DNA from: Eledone cirrhosa
Lineage: Eukaryota
Assembly (NCBI GenBank): GCA_964016885.1
Contig: OZ024742.1
Location: 276,086,001-276,150,000 of the forward strand
Direction of reading: 5' to 3'
DNA: 64,000 nucleotides
Made by a program: the position numbers and the translations under genes. The notes beneath the pieces are model-generated. The model saw only the letters and a program-made list of their open reading frames with translations, ran no database searches and was not told where the DNA came from. The stretch's first letter is position 1, and each line of letters starts with the position of its first letter. Shown here in pieces: positions 1 through 64,000 of the stretch.

Positions 1-129
1 GAGAAGATCTAGGGTATCTAGAGGTCATGACATAGGGAACCACCTAGCCTCCACCTTCCCATGCAGCAGGTTTTATTGGGGTTTATTACTGTATTGAGGG
101 TGGTAGCACTATCATTGAAAAAGGAGGTA

Positions 130-900
130 ATAGGCATCCTCAGCACACACACTAAAATAAAAACCTACACCACTACTGCTACTATTTCCAACACCACCAT
201 CAACATTACTAACATCTCCTTCACAACCATCAATACCACTATCACCACCTCTATGACTAATACTACCATCACTATCTGCAGACTAATACCTTGCCCCCTC
301 CTCTACTACTACTACTACTACTACCATTAAAACAAAATGCCACTACAGCCACCATCACCATCATCAAACACCAATTTTGTTGCAAACCTGATAAGATACT
401 TCTCCATCCCGCCACCACACAACACACCATCAGCCACAATCAGACAATAAGCCAGTGTTAATCTAGCCACCCTACTTTAACCATTGGACATCTCCTACCT
501 TCACCACAAATACCATCACCACCACCATTATCAGAGACCATGAGACAATAGACCAGTGTTAACCTATCTACATACCCAACTCAACTATTGGTCACCTCCT
601 ACTACTGCCACCACCAACACCACTGACACTACCATCATCTTCAACACCACCATTTGACAATAAGCCAGTGTTACCCTACACTACCCCATCTCACCTCAAC
701 CATTCATCCTCTTCACTCAGCCACAGCATTATTTCTTTAATCTTTTAATTACTGACTTGCAAACCACTGCTCAATATACATCCTCACTACCAGCACCACT
801 CCATCATCCCCATCATCAACCCCACTACCACCACCGCCATCATCACTACATACTAATTAGTCTTACTAATTAATACACATATTGTTGCATTGATGACTAC
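130..900. repeat. Low-complexity (ACC/ACT/CAT)-rich tract with three degenerate ~100-bp units
   Basis: GACAATA(A/G)..CCAGTGTTA recurs at ~443, ~544 and ~656 within trinucleotide-like sequence. Confidence 0.6.
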
Positions 901-948
901 ATCAAACACACACGCACACAAACACACACTCACACATACATATACATA

Positions 949-1049
949 CAGGGTGTCCCCCAAAAATGTATACATCATTTGATCACCTGTACAGGCAATA
1001 TTTATTAGAATGCTGTTGAAGTGTGTATACATTTTTTGGAGTTACCCTG
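949..1049. mobile_element. Tc1/mariner-type MITE
   Basis: Imperfect TIRs CAGGGTGTCCCCCAAAAATGTATACA ... TGTATACATTTTTTGGAGTTACCCTG, flanked by TA on both sides. Confidence 0.75.
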
Positions 1050-1070
1050 TATATGTTTATATAAATATAT

Positions 1071-1460
1071 AAAGATAGGAAAAGCAGCTGGAGCATTCGG
1101 TATAGTCGCTAAGATGCTAAAAGCATCTGGCATGGTAGTATACGAGCTAGTCAGATGCATAGTTAATCAAGTCGTATACCATGGCTGTTATACCCAATGA
1201 CTGGTGCAGCAGCGTCATTGTAGATTGCTTCAAGGAAAAAATGGATGCACTAGAGAGAAGTAACTGCAGAGGCATCAAGTTGATGGACCAGGTCATGAAA
1301 GTTACTGAAAGGGTTATAGTGCAACTAATTAGGGAGAGAATCAAGTTAAATGAGATGTAGTTTGAATTTATGCTAGGTAGCAGTACTACCAATGCCCTAT
1401 TTCTGGAGAGACAACTACAGGAAAGGTACTTAGGTAAGAGTAAGCCACTGTATCTAGTGT
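1071..1460 (+). pseudogene. RTE LINE RT fragment (decayed)
   Basis: Collinear with 4120-4510 (GKAAG..IVA.MLKASG, RGIKLMDQVMKVTERVIVQLIRERI, RQLQE.YL), with stops. Confidence 0.9.
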
Positions 1461-1544
1461 TGCTGAGACACAAGCTAAAACCGCTTGGAACTGGGGTCCG
1501 GATTTTACCTATCTATCGATCTATCTATCTATCTGTCTATATAT

Positions 1545-1713
1545 CATCATCATCATCATCATTATCATCATCGTTTTACGTCCATTCTTCCATGGTAGCA
1601 TGGATTAGACGGGCTGTCCTGTTGTGGGCGATGTTAGGTCGGGTGACCTTGTCTTGCTCATACAGGAACTGATTTTGGCTTGATTTCTACAGCTGAATGC
1701 CCTTCCTAACACT
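1545..1713 (-). mobile_element. RTE 3'-tail fragment
   Basis: Reverse complement reads GTTAGGAAGGGCATTCAGCTGTAGAAA ... CCGTCTAATCCATGCTACCATGGAA ... (GAT)n. Confidence 0.85.
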
Positions 1714-1822
1714 AATATATATATATATATAATATTGTCTGGGATTCAGAAACCTTTGGTAATGGAGTAGTTCTATACATAGAGCACTCTTTTTTCCTTT
1801 GCTTTTCCTTCAGAATTACCTA

Positions 1823-1884
<62 letters not shown>

Positions 1885-1886
<2 letters not shown>

Positions 1887-2115
1887 AGTCCACACTGTAA
1901 AGTGGTCGTATAGGCATCATGACAAAAGACACCCAGTACTCACTGTAAATTAGGTTGGCACTAGGAAGGGCATCCAGCTGTAGAGATTATGCCAAAATCG
2001 GTTCTGTATGAGCATGACATGATCACCTGACCTAACATTGCTATGCTAAAAACAGGATAACTCGTCTAACCCATGTCAGTGTGGAAAAATTGACATTAAA
2101 TGATGATGATGATGA
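1885..2115 (+). mobile_element. RTE 3'-tail fragment (one pseudoknot unit + tail)
   Basis: CCACACTGTAAAGTGGTCGT ... AGGAAGGGCATCCAGCTGTAG ... AACCCATG ... (GAT)n. Confidence 0.85.
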
Positions 2116-2683
2116 TATATATATATATATATGTAAACATGCATACATAAACACACAAAAAACATATTGACCCCCACTACATGTTTTTCAGGTTTGGTAC
2201 TTATTTTATTAATATCTGCATTTTCTGTCTACCACATTCCATTAACAAGGCATTGGTCAGCCTGAGCTCCAAACCAGTAAGAGAATTAAAGAATTTAATA
2301 GGTGAGTTTGTGTGTGTGTCTGCACATGTATAAGTATGTGTCTATGTATATGTGAAAATGTGTATGTGAGAGACTGAGAAAGAGAGCATGTGTGAGTGTG
2401 TGGACATGTCTATGTGTGTTGGTTCCTGTCTATGTCTATATGTTCGGTGTAAGTGTGTGTGTAGTGATAACTCACATTTGGCTGTTAACACTACCATCTA
2501 CCCAGCTACCATCAAATACATAGATATACAGTACAGACTACTATAGTGCTGTGTAATGTTAAGGAAAACAAACCTGACATTGTTATCAGGCACTTGGTTA
2601 CTACTAAAGACATATATTGTATAGGAAGTTAAGAATTCAGCTGCTATCTAGCAGAGCCAGGAGAAGAAATGGTTTCTATATAC

Positions 2684-2812
2684 TCTTTTACTAGTTTCAG
2701 TCATTTGACTGTGGTCATGCTGGGGAATCACCTTGAAAGAATTTAGTTGGGCATACCTACTTCCAGTACTGATTTTTTAAAGTCCACTACTTATTTTATC
2801 AATCACTTTGGC
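2684..2812 (-). mobile_element. SINE 3' fragment
   Basis: Reverse complement has CAGCATGACCACAGTCAAATGACTGAAACTAGTAAAAGAG. The same tail occurs at ~7850-7895 and ~39270-39303. Confidence 0.7.
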
Positions 2813-2825
2813 AAATTTTTAAATA

Positions 2826-5800
2826 CGAGGTACATTCAGTGAGTCTGCTAGATCCATTGTGGGTAAAAAAATGATGCTATAAACTTTTCTGGGTGGGAAA
2901 TGACAACGAACTGGGTGGAGTAGGAATTATGTTAGCTGAAAAATAGGTAGATAAAGTAATTGACGTAAATAGAGTGAATGACAGAATAATTAAAATAAGA
3001 CTAGTTCTAAATAGAACTACTGTGACAATAATATCCGCTTATGCACCCCAATCTGGTCTACCTGACGTTACAAAGGACAGGTTCTATGAGTCCCTAATGC
3101 ACACTACCTCCCAAATAACCGACAGCGACTACATAATTATTGCTGGCGACCTAAACGGTCACGTTGGACAACATCGTGATGGCTATGATGGAATCCATGG
3201 AGGCTATGGGTTTGGTAATAGAAATGAGGAAGGCTTCAGAATCCTAGAATTCTGTGACGCTAATAACCTAACTAACTGTAACACAAACTTCAAAAAAAGA
3301 GAAAACTACTTGATCACCTATAGATCAGGGGAACAAGCCAGCCAGATAGATTATATACTTACTAGAAGACGTGATAAAGTGTCTGTTGTAAACACTAAAT
3401 CCCTCCCCCGGGAAGAATGCACCTCCCAACATAGCCTAGTAGTTAGTGACCTCATAGTCAGGAATAGACGTACTCGACGACAGAGGAGGACTACCCCGAG
3501 GAGAAGAATATGGAAGTTGAAGGACCCCATAGCCAGTGACAAATTTAAAAGCTTATTACTTGACAATAAGGAAGAGCAATTAGAGACGTACAATATAGAG
3601 GAACAGTGGGAATTCCTGAAAGCTAACCTACTGAAAGCGACAGAAGAAATCTGTGGCTGGAGCAGACCTATTAGCAGGAGGAGAGTAACTTGATGGTGGA
3701 ACAGTAAGGTGGAGGAGACAATCAAGGCCAAAAAGCAGGCTTGGAAAGTATGGCAGGATGGGGGAAGTAGAGAACACTATCAAGCGGTCAGGAGAGAAGC
3801 TAGGAGACAAGTGTACCTTGCAGAAAGGGAAGCAGAGGATAGAAAGTTCAAGCATGTTCTACAACGTGAGGTGTTCAGGATTGTTAGACAATGTATCAAA
3901 GAAAACCGCGATATTGTCGGGGAGAAGTGTGTCCGTAATGATAATGGTGTACTTGCCCTCACTGATACTGATAAGAAGGTAGCTTGGAAGTGTCACTACG
4001 AGAGACTATTAAATGAGGAGAATAAATGGGAAAAAGATAGTCTGCCCCAAATCGATCCAATAGAGGGACCAGCAGTGCAAGTTAAAGGTAGTATAATAAG
4101 TAAGGCAATCAAAGATATGAAGACAGGCAAGGCAGCTGGACCTTAAGAGATAGTTGCTGAGATGTTGAAAAGCATCTGGATCGGTGGGACATACTATGGT
4201 CACCTGTATAGTAAACCAAGTAATACAGAATGGGATCATACCAAAAGACTGGCGCAGCAGCAGCATCATTAACTGCTACAAGGGTAAAGGAGATGCTCTA
4301 GATAGGGGTAACTATAGAGGCATTAAGTTAGTTGACCAGGTCATGAAGGTCACAGAAAGAGTTATAGTGCAACTAATCAGAGAGCGAATTGATCTAGATG
4401 AAATGCAGTTTGGGTTTGTGTCAGGTAAAAGTACCACAGACGCCCTTTTCCTTGTACGACAACTACAGGAGAAGTACCTAGCTAAAAGTAAACTCCTATA
4501 CTTAGCTTTTGTAGACCTAGAGAAAGCCTTTGAAACCTAGAGAAAGCCTTTGACAGAGTCCCCTGCTCCATTATCTGGTGGGCTTTTAGAAAACTAGGTG
4601 TAGATGAATGGCTTGTGAGAGCTATACAAGCCATGTATAAAGAAACAGTCAGTAACAATGAATATAGTGAAAAATTTAGTGTAAAAGTTGGTGTTCATCA
4701 AGGCTCTGTCCTTAGCCCCCTCCTATTTATTATTGCCCTTCAGGCTATAACAGAGGAATTTAAGACCGGCTGCCCATGGGAACTCCTATACGCAGATGAT
4801 CTAACTCTCATAGCTGAATCTATGGTTGAACTAGAGAAGAAATTCCAAACATGGAAGCATGGCCTAGAATCAAAAGGTCTTAAAGTTAACTTGTCTAAGA
4901 CTAAAGTTCTAGTTTGTAGAAAGGAAAATAGGGTACAGGTTCCCTCTGGGAAATGGCCATGCTCAGTGTGTAGGAAAGGAGTAGGTAGAAATTCCATTTT
5001 ATGTCTTAAATGCAAACTATGGGTACATAAAAGATGTAGTGAGATCACAGGTAAACTATCTAAGAATGTAGATTTTATATGTGGCCGATGCTCAGGTGCA
5101 ATAAGTAGCAAGTGCCCACAGGATACTAGCTCCTTCTATTGCCCAGATGGTTCTATAGAAATAGTGGACACTTTCCGTTACCTGGGTGACAAAATCAGCA
5201 GTGATGGAGGGTGCTCTGAAAGTACAGTAGCCAGAGTCAGAACGGGATGGAAAAAGTTCAGAGAGCTTACACCGCTGTTGGCCACAAAAGATTTCTCTCT
5301 AAAAATGAAAGGCAGATTGTATGATGCCTGCATACGAACAGCAATGTTGCATGGCAATGAGATCTGGGCATTGTGTGCAGAGGGCCTGCGCAGACTGGAA
5401 AGGAACGAAGCATGCATGCTCTGTTGGATGTGTAATAGTAATATAAGTGAACAGCAAAGCATAAATGAACAAAGTGAGAAATTAGGAATAAGAGGGATCA
5501 GATGCTGTTTACTTGAGAGAAGACTACGTTGGTATGGTCACGTGATGCGCATGAAAGATGACAGCTGTATAAAAAAGTGTAGGGCGATCAAAATTGATGG
5601 AAGTTACGAAGTAGGTAGACCCAGAAAAACCTGGGACAATTAGATAAATTCTGACCTTACACACTTGCACCTCTCTAAGACAATGTCACTGGACCGAGAT
5701 CTTTGGCACCACGCAGTAATACAGAAGACCCGCCTTGCCTATGTACAAAGCGAAACCTAGAGTCAGTAGGCACCTCTTAACCAAATATACACACCATCCC

Positions 5801-6332
5801 ACTACCCCTACCCTATCCTCCCACTCCCACCAACACCACCCTCTCTCTGTAAAGTTGGTACCACAACATCCAGTCCAAATAAATGAGAAAATGAGATTGT
5901 GTAGGTGTCATGACAAAAAAAACACACAGTCCACGCTGTAATGTGGCCGTGTAGGTAACACGGTAACAAATTCCCAGTCCACATTGTAAATGTGGTTGGT
6001 GTTGGCAAGGGCAACCAGCCATAGAAAACCTGCCTCAAATTGAGACAACTCCTGTGTAACCCATGCTAGCGTGGAAGATGGACGTCAAACGATGATGATG
6101 ATGATGATGATGATTCAATAAGTTTTGAGACTTTTTCTTTTCAGGCACTTTGGGAGCTGAGTCTACTGTCATGATCCAGAGACCAAAAGACAGAGTGCCC
6201 AGCGGCTGGAGCACTACAATAAGTGCATTGAAGTTGGAGGATCCTACTTAGAGGGAAACTAGAGTTTTCTGTTGATCTGAGTTAAATAAATGTCTCTCTG
6301 ATAAAGTCTCAAAACCTCTTGAGTGTGCCTCA
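2826..6332 (+). mobile_element. Mariner deletion derivative (~230 bp) whose left TIR is split by the RTE insertion (pieces 2826-2838 and 6113-6332)
   Basis: The rejoined left end ta-CGAGGTACATTCA|ATAAGTTTTGAGACTTT matches the reverse complement of the right end ta-TGAGGCACACTCAAGAGGTTTTGAGACTTT. The interior encodes DPETKRQS and RLEHYNKCIEVGGSYLEG, which are mariner transposase motifs. Confidence 0.8.
2839..6112 (+). mobile_element. RTE-clade LINE copy 1, 5'-truncated, pseudogenised (APE endonuclease, RT, PHD finger, 3' UTR, (GAT)n tail)
   Basis: ORFs 2974-3693 (SAYAPQ, IAGDLNGHVG, QIDYIL), 4184-4540 (NYRGIKL, FVDLEKAF) and 4615-5643 (GVHQGSVLSPLLF, YADD, RRLRWYGHV, GRPRKTW). ATTCA is duplicated at 2834-2838 and 6113-6117. 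Confidence 0.95.
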
Positions 6333-6379
6333 TAGACATACACACACGCACACATACACCAAATGTTTAAAGTATTTCT

Positions 6380-6858
6380 ATTTATCTAACAACCTTCTAT
6401 TATAATTCTATGTAAGAACATTTCTTAAGTTATGTTTAAAACACCAATTTAATTATTTTATTAAATCTCTTCAAATTTTGGATTATTTTCAAAATTAATT
6501 AAAAATCATAAGCTGTGAATTTTATTAGAAATATATTAATGAAAGAGATAAAGTATTTATATTTACATAAAAACCTTTATGAAGTTATGTTCCAAACACC
6601 AGCTTAAATAGTTTCTAATTTAGGAACATAGCTAGCAATGTAGATAGAGTGAAGAGAAAGTCGATTAAATTGCCCAAAGTACCTGACTGGTACTTTATTT
6701 CATTGATCCTAGAAGGATGAAAAGCATTACATCAACTTATTAATAAAAAGGTAGTTAGCTAAATTACTATATCCCTCCAAATTCTTGATTATTTTCAAAA
6801 TTATTTGAAAATCATAAGCATTGTTTTTCATTAGAAATATGGTAACGAAAGGGTTAAA
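6380..6858 (+). mobile_element. piggyBac-like MITE fragments interrupted by a reverse SINE piece
   Basis: Same body as 13152-13366 and ends in GAAAGGG-TTAA. A SINE fragment lies at ~6610-6725. Confidence 0.55.
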
Positions 6859-8384
6859 ACCATAGAATGGATGCTTATGTTAATGTTGATCATAGTTCTG
6901 CTTTTGAAGATAAGACTCTGAAGGTCTAGAAATGTGGAGAGATGTGGAATCTTTAATGTTCCAAATAAACTGTAAACAACTTAGATAATATGATAAAACT
7001 TTTAGTTTAAAAAACAGATAAAACTAGAACACAGACTTGTGTTTCAATATAACATGTTTAACAGAAAAGCTGTTCACCATGCATACATATGTAAGTATAT
7101 CATCATCATTATATATTTTTTATTTCAAATAGGAATGACTTCTTATAAATATATTACACACGCACACACACATCCTTCTAGTTATAATAAAAAATATAAT
7201 TAGATCAGTTGAAATCTGAAGGGAAACATCTGATCTTTATGGATAAAACAGATTGTTGGTGATGGTGGTGGTAGGTAGCAGTGGTGTATGATGGTGTGTG
7301 GTAGTAATGGTGTTAAATGATAGCAACTTTCCAAAGCAAAATGTAACAATAGGTTACAATATCTCACTTGAAAATAAAATCAAACCACTCGGCATGAGTT
7401 GACTACATTCTCAAGTGGATCACATATAAAAGGAGCCAAACAGCAGATTAGATCAAAGAAACTAGTTTTCATTGATTCCTTAATTAATGAGTTAGTATTG
7501 AATTAAATGCCTTGGTATTTTGTTCTGATTCTCTGCACTATCCTGTGTTCACCTGTTACCAGTGCCACTTTTGCCTTTTGGGGTTGATGAATATAGTCTA
7601 AGGTGGTGGATTGGCTGAATTGTGAGAGTTGAAATGGATGCTTTGTGGTATCTGTTCCAATTCTGTGTTCTGAGTTCAAACCTCACTTCCTTCTGTCAAG
7701 AGATGCAACTTGTATATAGTATCACCTAGTGAAAACATAGTTTCCTTCATTTCATCTGATGATTGGCTACTATCCATCTATGATAAAATAAATAACAGAC
7801 TATAAAAAAATAAATGCTGGGGTCAATACAATCGACTAAATCTTTTCAAGATGGCCACAGTCTAATAACTGAAACCCAGTAAAGGAATAAAAGAATACTA
7901 TTTCTATCTCTACATGTGTATGTAAAAAGATGTATAAGAATCAGAATTATTGTTGATCTGAGAGGAGAGACAGAGAGAAAGAAAATTAGAGATGAGTGAA
8001 AGGTAGTGGAAAAGTATAAGAGAGATTGAGGGAGAGAGAGAGGTATGCGTGTGTGTGTGGGGGGGGGGCTGTAAAGTTACAACACAACTGATTAGGAATA
8101 GAATTAGTCTAAATGTGGTGTGGTTTGATACTGTGCCAGGAAGAAAAAGTACTGCTGATGGCATATTCCCCTTAGTTTGACAATAGGTGAAGGCATGGCT
8201 GTGTTGTTAAAGCATTCACTTGACAACCAAATGGTTTCGGGTTCAATTCCTAATAAAATTTTACTTGTATTTTTTTTCTAATACAAGGGAGTTTATGGGG
8301 AGGTTAGGCTGCTTACACATTGAGTAAAGAGTATACCAACTTTCTATTGCTCAATGATTCTAAAAATAGATTGTTTACATTTAC

Positions 8385-9345
8385 TGTGCTGGGACAGCAA
8401 GCAGCAAACAGCCACAGGAAACAAGTACCACCAATCTCTGGGAGGGCTCTGTAGAAACAGTAGACAGCTTCTGCTACCTAGGTGACCGAATTAGCAGCGG
8501 AGATGGGTGTTCAGAAAGTACAATAACTAGGGTAAGAACGGGATGGAAGAAGTTTAGGGAACTACTACCACTGCTAGCTGCAAAAGGCTTCTCCCTCAGA
8601 ATGAAAGGCAGACTGTATGATGCGTGTATCCGAACAGCAATGTTGCATGGTAGTGAGATCTGGGCGCTGAAGGTGGAAGACTTACGTAGATTAGAGAGAA
8701 ATGAAGCCTGCATGCTCCGATGGATGTGTAACAGTAATATACGTAAACGACAAAGCATAAATGAATTGAGAGAGAGACTGAGCATAAGAGGAATCAAATG
8801 CTGTGTGCTGGAGAGGCGGTTGCGCTGGTATGGACATGTGATGCGTATGAAGGATGACAGCTGCATAAAAAGGTGCAGAGCACTAGAAGTTGATGGAAAC
8901 CACAGAGTGGGGAGACCCAAGATGACCTGGGATGAGGTGATAAAAGCCGACCTTACCCAATTACACCTCTCAAAGGCGATGACACACGACCGTGACCTCT
9001 GGCGTCACGCAGTAATACAGAGTACCCGACCTCCCATGGGTACAAGCTGAAGCATATAGACAATATGCTCCCACCGTAAGGTGGTCGTGGAGGTGCCACG
9101 GCAAAAAAGCACCCAGCCCACACTGTAAAGCGGACGTGTAGGCGCCACGAAAAAGCACCCAGCACTCACTGTAAATGAGGCTGGTGTTAGGAAGGGCATC
9201 CAGCTGTAGAAATCAAGTCAAATCAGTTCCTGTATGAGCAAGGCATGGTCAGCCGACCAGACACTGCCCACAACAGGACAACCCGTCTAACCCATGCTAG
9301 CGGGGAAGAACGGACGTAAAACGGTGATGATGATGATGATGATGA
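8385..9345 (+). mobile_element. RTE LINE 3' fragment with 3' UTR and (GAT)n tail
   Basis: ORF 8601-9050 is homologous to the C-terminus of copy 1 (MKGRLYDACIRTAMLHGSE ... GRPKMTWDEVI). Confidence 0.95.
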
Positions 9346-9574
9346 ATATAAAGTTTAATATAATGGAAAAAGTTTGTTGGTGCTGCTTTGGTGTAAATGA
9401 TAAATACGGCTTAACAATATATTGCAAGTGTGGGTTTGAGTCCCATGCGCGGTGGTGTAGAAAATTTTTTCTATCTTCAGAGATTATATACCCAACTTAT
9501 AAGACTATTTATCATATTTAAGCAATGTTGATGCTTCTTTCAAATTCACCAATATATATATATAGTATACTATA

Positions 9575-9758
9575 TATACGGTCCTGTAACTCTGAGTACA
9601 GCAGATTTCTTCCAGAGAGAGGAAGAATCAGCCCTAGTAGTAGACTAGTACTTTTATTATTGACCACGAAAGGATGAAAGGCAAAGTTGAACCCAGAGAG
9701 CAGAACGAATACCATAAAGCACTATATCCGAAGTTCTAATGACTCTACCAATTCACTG
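9575..9758 (-). mobile_element. tRNA-derived SINE (Deu/Nin-like central domain)
   Basis: Reverse complement contains ACTTTGCCTTTCATCCTTTCGTGGTCAATAATAAAAGTAC. Same family as 11670-11855. Confidence 0.7.
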
Positions 9759-9768
9759 TGTGTGTGTG

Positions 9769-10111
9769 TGGAGGCACATGGCTTAGTGGTTAGAGCATTG
9801 GCCTTGCAATCGAAAGGTTGTGAGTTCAATTCTCAGACCGGGTGATGTGTTGTTTCCTTGAGCAAGACACTTTATTTCACATTGCTCCAGTTTACTCAGC
9901 TGTAGAAATGAGATGATAGGGACTGGGGTCCATATCATTCCACTGCAAAGTGGTCGTGGAGGCGCCACGGCAAAAAAGCACCCACCACTCACTGTAAATG
10001 AGGTTGGAAGGGCATCCAGCTGTAGAAATCGAGCCAAAATCAGTTTCCGTCCCACCCTTGCAAGCAGGGAAAAGGCAGACGTAAAATGAAATGATGATGA
10101 TGATGAAATGA

Positions 10112-10113
<2 letters not shown>
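9769..10113 (+). mobile_element. tRNA/CORE-like SINE head abutting an RTE 3' tail
   Basis: A box TGGCTTAGTGG, B box GAGTTCAATTC, CORE-like TCCTTGAGCAAGACACTT, then the pseudoknot unit, GGAAGGGCATCC and (GAT)n. Confidence 0.75.
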
Positions 10114-10153
<40 letters not shown>

Positions 10154-10198
10154 TTGAGGATGTGTTGGTTGGTTACCAACACTTCTGTTCAAGATCTA

Positions 10199-10257
10199 GC
10201 TGCCTGATGAGGTCATAACTGTTGAATAATGGTTATCACCGAAATATATATGGCAGC
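10199..10257 (+). ncRNA. Minimal type-I hammerhead ribozyme motif (position 17 = G, probably inactive) in a Penelope-like pLTR fragment
   Basis: GCTGC-CTGATGA-stem II (GGT.ATAAC/GTTAT.ACC)-GAA-ATATATAT-G-GCAGC. Same family as 18823-18877. Confidence 0.75.
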
Positions 10258-11044
10258 GAATATGAATAAACAAAGTTAATTTTAACCTGTTGATTCTCTA
10301 TGTCTTTTGTCTTTCTCGATATAGATACACCTATGTAACAAATATACTATCTTAGTTAGTTCATGCTACTATATATATTTACCAGAAATGTTTGTTTGGC
10401 TTGTTGGTATATGTGATTGAAGAAGGGAAAGCAATTTTCACCAAAGCATCGGTATAGACCAATAAGGAAATAAAACTGCTAATTACATATATTTATTTCT
10501 TGCATTGAAATTCAACAAAACCACAAGAGAAACAATAATGCAACGGAGGTATGCAAAACTTCAAAATAACATTAGTTAAGTATGTTTCATTAACATATTA
10601 GTATAATATAGAGTTCACAGAAGAAGAGTTATTTTGTTGTGATATAGTGGACCTTGTAAGCAAAATGTATTAGAGAGAGACAGATTGAATATGTGAAAGT
10701 AGAGATACAATAGAATAAAGATATCATCTTGATGCCTGGCAGATTGACTAACCTAGTGGCATGGCTGTAGCAGTGCTGCCCATTGCTGCTGAGTGCTACA
10801 GCCAAAGTCTTTTGTGGAGTCTCTAACAGAGGCCTTGGTGCTGTATGGTTTGCGCACTCCCACACACCACCACCACCACTTGTACTCTATCAGCCATACT
10901 CCCACACCACTTAATCCTTTCTCCCTGTACACCCCTTCCACTTACTCATTGCCCTGCCAAATTTCTATATACACCTATAACTTCATACCTATCTCCCTCC
11001 CTATCACCCTACTCCTCAGAGCAGAGAGGGGGTCTTCAGTTGGG

Positions 11045-11603
11045 ACTATGACAAACAACTTCTCTAGTGCTGATACCATGAAAATGCACCCAGTACACTC
11101 TGTAAGGGTTGAGGGCAACAGGCAGGGCACCCCACTGCAGAAACCATGCCTAAAAGAGTTAAGAAGACCCTTCAGTTGCAGTTGTGTCAATGACACAATA
11201 ACCTCTTTAGTGTTCTATACAAGAAATGCACCCAGTACATGCTGTAAAATGGTTGATGATAGGAAGGGCATCCGACCGTAGAAAGCTTGTCAAACAAAAT
11301 GTTGGGAAAACCCTTCAGTTATGTCAAGGACATGACAACCTCCCTGGTGTTGGTGTTCTACATGATAGAAGTATCCAATACATGCTGTAAAGTGGTTGGT
11401 GTTAGGAAGGGCATGCAGCCATAAAAATCAGTTTGTGTCAAAGACTGTTTCAAACAAGGTGCAGAGACCTTCTCCCTCAACCTGCCTGAGTGGTCAGTTT
11501 CCCCCCACCTCACATCTCTGGGAGGTCAGTAGCCTCACATCAGTACTGGCTTGGTCTATGTAGATCCATCCAACCCTTGCTAGCAGGGAAAGAGTACTGA
11601 TGA
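11045..11603 (+). repeat. Three diverged ~140-bp tandem copies of the RTE-tail module followed by a terminal tail
   Basis: GCACCCAGTACA..CTGTAA ... GG(A/C)AGGGCA at ~11087, ~11228 and ~11371. Confidence 0.7.
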
Positions 11604-11669
11604 TTTATTTAAATGTATATTATAGGTACATGAAATTACAAGATATCTCCTTCAAAATATGGCTCTTAA

Positions 11670-11855
11670 CGGTGGATTGGCAGTATCGGTAGAGGGTCGG
11701 ACGCCATGCTTTCCAGCATAGTTACGTCCCTTTACGATCTGAGTTCAAATCCCGCCGAGGTTGACTTTGCCTTTCATCCTTACGGAGTCGATAAAATAAA
11801 GTACCAGTAATGCACTGGGTAATTGCTGGCCTTGTGCCTAAAGTAGAAACAATTA
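11670..11855 (+). mobile_element. tRNA-derived SINE (Deu/Nin-like domain)
   Basis: TGGCAGTATCGGTAG A box, GAGTTCAAATCCC B box and GACTTTGCCTTTCATCCTTACGGAGTCGATAAAATAAAGTACC. Near-identical to 28527-28717. Confidence 0.85.
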
Positions 11856-12210
11856 TTTTCCTTATGGTGCCGTTTCATAATTCAAAATTCCGGAACAAAA
11901 ATATGTCTAAGTAATCAATCATCAATTACCAACGATTAACTTTGGTAAAGCTACAGAAGCCAACAAACTGATCATCAGAAGAATTGTCTTTAGATATGGC
12001 CCATACAGTACAAAACACCTTTATATCAGTCAGGTTCTGAAAGCTAGTTAAAACTCTACACAGCATGGTGTGAAAAAATGTCAACTTTCTGGGCAGATAT
12101 AAATAGGTTTGGATATTGCATTCGTTAGAAAGAGGTGCAAAGTACTAGTCACAGTTTAAGCAACTCAACAAATTAAGAATTTGGAGCAGTTATATACTAT
12201 GTTAAGGTAC

Positions 12211-12486
12211 CATAACACATATAATATATATGATGATTATGTTTTTCAATAAAAAGCTCAATGGACCATGGTCCAGAGCATTTTCCACCTTAAAGTATGT
12301 AGTTTTTCCTGAATATTATGTGCTTTATATATGTGTACAAAATACTGTGTTTCTCAAACGATATATGGCTCTTGCTCTCTATATATACATATATTTTTTA
12401 ATTTGAATTATTGATGCTCTGGGCCAAGGTCCATTGAGCTTTTTTTATTCAGAAACATAATCATCATCCATATTATATATGTTATG
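12211..12486. repeat. Inverted-repeat element (~70-bp arms, ~130-bp spacer)
   Basis: 12211-12281 is the reverse complement of 12414-12486 with few mismatches. Confidence 0.85.
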
Positions 12487-12522
12487 TTATCTTACTTAAC
12501 ATAGCAAATATAATATATTTAT

Positions 12523-12592
<70 letters not shown>

Positions 12593-13151
12593 ATGCACGC
12601 ATGCACACACACATATATATGAAAATGTACATACATGATATGGAGAAACGCCTTAGCTTGTGTGTATGTGTACATCTGTGTGTAATATTTGAATCTCTGA
12701 AAGGGGCATTCTAGAATAATCAAAGCTAGGGAAAGGAAAGGAGAGGGAGAAAAGAGGCAATAAGGAAGTTTTCCCTCTTTTTAATCTCCTACCCCATTTA
12801 AGATATCACCACACCATCACAACCGCCACCACCAACAACAACAACAAAGGTCTGTTGAGAACAAGTCAGTGCAATATATATCACCACACACACACACAAA
12901 CAAACACATCACTGTATAAATAAACTTGTTATTTGAAGTCAGAAGTAGGAAAGCCTATACATGGTTATTCAACATGCAAGAAATAACAGCCAAATCTCCC
13001 TCAAATTACACCCATATTTTTTTAATGGATGTCTTAGATACACTATTTGGATAGTGGCATTACGGTTGGAAACCCTGATCAATAGATGTCAGTTAGGAGG
13101 ACTAACCTGGGTGTAACCAACAACTTGGTGATAAGATACTAGATTTGTAAA

Positions 13152-13366
13152 CCCTCTGGTACAATATCATCTAAAACTACCCCTGGTTTATGGTACTAAG
13201 CTGTTTATCTAAAAACCTTCCATCATAATTTTGTGTAAGAACCTTTAGTAACTTATGCTCATAATATCAACTAAATAATGAGAAATCCTTGCAAATTCTT
13301 GATTATTTTCAAATAATTTAAAAATCATAATTATTGTCTTTCATTGGAAAAATGAGAATGAAAGGG
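13152..13366 (+). mobile_element. piggyBac-like MITE
   Basis: Ends CCCT ... AAAGGG followed by TTAA (left flank TAAA). The body recurs at ~6380, ~17200 and ~25450. Confidence 0.65.
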
Positions 13367-13488
13367 TTAATAGTCATGTGGACAAAGCACGAATGCCACC
13401 AATTCTTCCAACGAGGTCATTCGCGTTTGTAGAAATAACAGCCAGATCTCTTTCTTCAAATCACGAAACCACACCCTACTGTCTTAAA

Positions 13489-13675
13489 TAATTGTTTCTA
13501 CTTTTGGAACAAGGCCAACAATTAACCAGTACATTACTGGTACTTTATTTTATTGACCCCGTAAGGTGGAAAGGCAAAGTTAACCTCAACGGGATTTGAA
13601 CTCAGACCGTAAAGGGACGTAACTAGGCTGGAAATATGGCGTCCGACCCACCACCGATACTGCCAATTCACCGTC
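13489..13675 (-). mobile_element. tRNA-derived SINE
   Basis: Reverse complement of the 11670-11855 family (GGGATTTGAACTCAG, AAAGGCAAAGTT). Confidence 0.8.
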
Positions 13676-14647
13676 CTACTGTCTTAAATAATGATTATCT
13701 AATCGTCCATAGTTTCATATATGTGCAGTCACTCGCTCAATCAACTGAACAGCGACCAGCTCATGAATTAACGTTCCACATATACGTGTACCCTCAACGT
13801 GAGCCAGATCAGCATGCCGCAATATGACAAGGCTGGAACTTTTGAATGCAAGTGCAGTCATGTATTATAGTCAACTCCGCAACCAACTACCCACCACCAC
13901 CAATACCACTGACAACACCACCGACAATACCCCCAACAACCCAACACCACAGGGGTGAAAGGCAATGAAATAAGGGTACAGAAGATAAAAAGGTTCTGTT
14001 CTTATCTTGACAGGGGATAACAATGTTTCAGTCATAGGTTCAGTACTGGAATTTAATCTCCTGGCACACACACATACACAATTATATACCTACACATACA
14101 CATTTACAATAATAATAAATAAAAAAACAAATACATAATCATACACATATATATATACAGACACACAAAAGAGCCGTTAAGGGTTCAAGCTGATGGAGTT
14201 CACACGTTTGATTTACATGTAAACTGAGGAAAAGAGAGAAATCAGCATGGACACCACCACGACTACTATAACTTCGACCTCTACTACCATCAAAGCCCTC
14301 AGCACTTTCATCACTGTTATACAAAATTAATAACTTATATAAAATTCCCTTGAAATATAATGAAATAATGGTAATATTTCAATAAAGTCAAACGTTACAA
14401 AAGACGACAATCAATGTTTAAATTATGTGAACATAATATTACATCCGCACATCAAGTTAGCAAAGGAGAGTTGCAAATTTGTGGAGGCGAGAAAAATGGC
14501 GAATTCACGTGGATATTCGTATTGAATATGGCATTATATATATAACAACAGATTTCACAATAAAATAGAAGAAATGTGTATAGTTTGATTTCCCCTTTGA
14601 ATAGAAATTGTTTAAATACTGATTGTTGTGACCTGTAATTAAAATAA

Positions 14648-14955
14648 TAATGGTTTCTGATATAGACACAAGGCCAGCAATTTTGGAGAGGTAAAAGTCG
14701 ATTAAATTGACCACATCGCGTGATTGGTACTTTATTGTATCGACTTCGTAAAGATGAAAAGCAAAGCTAATCTAGTTTCTAATTTAGGCACAAGCCCAGT
14801 AATGTTAGAGAGTGTTAAGTCGATTAAATGGATCCTTGACTGGTTCTATAGTGTATCGAGTCTGGAAGGATGAAATGCAAAGTTGACTTCTCCGGAATTT
14901 GATCTTAAATAACTGGAAAAATACCGCAAAGCATTTTATCTGACACTCTCACCAC
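14648..14955 (-). mobile_element. Two tandem SINE fragments
   Basis: Two copies of GTTTCT ... CACAAG.CCAG ... GATGAAA.GCAAAG. Confidence 0.7.
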
Positions 14956-15074
14956 CAATAATCGCTTCTATAATAAGTAAATAATTTATTCCTTAATTCC
15001 ATAAATATTTCACATAAAAATATAGAATCAAAACGAAAGAAAATATTAAATCAACAATAATTGTGTCAATCAGT

Positions 15075-15275
15075 CATACACCACAATACTTTTTGAGGAA
15101 AGCCAACACGCTCGCAGCATTATCGCGGGTATAGTGAGGCGAAGGCACTGGAACAGCCAAGCACCCTTACAGGGCATCACCTGACGCTTCGGTTAGACGA
15201 GCTGCCAACAATGACAAGAACTTCGTTGTCAGCGGCCCAGTTCCTCCAAACGTTGCGAACGCTACAAACTGGAAA
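15075..15275 (-). pseudogene. CRE-clade non-LTR retrotransposon C-terminal (RLE) fragment
   Basis: Translates FQFVAFATFGGTGPLTTKFLSLLAARLTEASGD ... WLFQCL ... RDNAASVLA, matching the P.A.ET.G..G ... FL.QRLS.A.QRGNA..V motif. Confidence 0.7.
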
Positions 15276-15557
15276 AATAGTTGGTTGATAATTCCCGGTC
15301 TTTTTTTTTTTATTTTATTCCATTCAGCTATGAAAACAATGATCCTCACGTTTATCGCAGTATCCAGGATGTAGGGAAGAGTAAAAAAAATCACTGACTG
15401 TGGCGACCCAAATGAAACATCTACCTCTTACCCAGGAACAAAGGGTAAGACCATCTAGTCTCGTTACATTAACTCTAGATAATCCAGTCAGCTCTAGAAC
15501 TAAGGGGATATTCACTCGAACCAGGGCCCGTTTAATCATTAAGTTTAGATCAGTATA

Positions 15558-15820
15558 ATAATTGTTTCTACAATAGGCACAAGGCCAGCAATTATTTCAG
15601 TGTATTACTGGTACTTTATTTTATCGACCGCCGTTAGGATGAAAGGCAAAGTTATAATAATGGTTTCTAATTTTTGGCACAAGGCTAGCAATTTGGAGAA
15701 GAAGAGAAAGTCGATTATATCAACACCAGTACTTGACTAGTGTCGACCCTAGAAGAACGAAAGGCAAAGTTGACCTCGACGGGATTTGAACTCGACACTC
15801 TAACGACTCTGCTAATTCAA
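15558..15820 (-). mobile_element. Two SINE fragments
   Basis: Reverse copies of the 11670 family. Confidence 0.75.
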
Positions 15821-16064
15821 CATTTTTAGTGGTGTATAAAGCAGCATTGCCTGTTAGACGGGTTGTTGTGGTATACATATATCGATTATTTTGCTGTTTT
15901 CTATTAATCATGCTTAAGGCCAATGTTTGCACGGAGAGAGAGCGCAATGGTGTATAATCGATTAAACTAAGTAGTTCCGAATGTGATCAGTTGGACTTAC
16001 ATATAGAAAGAAATTGGTATATAAATGTACACACATACGTGTGTGTGTGTGTGTGTGTACACAA

Positions 16065-16260
16065 AAGGTTATCAATTAGTTTAACGTTTCTGGCGTTAGT
16101 CCTTCATTGAGAGATAGAATGTAGAAGAAGAAATAAAATGACGAGAATATGAAAAGAAAGTAACGGGAAAGCATTTTCTCAGGAGGAAAAGTGTGAGAGA
16201 GAGAGACATTGAGGAAGTGTTTTCTGCTACAGCCTTCTGTCATGTAGCAACCTGCTCCGG
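16065..16260 (-). mobile_element. Penelope-like pLTR fragment with decayed hammerhead
   Basis: Reverse complement CATTCTATCTCTCAATGAAGGACTAACGCCAGAAACGTTAAAC aligns with 23224-23265 and 45576-45618. Confidence 0.55.
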
Positions 16261-16319
16261 GCAAGGAATCCACTGAGTCCAGTATTTATGAATATGGCAA
16301 AACATTGAGGATAAATTTA

Positions 16320-17190
16320 GATTTTTAAGCAGCACAATTAACATGACAAACACCCTTGACGATGAAATCTCTTTACGACTAAACAAAGTTAGTCTTTTGC
16401 TAAATTAGATGGGCGTCTCTGGAGTTTACGTGGGGTTTCCATTGATACAAAGTTAAAGGGGGCTACAGAACATGTGTATTGTCTTCATTGTTGTATGCAT
16501 GTGAAACTTGGGTTCCATACCAGCGAAATATAAAAATGCCTGAACATTTTCATCGTGTCTTCGCCGAATATTCGATTGGCGATCACATATGAGTGATAAT
16601 TTAAAATAGATTGCGCTGAACTTGCCATGTTGTAAGAATGCCAGATCATCGTATTCCAAAGCAATTACTAGACGGAGGAGTTAGTCAAAGGTAAACGGCC
16701 AAAGCATAAACCAAAACACAAGTATAAAGACTGCATCAAAAGAGCTTTGATAAAGTCAAAAATCAGAGAAGATAACTGAGAAGACATTGCCTTAGATCGA
16801 TCATCTTGGCGGAAAACAGCGTCTAATGGAAAACAGGAATTTGAAAAATTAAAGAGGGGACTACACAATATTACTTTACCTGGATTTTCAGACGTCCAAA
16901 ATGACTTTATGTGCAATGAGTGTGGCCAGATTTGTCTCAGCAAAGCTGGTCTTAGAAGTGATCATAGAAGCCATGTACAAAATGTTTCCGATTATGGTCT
17001 CTTTGGCATTTCTTCCTGTCGGAAATGTGGAAAACAATGAGACTCGACCGGTGGACCACAACGTCATTTGTAAACTCACCAAAATAGGGAACCAAAGCGG
17101 AAGTAACGTTAATCACTGCAGCATATACAGAAAGGAATGTAAATCCTTGTAAGGCTAAAGAACTATGTCCATGCCATCCATGTGTGAGTA
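16320..17190 (+). pseudogene. RTE (BovB-like) 3' fragment with C2H2 zinc fingers
   Basis: DDEISLRL, ELVKGKRPKHKPK.KYKD and CNECGQICLSKAGLRS..RSH. Homologous to 43783-44822. Confidence 0.8.
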
Positions 17191-17199
17191 AGGGATTGA

Positions 17200-17462
17200 A
17201 CCCTTTTGATTACAAACTGTCTGAAATCGCCCCTATTTCTACGATACAAAGCTGTTTATTTTAAAGCGTTTATATTTATCTAACAAAAACTATAATTATA
17301 ATTTTATGTCAGAACCTTTAAGTTATGTTCCAAATACCAACTTAATATTGACAAAGTTAGTTATATTAATAAATCCCCACCAATTTTTAATTATTTTCAA
17401 AATAGTTTGAAAATCATAGGTGGTGTTTTTTTTTAAATTAGAAATATAGCAACAAAAGAGTA
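17200..17462 (+). mobile_element. piggyBac-like MITE
   Basis: Starts CCCTTTT and shares its body with 13152-13366. Confidence 0.55.
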
Positions 17463-18247
17463 AAAATACCGTACCATTTCCTAATTGCCCCCCCCCCCCC
17501 CCCCCGGTAGTTCGCATATTTTTACCTTTCACCACCATATGCTTGTACGGTTTCACCTGAAGTCGCTGTTCTTCTAGTTCAAAATATATAGTTACCAATG
17601 CGTAACCAGGTTTTCTCGTTGCTTTGGTCCTTGCGGCTGGCTCACCGGTCGCAATCTTCAATTTGTCAAGCTGTCTAAACATAATGTTATTACTCTAAGG
17701 TAATACCTTATCTACCTTATTGAGTGCTTAGCTGTACATTCCGGATTGCATTCGTTAGTAAGGCCGCAGCCAGAGCTTCCATCCTACTGAACTTCCATTT
17801 GTGTATATATATATATATATATATATATAGGATAACAAATTATCGCTATAGGTAACCCAGTTAGAGATTATGAATACTCCGTATTGTGGATAGTTTTAGC
17901 GTACGGCGTTGTTTGACTCAACAAGAGGTTTCCTTAGGTAGCGAGTTTGTGAGTTCTCGGGAATGCTTATGCAAGTTAATCTTGGAGTAATAATAGTGAA
18001 AGGGTGAAGAATAACATGGTCAACAGTACAAACAGGGTTTTATCTGTGCTCTCCATTATATTACATCGAGGTTCACCACTGGATAGAACTGGTCATTCCG
18101 TATGGTCAACCTCGATGTAATATTATGGAGAGCACAGACTTAATAATCAACACTTGAGGGCGGCCGACTGAGGTAGAAGCTGGTAAATAGTCGATCGTCC
18201 TCTTGTCTCTGATTTTCAGCCCCATGGATTTTATCTGTTATATTTGA

Positions 18248-18305
18248 ATACTTGATGATGTCACCGGATTCATACTGAACCCGGTCATTGAAATGATCAT
18301 AGTAT
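18248..18305 (+). ncRNA. Degenerate hammerhead motif (C3U)
   Basis: ATAC-TTGATGA-stem II (ACCGG..TTC/GAA.CCGGT)-GAA-ATGATCAT-A-GTAT. Confidence 0.55.
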
Positions 18306-18354
18306 AATAAACCTTTCAAGGATTTACACCAGTCTAGCCTCCTGTTATTTTATA

Positions 18355-18622
18355 ATTATATATATTTATACACACACAAACAGATTATACATATATATAC
18401 ACACACACACACAGATTATACATATATATATACACACACATTATATATCTATCTATATATACATATATATATATATACACACGCACACATATATCTATAT
18501 ATATATATACATATACACACGCACACATTATATATCTCTATATATATACACACACACATATATATATATACACACACACACACATATCTCTCTATATATA
18601 TACATATACACACACACATATC

Positions 18623-18654
<32 letters not shown>

Positions 18655-18780
18655 TATCTCTCTATATATATACATATACACACACACACATATCTATATA
18701 TATATACATATACACACACACACATCTATATATATATACATATATATACACACACACACATCTATATATATATACATATA
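18355..18780. repeat. Compound (TA)n/(CA)n microsatellite with ~35-bp higher periodicity
   Basis: Alternating TA and CA blocks. Confidence 0.95.
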
Positions 18781-18822
18781 GTTAAATAAAAGTCAAATGA
18801 TTAAAATTTAGCTTCGTTTATT

Positions 18823-18877
18823 ACTGCTATATATATTTCAGTGACAGCCATCTTTGGCTGTGACCTCTTCAGGCAGT
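18823..18877 (-). ncRNA. Minimal type-I hammerhead ribozyme, canonical core
   Basis: Reverse complement reads ACTGC-CTGAAGA-GGTCACAGCC AAAGAT GGCTGTCACT-GAA-ATATATAT-A^GCAGT. It lies in a ~170-bp island between (TA)n tracts. Confidence 0.85.
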
Positions 18878-19649
18878 TTGAATTAGTATGGTATAGACAA
18901 GTACATATGTTGTTTAGGTGTATGATATTGTCAACCAACATAAACTCAAAATCTATATATACATATATATACACACACACACATCTATATATATATACAT
19001 ATATACACACACATCTATATATATACATATATATATATATATAATATATATATAAGTACACAAACACACATAGACATACACGTTTGTGTTTCGTGTGAAG
19101 AATTAGAAAATATATGATGGGTCATGGCATATAGACACACTTAGTAGCCTCTTCAAAGGCGTGCGTGACCGTGACCACACTGTGATTGTGATAAGAATAC
19201 AAGGTGTACGTGACTGCATCAAGGTTATCATGTAAGAACGATAGAGTACAATGCCTAATTCCATCAATCTACTAAATAAACACGTGGTAGTATTGGAATC
19301 ATTTATGTTTTCTTAGGGGAGTGGGTGATAAAAAGTAAACAATACAGCTATCTTTCTGTTTATATCCATTGTCTATATCTATCGACCTGCCCCACACATA
19401 CACTCATACATGTGTGTGTGCATGTTATTAATTGAAAGACCAGAAAGACCACTGTTTAACTTAATACTCTATACATTAAGGAAAGTAGAATATATATATT
19501 ATTTATAAATGTAGACCTATGGTCAAGCTTGAATCGTTGGCATTAACTATATAAAATTATATTTATATATGTATGTGTGTGTTAGTGGGAGAATTAAGGA
19601 GTATAATTTCGTTTATATACCCATCAATACAATTTAAAGCATGTGCTGA

Positions 19650-20420
19650 CGTCTGTTTGTCTCGCACAAACGGTGCATCCCACGGCTTAGCAGTTCGGCA
19701 ACATTGGTGTATGTCGCCCATCGATTCCCCAACCACTCTACTCAACACTGCTCTGTCTCAGGCATCAATTTACACCACGGGTCCCCAACCACTGGCATCG
19801 GGAATGAGCAGAACTTAATTTTTCGCCTTGAAACTACTTTCTCGAATGGACTTAATTCCCCCATCCCAATTACTTTAACCTCCCTTTATCTTTGCTTTCA
19901 CACGCACACACGACCCCTGCCACTACACACTCACAACACCCGTATATACCACTCAACACACATCACCCTGAAATTCCTATTCACACACATGAATATCTAC
20001 CCTATTGAATCCATCGGTCCAACCACACACAAGATGTAGCTTTCCATAGACACATATGGTTGCATCATATACGCATTCATCTGCATCCAGTCATTATAAG
20101 ACCAACTACACCACTCCCCCTACATATTTTGATGCATGCACCGGCACACACACTCTCGCTTGATGGTGCATGTGTGCTTGTATCTCCTGTTCGCGTGACA
20201 CCAGGTACCGAGACTATAGAGCCCTCCGTGTTTAATGTTTCCCAACATTTACTCCACCCCCGCCATTTCCCGGTTCTATCCACCACCATGAACGCAGTGA
20301 CTCACCGTAGTTCAGCCGTTTACGGTTGTACTGTTATATCGGCGCACCCAAAGCCAAACAGGTTCTCTTACGGCCACATAACAAGGCGCCGTTTTATTCG
20401 CTACCATATTTTCTCTACAA
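19650..20420 (+). mobile_element. Penelope-like element 3' fragment (end of GIY-YIG domain + 3' UTR)
   Basis: ORF 19704 begins VAHRFPNHSTQHCSVSGINLHHG ... EQNLIFRLETTFSNGLN, typical of the PLE GIY-YIG C-terminus (E..LIFRL.T..P.GLN). Confidence 0.7.
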
Positions 20421-20458
20421 GACTGTTTCTGTATGTGTGTGCTAGTATGTGTACACAG

Positions 20459-20490
<32 letters not shown>

Positions 20491-20496
<6 letters not shown>

Positions 20497-21515
20497 CGTA
20501 AAATAAGAAAATTTTTTTTAAAAATTAAAAAAAAAATTAACTTACTTACTTATATTTTCACTCCAACTAATTAGTTTCTGCAATGGGATAAAGACAGTTA
20601 CGTAATGAACTGTTGAGAATTTCATTGCGTCATCAGGGAGGTCATTCTCAGCCAAGTCTATGAGTCCCCAGTGTCCGCGCATTGCCTGGAGACTTGGCTG
20701 AGAATGACCTCCCTGATGACGCAATGAAATTCTCAACAGTTCATTACGTAACTGTCTTTATCCCATTGCAGAAACTAATTAGTTGGAGTGAAAATTTAAG
20801 TAAGTAAGTTAATTTTTTTAACAAATTTTCTTATTTTACGTCTTTTATATTATTGTTCTGCATTCTCCTGCATTGAACCACCTAGGTACTATGACATAAC
20901 CTGTGTATTTGCTGGCATTAGCGTACATCTGTGCGCTTATGTTAGTAGATATATTAAATTATCTATATTTATCTCCAAATCACTGATTTGTCGAACAAAC
21001 CTGCCAAAACCACTTCTAAATTTTTGGGGGGTGTTAGTAGGCGTCTGTCATCTTACCATCCCGTTCCTACTGACTAGCCTCTGTGTCACGTGATTGATTC
21101 TTTAGAATCGGCCATATGACCAGTGGCAGTAAGAATTTTCAGTAGCTGGAATCCAGTCCTCGATAGCTGTTCCATTTACCGAATTATTATTATTTTTATA
21201 TGAGTCCCCAGTGTCCGCGCATTGCCTGGAGACTTGGCTGAGAATGACCTCCCTGATGACGCAATGAAATTCTCAACAGTTCATTACGTAACTGTCTTTA
21301 TCCCATTGCAGAAACTAATTAGTTGGAGTGAAAATTTAAGTAAGTTAATTTTTTTTATTTTTTTTTTTTTTAATTTTCTTATTTTACGTCTTTTATATTA
21401 TTGTTCTGCATTCTCCTGCATTGAACCACCTAGGTACTATGACATAACCTGTGTATTTGCTGGCATTAGCGTACATCTGTGCGCTTATGTTAGTAGATAT
21501 ATTAAATTATCTATA
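20491..21515 (+). mobile_element. ORF-less pLTR-type element: 170-bp inverted arm + 1.6 copies of a 540-bp unit, within (TA)n
   Basis: 20491-20659 is the reverse complement of 20690-20850. TATGAGTCCCCAG starts at 20659 and again at 21199 (period 540). Confidence 0.85.
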
Positions 21516-21634
21516 TATATATATATATATATATATAGTGGTGGAACACTGGAAGGTAATATCCGTAGTGGTAGAGCACTCAGTCCAAGGGACGAGTTAG
21601 GTAGAAGTGGTTACACAACAGTTAGTTCACCATA

Positions 21635-21674
21635 CCGAGAACAATTGTTTCACTTTCGCGGATCTTCAGCTCGG
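21635..21674 (-). ncRNA. Minimal hammerhead ribozyme (pLTR copy)
   Basis: Reverse complement reads CCGAG-CTGAAGA-TCCGCGAAAGT-GAA-ACAATTGT-T^CTCGG. Stem II is weak. Confidence 0.75.
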
Positions 21675-22564
21675 GATGTGTATGGTTATAGGAACAGGAA
21701 GGACGAACGCGCATGCGCAGAAACTCGGTCACTTCACACAGGCAGTACTAGACTGCGTGCGGGAGATAACTGCGAAAGTCCGGAAAGTTTTTAGGTTGAA
21801 AATAAAATTACAAAGAATCAGTCCGGAGCCTTGTAGTTATGCAATAGATGTTTGGTGACGTGTGGACAACGTGTGAAAAATTCACTTCTCGTGTTTAGGC
21901 AATCACTATTGCGTCATCTCTTTAGGATAGATATTCATTCGTCAATACATAAGCCACACGTCGGATTTCCCCTTTCGTATGGCTTGGACTTAGTGATGGC
22001 TTTCCATTGAATGGCTATACTTGAGTCCTTGAGGGACCATACGTGGCTCGCGAGTCTCGTGGATGAACGTCTGTCCGGGTATCTGAAGGTAGACTGGTGG
22101 TTCAGGAAACGCTCCTTGAATCGGCCCTCCGCCATGCCCACATAGGATTTGACCTCCTGTGGTTCGTTTGGTCGGTTGGAAGTGACCACAGCTTCATAGA
22201 TTACAGCTGGTGTGTTGCATTGTTGTTGAAGGGGGGCAAGCTTCAGGCTTACGGCAAGAGCACCCTGGTGGGGTGTTGCTCCTAGGGCTGCTGGTGATGT
22301 GGGCCTTCATGTTATTAGCGCAGGAGTATCCTAGTTTAACTTTGTGTCGGTTAAAGATGGAGCGGTATTTATGACCTATGGGGAAGTGTCTATCTAAGAG
22401 AGCTAGACATTTTTTTCCTACATTGGTTTTAACGTTGAGTGAGGAGGGAGGAGAGAACCAGATAGTTTGTCTATTGATGCGCTTACTTTTCTTAATGGTG
22501 TTGTTGCTAGTGGGAGAGTAGGTGATAGGTTGTGAGAAGCCGCTGTTAGCCAACCATACACATC

Positions 22565-22604
22565 CCGAGCTGAAGATCCGCGAAGGTGAAACAATTGTTC
22601 TCGG
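22565..22604 (+). ncRNA. Minimal hammerhead ribozyme (inverted pLTR copy)
   Basis: CCGAG-CTGAAGA-TCCGCGAAGGT-GAA-ACAATTGT-T^CTCGG. Confidence 0.75.
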
Positions 22605-22632
22605 TATGGTGAACTAACTGTTGTGTAACCAC

Positions 22633-22690
<58 letters not shown>

Positions 22691-22734
22691 AATATAAGTA
22701 TTAATAAAATAGATGTTCTTTTGATCAATGACAT

Positions 22735-22783
22735 TTTATTATACATATTTCGGATGTACAACAGTACGTCCTCATCAGACAAA
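22735..22783 (-). ncRNA. Minimal hammerhead ribozyme in a solo pLTR fragment (22685-22920)
   Basis: Reverse complement reads TTTGT-CTGATGA-GGACGTAC TGTT GTACATCC-GAA-ATATGTAT-A^ATAAA. Same family as 26650-26709. Confidence 0.85.
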
Positions 22784-22914
22784 TTATGATACATGACATA
22801 CCCTGAGATGTTAAATGGTTAAGATTTAATCAAGGTAGTTTTTCCGTTGATTGCTTCCAATCTACTGTAAAACTCATTCTTTGACATAATCATTGAATAT
22901 TGTTTAACAATTTA

Positions 22915-22956
<42 letters not shown>

Positions 22957-22963
<7 letters not shown>

Positions 22964-23345
22964 ACGTCGGTCATTTCACACGCACGTGCACTCACACCTC
23001 TACGCTCTCACAGCAGCCAGCTCGGTTACTTTCAAACGCCTATCCTTTCCAGCATGCACAAACTAACGAACAAACCAACACACGCGCGTCTACTGAAAAT
23101 ATACACTTTCTAAACCTCTCTCATACCTAAGATATCCACTGACCAGAACCCCCACCCCGCCAAATGGCTGACTGAACACGTTTTTCCTTTCCTTCCTCTT
23201 CTCACTCTCTATCTTTTATTTCTCATTCTACCCTCTGATGAAGGACTAGTGTCTGAAATGTAAATACTCCTATCCTACTATATCAAGCGTTAAACTAATA
23301 TTTTCTTCACTGTACTGTGTTTGCTTTATTTTTTCCTACTTATTT
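22957..23345 (+). mobile_element. Penelope-like pLTR fragment with partial hammerhead (23231-23265)
   Basis: CTGATGA-A-GGAC TAGT GTCT-GAAA, followed by TATCAAGCGTTAA.CTAATA shared with 45520-45705. Confidence 0.6.
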
Positions 23346-23599
23346 TTCATGCGCGCGCACACAATCACACACATCTCTCTCCCTATATATATATGTGTGT
23401 GTGCGTGTGTGTGGTTGTATATATAATTATACGTTTGTAAAAAAAAAAAAAAAAGTATGGGGTGGCGTCGATGGGCATCTAGTCGTAAAAAAAGCATAGT
23501 TTCAGAAAGATCTTGTACAACCCATGCCAGCATAGAAAACTGGTGTAAACCAATGACGATGATGATGGCACTTTCACACGGTATGCTTGCAACGATGAC

Positions 23600-24170
23600 C
23601 ATCTTATCCTTTAACTCTGAATCTTTTGATGAGTGTACATACCAACACTTGATGTGCATTTTCGACCGCATACAAGACATCTGAATATTTAGTTGAGGAG
23701 GCTCGTAGTTAATCTATGTGCATGTCTTCAGCTTCATTTCTCTTTCATGTCTTCAAACCCCATTCCAACAACGAGAACGCCAAAGTGAACAGTTGATACC
23801 AATGCCTTCTATACGTGAAGGATTAATGTTACTCCTCTTCAAATTGATCTTCATCTGATCTTTAGACAGCTTCTTTCGATCCTTAAGTCAAGCGATGATC
23901 GTGTTGTAGCTGACCTTAAAGTATCCAATGCATGGAACGCGAGTCAGATATACGCACTACATGTCTGAACCATCTCAATTGATGCCTATATAGTGTGGAT
24001 ACAATGTTGATGGTGTTTCCCAGTCAGGTGATTGAAAGGATCTGTCGGAGATACTCGATATCAAAAACTTTGAGTGCCTTAATGCGTCAGCAGTATGTGG
24101 TCCAATAACAAAAGCTACAGATGTCTGTCGTGAGGCGCGTGCATACACATACATTAAATACTGACATAAC
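23600..24170 (-). pseudogene. RTE (BovB-like) 3' fragment with C2H2 finger
   Basis: Reverse translation gives HQLRWFRHVVRISDSR, KDQMKINLKR and CLVCGRKCTSSVGMYTHQKI. Confidence 0.75.
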
Positions 24171-25729
24171 AATCCTATATTTAGCAGTTAATTTAACGCT
24201 ACTTGCTCTCTCTCTCTCTATATATATATATGTATGTGTATATATATATATATATATATCTGTATTTCATAATCAGTTGTATTATTAATGGTGGTCTGTC
24301 TGCTTTGTATTAATCAACAAACGTCATCTCAATCTTGAAACTGATACCACTCCACGCTATTTCGAGACAATTTCACTTGTTTTCATTCTTTCCGGTTCTG
24401 GATCCGTTTGTCCACGTCTTGAGATTGGTCAGTTATTAAAAATAAACATAGCATGGCGCCAGTCATAGATTTTTACTCAAATACCGCATGGCAGCAGTCG
24501 ACAGTATATCTTATTGACTATGGAAGGAGCTTCCGGTTACAATATTTTTCCATTTGCAAAACGGACATTTGAAGATTTGCGTTGGAAAACTCCTACGTGT
24601 TCAACTTTCCTCGGGGTGTAAATAGATACATTTTCATGAAATCTGTGTTAATATGGAAATTTGATAAAGTGGATTATATGTCTAGTATCTTGTAATAAAT
24701 AAAAAAAAAAAAAAAAAAGAACGAACTGGTCGTTATATCAGATCAATGAAACAATGTTTCCATTGATCTTTCCATTGATGATACTATCTGCCGGTTGCGG
24801 AAGGAGCAATGTGAAAAAGTATTTTTTCAAGAACACAACGCGCCTGTAATTAAAGATGTGAATGATAAAAAAAAGGGCTAAAAATATGTAGTATAAACAT
24901 TTCTTTCTTTCGATTATTATTATTAATTACCATATAACAGTCTCCTTCAAGAATGAGGAAGAAAAACGCAGCATAACAATAGTGCCCAGAACATTTCCTT
25001 TGGAGCCGCTGCGGCCGAGTCTGTTTGTCCTATATCGATACACCAACCACAAATGAGCCTGCAATAGACGGAGACAGACTCGCCACCTTCATCAATCTTC
25101 GTTAGCGACGTCAAGGCATGATGATGATTACAGCAATATAAGAGATTAATTGTAGCAGGGGTTCCGTAGGAAAATTCATTTAAATAAAATGGTAGTGAAA
25201 AGGTTAGAAAACACTGTCTAATAGGATTTTGCCATATAATTAACTGATACTAACGTATCCAGTCTGCTTTATTACACTACGGATGCGAATTCTGAATGAA
25301 TCTTCTTACTGCTGCTTGCACTTTATGGTCCCAGATATTATTAGCTTCGAAAGTGTAAGGTGTAATAGATCGGAGAAGGGAGGACCTCCTGTAGTTCTCT
25401 TATACAAACAAAAAAAGAAAGAAAAAAAGAAGGCAAAAACGTTAGGAAATGTAAACCTTCCATCATAATATGATATAAGAACCTTTCGTTAAGTTGTTTC
25501 CAAACATCAATCAGTATCGCTTCTCCTCTCTCGTTCCCTTCACCACATTTTGTTTGCTATAAGATCAAAAGGTTGTATCCGTCTTTATCAGCTGTATTAT
25601 ATCTGATTCAGTCCCTCTAGGAAGTGGGGTGATGAAGCAGAGGGGCCACAGATAAAGAGAGATGGAAAGGGAAAGTTTAGATGTGGAGAAGAAAAGGTAG
25701 GAGGAAGAAAAAACAAAAGAGTGTTGGAA

Positions 25730-26105
25730 TGGGAATAGCAGAATCGTTAGAGCGTCGGACTAGCATGCCGGATAGAATGCTTTGAGTTATTTGTTTTGGT
25801 TCTTTACGTCCTGAGTTCAAATCCCAGCGAGGACAATTTGCTTTTTATCGTTTTATCGTTTTGAAGTCAATAAAATAAAGCACCGGTCAAGTATTGGAAT
25901 CGATTTAACCAATTTCCCCTATCCCCACAAAAATTGCTGACCTTGTGTCTAAAGTAGAAACCACTATTAGTGGAGTGGTAGTATGGCAGAATCGTTAGGG
26001 CGTCGGATAAAACACCTTGTGGCATTTGTTCTGGTTATTTAAGTTCTGAGTTTGAATTCTATTGAGGTCAATTTTACTTTTCAGGGTTGATATAAAGTAC
26101 CAGTC
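25730..26105 (+). mobile_element. Two tandem tRNA-derived SINEs
   Basis: GCAGAATCGTTAG.GCGTCGGA ... GAGTT(C/T).AAT boxes occur twice, with Deu/Nin-like bodies. Confidence 0.75.
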
Positions 26106-26459
26106 ATATATGTAATCGTCTTTACCCGCATCACCTCCTTAAAAGGTGTGTGAAGTACTGTGTCTATGTTAGTAAAGATTATTATCTTTCTTGAATTCTT
26201 ATTCTTGTCATTTCCAATTAAATATTCAGATGTTAATATCAAACAAATGCCCCCCCCCCCATACATATTTACAGGAATTATCTCTTCCTGTACACCATTT
26301 CTGCTTCTTAAACGAGTTGTTATGGCTTACACCTGCTGTGAGTTTAGCTGGCTTCCTATAAGGAAACTTCTTTGCTGTTCGTATCATATCTAGTTATCCT
26401 TAGACAAATGTGCTGTTCTTGTTACAGTAGGTTTATTCCAAGACGTGTGTGTGTGTAAG

Positions 26460-26505
<46 letters not shown>

Positions 26506-26649
26506 CAAAGATTAATATGGTTCATTGATTACTCAATGAATACAGTTTTACAATAGATTAAAAGCACTCAACAAGAAAGTTTTCCTGGAGTTTTTAATAT
26601 TATTCAAAATATTAACAAATGAAGATATTCACATAATCAAAATATATGC

Positions 26650-26709
26650 TTTATTATATATATTTCAAAGGTACTGTGTTGTTTTTTCAGTACGTCCTCG
26701 TCAGATAAA
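26650..26709 (-). ncRNA. Minimal hammerhead ribozyme at the 3' end of the Penelope-like element
   Basis: Reverse complement reads TTTAT-CTGACGA-GGACGTACTG ... CAGTACCTTT-GAA-ATATATAT-A^ATAAA. Confidence 0.85.
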
Positions 26710-28526
26710 ATATATGATTTGATATATGACATACCTCTACGGTCTTGATAGTTCAATTCCTGTATTGGCAGTGATTTATTTCATCAAATCTCAACATTTA
26801 TATACCACAAATAATAATATGATAAACTTAAAGAAGAAAAGGACGTGGAGCGAATTAAAGGGTGTAAAGAGGAGGAAAGGCAAGAAAAAAAATAAATATA
26901 TACATAAATATCTAAAAATAAATAAATGGATGGATGAATAGAGGAAGAAATACATAAAAAAAAGAAAAAAGAAGAAAGAAGAAATAACAACAAAAGAAAG
27001 GGAATGTGTTTGGAAAGGAAAAGGAAGAGGAGAGTAAATAAAAATAAAGGAGCATCAAATATAGGGGGATAGATAGAAAAAAACCATTGTTTTCAAATAT
27101 TAGGTCAATTGAGGCAACCAATCAATTACCATAAACCATTAAATATCTCTTGTATTTGATTATGCTTAAGCTAATTATACTTATATATTATATCAAAATT
27201 AATCAATATACATTACTTTTTATAGCCGTTACACATTTAGTTTAATTAAAAATTTATATAATTTAATTTAACTCATTATAGATTATAATTTTTGGTTTAG
27301 GTAATATATTCCATAAGTATTTTGTTACAACTTTAAAAAAAGTTATCTTTAAAGCATATTTAAATAATTATTAAACATGTATTAAAATATATATTAAAAT
27401 ACATGCATATATCACCATCAATATATATATATATTAAGATCATTTATTATCCGAATTATTTTATTTAATTAGGATATTCTCTTTATAAAATCATTTCTAT
27501 TCTTTAATTATCATTTAATTATAGGATTAAATTGCAGTTATATTTACTCTCAAAAGTTTTATTTCGTTAATTTATATTTACTTCTGTAATTACTTATTAT
27601 TATAGTTTCCTTTTAAAGATATTCTTATATTATTAAACTATATAATTCATGTCAAATATAATTTAGCAAGCTATTCAAACAGAATAAAAGTATTTACGAA
27701 GAATGTAAACAAAAGGAAGATAACTCATTCGCCATATGTGAACATTTAAACTATGTATCTACTCTGAAATCTAGTGATATTTCAAAACCATAAATCAACA
27801 ATTGTCTAGTTAAATATTGAACTGTCCTAATCAAAACATGGGATACTGAGACTCTTAATGAAATTATTCTAATAGATAAAACATCAATAAATTATTACCC
27901 TAGTAAGGCAAAAATTATATATTTTTAAAATTATTAATTGTCAATATTTTTTCGAAACTTGTACAATGCCTGAAATGTTTTACCGATTTTATGTTGGCAG
28001 CTGCTGAATAATTCATTTTTCTTGTTAATTAAATTGTCATAATTTGTAATTATCAATAGAGTCTCAAGATTGCAAAGATTGCAATTTAGCGAAATGGATG
28101 CGTTCCGATAGGAATTGGCATTCTTTAACCGAGTCCAAGAGATGGAGTATTTAATATTCTTGTCCTTTAAAGATCATATTAATTGTGAGAGTGAGGTTGA
28201 AATCTTTTTATCTGGTTTAGAAAAGGAATGTTTATGATTGTACCAACGACCTTAAATTTATATGAAGTGGTACCAATGTAGTTATATATATTATTATTTG
28301 TCTTAATGGTACATTTATATACTAGATTCTTGTCGAGGCAGTTATTTTGTAAGGGACATTCTGACTTCCTTCTACAGTTACATTTCTTCTCGATGTTATT
28401 TCTATACTCTAAACTATTCATATTATTATTATTATTTAAAGGTGTTCTACTATTATTCGTATTTAAACTATTATTATTGTTGTTATTCCCATTAACTAAT
28501 GTATTATTATTATTATTATTGTTATT

Positions 28527-28717
28527 AGTGGCGGTGGTTTGTCAGTATCGGTGGAGGGTCGGACGCCATGCTTTGCAGTACAGAGTTACGGCCCTTTGTG
28601 ATCTGAGTTCAAATCCCGCCAAGATTAACTTTGCCTTTCATCCTTACGGGATCGATAAAATAAAGTACCAGTAATGTACTGGATAATTGTTGGCCTTGTG
28701 CCAAAAGTAGAAACAAT
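28527..28717 (+). mobile_element. tRNA-derived SINE nested in the Penelope-like element
   Basis: Near-identical to 11670-11855 and inserted in an (ATT)n tract. Confidence 0.85.
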
Positions 28718-29765
28718 TATTATTGTTATTATCGCTAATTATATGTTGGTTCAAATTAAGATGTTTACTATTTATTTTTGCTATATTTTGAGCAATATTT
28801 ATGTGATCTAGGGAAGTATTTATCCAAGGCTTTAAAAAATAAGTGTGTTAAAGGTGTTTTAATAGCTAAAGATGCTGGCGAAGCATACCAAATTATAGAT
28901 CTAGTTCTTATTTTTTTCCCCGATTTATTCCTCACGTTATTGTTTTTATAGTCCTTATTATTATTATTATTATTATTATTATGAATACTGTGATTATAAT
29001 TAATATTATTTTCAGTATTTTTTTCTATATACTCAATATTATTGTTATATCCAGCCGTAACGCTTCATTATAATATACGGCTTTACTATTAAATATGGAT
29101 CTATTAGCAGAGTCTGGATATTCGTTGTTGCACACTGTTAACTATTGCATTCTTAACACTTTTAGGATGATTAGAATAAAAACTAACATAATTTAAGTTC
29201 TCATTGAGTTTTTGGAAAGGATAATAAAGGCCTGAGTTCAAATTAAGAGTTACATCTAAAAAAATTAACTATTTTATTGTTATTTTCTACTTCTAATTTC
29301 GGGTCGTAATTTTAAAAAAATTCTATAATTACTTTCTTTACTCTATTTAATTCGCTATTATTATGTTTTTCTACAATAAATAATATGTCGTCTCTATATA
29401 AACCACCGGTAATCTCCGGCAGTTTTCTATTTATCATGTTAAGGATGAAAATTCCCACAAGATCGGTAACTTGCGCTGAATCAGACGAGCCCATAGTAAT
29501 GTCAAAGTTCTTCTGCCTATCCGATCTAGTCCAAAGATCATTATTAAAATCTATCTTGCTGTTAAAATAATATTTATCTCATCACTAGATAGATCCGAGT
29601 GTTTATATAAATATGATAGCACCTTATTTAGTAGGTTAGGAGTTATCGAGGAATAATAACTCGCTATGTCCATTTGAATGAACTTATGATTATTTTTATT
29701 TTCGATATTATTGAACCAATCTATGACTTCACTTGTGCCCTTCCATAGATTTAGCCTTGACCTCA

Positions 29766-29835
<70 letters not shown>

Positions 29836-29977
29836 ATATATAGAGAAAGGGGGAGAGAGAGAGACCGATAGTTGAAACATATCGTAGTAAACATTTGTCT
29901 TTTAAATACTTGTCATTGTTGTCATAACTTTTCAACCCTTTTTGCTTATATTTCCATTTTTCAACATTTCATGTCTG

Positions 29978-30245
29978 GTGTGAAATGTAATCTTGTTACA
30001 GAAATAGGGACTACATCATGTGTGTGGAATTGTAAACTATGTGAAACTGTAGGTCTGGTTACAAAAATAAGGACCACATTTTGTATGAAACTGGTGACCT
30101 TGTTACAGAAATAGGGACCACATTCTGTGTAGGGAACTGTTTGACCTAAAAATAGGAACCCCACTTCTGTGTTAAACTGGTGACCTTGTTACAGAAATAG
30201 AGACCCCATATTCTATGTGTGAAACTGATAACTTTGTTATAGAAA
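29978..30245. repeat. ~44-bp minisatellite (about 6 units)
   Basis: Unit GTGACCTTGTTACAGAAATAGGGACCACATTCTGTGTGAAACTG. Further degenerate units at ~34530-34605. Confidence 0.8.
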
Positions 30246-30619
30246 TGTAAAATAAAATAAACCTGTTGTGAGCTACGAAACTCAGAATTTGTCAATCCCT
30301 TATTATTGGCTAGACCGCTTGCCCGCTCCTCTGTGAAATGTAATGTACAATGCTATTTTTTTCTCTTCTCTCCATCTTCCCCCGGTCCATTCATCTATCT
30401 ATATCATCGTCCAGAATCCAATCTTTGCTTCTTTTTCAATGTTATTCTATAATTCTGTCTGATTGTTCAAAATAATCTTCTTGTATTTTAAAATCACATA
30501 ATTCTTCTCTTATTACTGTTATAAGCTTGTTCAATTATGCCCCAAAATCGAGGATTTTATTTAAACTTCGCTAACTACCCCATACCTCTCCCACCCGCCA
30601 CCACTCGCCACCATTATTA

Positions 30620-33600
30620 CTTGATCCAATCGTAAGTCAGCGGCCTATGCTATCACTTCTTAAGTTTAGACCTGGTTGCCTTTCGATATGATGGATGGAC
30701 TACGAAATTCTGGAGAGTCTGAAAAATCTGGACTCTCAAGGACAATGCCAAAGATAAAGACAAATTCACCTCATGCTGCCGGACGAGAATGCAAGGACTC
30801 CTCTTCTTTATTTCGGCCGCGGATGGCCAATATAACCCCATCTCCCTCACCCCTCCCTGCACCCCACCAAACGCAATCCAAAACTTCAGAGTTGGTACCA
30901 TGAATGTAGGCACCTTAAAAGGTCACTCTAACGAGGTTGTAGAAATGCTTGAATGTAAGGAGGTTGATGTTTGCTGTATCCAAGAGATTAGGTGGAGGGG
31001 TGGGTCTACTAGATTCATTGTGGGTAAAAAATGATGCTATAAGCTTTTCTGGGTGGGAAATGACAATGGGCTGGGTGGAGTAGGAATCATGCTAGCAGAA
31101 AAATGGGCAGATAAGATAATAGACGTAAATAGAGTGAACGACAAAATAATTAAAATAAGGCTTGTCCTAAATAGAACAACTGTGACAATAATATCTGCAT
31201 ACGCACCCCAATCCGACCTGCCTGGCGTTATAAAAGACAGATTCTATGAGTCATTAATGCCCACTACCTCCCAAATAACCGACAGTGGCTACATAATTAT
31301 TGCTGGCGACCTAAATGGTCATGTTGGACAACATTGTGACGGCTATGACGGAATCCATGGAGGCTATGGGTTTGGTACTAGAAATGAGGAAGGCTCCAGA
31401 ATCCTGGAATTCTGTGATGCAAATAACCTAACTATCTGTAACACTAACTTCAAAAAACGAGACAATCACTTGATCACCTATAGATCAGGGGAACACGCCA
31501 GTCAGATAGATCATATCCTTACCAGAAGACGTAAACACTAAATCCCTCCCCCATGAAGACTGCACCTCCCAACATAGACTCATAGTTAGCAACCTCATAG
31601 TCAAGACGAGACGTTCTCGACAACAGAAGAGGACTATCCTCAGGAGAAAAATATGGAAGCTAAAGGAACCCACAGCCAGTAATAAATTTAAAAGCATATT
31701 ACTTGATGCTTTCGACAGTAAGGAAGAGCAATTAGAGTCGTACAATATAGAGGAACAGTGGGAATTCCTGAAAGCTAACCTGCTGAAGGCGACAGATGAA
31801 ATCTGTGGCTGGAGCAGACCTATAGGCAGGAGGAGAGTAACGTGGTGGTGGAACAGTAAGGTGGAGGAGTCAATCAAGGCCAAAAAGCAGGCTTGGAAAG
31901 TATGGCGGGATGGGGGAAGTAGAGAAGACTATCAAGTGGCCAGGAGAGAAGCTAGGAGACAAGTGTACTTCGCAAGAAGGGAAGCAGAAGAAAGAAAGTT
32001 CAAGCATGTTCTACAACGCGAGAACCAAAACCGTGAGGTGTTCAGGATTGCTAGGCAATGTGTCAAGGAAAACCGTGATATTGTCGAGGAGAAGTGTGTC
32101 CTTAACGATGATGGTATACTTGCCATCACTGACACTGATAAGAAGGTAGCTTGGAAGTGTCACTATGAAAGGCTACTAAATGAGGAGAATAAATGGGAGA
32201 AAGACAGTCTCCCCCACATCGATCCAATAGAGGGACCAGCAGTGCAAGTTGAAGGTAGTATAATAAGTAAGGCAATCAAAGATATGAAGACAGGTAAGGC
32301 GGCTGGGCCTTCGGAAATAGTTGCTGAAATGCTGAAAGCATCTGGAACGGTGGGACACATTATGGTCCCCCGGATAGTAAACCAAGTCATACAGAATGGG
32401 GTCGTACCGAAGGACTGGCGTAGCAGCATCATCATTAACTGCTACAAGGGTAAAGGAGATGCCCTAGATAGGGGAAACTATAGAGGCATTAAATTAATTG
32501 ACCAGGTCATGAAGGTCACAGAAAAAGTAATAGCGCAACTAATCAGAGAGCGAATTGATCTAGATGAAATGCAGTTCAGGTTTGTACAGGAGAAGTACCT
32601 AGCTAAAAGTAAACTCCTATACTTAGCTTTTGTTGACTTGGAGAAAGCCTTTGACAGAGTCCCACGCCCCATTATCTGGTGGGCTCTCAGAAAACTAGGT
32701 GTTGATGAATGGCTTGTGAGAGCTATACAAGCCATGTATAAAGAAACAGTCAGCAAGGTTAGAATTAACAACGAATATAGTGAAGAGTTTAGCGTAAAAG
32801 TTGGTGTTCATCAGGGCTCTGTCCTTAGCTCCCTCCTATTTATTATTGCCCTTCAGGCTATAACAGATGAGTTCAAGACCGGCTGCCCATGGGAACTCCT
32901 ATACGCTGATGATCTAACGCTTATAGCTGAATCAATGGCTGAACTAGAGAAGAAATTCCAAACATGGAAGCATGGCCTAGAATCAAAAGGCCTTAAAATT
33001 AACCTTTCTAAGACTAAAGTTCTAGTATGTAGAAAGGAAAATAGGGCACTGGTCCCATCTGGGAAATGGCCATGCTCAGTGTGTAGGAAAGGAGTAGGCA
33101 GAAACTCCATTTTATGTCCCAAATGCAAAGTATGGGTGCATAAAAGATGTAGTGGGATCACAGGTAAGCTAACTAAGAATATAGATTTTATATGTGGCCG
33201 GTGCTCAGGCGCAATAAGTAGCAGCAAGTGCCCACAGAATACTAGCTCATTCCATTGCACAGATGGTTTTATAGAAATAGTGGACATCTTCCATTACCTG
33301 GGTGACAAAATCAGCAGTGGTGGAGGGTGCTCTGAAAGTACAGTAGCTAGAGTCAGAACGGGATGGAAAAAGTTCAGAGAGCTTATACCACTATTGGCCG
33401 CTAAAGGTTTCTCTCTAAAAATGAAAGGCAGGCTGTATAATGCCTGCATACGAACAGCAATGTTACATGGCAGTGAGACTTGGGCATTGTGTGCAGAGGA
33501 TCTACGCAGACTGGAGAGGAACGAAGCTTGCATGCTCCGTTGGATGTGTAATAGTAATATACGTGAACTGCAAAGCATAAATGAATTAAGTGAGAAATTA

Positions 33601-34245
33601 GGAATAAGAGGGATCAGATGCTTTTTATTCGAGAGAAGACTACGTTGGGATGGTCACGTGATGCGCATGAAAGACGACAGCTGTATAAAAAAAGTGCAGG
33701 GCGATCAAAATAGACGGTAGCCACGGAGTAGGCAGACCCAGAAAAACCTGGGGCGCCTTGATAAATTCCGACCTTACACACTTACACCTCTCCAAGACAA
33801 TGTCACTGGACCGAGACCTTTGGCGCTACACAGTAATACAGAAGACCCGCCTTGCCTAAGTGCAAAGCGAAACCTAGTCAGTAGGCACCTCTTACCAAAA
33901 TACACCCCGTCCCACTACTCCCACCCCATCCACACCACCCCTTTCGATGTAAAGTTATGTTGGTACCACAACATCCAGCCCGAAACAAATGCGGTCGTGT
34001 AGGTGTCACGACAAAATAACACACAGTCCATGCTGTAATGTGGTCATGTAGGTAACACGGTAAAAACCTCCCTGTCCACACTGTAAACGTGGTTGGTGTT
34101 AGGAAGGGCATCCAGCCGTAGAAAACCCGCCAGACAGTCCTATACGAGTAAGACAACCAATCTTGCCTCAAGTGAGAAAATTCCTGTCCAAACCCATGCA
34201 AGCGTGGAAGATGGACGTATGATGATGATGATGATGATGATGATG
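30620..34245 (+). mobile_element. RTE-clade LINE copy 2, near full length, pseudogenised
   Basis: N-terminus MMDGLRNSG..., APE (RVGTMNVGTL, CCIQEIRW, GDLNGHVG), 619-aa RT + PHD ORF 31861-33720, 3' UTR and (GAT)n. Frameshifts and a deletion near 32580. The 5' boundary is uncertain. Confidence 0.95.
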
Positions 34246-34255
34246 AAGGTATTTG

Positions 34256-34505
34256 GCCGAGTGTGGTTAGGGTGTTTGGTTCATAGTAGTAAGGTTGTAG
34301 GTTTGATTCCTGGATCAGCCGTGCATTATGTCACATTGCTCTAGTCCACTCAGCTGAAAATATTAATATCAGCAGCAGCTGAAGTGGTAACTTGTGATTG
34401 ATTGGTGCCTTGTCCAGTGAGGGAGTTTTGTACTCAAAGTCATGTCAATTAAAACCGGGATAAACTATGGTTTCATGAGCCTCTGGGCTTGGGACACACT
34501 TTAAC
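34256..34505 (+). mobile_element. tRNA-derived SINE (CORE/Meta-like), decayed
   Basis: tRNA head with GGTTTGATTCC. Aligns with the reverse complement of 45100-45360. Confidence 0.65.
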
Positions 34506-35109
34506 ATTTTTAATCTTCTGTATATGCAGCAACTGACCTTGTCGCAAAAATAGGGACTACATTCTGTCTGTGAAAGTGTGGGTCAAGCCACAGAAATCGA
34601 GACCAATGGTAGTAAAGTATTGACCAGTGTTAAATGCACATGTCTGAAGAACTAACCCCTTTTACAAATAGAAGATGATGTTGAAGAAGCCTGTATATGT
34701 GTGTGTTTAAATATGTGCACATATATGTGTGTATGTCTGAATGTGTATAATATATATATGTATACTCTAGCCCATGCTGGCATGGAAAAATGGACATGAA
34801 ACATCATAATGATTTATGTGTGTGTGTTTGAATATAGGCCAGACTTACACACATAACTAACTGATGTGTTTATCTTTATGTCATCAGTTTACAGTTTACA
34901 CAAGTTTCTCTCCAAGCATAAGGAAATATTCTTAGAGAATATTCTAGCAATGTATTCAATTGATGCTGACCAACAATGCTGTTACTATGGCAGCTGACAT
35001 AAGATGCTTTTTAAGACTTCCATGCTCATATATGGTCATGCAAAATGGTAGTGTGATTTGGGTGTGGAGTTTAAACAAGTGAAAATTGACCTTATCAATG
35101 AGAACTTAT

Positions 35110-35278
35110 ATAACAGCAATGGGATAGTCTGTTATTCCTTACATAAACAGGAATGAGATATTCTGGTGCTCCCTATATAAACAGTAATGAGCTACTTCTG
35201 TTATTCCTTATATAACAGAAAGAGGTATTCCGTTATTCTTTACATAAGTGAATAGGGTATTCTATTATTCCTTCATAA
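35110..35278. repeat. ~35-bp degenerate minisatellite
   Basis: ATAAACAG.AATGAG.TATTCTGTTATTCCTTA repeated about 5 times. Confidence 0.6.
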
Positions 35279-36302
35279 CAAGTGTTTACAGCCATTTCCC
35301 TTGCTAAAGCAGGAGTCAACCTTGTGAACCCCATGGTAAGCTTCTCTGTTTTGCCTAATCCTCTGCATCCTCCCTTCACTAATTTTCATTTCCTCTTCCA
35401 CCATCATTAGGCATGTCTTACTTCATCTTCTGTTTCCTCTAATTCATTCCACATTCATTTCCATCACTCCTCTCCCTTAGTCACTTTCATCCTTTCTCAA
35501 CACATGACCCAGCGATCTCATTCCATTTCTATTCCCATCATCCTCTGGTATTCATTGTCTCATCCATCTTTTCCAGCCTTATGGCACTTCTAACATACGA
35601 AGCATACACATTTCTGTCCAGTTGTAGTGACACTACCTTCCTCATTAATACACTACTCAGTTCCTGGGAACGTCTTCCATGCAAATCTCACTCTGCATTC
35701 AACATGTCTCCTAGGTAACAAACTATTTTCACACCTTCCATCTTTACACCATTCCCAAGATCCAGGTGAACATCTACTGTCTGCAGCTCCCCCTCCTCCA
35801 AACACACTTTACACTTGAATGTAGCTGTCATATTATCCAATAAATATATACTATATATACTATGTCTGAGAGAGGTACACCACTACACTTTCAGTGTACC
35901 TATCCAAGACATATCAAACATCTAATGGAGTTCATATCAGTATATGATTTAATCCCCTATTAATCCTTCCATTACCTTTGAAATGACTTAAAAGAAATTA
36001 AATACAAGACCCATAAATAGGATTAGCATAGTTTAACTAATTTAAGAATTTTTCTGTATTTGTAGGTATTATAATACAATTTGTTTTATATTTCTAACAT
36101 TTTATAATAAAGTTTCTATTGGTTTTAATCATTGGACTGTAACCATGCTGGGACACTACATTCAACCATTTTTAATCAATTATATTCCTACAGACACCAG
36201 TACTTGGTCTGGTATTTTATTGATATTTATCAGATGGTTATGGTTTCCTTCTGCCGCAGAGGTATGTAATTTGATGTAACTCTGTACTGCAAGGGAGTAG
36301 GG

Positions 36303-37140
36303 CAGCTACCACATGTGGCACAGGTCCTCACAGACTTGTGGTCCCTTTCAACAGCTGTAGTGACAGAGTAGCTATCACATGTGGCACAGGTCCTCACAGA
36401 CTTGTGGTCACTTTCAACAGCTGTAGTGACAGAGTAGCTATCACATGAGGCACAGGTCCTCACAGACTTGTGGTCACTTTCAACAACTGTAGTGACACAG
36501 TAGCTATCACATGTGGCACAGGTCCTCAGACTTGTGGTCACTTTCAACAACTGTAGTGACACAGTAGCTATCACATGTGGCACAGATCCTCAGACTTGTG
36601 GTCACTTTCAACAACTGTATTGACAGAGTAGCTATCACATGTGGCACAAGTCCTCAGACTTGTGGTCACTTTCAACAACTGTAGTGGCAGAGTAGCTATC
36701 ACATGTGGCACAGGTCCTCACAGACTTGTGGTCACTTTCAACTCCTGTAGTGACAGAATAGCTATCACATGTGGCACAGGTCCTCACAGATATGTGGTCA
36801 CTTTCAACTCCTGTAGTGACAGAATAGCAATCACATGTGACACAGGTCCTCACAGACTTGTGGTCACTTTCAACTCCTCTAGTGACAGGGTAGCTATCAC
36901 ATGTGGCACAGGTCCTCACAGGTTCGTGGTCTCTTTCAACTCCTGTAATGACATAGTAGCTATCACATGTGGCACAGGTCCTCACAGACTTGTGGTCACT
37001 TTCAACTCCTGTAGTGACATAGTAGCTATCACATGTGGCACAGGTCCTCACAGACTTGTGGTCACTTTCAACTCCTCTAGTGACAGGGTAGCAATCACAT
37101 GTGGCACAGGTCCTCACAGACATGTGGTCGCTTTCAACTA
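36303..37140. repeat. 66-bp minisatellite (about 13 units; some 64-bp units)
   Basis: Unit GTAGCTATCACATGTGGCACAGGTCCTCACAGACTTGTGGTCACTTTCAACTCCTGTAGTGACAGA; GTAGCTA at 36368 and 36434. Confidence 0.95.
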
Positions 37141-37439
37141 CAGTAAGTTGATGTCTGTAGCAAAAATGTAAGTATCTGACTAAAAAAAGGCTGTTCAGCA
37201 ATCCTTTTGCAATCACTGATATTATTAGAGAGAGAGAAATACATGTGCATTGCAGGCTATTGATGGAGGGCTAAGCAAGAACTTAGTAATTAATATACAG
37301 TTTTGGACACAACATGGATATTGATGTCATGTTTTTCAGGACCTTATGTGAGGGCTAAGCAAAACTCATTAGTTATATAGTCCTGAAGAGAACAAATCTG
37401 AATATCTGGAACAAACATCCAACTAAACAAAAAATATAG

Positions 37440-37581
37440 ATAAAATTCCGTTATAACGAATTTTTTTTCAATCCCTAACCACACACTCGATGTGTTAGAT
37501 CGATCTCGTTATTAAGAATTTTTCGTTACAACGAATTATTTTATACCCCGTGAATTTCGTTATAACGGAATTTCACTCTGT
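37440..37581. mobile_element. pogo/Tigger-like MITE
   Basis: TIRs AAATTCCGTTATAACGAA / TTCGTTATAACGGAATTT. A second copy lies at 42878-43035. Confidence 0.75.
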
Positions 37582-37705
37582 ACTTCGGTTAATTATTGGA
37601 AATTTCCAAGGTATTGTTGTTGTAGTGGTGGTGTGATAGTGGTTGCGTTGTGGTATTGATCTCGTCGTTATTTGGCAAAACAGAACCTACCATCATAACC
37701 ACTTA

Positions 37706-38166
37706 CATCCAGCCCACACTGTAAAGTGGTCGTGTAGGTGACACGATAAAAAATACCCAGCCCACACTGTAAAGTGGTCTTGTAGGTGACACGACAAAAA
37801 GCATCCAGCCCACACTGTAAAGTGGTCTTGTAGGTGACACGACAAAAAGCATCCAGCCCACACTGTAAAGTGGTCTTGTAGGTGACACGTCAAAAAACAC
37901 GCAGCCCCCACTGTAAGGTGGTCGTGAGGTGCCACACAAAAAAATTCCAGCCCACACTGTAAAGTGGTCTAGTAGAAATCACACAAAAAGCACCCAGCAT
38001 AACTGTAAACGTGGTTGGCGTTAGGAAGGGCATCGAGCTGTAGAAATCTAGCCAGAAACAGTTCTATATGAGCAAAACACGGGCAACTGACTAAACTTGC
38101 CTCAAATGGGACAACCCGTCTAACCCATGCTAGGGTAGAATGTTGACGTTTAACGATGATGATGAT
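37706..38166 (+). mobile_element. ORF-less RTE-tail element with six tandem 48-bp hairpin/pseudoknot units
   Basis: CCAGCCCACACTGTAAAGTGGTCGTGTAGGTGACACGACAAAAAGCA at 37709, 37757, 37805, 37853, 37901 and 37947, then GTTAGGAAGGGCATC ... AACCCATGCTAG ... (GAT)n. Confidence 0.9.
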
Positions 38167-39149
38167 ACCACTACAGACACTATAACATCCTGTTACCATC
38201 TCCTCCATACTACAATTACATTACGATATCCCTCCACTTTTAAACATAAGACGTGTGTATATATAAACAAGTGATGGTGGTGTTGTAGTGATTGTTTAGC
38301 CCTAGACCAAAGACTTGGTGAATTGATGGTTATTTTTGTTTCCCTTTTCTTTTTTTTCTCTCGCTTTGGTCGTATATTTTGGTGCGTTGTATTTGTAAGT
38401 TTCCTAGGCAATAGTTAATTGTATTTATTGTTTCTTGCCTCAAAGTGTTTAGTTAACCCTTATGATGTGATGTGCGGCCGATTGCGGCACTTGGTGGTAA
38501 ATTGATGGTAATTTTTGTTTTTGCCCCCCCCCCCCTTTTTTTTCTCTTTTGTGCGTTTATATTTGTTTATCAACATTATATTTGTAATGTTCTGAACAAA
38601 TTGCAAGCAATTTACAATGTTATTTACGCATTTGTAATGTTATTTATACAACTGTGAATAAAAATTATGTATATATACATTCATACTTATACATAAATAC
38701 ATACTTATACATACATACCATTTTACACACATACACATGTATATATTAGATTGTTTCTTTGTAAAATAAAATCTGTACTTCAATTACTTTCTCCAGTCAA
38801 AGAATTTGTAATGTTATTTATACAACTGTGAATAAAAATTATAACTTAGATCAAGTTTCATTGGATACAGCTGTGATGAAAATTGTTCTATCAATGATGG
38901 AACGCCAGATTTTAACGGCACTTTGGTAAATTACGACGAATTTCCTATAAATAGTGATTGTAGTTTAGCCCTAGGTTAGTATTCATCAAGCATACATATG
39001 ACGAACTCCCGGTCGTTGTCTCGGGCATTGTGTATCTAGGGGCTGCATTAGCTATGTCCCCGCCTTTCCTCATTTTTCAAACACTGCAAAGTTTAATTTA
39101 AGTGTGAGGCAGCTATTACTTTTTGCGAGGCAAGCAACAGCCTTGTTGC

Positions 39150-39305
39150 GGCATGTGTTTGTGTCCCGTAACTTAGTGGTTCGACAAAAAAGTGATAGAT
39201 AACATAAGTACCAAACTTGAAAAAATAAGTACTGGGGTCATATGACAGTCTAAATCAAGGCGGTGTCACAGCATGGCCAGTCTAATGACTGAAAATAGTA
39301 AAATA
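39150..39305 (+). mobile_element. SINE
   Basis: CGTAACTTAGTGGTTCG ... AAGTACTGGGGTC ... CAAGGCGGTG..CAGCATGGCC..ATGACTGAAA. Confidence 0.7.
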
Positions 39306-40186
39306 CATGAGAATATACACACACGTTCCAACTAAGTGCAGGATCTCACACACGTGTGTGTGTGTGTGTGTAAAGAGTAGGAACGAGATTTTTAAAAAGT
39401 ATATATAGACACACATACGTTTATAAATGGCATGGTGACGAGATTATTTAGGGGGCTTACTTGTCTTTCTTATTATCCACTTTTCTTGGTTGTTCTCTGT
39501 ATCTGCTTCTCATTTCTCAGTCAAACTTTCTGTTACACGCGCCATAGCATCAAATCATCTCTCTATCACTGTCATAATATCGCCCCAATCTCTGCCAGTC
39601 ATACCACCACCCCCTCTCTATCCACTCACACCACCACTATTTCTTAATATCTCCCTCTCCCCGAAAGTCACTCCAATATCCACAACCACCAGCATACCAC
39701 AATGATCCACCATCATAACATGTGGGTTAGTTAACGATGGGGAGAGGGGGGACCACTTCTTTAGATTTACATCAAATTACACACAATCTACAAGAACGTC
39801 CCATAAAATAGTGTAGTCCTAGATACACAATGTTTGTCACGACTGGGACGCTTTTGATTGAAGTCTAATTACTTGACCACGACGACCTGGTGCTAATTGA
39901 TAGCACGTTTGTAAACAAGCGAATATATATTTATAGATATGGGGGGAGGAGTATGTGTAATATACAACCAATGTTTATGTCTATAAAGAATGTGTGACCA
40001 TATATACATATGTGTGTGTGGAACACTTAATAGAATAACAGTGAACATAGAACTACGAATAAATGAACTGTATACATTCACAAAATATATATCTGTAGAC
40101 TTTTTTCTCATCTCCAGGGGTGCCTTACTCGATTTTCTCAATTACTATTTATGGTTTATCAAAGTAGGTGCGTGTATCAGCATGCA

Positions 40187-40222
<36 letters not shown>

Positions 40223-40609
40223 TATTTATATAGAGAGAGATAACAGAGTACCCACGTTGTTAATATGACACTATATATCACATGCACAAAGTTTTACTGA
40301 CACTGAAGGAACCGATAAAATTGCCAGTAGGTATATATTTAAATAAGGTTCATTTTATACACACACATACACACATATGTATATATATATATATATGATA
40401 TGTGCGTGACGCTTCTCGTGATAAATAAGACAATAATATAATCTGAACTATTTTATTCAAAATTAGAGTTTAGTGTCAGTGTTAATTCATATTTGTTATT
40501 TTTATAACTGCCAATAGATTAAATTAACCCTATCACCAATTAGGAATAAATATATCATTGTTGACATTATTATTAAAGAATACCCCACTCGAGTTCAGTG
40601 AAAACTGAA

Positions 40610-41285
40610 ACTTTTTCTCGTGTTCTATTAACTAATCTAACCTCCAAGATGCTGGCAATCAACCTTTTCCCCGGAATACGGAGGTGGCGGGGTGTCCCCA
40701 CATCCTCGGATAACACCCTCCTTCCTCAGAGTTTTCCCTACGATTTTTTTTTTTTCGTGTTATCAACGAATTGGACCTCCAAACCAGTCAGAACCGACTA
40801 GATTTGCAGAAAAGGGGGGTGGGGTGAAAAGGGGCGAAAAGACCATCGGCGTTTCGCAAATTGACACACCTCTCGCGTTTCCTTGATGTTTTCTGAACCT
40901 CTGAGATGTTTGCAATACACTTTTTTTCCCCCGAGTTAGGTTTAGGTTTAGGATTAGATTTATGGTTAGGGTTTCCGTTTACCGTGAGAAAAAATCGATT
41001 GCAAGCATCTAAGAAGTCCAGAAATTTAATTATTTCCCACAAAACGCGAGAGGTGTATAGATCTGGGAAACTCCGATGGTCTTTCTCCTCCTTTCGCCCT
41101 ACTTTTTCTACAAATGTAGTCGTTTCCGATTGGTTTAGAGGTCATATTCGTTAATAACACGTGAAAAAGAAAATTGGAGAGAAAACTCCCGGGTACCCAC
41201 ACTACTCCTTTCCTTCTCCAAGAAAAAAAGTCGATTGCCAGAATCTTCGACGTTAGATTAGTTGACAGCGCACGAAAAAAAAATC
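40610..41285. mobile_element. Degenerate ~680-bp foldback element with central (GGTTAG)-like repeats
   Basis: 40612-40660 is inverted at 41232-41280, and 40750-40815 is inverted at 41100-41168. A related fragment lies at 46060-46130. Confidence 0.65.
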
Positions 41286-41750
41286 GAGGAAAATATTTTT
41301 TGTTTAGTAACAAGTGCTTACAAGCACTATCGTTTGTGCACTAGAACCAGTAGTCATATCGATCTTAAAGGAGTCTTTGTTTCGTTCGTTTTCCTGTCTT
41401 CGCCTATATATTTAATATATGTGTGTGTGTGCATATATATATATATGTGTTATACTTTGGGAGGGTCATGTTGCCAATAAAAACACATGCACTTATTGGT
41501 TTTCACTTCAATTTATCATAAACTCCAAGTCGATTAGTTTAATGGTTGTTTAGCTGTTGATTGTCAAAGCTTTTTCATCACACATTCTGTGTGACCTCCC
41601 TAGTCAGTGACTACTTTTGTTGTTATTTAGTGTCCCTCCTTTGTTCTGTCCTACACCATCTTGTTTTTGTGAGCTGGATATATATATATATATATGAAAA
41701 TATATATAAATAGATGTGAGAAAAACCACAGACCCTCCATCTCAACTCTA

Positions 41751-41786
41751 CTTTTGAAAAGCAGAAGAACTGCGAAACCGGTAAAG
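41751..41786 (+). ncRNA. Minimal hammerhead with U3-A8 variant core
   Basis: CTT-TTGAAAA-GCAG AAGAA CTGC-GAA-ACCGGT-A^AAG, in a ~100-bp island between (TA)n tracts. Confidence 0.65.
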
Positions 41787-42034
41787 GAAGCAAATAAATA
41801 TATATATATATATTTTTAAATAAGACTCCAGTTGCATTTTCGATTTCATCTTTTTTTCTTTATTCTTTCACTCGTGTAGGACACCTTGGTTATTTTTCAT
41901 TTTGTAAAAAAACCTCACTTTCTAATATATATATATATTACCTTGACCGACCAGTCTATCGGGCGTCCATTCGTCGCCGCTGGTCACAGCACGTCATGCT
42001 GTTTTAGCCATAAGATAACGCCATCCCGCAGGCC

Positions 42035-42061
<27 letters not shown>

Positions 42062-42071
<10 letters not shown>

Positions 42072-42494
42072 TAAACGGAATAGAAAATGCTGACAAATTG
42101 TTCACAGTTGAAAAATGGTTTAATTAGGAATAAAAGAGTATTAGTGATTGTATGGGTTAGTATTCAGTTGTGGTTTTAAGTTTTTAAGTTTTTACCGGTT
42201 GCGCATTTCTAAATGCTTTTCAAAAATAAAAAAATAACGCTGGAGCAACTTTTTTAACATAAAAACAGGTAGAATTCCCAAAACTAATCAGATCAGAGCA
42301 AACAGCACGGACACTCTATCTCAAAATTATTTTTGAAAAGCATTTAGAAATGCGCAACCGGTAAAAACTTAAAAACTTAAAACCACAACTGAATACTAAC
42401 CCATACAATCACTAATACTCTTTTATTCCTAATTAAACCATTTTTCAACTGTGAACAATTTGTCAGCATTTTCTATTCCGTTTACCAATATATA
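42062..42494. mobile_element. ORF-less palindromic pLTR element (~165-bp apparently perfect arms, ~97-bp spacer)
   Basis: 42062-42229 is the reverse complement of 42327-42494. Each arm carries TTGAAAA-GCATT/AATGC-GCA-ACCGGT-A. Confidence 0.9.
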
Positions 42495-42559
42495 ATAACT
42501 TGTGTGTTACACCTCTATTCTTTTAACTATATATATATATATATACGTGTGTGTGTGTG

Positions 42560-42770
42560 GACAATGCCCGATGGGTGAGGAAATCCCAGCGGAAGGAAGT
42601 CGCAGTAGAGGACGACCAAGAAAGACCTGGGAAGAGGTTGTGAGAGCTGATCTCAAATCGCTAAGACTGGAAGAGGCAATGATGAAGAAACGCGACAAGT
42701 AGAGAGATGCCATGCTGAGAGGGACCCATCCAACCCATGCAAGTATGGAAAAGCGGACGTAAAAACGATG

Positions 42771-42772
<2 letters not shown>
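42560..42772 (+). mobile_element. RTE 3' end, short-UTR subfamily
   Basis: EGSRSRGRPRKTWEEVVRADLK runs directly into AACCCATGCAAGTATGGAA ... (GAT)n. Confidence 0.85.
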
Positions 42773-42835
<63 letters not shown>

Positions 42836-42877
42836 TTGTATATAGCTGATATATGTGTGTGTGTAAATATGTATATA

Positions 42878-43035
42878 CAGGTAAAATTCCGCTATAACGA
42901 ATTTTTTAGTATAACGAAATTTTTTCAATCTCCGGCCACATGTTTGATGTGTTAAGTCGATCTCGTTATTAAGAATTTTTCGTTACAACGAATTTTTTTA
43001 TACCACGTGAATCACGTTATAACGGAATTTCATAG
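42878..43035. mobile_element. pogo/Tigger-like MITE
   Basis: ta-CAGGTAAAATTCCGCTATAACG ... CGTTATAACGGAATTTCA. A copy of 37440-37581. Confidence 0.75.
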
Positions 43036-43330
43036 TATATATGTGTGTGTGTGTGTGTGTGTATTGTATATGCATATATTGTGAAGGTGTGAGGTTGTGA
43101 GTTCGATTCCCGAATCGGGTGATGCGTTATGTCCTCGAGCAAGACACTATTTCACGTTGCTCATTCTGCCTGGATTTACAACCGGTAGATAGTAATGTAT
43201 TAGCAATTGGAAAGACCAATGGAAACATTGTTTCCTCGGTACGATTTAACATTAAGCGAATGAGGTCTGGGATCTTGTCGATCGACTGTTATATGTATAT
43301 ATATATATATGAGTGTGTGTAAATAAATAA

Positions 43331-43361
<31 letters not shown>

Positions 43362-43692
43362 TGTATGTATGTATGTATGTATGTATGTATGTATGTATGT
43401 ATGTATGTATGTATGTATGTTTTCTCTTTCTCTTAATTTCGAGTATATTTTTTTGACCGGCCACCTTCCTGGTGGCAAGGTTGTAAAAGAAAAGAAATTG
43501 TCATCCCTTGAATCGCAAGAATGTTTTGCATATTTTGAAGGTGCCAGCTATCGCAGCCATTTGTAGACTATGAATTAGGGAGCTGCGCTTTTTGTCCGCA
43601 AATCCAAGTTCGGTCATACTTTGGTCCAAGCGGGTTGGTATATAACCCGTAGCACCAACAATGATGGGTATGAAGCTAAAGGTGTATCTTGG

Positions 43693-43723
<31 letters not shown>

Positions 43724-43782
43724 TGTATGTATGTATGTATGTATGTATGTATGTATGTATGTATGTATGTATGTATGTATGT

Positions 43783-44822
43783 ATTACCTGCCCCTGGTAA
43801 GCAGTACAGTGGGCTAAATATCTATGTGTATGGTAAACGACTTGGAGTGGTTGATCAGTTTGTCTACCTGGGAAGCACTGTCAGTCGATACAGCAACTTT
43901 GATAATGAAATCCCACCCAGGATTAGGAAAGTAAGTGATGCTTTCGGAAAGCTAGAAAGGCGACTCTGGGGTCTGTGAGACATATGCAAGAAGACGAAGG
44001 TAAAGGTGTACAAGGCATGTGTGTTGTCCTCTCCTTTATGCCTGCGAGACCTGGGTCACATATCGACATCACCTTAAACAATTGGAGCGTTTCCATCAGA
44101 TGTGTCTCAGACGGATCCATGGCATTCACTGAAGGGACCACATCAGTGATGTCAAGATTTTGGAAAGTTCTCTGAGTGACAGTATAGAAGCTCTTGTGCT
44201 TAAGCAAAGACTCCGTTGGAGTGGTCACCTTGCCAGAATGAAGGATTCTAGAATACCAAAACAACTCTTTTCTGGAGAGTTAGTTAAAGGAAAACGACCT
44301 CCACATAAACCAAAAAAGAGGTATAACGATTCGTTGAAAGCCTCTTTGAAAGACGCTAACATCTCTGCTGGTACATGGGAAAATGTTGCTGCTGATCGTA
44401 ATAAATGGAGAAAGACTTTCCCCTCATATATGAGGAAGTTGCCTTTGAGGCATCTCGAATCGCATACGAGAAAGTAAAGCAGGATGTGAGGAAGGGCATT
44501 ACTGTTGCATTTCCAGACAGCGAAGGTCCTCCTATGGTGCTGACATGCAGCGTTTGTGCGAGACTGTGCCTCAGCAAAGCTGGACTCGAAAGTCATCTTC
44601 GCAGTCATAAAGTGAAACCAGTGGTTGACTACCAGTCTGCTGTTGGAGATGCTACTCAGCATGCTTGCCAAGCATGTAGAGAATGTAAATCAGCAGGAGG
44701 GCTCAAACGACATGCACTCCAGCCACAGCCGGCTATTCCCAGTGAATGTTTTGGTTGCCAACTCTGTGCAAGACATTTTAGATCATTGGCTGGGCTAAAA
44801 AGCCACATCCGATCGCAGCACT
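43783..44822 (+). pseudogene. RTE (BovB-like) 3' fragment with three C2H2 zinc fingers
   Basis: VDQFVYLGSTVS, QRLRWSGHLARMKDSRIPKQL..GEL..GKR, CSVCARLCLSKAGLESHLRSH, CQAC-RECKSAGGLKRH and CQLCARHFRSLAGLKSHIRSQH. Confidence 0.88.
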
Positions 44823-44843
44823 GTCAATTGTTATCGCGCGCGC

Positions 44844-44874
<31 letters not shown>

Positions 44875-45099
44875 TGTGTGTGCGTGCGTACATGTGTGTG
44901 TGTATGTGAGTGTGAGAGTGCGTATAAATATGTATATGTGTGTGTGTATAGATATATATATATTATTACTATTATTATTGTTATTATTGTTGTCGTTATT
45001 ATGTGTTTTATTTTCTTTCAATTGCCATACTCGAAAACGAGGGAGCAGCCATCATTTATGTGTGTATGTATTTATGTCAAGGCGGTATTCCAGCATGTT

Positions 45100-45360
45100 A
45101 GTTAAAGTTAAAGTCTGTCTCGAGCCCGAAGACTCATTAGGCCGTTACATATCCTGGTTTCTGTGGCGTGAAGCGACTGAGAGTACAAGACTCCCCAACC
45201 CTGGACAGGATGCCAGTCCATCGCAGGGTTAATCCTCACCCCCACCCCACCAATAGCTGGGCATACTGGAGCAACGTGAAATGAAGTGTTTTGCGCAACC
45301 CAGTCAAGGAATCGAACCCACGACATTATAGTCGTATGTCCAACATCATACCACTATGTA
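45100..45360 (-). mobile_element. tRNA-derived SINE (CORE/Meta-like)
   Basis: Reverse complement has the GGTTCGATTCC B box and AACCCTGCGATGGACTGGCATCCTGTCCAGGG. Confidence 0.75.
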
Positions 45361-45395
45361 TACTAGTGACTGAAACAAGTATAAGAGAATACATT

Positions 45396-45479
<84 letters not shown>

Positions 45480-45582
45480 CGCACGCATATATGTCATATA
45501 TGTACATGCATAGTATTCTAAAGACTATTTTTTCCAATTCCAACCCGCCCGTCCCCCCCAATCTATTTTATTTCTCATTCTT

Positions 45583-45618
45583 TCTTCTGATGAAGAACTG
45601 GCGTCCGAAACGTTAAGA
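45583..45618 (+). ncRNA. Minimal hammerhead ribozyme in a pLTR fragment (45520-45705)
   Basis: TCTT-CTGATGA-A-GAAC TGGC GTCC-GAA-ACGT-T^AAGA. Confidence 0.75.
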
Positions 45619-45703
45619 CCTCCTTCCTGCGATATCAAGCGTTAACCTAATATATCCCTTCCATATACTGTATCGATTGTGTTGTTATTTCTGTTTACCT
45701 TTT

Positions 45704-45853
<150 letters not shown>

Positions 45854-46514
45854 GGCAAACAGAAATAACAACACAATTTAGATCAACCACCTTATATATA
45901 TATATATATATATTATACTATGCATGTACATATATGCGTGCGTGTCTACACGGTTATATATATAAACACACCTTTAAGTATATAATAGTGGAAGTTCTCC
46001 AGTTATTTACGCGTGTTTACAAATAAACTCCGAGGATACTACGCCTTCCCTCCCATCCTAACCCCAGTTTTCTACAAATATAATAATTTTCGACGGGTTT
46101 AGAGGTCAGATTCGTTGGAAAGACGAAATAAATAATTTCGCATCGATCTCGGGACGGGTTTAGATCTAAATTTAGCTATATATAAATCCGATACTTATTT
46201 TACGCACACATACACATAAAACATATTTAATTAGAAATAACAGCCAATTATTCAAATCACTCAATGTTGCTATTAAAAAATGAAACACATTTAAATGTTT
46301 GTTTTTGAAATGTCAAAGCAAAGAAAACAAACTTACCTCGTGGAAGGTTTCTGAATGAATGAATGAATCTTGTACCGTCTTTTCTTCTTTCTCCCGCTTC
46401 TACCTTGCTGCTGTCCTCCCACCCTTCAAATTGATTACTTAGAAACGCTGACTACTACCACCACAACTACTACTACTACTACTACTACTACTACTGCTGC
46501 TGCTGGATAGATTC

Positions 46515-46760
46515 TCCGTCCAAATGACCGTTATCTGGCCATCGTCGCTGTCCGACAGGTTTGTGGTCGAACCCGTGGCAGTGGAGACTTTTGACGTCCT
46601 TGGCCCTGGAGCCAACTACCTGCTCATCACCATCGGCGCAGAGTTGGCTACCCGCAGGATTGGGCCTCGTCAGCTGGAATGGCTCTTCCAGCGCTTCTCC
46701 CTCACCATCCTCCTGGGAAACGCCTTGGTTATTATGTCCGCCGGGGTCGCGGGGCGACCA
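46515..46760 (+). pseudogene. CRE-clade retrotransposon C-terminal (RLE) fragment
   Basis: LSDRFVVEPVAVETFDVLGPGA..L...IG.EL ... PRQLEWLFQRFSLTILLGNA. The stretch is GC-rich. Confidence 0.8.
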
Positions 46761-47918
46761 GCGCGTGGCCCTCTATTTGCTCATAATAGTGAGAGATGGG
46801 TAGAGCAGGAGAGAGATGGGTAGAGCGGGAGAGAGAGAGGCATTCACAGTGAGAGTTTGGTTCTTTGTGTTCGGACCTGGTGTATATATATATATATGTT
46901 TCACGGACGCACACTCATGCAGGGGCCTCGTTTGCCTTTAAAACGAGTGGGGGACAAACCAACATTTGTTGGTTCTTAAAGGAGCATGTTAGTATTGCTT
47001 ATGGTACCTTTCCCGGACCCTATCACACGAGTAAAATTTTACGCTAATTAAATTTTATATATTCAAATGAAGTTCAGATATAAAAAAAAATAAGCTTAAA
47101 AAGAATTTATTACATCAAATAAACAAAAAATAAAACATAGACGTTTGAAAAAATGGGGGGGGGGGGGGCTTGTCCCCTGGTACCGCCCTGAAACAAGGCC
47201 CTTGCACGCATGTATGTGATGGATTCTTCCTTAGCATCTTGATTTAACTATTATCATTGAAGCAAATGGTGTTTATTTTTCGTATTTTTCGAATTTATCT
47301 CCTAGTTTGTTTGTTTGTTTTTTTGGAAGTGGGTGTTGTACATATATTTAGTGCATCCAGAATGCTGCCTGCGCCCCATTACCATTTGTGAATAACGAAA
47401 TGTTTTGCGGCTGTTAGTCGGGAGACAAGCAAACCGTTAGTATATAAACGCAAATATCGATTTCCTTGTTACCCAGGCCTTAAGGCTCTGAAGCATTAAG
47501 ACTTCGAGGCATAGTTTACAATATGCACCCGGAGAATATTGGCGCCCACGGTAACCACCCTTTTAAAGATTGTTGACTATATTTAGGGCTTCTGGTGTCT
47601 TGGTTCGAAGTTGTGGTTAACGGTTTCTACTTGTTACTTTTCTCTTCACATCCGAGTCCATAAACTGGTGACCGCCCTCCCCAAAAATAGTTTTGCATTT
47701 GCGCCCACCAGATCTTATCTTAAGAGTTGTATTTGTTGTAGCTTTCGTTCGTTACCGATGTTCGATGTGTGTCGCTGTGTAGCAATAATTCGATCTCTTG
47801 ACAAAGTAGGTCAGTGTGACCATATGCTGACCTTGTAAACGGAACATCTATGTGCTACAATGTAGCACATGGATGTACAGTTTTTCTTTCTCTCAAACTG
47901 ATGCCAGATACTCTAGAG

Positions 47919-48237
47919 CAAGGGCGTGCCACAAGCGGCCCGCGGGCCACAATCCGGCCCTCCAGACCTGTCAGAGTGACCCGCAATGACCGTTTTTAAT
48001 TTTTACCTTGTAGATTTATTTAGAATTTCTTTCGTAACCATAATACAATTTTCTGTTAGTTGTCCTATACTAAAGGGTTTCACTGATAGGGTTATGTGTG
48101 TTATAATTTCCCAGTTCCATGTTATGGAAAGAAGTTGTGGTGAATCTTTGGAATAGTGCTTTATAAATATTAATGGCCCTAATAGTTGTTCCAATGTTCA
48201 AAAGTGGCCCGCCAATGAAATATGTTGCATATCCCTG
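47919..48237. mobile_element. hAT (Charlie-like) MITE
   Basis: Perfect 8-bp TSD CTCTAGAG at 47911-47918 and 48238-48245. Ends CAAGGG ... CCCTG, with subterminal GCGGCCCGCGGGCCAC. Confidence 0.85.
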
Positions 48238-49229
48238 CTCTAGAGAAACTGGCCAACTAGAGATTTTTTTAGCTAACACTTTCAGGGGACAAAGCTGCTG
48301 CCAGTCAATCGTTACAATTGCAGAGTTCATACCAACCAGCTAAGATGTAGTGGTCAACTGTCTCACACAGAGACCCTTTTGGAGTTGGAGGTTCTCTCTT
48401 TCTCTCTCTTGGTCTCCCTCGCTGCCAGGTCAACGAAATTCATCGCATTAACAGAAATTTGGGAAATACATTTTTAATAATCGTTTTGTAAGCAAACACG
48501 CATACACATCATACCTGATACACATCATACAATTCAACTGTAGTTATTTGTTCTTCATGTATTGTCGTATAAATTCGACGAAAGTTATAATTAATAAATT
48601 AGTAATTGTGTTATTGTAGGCGATATATTTCATTTCCTATGTGATCAGGCTAAATCACTTAACCCAGGAACCATCATCATCATCATAATGAACACTTGCT
48701 CTCTTACTTGCACACCCGTATTCTCCGCCCACACTCTATCAGGCACATCAATCTTCTTTCGCCTACCTTCTACAGCACAGTGACCACACAACTGAGCAAT
48801 CCACAAGTGACACAACAACCGAATCAACACCACAACACACCACCATCTCATCTAACATCACTATAATAGTAAGTCCTCGTCTGCCGCCGCCGGCAGGCAT
48901 CCTAAAGGATGGTCCAACGCTATATCTTGCACCGATACCCACCTTCCGCCCAGATTGCGTTTTAAGGGTTATATTTGTGAAAGAGAAAATGACAACGGCG
49001 CCATACTCCGCCGCAGTAGTTGCTAGACAAAAACAGAAAACAAGACCATTCATATCTTATTTGTTGAACTCGCTAAAAAGAAGTATGTGTATGCCTGCGT
49101 TATAAGCCAGTAGAGTCCAATATTGTATGTCAGTTACGACGAAAGGCAGGCACCGATAAGCGAGATTTATGTTGGAACATCTTTCCACTGTTATTGCACT
49201 GCTCGAATAAAAAATAATATAATCTTCAA

Positions 49230-50470
49230 TAACCAAAGAACAGTTGAGGAGGAATGGGCCATTGAGAAAACCAAACTCAATCCCAAGTGTTCTTTTCATA
49301 TGCAAAAAAAAATATAAGGTCGTTGTCTCCATTGATAACCATTTGATTGATGAAATAAACATTCTCCATGATGATGCTAAAACCATGGGTGAGACACTGC
49401 AGAAACAATACTGCCCTGTTTTCAGCAATCCTGATATGGCTGATCTGGGCTGTATCAGTGATGTTAATTCCCAACCCACTATATCTAACATAACGTTTGG
49501 CGCCCCTGATATCTTAGCAGCAATAAACAAAATTAAATACAACTCAGCAGTTGAACTCGATAGGTTCCCTGCTAGTGCCATGAAAGGGTTCCCACACCAA
49601 CTAGCATCCTCTCAAGCTAATCTCTGGAAGAACTCATTGGGTGCAAGTTATATCCCTGAACATTTTCTGTCCCAGTCTATCGTCTCAGTTTTCAAAAATG
49701 AAAACAAGTCCCTTGCAGTGAATTACCGTCTGATCTAACTCACCTTTCATGTCATTAAGGTATTTGAGAGAGTGATGAGATCACGAAAACCCATTTCCTT
49801 GAAAATGACAATATGCTGAATTCCAACCAGTATAGGTTCCACGATGGCTGAGACTTCTTAACGCCTTGAGGCTTTGGTAGAGGGCCCCAACACAAATGTT
49901 ATATATTTTGATTTCAGCAATACTTTTGACAAGGTTTCACACAGTATCTCTTGAAGAAACTATCCAGCATCGGAGTTTCTGAAAATCTATTTCAATGGAT
50001 TAAGTCTTTCCTGGTGTACAGAGTCAAGCATGTTGTAATCGAAGGAATACAATCAATCTCAGCCAACGTTCCAGAGGGTACTGTGTTTAGCCCACTTTTT
50101 TTCATCAATGGCATCATAGACGCCAAGCAGAACAGAATAAGAATCTTCGCAGATGATTCCAAGCTCCAGAAAGTAATCTACGGAGACATGCCTTCAATCA
50201 GATCTGCTTGCTGTTATCCAATGGGCGAAAACACAACAATATGCTACTAAACAAAATTAAATTTGAATTAACCCACTTTGGAAAAGAGAATACTCTTAAG
50301 TTGGCATATTCTCTTTCCCTCAGGTGAAGGCCTTGAGGCATCCCACAGCACTAGAGACCTTGGAGACTTAACCTAAGCTTAAGTTGACATGGCTCGCAGG
50401 ATGTGTTCCTGAATTTTTAGAACTTCCCGGTCTAAAGATATTCACACCATTATCCTTCTCTTCTATACCT
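49230..50470 (+). pseudogene. CR1-like LINE RT fragment
   Basis: VFKN.NKSLAVNYR.I.LT..VIKVFERV, DFS..FDKVSH, QWIKSFL, VPEGTVFSPLFF and FADDSKL. Confidence 0.85.
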
Positions 50471-51265
50471 TTTGTAATGAGAAAGCTACTGCACTTACCG
50501 CAATTCTGCTAACTCACTCAGCGAGCTAGCCTCATCCACGTGGATATAATCCGTTCGCCAAGTTGCAGCTCGCATTCGCACGTCCGTCCGTCGTGGTTCA
50601 CAGCCGAAAGAGGGCCCACAGATGCTCCTGGGTACGCATCTCACGTCACTTCCTCTTCCGCCTCCGGTCGATCGTCCCCAGCTTCCGATCACCTCCTCCA
50701 CACACCCCCCCCCCTGATCTCAAGGACCCCCCACACACACACACACTGCTGCATGTGATAATCTGCCGTCCAGCCAGGCGGTCGGCGATCTCGCTGGATT
50801 TCCTCTTCCTCGGAGTCCGTCGACACAACGACTCTACGGACATTCAGGAAATGACGTGGCACTCCGTCCACGGACATGTTATTCTGGGAACTTACGGCCG
50901 TTACCGTTTCCTTTCCCCATTGAGATGTGGACCTACTCTGACCATGCGCCTATAGGCTAGCTAACTTGAGGAGAGGGGTGCTCTCCCTGGGTGCCCTAGA
51001 AGCGCAGGGTGGTTCAGGATTGGTGGGGTACCTGAGTCACCCCTGGGTCGTCCAACCCCTATAGGGGAATTTATTTTGTTATATTTATGCATAGTTTATT
51101 TTATATTTTTATATCTTCATTGTTAAATTAGTCTTGCCATTGTGCACTGTTACTCGACCTTATTGTAAACCCCCACTGTCCCTGTCTTTGTATTGTCCCC
51201 TACATGTCGGCCCGTGTGGCTAATAAATGAAATCATTATTATTATTATTATAATTATTTATTTAT

Positions 51266-52046
51266 ACATCTACGGTTGTTTCAATGCGGCTAGAGTATTT
51301 CATCAATTGTGGAGAAAAAAGCCCACCAGATATCACCAGTTAAGTTACTCCATTATAGGCGCTCTAGTCAAAACCGTATCCCTTCAGGAAATATAATAAA
51401 AAGTAACAATAAATTGTTTAAAATCATAAGAATGAATACATAGGGAAAATATTTGAAATGAATCAGACATGTTATGTAATGTTTTCTTTAAAACCTAATT
51501 ATAAAAATAATAGGTAAGTGTCTACATATGCTTTGAAGGAGATAAATCTCGAAAAGAATTTTTTACTACATTAATACAATCTTACTTCATATTTGTATTA
51601 GTTTTTTAACTTATGAAATGTCGTCTAAACATTTTCAAATCTTTCTACGACAAAAAGTTTTTTAAAATAATAAACACTGCTATTTTATCTCATAAAAACA
51701 TCCTTTCTAACAACTCCTGCTGTAACCAATTAACTGCTTTAACGTATTTTAACATATTTGTGAAAAGCACTGATAATTCTTTATTTTGCATGTCTAAAAA
51801 ATATATACACAAGCTTATGTTTTAGCATTTATGAATACCCTTTGAACACATAGTACCTTGAATCCTGTATTATTCTTGATAATTTGTCACATGATTTTAA
51901 TCAATTTATTGTTATTTTTATTATATTTCCCGAAGAGATACGGCTTTGATTAAAACACCTTTAATGGAGTTACTTAACTGATAATATCTGCTTTTTTCTC
52001 CACAATTGATGAAATACTCTAGCTGCATTGAAACGACCGTAGATGT
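51266..52046. mobile_element. Old inverted-repeat element (~160-bp diverged arms, ~460-bp spacer) with decayed hammerheads, within (AAT)n
   Basis: 51266-51428 is approximately the reverse complement of 51891-52046. The arm end reads ACAA-TTGATGA-AAT ... ATT-GAA-ACGACCGT-A-GATGT. Confidence 0.75.
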
Positions 52047-52519
52047 TTGATAAATAATACTTTCTTTATTTATTTATTTTTATTTATTTTTTTAATTTAT
52101 TTATTCAGATGTATGAATAAATAATAACAATAATAATAATCTTTGGTCTTATTGAATTTTGATTTATAAATGCTCTACTACTATAACTGTTCGCTTCTGA
52201 AGAGCGAAGGTTAAAAATGTGCATTGAGCTGAACTCATCTTACCACTGAAAATATGAAATCTCTACACCGGTATTTTGAAAGAATGTTGTATATCATTTT
52301 ATAAAAAGAGGTAAAATTATATTTTTCGAGTATGTTAGGTTCATAATTGTACGTTGTGTTCTTTAATTCATAGAGCCCTTCTTAAATGTGTTTATATATT
52401 CATTTTTAACATAACTAACACCGCATCACAATTGCTGCCACAAAATATTTCACACCCTAACAATTACTGACCTGCAGCAAAGTTCAAGTGAGACCCATAA
52501 TAGAGAAAATACCTCTACA

Positions 52520-55500
52520 TCATGTTTTCTGCTCCTCACTGATGTTCTCTAGCCCACAGATATGTTGTCTCCTCTCTCTGTCAGTTCTTCCACTACAACC
52601 GTAGTCTCTGCTCCTCACTGACGTACTCTAGCCCAGGCATGTCAAACATGCGACCTTTTACAAGCTCACCTGCGTGCCGCACGAAGGTTTTTACAGTGCG
52701 AGCATATTTTATCTTCGTAACATAAAATTTAAAAAAATAGTTGTAATATGTGCAATTAGTTGTCGTGTGTGGCCCTCAGACAACATATATGTGACACATG
52801 TGGCCCTCGGGGGAAGCTCAGTTTGACGTGCCTGCTCTAGCCCACAGATATGTTGTCTCCCCTCTCTGTCAGTTCTACCACTACAACTATAGTCACTGCT
52901 CCTACCTGACATACTCTAGCCCACAGATATGTTGTCTTCCCTCTCTGTCAGTTCTACCACTACAACTGTAGTCTCTGCTCCTACCTGACATACTCTAGCC
53001 CACAGATATGTTGTCTCCCCACTCTGTCAGATCTACCACTACAACTGTAGTCTCTGCTCCTACCTGACATACTCTAGCCCACAGATATTTTGTCTCCCCT
53101 CTCTGTCAGTTCTACCACTACAACTGTAGTCTCTGCTCCTACCTGACATACTCTAGCCCACAGATATGTTGTCTCCTCTCTCTGTCAGTTCTACCACTAC
53201 AACTATAGTCTCTGCTCCTACCTGACATACTCTAGCCCACAGATATGTTCCCTCCCCTCTCTGTCAGTTCTACCACTACAACTGTAGTCTCTTCTCCTCA
53301 CTGACATACTCTAGCCCACAGATATGTTGTCTCCTCTCTCTGTCAGTTCTACCACTACAACTCTAGTCTCTGCTCCTCACTGACATACTCTAACCCACAG
53401 ATATGTTGTCTCCTCTCTCTGTCCGTTCTACCACTACAACTGTTGTCTCTGCTCCTACCTGACATACTCTACCCCACAGATATGTTGTCTCCCCTCTCTG
53501 TCAGTTCTACCACTACAACTATAGTCTCTGCTCCTACATGACATACTCTAGCCCACAGATATGTTGTCTCACCTCTCTGTCAGTTCTACCACTACAACTA
53601 TAGTCTCTGCTCCTACCTGACATACTCTAGCCCACAGATATGTTGTCTCCCCTCTCTGTCAGTTCTACCACTACAACTATAGTCTCTGCTCCTACATGAC
53701 ATACTCTAGCCCACAGATATGTTGTCTCCCCTCTCTGTCAGTTCTACCACTACAACTATAGTCTCTGCTCCTACCTGACATACTCTAACCCACAGATATG
53801 TTGTCTCCCCTCTCTCTCAGTTCTACCACTACAACTGTAGTCTCTGCTCCTCACTGACATACTCTAGCCCACAGATATGTTGTCTCCTCTCTCTGTCAGT
53901 TCTACCACTACAACTATAGTCTCTGCTCCTACCTGACATACTCTAGCCCACAGATATGTTGTCTCCCCTCTCTGTCAGTTCTACTACTAGAACTGTAGTC
54001 TCTGCTCCTACCTGACATACTCTAGCTCACAGATATGTTGTCTCCTCTCTCTGTTAGTTCTACCACATCTATAGTCTCTGCTCCTACCTGACATACTCTA
54101 GCCCACAGATATGTTGCCTCCCCTTTCTGTTTAGTTCTACCATTACAACTGTAGTCTCTGCTCCTCACTGACATACTCTAGCCCACAGATATGTTGTCTC
54201 CCCTCTCTGTGAGTTTTACCACTACAACTATAGTCTCTGCTCCTCACTGACATACTCTAGCCCACAGATATGTTGTCTCCCCTCTCTGTCAGTTTTACCA
54301 CTACAACTATAGTCTCTGCTCCTCACTGACATACTCTAGCCCACAGATATGTTGTCTCCCCTCTCTGTCAGTTCTACCACTATAACTATAGTCTCTGCTC
54401 CTCACTGACATACTCTAACCCACAGATATGTTGTTTCCCCTCTCTGTCAGTTCTACCACTACAACTATAGTCTCTGCTCCTCACTAACATACTCTAGCCC
54501 ACAGATATGTTGTCCCCCCTCTCTGTCAATTCTACCACTACAACTGTAGTCTCTGCTCCTACCTGACATACTCTAGCCCACAGATATGTTGTCTCCCCTC
54601 TCTGTCAGTTCTACCACTAGAACTGTAGTCTCTGCTCCTACCTGACATACTCTAGCTCACAGATATGTTGTCTCCTCTCTCTGTCAGTTCTACCACATCT
54701 ATAGTCTCTGCTCCTACCTGACATACTCTAGCCCACAGATATGTTGTCTCCCCTTTCTGTTTAGTTCTACCATTACAACTGTAGTCTCTGCACCTCACTG
54801 ACATACTCTAGCCCACAGATATGTTGTCTCCCCTCTCTGTCAGTTCTACCACTACAACTGTAGTCTCTGCCCTTACCTGACATACTCTAGCCCACAGATA
54901 TGTTGTCTCCCCTCTCTGTCAGTTCTACCACTACAACTATAGTCTCTGCTCCTCACTGACATACTCTAACCCACAGATATGTTGTTTCCCCTCTCTGTCA
55001 GTTCTACCACTACAACTATAGTCTCTGCTCCTCACTGACATACTCTAGCCCACAGATATGTTGTCTCCCCTCTCTGTCAGTTCTACCACTACGACTATAG
55101 TCTCTGCTCCTACCTGACATACTCTAACCCATAGATATGTTGTTTCCCCTCTCTGTCAGTTCTACCACTACAACTATAGTCTCTGCTCCTACCTGACATA
55201 CTCTAGCTCACAGATATGTTGTCTCCCCTCTCTGTCAGTTCTACCACTACAACTATAGTCTCTGCTCCTACCTGACATACTCTAGCTCACAGATATGTTG
55301 TCTCCTCTCTCTGTCAGTTCTACCACTACAACTATAGTCTCTGCTCCTCACTGACATACTCTAGCCCAGAGATATGTTGTCTCCTCTCTCTGTCAGTTCT
55401 ACCACTACAACTATAGTCACTGCTCCTCACTGACATACTCTAGCCCACAGATATGTTGTTTCCCCTCTCTGTCAGTTCTACCACTACAACTATAGTCTCT

Positions 55501-58500
55501 GCTCCTACCTGACATACTCTAGCTCACAGATATGTTGTCTTCCCTCTCTGTCAGTTCTACCACTACAACTGTTGTCTCTGCTCCTACCTGACATACTCTA
55601 GCCCACAGATATGTTGTCTCCCCTCTCTGTCAGTTCTACCACTACAACTATAGTCTCTGCTCCTATCTGACATACTCTAGCCCACAGATATGTTGTCTCC
55701 CCTCTCTGTCAGTTCTACCACTACAACTGTAGTCTCTGCTCCTACCTGACATACTCTAGCCCATAGATATGTTGTCTCCCCTCTCTGTCAGTTCTACCAC
55801 TACAACTGTAGTCTCTGCTCCTCACTGACATATTCTAGCCCACAGATATGTTTTCTCCCCTCTCTGTCAGTTCTACCACTACAACTGTAGTCTCTGCTCC
55901 TACCTGATCTACTCTAGCCCACAGATATGTTGACTCCCTTCTCTGTCAGTTCTACCACTACAACTATAGTCTCTGCTCCTCACTGACATACTCTAGCCCA
56001 CAGATATGTTGTCTCCCCTCTCTGTCAGTTCTACCACTACAACTGTCGTCTCTGCTCCTACCTGACATACTCTAGCCCACAGATATGTTGTCTCCCCTCT
56101 CTGTCAGTTCTACCACTACAACTGTCGTCTCTGCTCCTACCTGACATACTCTAGCCCACAGATATGTTGTCTCCCCTCTCTGTCAGTTCTACCACTACAA
56201 CTATAGTCTCTGCTCCTACCTGACATACTCTAGCTCACAGATATGTTGTCTCCCCTCTCTGTCAGTTCTACCACTACAACTGTCGTCTCTGCTCCTACCT
56301 GACATACTCTAGCCCACAGATATGTTGTCTCCCCTCTCTGTCAGTTCTACCACTACAACTATAGTCTCTGCTCCTACCTGACATACTCTAGCTCACAGAT
56401 ATGTTGTCTCCTCTCTCTGTCAGTTCTACCACTACAACTGTAGTCTCTGCTCCTACCTGACATACTCTAGCCCACAGATATGTTTTCTCCCATCTTTGTC
56501 AGTTCTACCACTACAGCTGTAGTATCTGCTCCTACCTGACATACTCTAGCCCACAGATATGTTGTCTCCCCTCTCTGTCAGTTCTACCACTACAACTGTA
56601 GTCTCTGCTCCTATCTGACATACTCTAGCCCACAGATATGTTGTCTCCCCTCTCTGTCAGTTCTACCACTACAACTGTAGTCACTGCTCCTACCTGTCAT
56701 TCTCTAGCCCACAGATATGTTGTCTCCCCTCTCTGTCAGTTCTACCACTACAACTGTAGTCTGTGCTCCTCACTGACATACTCTAGCCCACAGATATGTT
56801 GTCTCCCCTGTCTGTCAGATCTACCACTACAACTATAGTCTCTGCTCCTCACTGACATACTCTAGCCCACAGATATGTTGTCTCCCTTCTCTGTCAGTTC
56901 TACCACTGCAGCTATAGTCTCTGCTCCTACCTGACATACTCTAGCCCACAGATATGTTGTCTCCCCTCTCTGTCAGTTCTACCACTACAACTATAGTCTC
57001 TGCTCCTACCTGACATACTCTAGCCCACAGATGTGTTGTCTCCCCTCTCTGTCAGTTCTACCACTACAACTATAGTCTCTGCTCCTACCTGACATACTCT
57101 AGCTCACAGATATGTTGTCTCCCCTCTCTGTCAGTTCTACCACTACAACTATAGTCTCTGCTCCTACCTGACATACTCTAGCTCACAGATATGTTGTCTC
57201 CCCTCTCTGTCAGTTCTACCACTACAACTATAGTCTCTGCTCCTACCTGACATACTCTAGCTCACAGATATGTTGTCTCCTCTCTCTGTCAGTTCTACCA
57301 CTACAACTATAATCTCTGCTCCTACCTGACATACTCTAAGCCACAGATATGTTGTCTCCTCTCTCTGTAAGTTCTACCACTACAACTATAGTCTCTGCTC
57401 CTCACTGACATACTCTAGCCCAGAGATATGTTGTCTCCTCTCTCTGTCAGTTCTACCACTACAACTATAGTAACTGCTCCTCACTTACATACTCTAGCCC
57501 ACAGATATGTTGTTTCCCCTCTCTGTCAGTTCTACCACTACAACTGTAGTCTGTGCTCCTCACTGACATACTCTAGCCCACAGATATGTTGTCTTCCCTC
57601 TCTGTCAGTTCTACCACTACAACTGTTGTCTCTGCTCCTACCTGACATACTCTAGCCCACAGATATGTTGTCTCCCCTCTCTGTCAGTTCTACCACTACA
57701 ACTATAGTCTCTGCTCCTATCTGACATACTCTAGCCCACAGATATGTTGTCTCCCCTCTCTGTCAGTTCTACCACTACAACTGTAGTCTCTGCTCCTACC
57801 TGACATACTCTAACCCACAGATATGTTGTCTCCTCTCTCTGTCTGTTCTACCACTACAACTGTAGTCTCTGCTCCTACCTGACATACTCTAGCCCACAGA
57901 TATGTTTTCTCCCATCTTTGTCAGTTCTACCACTACAACTGTAGTATCTGCTCCTACCTGACATACTCTAGCCCACAGATATCTTGTCTTCAGTCTCTGT
58001 CAGTTCTACCACTACAACTATAGTCTCTGCTCCTATCTGACATACTCTAGCCCACAGATATGTTGTCTCCCCTCTCTGTCAGTTCTACCACTACAACTGT
58101 AGTCACTGCTCCTACCTGTCATTCTCTAGCCCACAGATATGTTGTCTCCCCTCTCTGTCAGTTCTACCACTACAACTGTAGTCTGTGCTCCTCACTGACA
58201 TACTCTAGCCCACAGATATGTTGTCTCCCCTCTCTGTCAGATCTACCACTACAACTATAGTCTCTGCTCCTCACTGACATACTCTAGCCCACAGATATGT
58301 TGTCTCCCTTCTCTGTCAGTTCTACCACTACAACTGTAGTCTCTGCTCCTCACTGACATACGCTAGCTCACAGATATGTTGTCTCCCCTCTCTGTCAGAT
58401 CTACCACTACAACTATAGTCTCTGCTCCTACCTGACATACTCTAGCTCACAGATATGTTGTCTCCCCTCTCTGTCAGTTCTACCACTACAACTATAGTTT

Positions 58501-61500
58501 CTGCTCCTCACTGACATATTCTAGCCCACAGATATGTTGTCTCCTCTGTCTGTCAGTTCTACCACTACAACTGTAGTCTCTGCTCCTACCTGACATACTC
58601 TAGCCCACAGATATGTTGTCTCCCCTCTCTGTCAGTTCTACCACTACAACTATAGTCTCTTCTCCTATCTGACATACTCTAGCCCACAGATATGTTGTCT
58701 CCCCTCTCTGTCAGTTCTACCACTACAACTGTAGTCTCTGCTCCTACCTGACATACTCTAGCCCACAGATATGTTGTCTCCCCTCTCTGTCAGTTCTACC
58801 ACTACAACTATAGTCTCTGCTCCTACCTGACATACTCTAGCCCACAGATATGTTGTCTTCCCTCTCTGTCAGTTCTACCACTACAACTGTAGTCTCTGCT
58901 CCTACCAGACATACACTAGCTCACAGATATGTTGTCTCCCCTCTCTGTCAGTTCTACCACTACAACTGTAGTCTCTGCTCCTACCTGACATACTCTAGCC
59001 CACAGATATGTTTTCTTCCCTCTCTGTCAGTTCTACCACTACAACTATAGTCTCTGCTCCTACCTGACATACTCTAGCCCACAGATATGTTGTCTCCCCT
59101 CTCTGTCAGTTCTACCACTACAACTATAGTCTCTTCTCCTACCTGACATACTCTAACCCACAGATATGTTGTCTCCTCTCTCTGTCAGTTCTACCACTAC
59201 AACTATAGTCTCTGCTCCTACCTGACATACTCTAACCCACAGATATTTTGTCTCCTCTCACTGTCAGTTCTACCACTATAACTATAGTCTCTGCTCGTCA
59301 CTGACATACTCTAGCCCACAGATATGTTGTCTCCTCTCTCTGTCAGTTCTACCACTACAACTGTCGTCTCTGCTCCTACCTGACATACTCTAGCCCACAG
59401 ATATGTTGTCTCCCCTCTTTGTCAGTTCTACCACTACAACTATAGTCTCTGCTCCTACCTGACATACTCTATCCCACAGATATGTTGTCCCCCCTCTCTG
59501 TCAGTTCTACCACTACAACTGTAGTCTCTGCTCCTACCTGACATACTCTAGCTCACAAATATGTTGTCTCCCCTCTCTGTCAGTTCTACCTCTACAACTG
59601 TAGTCTCTGCTCCTACCTGCCATAATCTAGCCCACAGATATGTTGTCCCCCCTCTCTGTCAGTTCTACCACTACAACTATAGTCTCTTCTCCTACCTGAC
59701 ATACTTAAGCCCAGAGATATGTTGTCTCCTCTCTCTGTCAGTTCTACCACTACAACTATAGTCTCTGCTCCTACCTGACATACTCTAACCCACAGATATG
59801 TTGTCTTCAGTCTCTGTCAGTTCTACCACTACAACTATAGTCTCTGCTCCTACCTGACATACTCTAACCCACAGATATGTTGTCTTCAGTCTCTGTCAGT
59901 TCTACCACTACAACTATAGTCTCTGCTCATCACTGACATACTCTAGCTCACAGATATGTTGTCTCCTCTCTCTGTCAGTTCTACCACTACAACTATAGTC
60001 TCTGCTCCTATCTCTATCTGACATACTCTAGCCCACAAATATGTTGTCTCCCCTCTCTGTCAGTTCTACCACTACAACTATAGTCTCTGCTCCTCACTGA
60101 CATACTCTAGCCCACAGATATGTTGTCTCCCCTCTCTGTCAGTTCTAACACTACAACTGTAGTCTCTGCTCCGACCTGACATACTCTAACCCACAGATAT
60201 GTTGTCTCCCCTCTCTGTCAGTTCTACCACTACAACTCTAGTCTCTGCTCCTACCTGACATACTCTAACCCATAGATATGTTGTCTTCCCTCTCTGTCAG
60301 TTCTACCACTACAACTATAGTCTCTGCTCCTACCTGACATACTCTAGCCCACAGATATGTTCTCTCCCATCTCTGTCAGTTCTACCACTACAACTATAGT
60401 CTCTGCTCCTCACTGACATACTCTAGCCCACAGATATGTTGTCTCCCCTGTCTGTCAGTTCTGCCACTACAACTGTAGTCTCTGCTCCTCACTGACATAC
60501 TCTAACCCACAGATATGTTGTCTTCCCTCTCTGTCAGTTCTACCACTAGAACTGTAGTCTCTTCTCCTACCTGACATACTCTAACACACAGATATGTTGT
60601 CTCCCCTCTCTGTCAGTTCTACCACTACTACTATAGTCTCTGCACCTACCTGACATACTCTAACCCACAGATATGTTGTCTCCCCTCTCTGTCAGTTCTA
60701 CCATTACAACTATAGTCTCTGCTCCTACCTGACATACTCTAGCTCACAGATATGTTGTCTCCCCTCTCTGTCAGTTCTACCACTACAACTGTAGTCTCTG
60801 CTCCTACCTGACATACTCTAGCCCACAGATACGTTGTCTCCCCTCTCTGTCAGTTCTACCACTACAACTGTAGTCTCTGCTCCTACCTGACATACTCTAG
60901 CTCACAAATATGTTGTCTCCCCTCTCTGTCAGTTCTACCACTACAACTATAGTCTCCTCTCCTATCTGACATACTCTAGCCCACAGATATGTTGTCTCCC
61001 CTCTCTGTCAGTTCTACCACTACAACTATAGTCTCTGCACCTACCTGACATACTCTAGCCCACAGATACGTTGTCTCCCCTCTCTGTCAGTTCTACCACT
61101 ACAACTGTAGTCTCTGCTCCTACCTGACATACTCTAGCTCACAGATATGTTGTCTCCCCTCTCTGTCAGTTCTACCACTACAACTGTAGTCTCTGCTCCT
61201 ACCTGACATACTCTAGCTCACAGATATGTTGTCTCCCCTCTCTGTCAGTTCTACCACTACAACTGTAGTCTCTGCTCCTACCTGACATACTCTAGCCCAC
61301 AGATATGTTGTCTCCCCTCTCTGTCAGTTCTACCACTACAACTATAGTCTCTGCTCCTACCTGACATACTCTAGCTCACAGATATTTTGTCTTCCCTCTC
61401 TGTCAGATCTACCACTACTACTATAGTCTCTGCTCCTACCTGACATACTCTAACCCACAGATATGTTGTCTCCCCTCTCTGTCAGTTCTACCATTACAAC

Positions 61501-64000
61501 TATAGTCTCTGCTCCTACCTGACATACTCTAGCTCACAGATATGTTGGCTCCCCTCTCTGTCAGTTCTACCACTATAACTGTAGTCTCTGCTCCTACCTG
61601 CCATACTCTAGCCCACAGATATGTTGTCTCCCCTCTCTGTCAGTTCTACCATTACAACTATAGTCTCTGCTCCTACCTGACATACTCTAGCTCACAGATA
61701 TGTTGGCTCCCCTCTCTGTCAGTTCTACCACTATAACTGTAGTCTCTGCTCCTACCTGCCATACTCTAGCCCACAGATATGTTGTCTCCCCTCTCTGTCA
61801 GTTCTACCACTACAACTATAGACTCTTCTCCTACCTGACATACTCTAACCCACAGATATGTTGTCTCCTCTCTCTGTCAGTTCTACCACTACAACTGTAG
61901 TCTCTGCTCCTACCTGACATACTCTAACCCACAGATATTTTGTCTCCTCTCACTGTCAGTTCTACCACTATAACTATAGTCTCTGCTCGTCACTGACATA
62001 CTCTAGCCCACAGATATGTTGTCTCCCCTCTCTGTCAGTTCTACCACTACAACTATAGTCTCTGCACCTACCTGACATACTCTAGCCCACAGATACGTTG
62101 TCTCCCCTCTCTGTCACTTCTACCACTACAACTGTAGTCTCTGCTCCTACCTGACATACTCTAGCTCACAGATATGTTGTCTCCCCTCTCTGTCAGTTCT
62201 ACCACTACAACTGTAGTCTCTGCTCCTACCTGACACACTCTAGCCCACAGATATGTTGTCTCCTCTCTCTGTCAGTTCTACCACTACAACTCTAGTCTCT
62301 GCTCCTCACTGACATACTTTAGCCTACAGATATGTTTTCTTCCCTCTCTGTCAGTTCTACCACTACAACTATAGTCTCTGCTCCTACCTGACATACTCTA
62401 GCCCACAGATATGTTGTCTCCCCTCTCTGTCAGTTCTACCACTACAATTATAGTCTCTGCTCCTACCTGACATACCCTAGCCCACAGATATGTTGTCTCC
62501 CCTCTCTGTCAGTTCTACCACTACAACTGTAGTCTCTGATCCTACCTGACATACTCTAGCCCACAGATATGTTTTCTTCCCTCTCTGTCAGTTCTACCAC
62601 TACAACTGTAGTCTCTTCTCCTACCTGACATACTCTAACCCACAGATATGTTGTCTCCTCTCTCTGTCAGTTCTACCACTACAACTATAGTCTCTGCTCC
62701 TACCTGACATACTCTAACCCACAGATATTTTGTCTCCTCTCACTGTCAGTTCTACCACTATAACTATAGTCTCTGCTCGTCACTGACATACTCTAGCCCA
62801 CAGATATGTTGTCTCCCCTCTTTGTCAGTTCTACCACTACAGCTATAGTCTCTGCTCCTACCTGACATACTCTAACCCACAGATATGTTCTCTCCCCTCT
62901 TTGTCAGTTCTACCACTACAACTATAGTCTCTGCTCCTACCTGACATAAACTAACCCACAGATATGTTGTCTCCTCTCTCTGTCAGTTCTACCACTACAA
63001 CTGTAGTCCCTGCTCCTACCTGCCATAATCTAGCCCACAGATATGTTGTCTCCCTTCTCTGTCAGTTCTACCTCTACAACTATAGTCTCTTCTCCTACCT
63101 GACATACTCTAACCCACAGATATGTTGTCTCCTCTCTCTGTCAGTTCTGCCACTACAAATGTAATCTCTGCTCCTACCTGCCATACTCTAGCCCACAGAT
63201 ATGTTGTCTCCTCTCTCTGTCAGTTCTACCACTACAACTATAGTCTCTTCTACTACCTGACATACTCTAACCCACAGATATGTTGTCTCCTCTCTCTGTC
63301 AGTTCTACCACTACAACTGTAGTATCTGCTCCTACCTGACATACTCTAACCCACAGATATTTTGTCTCCTCTCTCTGTCAGTTCTACCACTACAACTATA
63401 GTCTCTGCTCCTACCTGACATACTCTAACCCACAGATATGTTGTCTTCAGTCTCTGTCAGTTCTACCACTACAACTATAGTCTCTGCTCATCACTGACAT
63501 ACTCTAGCTCACAGATATGTTGTCTCCCCTCTCTGTCAGTTCTACCACTACAACTATAGTCTCTGCTCCTACCTGACATACTCTAACCCACAGATATATT
63601 GTCTTCAGTCTCTGTCAGTTCTACCACTACAACTATAGTCTCTGCTCATCACTGACATACTCTAGCCCACAGATATGTTGTCTCCCCTCTCTGTCAGTTC
63701 TACCACTACAACTGTAGTCTCTGCTCCTACCTGACATACTCTAACCCACAGATATGTTGTCTCCCCTCTCTGTCAGTTCTACCACTACAACTGTAGTCTC
63801 TGCTCCTACCTGACATACTCTAACCCATAGATATGTTGTCTTCCCTCTCTGTCAGTTCTACCACTACAACTATAGTCTCTGCTCCTACCTGACATACTCT
63901 AGCCCACAGATATGTTCTCTCCCGTCTCTGTCAGTTCTACCACTACAACTATAGTCTCTGCTCCTCACTGACATACTCTAGCCCACAGATATGTTGTCTC
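52520..64000. repeat. 79-bp satellite array, about 140 units, continuing past the window end
   Basis: Unit CTCTAGCCCACAGATATGTTGTCTCCCCTCTCTGTCAGTTCTACCACTACAACTRTAGTCTCTGCTCCTMMCTGACATA. Confidence 0.98.
52634..52834. mobile_element. hAT (Charlie-like) MITE inserted in the satellite edge
   Basis: TIRs CAGGCATGTCAAAC / GTTTGACGTGCCTG. 8-bp TSD CTCTAGCC at 52626-52633 and 52835-52842. Confidence 0.9.

What the first reader, a model, noticed from the sequence alone, without database searches (positions are those of the whole stretch)
37706..38166. Tandemly amplified 48-nt hairpin + H-type pseudoknot module in RTE tails: candidate undescribed structured RNA
Seen: the best unit (9084-9113) reads GTCGTGG-A-GGTG-CCACGGC-AAAAAAG-CACC, i.e. 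stem 1, a 1-nt loop, stem 2 and an A-rich loop, which is a textbook H-type pseudoknot. It is preceded by a CCAC/GTGG hairpin. Stem 1 covaries: GTCGTGG/CCACGGC (9084, 9953), GTCGTGT/ACACGAT (37729) and GCCGTGT/ACACGGT (5946). Copy number varies: one at 1885 and 9940, two or three in the LINE UTRs (~5840-5990, 9070-9170, ~33950-34080), and six in this ORF-less array. It always lies directly upstream of GTTAGGAAGGGCATCC. Inference: it may be a self-cleaving, exonuclease-blocking or RT-recognition element. Twister and HDV-like ribozymes are known companions of non-LTR elements, but this motif lacks their cores.
Basis: partly seen in the sequence, partly recalled or inferred. Interest (0 to 1): 0.75.

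Follow-up and report, generated by a model that had tools for sequence, protein, structure and literature searches.

The report
Relocated retrotransposon leader knot, tandemly amplified
The repeat is a decaying tandem array of a short motif that sits in the leader of one branch of this genome's jumping genes and in the tail of the sister branch; it is predicted to fold into a small RNA knot and likely serves as a handle for the jumping-gene protein rather than as a self-cutting RNA.

Summary
The 48-nt array is real (6.5 copies) but is a dead, 5'-truncated retrotransposon tail. No unit keeps an all-Watson-Crick pseudoknot, and copy-level changes look like uncompensated CpG decay. The module is not native to RTE tails. 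In the sister RTE branch (families C/D, including young intact elements) it lies in the 5' UTR just before the ORF. Distant RTEs carry the GGAAGGGCATCC segment in their 5' UTR (4 elements) and not in their 3' UTR (0 of 21). The window's tails keep the donor's ATGAGC. Between subfamilies, stem 1 and the CTGTAAA hairpin covary; stem 2 does not. Two of four distant 5' UTRs hold a strict pseudoknot of unrelated sequence and the same geometry. Self-cleavage is unlikely, because the module sits between ORF and tail in intact LINEs. Best reading: a movable cis-element likely bound by the RTE protein; ribosome engagement and neutral hitch-hiking are live rivals. Rfam and my literature searches found no match. 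The scan noted this module before on other DNA of this genome.

The parts
37706..38015 (+). 48-nt minisatellite: six pseudoknot-position units (starts 37729, 37777, 37825, 37873, 37921, 37967) and seven CTGTAAA hairpins; 5' part of a truncated, ORF-less retrotransposon tail
37729..37757 (+). best array unit: predicted H-type pseudoknot, stem 1 37729-35/37741-47, L1 37736, stem 2 37737-40/37754-57, two G.U pairs
   Evidence: sequence
37762..37777 (+). hairpin H1 (CCAC/GTGG around the conserved CTGTAAA loop), repeated in each unit
38013..38039 (+). conserved GGTTGG..AGGAAGGGCATCC segment (H2), found in 5' UTRs of distant RTEs; sequence-conserved, no covariation
38068..38074 (+). ATGAGCA: remnant of the donor RTE's start codon context
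   Evidence: side-by-side with family C and L131
38114..38166 (+). RTE-type 3' terminal segment and (ATG)n tail; possible short target duplication ACCACT on both flanks (weak)
9084..9113 (+). complete 7+4 bp pseudoknot unit (family B unit 1; same type as the SINE unit)
8370..9345 (+). 5'-truncated family B RTE LINE with a two-unit 3' UTR
2839..6113 (+). family A RTE LINE (APE, RT with PHD finger), broken, module in the 3' UTR
30560..34246 (+). family A RTE LINE with part of its own 5' UTR (no module) and a three-unit 3' UTR (first unit degenerate)
9772..10113 (+). SINE: tRNA-like head (Rfam 28.1 bits, gathering 29), CORE-like body (label recalled), one module unit, family C-type 3' end
11020..11430 (+). 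three decayed copies of the 5'-UTR-type module (C/D-like, preceded by the AGAGAGG..CTCT stem)
1880..2116 (+). truncated tail with one decayed unit
1550..1712 (-). tail truncated inside H2, no pseudoknot unit

Best explanation
[quoted passage not shown] SHOWN: the module lies in the 5' UTR of families C/D, in the 3' UTR of the sister families A/B, and in the body of a SINE; the tails keep the donor's ATGAGC; genomic copies decay without compensation. INFERRED (i): the A/B ancestor captured a bipartite element (end of a 5' UTR, start codon, RTE 3' end) as a new tail, once. INFERRED (ii): the 48-nt unit arose by reverse-transcriptase jump-back or slippage between repeated hairpins, and arrays then grew locally in DNA. 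PREDICTED: the pseudoknot fold. UNTESTED: that the RTE protein binds it for RNP assembly or for completing integration, as the R2 protein binds a pseudoknot-containing 5' RNA. The array at 37706 itself has no function that I can show.
For: Location: 17 of 20 loci with the family C unit have an RTE APE ORF directly downstream (two loci overlap, so 16 of 19). Young C1 copies with intact 1022-1024 aa frames have it 5' and have a bare 3' end. Family A copies with intact 1004-1044 aa frames have it 3', and 0 of 24 A copies with their own 5' UTR carry it in 900 nt upstream. Tree: A+B (0.996) against C+D (0.992), joint clade 1.0. Outgroups: H2 lies in the 5' UTR of four distant RTEs, L131, L209, L428 and L201, and in 0 of 21 readable 3' UTRs of distant relatives. 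Bipartite forms (module, ATG, 3' end) exist here, L320 and L340, and an H2-bearing one elsewhere, L147. Structure: across nine unit types, 87% of cells are paired and 3 pairs show double changes, 2 in stem 1 and 1 in H1; 8/500 shuffles reach that count. L131 and L209 hold strict pseudoknots of unrelated sequence, 12 and 10 bp, L1=1, L2=0, 1/300 shuffles each. Against cleavage: the module sits between ORF and tail in intact LINEs and behind the SINE head. C1 5' junctions: 7 fall in the 16 nt just 3' of H1, 1 in the next 74 nt, and 5 in the next 34 nt (88 copies; P=4e-5 for 7 of 8). Arrays: intra-array identity 0.93 against 0.88 between arrays, with locus-private variants.
Against: There is no binding or probing data. 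Stem 2 is only 4 bp, invariant in 7 of 9 types and broken in register in both family A units (A2 and A3 can re-pair only in shifted registers). Crude energies make the pseudoknot about equal to the plain hairpin in this genome's units. The nine types are related and were hand-picked, so the shuffle counts are not probabilities. The third distant 5' UTR, L428, failed the strict test (only a G.U-rich candidate, 8/100 and 20/100 shuffles). The fourth, L201, has none, and 7 of 8 SINE-like outside copies have none (the eighth, L196, a chance-level 4+4 match). H2 shows no covariation, 500/500 shuffles as high. The junction pile-up is spread over 16 nt, was classified by hand, has no background rate from the ORF, and is not seen in A tails (0 of 33) and barely in B/SINE tails (3 of 54). 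Most distant relatives retrotranspose with no such module at the 3' end. A one-time captured tail could persist neutrally.
Confidence: 0.47

Rival explanations
1. The module engages ribosomes or initiation factors. In 5' UTRs it would work as an IRES-like start element; in SINEs and 3' UTRs it would dock the RNA on ribosomes that make RTE protein, or act as a 3' translation enhancer.
For: It ends 6-15 nt before an ATG in families C and D and in the captured tails. A second possible knot, GGGCAT pairing with a downstream TGCC-like strand, has 4-6 bp in C1, C, one D copy, L209, L221, L218 and L220 (lead from note e1-10330631). HDV-like ribozymes of R2 and L1Tc are proposed to act as IRESs (PMC6765202, passages).
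Against: The youngest intact family, C1, has lost that ATG, and its next ATG is 41 nt after the helix. The second knot shrinks to 3 bp in B, SINE, E and array tails, and is absent in L131 and at chance level in the annelid-like copies; only 3 of 21 rows reach under 3% of shuffles, and one row (L217) picked the wrong site. In A/B it lies 3' of the stop codon.
Confidence: 0.23
2. The 3' and SINE copies are neutral passengers of a captured bipartite tail. The conserved part is a sequence signal (for example a DNA-level internal promoter element around AGGAAG) that matters only in 5' UTRs, and the pairing is incidental or relict.
For: H2 has 13 invariant letters in 13 sequences but no covariation. 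Stem 2 shows no covariation. Family A units have lost in-register stem 2. Copies decay with odds ratio about 1 for compensating CpG changes. Nested folding is not unusual. Kojima 2018 suggests transcriptional roles for conserved RTE 5'-UTR parts (PMC5786205, discussion).
Against: The double changes in stem 1 and H1 occur among A, B and E types, that is after the move to the 3' end. The either-or placement (5' or 3', in the copies examined) fits a need for one copy per RNA. Unrelated-sequence pseudoknots occur at the same place in L131 and L209.
Confidence: 0.22
3. The module is a new self-cleaving ribozyme or an exonuclease-resistant RNA.
For: Twister variants sit at the 5' end of the Schistosoma LINE Perere-3 (PMC8501958, passages), and HDV-like ribozymes are reported in RTEs (PMC6765202, passages). 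C1 5' ends cluster near the H1/H2 boundary. Several annelid-like H2 elements share one 5' boundary about 35 nt upstream of the GGAAGGG core.
Against: Cleavage would cut the ORF from the tail in intact family A elements and the head from the SINE. The module is internal in C UTRs. The C1 ends are spread over 16 nt, not one bond. There is no Rfam ribozyme or xrRNA match. An exonuclease block should leave ends 5' of the pseudoknot, but ends are depleted there (inference).
Confidence: 0.08

Closest known systems
[quoted passage not shown]
   Same: An internal piece of an RTE 5' UTR is joined to an RTE 3' end and carried behind a tRNA+CORE head. Older family C leaders hold GGCAAC..GTCTAGGAGA, like the paper's conserved domain (compared by eye).
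   Different: The GGAAGGGCATCC segment and the pseudoknot unit are not in that supplement. Here an autonomous LINE lineage took the bipartite piece as its own 3' UTR. The parts read propose no RNA structure.
Bombyx R2 5' RNA (pseudoknot-containing protein-binding region; bioRxiv 10.1101/2023.04.07.536001, abstract and passages)
   Same: A structured RNA near the 5' end of a non-LTR element, with a pseudoknot, is bound by the element's protein. This is the working analogy.
   Different: It belongs to another clade (R2, restriction-like endonuclease) and is far larger. The pseudoknot claw is auxiliary there. No sequence or structural alignment was made, and binding is untested here.
SINE-derived satellites of squamates (PMC10702118, abstract only)
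   Same: Tandem repeats are born from part of a retroposon at many dispersed loci.
   Different: Here the unit comes from a LINE/SINE tail module, and most arrays keep the parent's 3' end (11 of 13).
Twister variants of Perere-3 (PMC8501958, passages) and HDV-like ribozymes of RTE/R2 (PMC6765202, passages)
   Same: Pseudoknotted RNAs in non-LTR leaders.
   Different: They sit at the element's 5' end and cleave there. This module is internal or 3', and has no Rfam match.

Membership tests
RTE-clade LINE (host elements) | single ORF with APE endonuclease and RT | tested here: met
   Pfam Exo_endo_phos_2 and RVT_1, plus a PHD finger; single frames of 1004-1044 aa in A and 1022-1024 aa in C1
RTE-clade LINE (host elements) | short 3' end with microsatellite tail | tested here: met
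   (ATG)n tails in window and loci; PMC9115989 passage calls microsatellites a common RTE feature
RTE-clade LINE (host elements) | RT phylogeny groups with named RTE references | not tested
   the tree holds only unnamed relatives; the clade label rests on architecture and recall
Bipartite RTE-derived element (Kojima 2018) | middle part homologous to an RTE 5' UTR | tested here: met
Bipartite RTE-derived element (Kojima 2018) | followed by an RTE 3' terminus without the ORF | tested here: met
   38068-38166; SINE tail matches the C1 3' end by eye; L320, L340
Ceph-domain / known SINE domains | sequence match to the published domain | tested here: inconclusive
   unit and H2 motifs absent from the searched supplements of PMC5786205, PMC4824008 and PMC4758252; file 1 of the last two was not searchable and figures are not held; Repbase, Dfam and SINEBase were not available
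Twister ribozyme | match to Rfam twister models; P1 stem next to a UAA L1 loop | tested here: not met
   no hit at E<=5 in window 1-52800 or at E<=3 in six loci; L1/P1 description from PMC8501958 passages
HDV-like ribozyme | match to Rfam HDV-like models; nested double pseudoknot with catalytic C (recalled) | tested here: not met
   no Rfam hit; only a single H-type knot is drawn
Self-cleaving ribozyme of non-LTR elements (any class) | lies at the element's 5' boundary, cleavage site next to the target duplication | tested here: not met
   internal in C leaders, 3' in A/B, mid-SINE; 5' junctions spread
Self-cleaving ribozyme of non-LTR elements (any class) | self-cleavage in vitro | not testable with these tools
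   needs an assay
H-type pseudoknot | two crossing stems can form, with feasible loops | tested here: met
   9084-9113; C1, D, SINE, L131, L209
H-type pseudoknot | covariation in both stems | tested here: inconclusive
   stem 1: 2 of 7 pairs; stem 2: 0 of 4, nearly invariant
xrRNA | blocks Xrn1 | not testable with these tools
   no Rfam xrRNA hit; assay needed

The most novel reading that the evidence does not exclude
RTE retrotransposons across animal phyla share an unrecognised leader RNA domain (H-type pseudoknot, hairpin, invariant AGGAAGGGCATCC) that their protein grips and that works from either end of the transcript. One lineage moved it from head to tail by capturing a parasite's tail and expanded to over 100,000 copies. 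This would explain why RTE-dependent SINEs keep 5'-UTR pieces.
Probability: 0.3. Interest if true: 0.75.

Novelty: new variant of a known kind. Interest (0 to 1): 0.48.

Why it matters
How RTE-clade proteins choose their RNA, and why their non-autonomous partners keep pieces of the 5' UTR, is left open in Kojima 2018. A compact module found at the 5' end of one active branch and the 3' end of its sister, with intact young elements on both sides, makes that question testable by deletion, swap and compensatory rescue. A LINE taking a bipartite parasite's tail reverses the usual direction of tail exchange. The array itself is an ordinary retroposon-born minisatellite.

Tried and rejected
Rfam on window 1-52800 and on six loci: only microsatellite-driven or weak hits, none on the module. 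ARAGORN: 0 genes. Viral contigs: 0 hits for the longer pattern, no RTE relatives, and 33 short-pattern hits with no module context. Prokaryote genome contigs: 25 loci, 10 of which have the animal-element context and the rest look like chance coding matches. A covariance model of the unit found nothing below E=0.15 in 39 outside loci, so the pseudoknot unit's sequence is lineage-restricted in what I hold. Expression: no RNA holder listed; only contigs could be laid, and the one possibly-RNA run gave 0 laid, which is no evidence either way. Contig depth could not serve as a truncation profile. Copy-level covariation was rejected (odds ratio 0.99 for the main compensating CpG pair, 162 distinct cores). 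The H2 hairpin was rejected as covarying. A recalled likeness to the Meta-domain and to the pistol ribozyme P1 was not supported: motifs were not found in the searchable MetaSINE supplement and there was no Rfam hit. Identity with RTE-2_OV could not be settled: motifs were absent from the searched supplements of PMC9115989, and files 5-8 were not searched. Literature searches that found no description of the module; subscription papers such as the original cephalopod SINE papers are outside the library. Search of 5 contaminated assemblies for more RTE leaders gave one new element.

Full report
1. Observation. The array is there: period 48, 6.5 copies, 37705-38015, then the 16-mer, a short spacer, an RTE-type end and (ATG)n. 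The 16-mer is far above chance in the window (10 matches against 0.35). The unit at 9084 can form a 7+4 bp H-type pseudoknot. The array units are damaged: unit 1 pairs fully only with two G.U pairs, units 2-4 have stem-1 mismatches, and units 5-6 have lost stem 2.

2. Host elements. The window LINEs encode an APE endonuclease and an RT with a PHD finger. The family is huge: a C-terminal query gave 122,432 first-look candidates. 37 unselected 10-kb stretches held 17 H2 motifs and 21 units, about 134,000 and 166,000 genome-wide as a rough estimate. Family A tails have two recognisable units plus a degenerate first one (23 of 26 complete tails, from 30 loci). Family B tails have two units and the tRNA-headed SINE has one. 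Arrays of 6 to at least 67 anchors occur at many loci (16 examined). Units are more alike within arrays (0.93) than between them (0.88) and carry locus-private changes, which fits local growth after insertion. Three of 16 arrays have a LINE ORF end directly upstream.

3. Origin. I fetched 79 metagenome loci of relatives at 34-60% identity. In the 21 with more than 80 nt readable after the ORF, none had the motif in its 3' UTR (two loci are near-identical and one has no clear tail). The GGAAGGGCATCC segment lies instead in the 5' UTR of four distant RTEs: L131, L209, L428 and L201. In the window's own genome a variant of the whole module lies directly before the APE ORF of another family, C: 486 exact pattern matches, 17 of 20 loci with the ORF downstream, two of them overlapping. 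It is tandemly duplicated there too, with an 89-nt unit. An older form, D, has it once. Young C1 copies have intact 1022-1024 aa frames, the module 5' and a bare 3' end. Family A copies with intact frames have it only 3'. For family B I saw little true 5' UTR (two copies, both truncated). The tails keep ATGAGC at the spacing of the C start codon. Module+ATG+3'-end elements exist (L320, L340).

A FastTree tree, midpoint-rooted, joins A+B (0.996), C+D (0.992) and all four (1.0). Caveats: rows under 200 residues were dropped (L389, L393, L327D, Win8370). The RT rows of L382, L392, L314 and L340 appear to belong to neighbouring insertions, so D rests on L391 and L328. No clade test was run. With outgroups 5', one move to the 3' end in the A/B ancestor is the simplest history (inference).

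4. Structure. Copy-level variation is CpG decay without compensation: odds ratios 0.99 and 2.3 (not significant) for compensating pairs, 1.4 and 1.0 for controls. Between nine hand-picked unit types, 87% of cells pair, and double changes occur at two stem-1 pairs (U-A/U.G/C-G; C-G/U-A/G-C) and one H1 pair. Four of nine types do not pair at the stem-1 junction position, though in each that base can extend stem 2. Stem 2 has no double change and is broken in register in both A units. H2 is invariant at 13 letters in 13 sequences but does not covary. Using one strict rule on the 85 nt upstream of H2, L131 (5+7 bp) and L209 (5+5 bp) hold pseudoknots of unrelated sequence with L1=1 and L2=0, each 1/300 in shuffles; C1, D and the SINE give 4+4 or 5+4 bp (2-5% of shuffles). 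I had noticed L131 and L209 by eye before running this test. The one leader found afterwards, L428, failed the strict rule. L201 has none, nor do 7 of 8 SINE-like outside copies. Crude energies favour the knot clearly only for L131. A second knot at H2, a lead from note e1-10330631, has 4-6 bp in several 5'-type and outside copies, 3 bp in most tails, and none in L131.

5. Junction probe. After seeing four C1-type copies begin near the H1/H2 boundary, I noted the idea and tested it on 88 distinct copies from 90 of the 957 pattern matches, all on one contig. By hand, 7 true or re-primed 5' ends fall in the 16 nt 3' of H1, 1 in the 74 nt covering H1, the pseudoknot and the upstream stem, and 5 in the next 34 nt. 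Three internal deletions and one locus-edge row were set aside. P=4e-5 for 7 of 8. My noted idea was a tight cluster, and the result is a spread. A tails show 0 of 33 and B/SINE tails 3 of 54 in the matching stretch. This hints that the reverse transcriptase pauses at the module in a leader context. It argues against a single cleavage site. It lacks a background rate.

6. Mechanism. A cleaving RNA would separate ORF from tail in intact A elements and head from body in the SINE, so self-cleavage is unlikely (0.08). A start element is attractive from the spacing to ATG, but C1 lost that ATG and A/B carry the module 3' (0.23). Neutral carriage explains the arrays and the weak stem 2, but not the stem-1 and H1 double changes among 3'-located types (0.22). 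A handle for the element's protein, needed once per RNA at either end, fits the distribution best (0.47). Its precedent is the R2 5' RNA (bioRxiv 10.1101/2023.04.07.536001, abstract and passages). This step is inferred.

7. Known or new. RTE 5'-UTR pieces in SINEs and bipartite elements are known (PMC5786205, parts 1-4 of 5 and supplement search), as are retroposon-born satellites (PMC10702118, abstract). Other papers seen as passages only: PMC4824008, PMC4758252, PMC9115989, PMC8501958, PMC6765202. No description of this module came up in Rfam or in the searches. Unsearched supplement files and repeat databases may hold the sequence. The scan's own notes on other pieces of this genome describe the same module; they are unchecked and not independent support, and I saw them only after reaching the 5'-UTR result.

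8. Verdict. The array is ordinary; the module is a real, probably structured, relocated RTE leader element of untested function. New variant of a known kind; interest 0.48.

Noticed in passing
window 52835-64000: 79-nt satellite, 141 copies, 93% matches, running off the window end.
   Followed up: no
window 36304-37139: 66-nt minisatellite, 12.8 copies, 570 nt upstream of the array; no similarity to the module seen in the self-comparison.
   Followed up: no
window 4534-5643 and 31510-33720: A PHD finger lies just after the RT core of these LINEs; many unnamed relatives share it.
   Followed up: partly
G000, e.g. L374, L375, L377, L378: Very young family C1 with dozens of near-identical copies holding intact 1024-aa frames; its 3' end matches the SINE's tail by eye, so it is the likely SINE partner.
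   Followed up: partly
L357 (G000:C14:23477139-23480495): A SINE joined at the shared H2 segment to the start of a family C1 ORF: a SINE-headed LINE chimera, showing exchange at the module.
   Followed up: no
L354, L466; L041, L050, L379: Short re-copied H2 pieces at C1 5' junctions, and 112-nt re-duplications that include H2 in family A tails: signs of reverse-transcriptase jump-back at the module.
   Followed up: partly
L209, L215, L217-L221, L226, L230, L231: Animal-type retroposon DNA inside prokaryote assemblies, including RTE ORFs on G001 contig C269: likely contamination.
   Followed up: partly
window 20487-21520, 42062-42494, 40729-41188: Long inverted or direct duplications in the self-comparison, up to 100% over 168 nt.
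   Followed up: no
window 44405-45232: Broken frame with C2H2 zinc-finger matches, probably the end of another LINE type.
   Followed up: no
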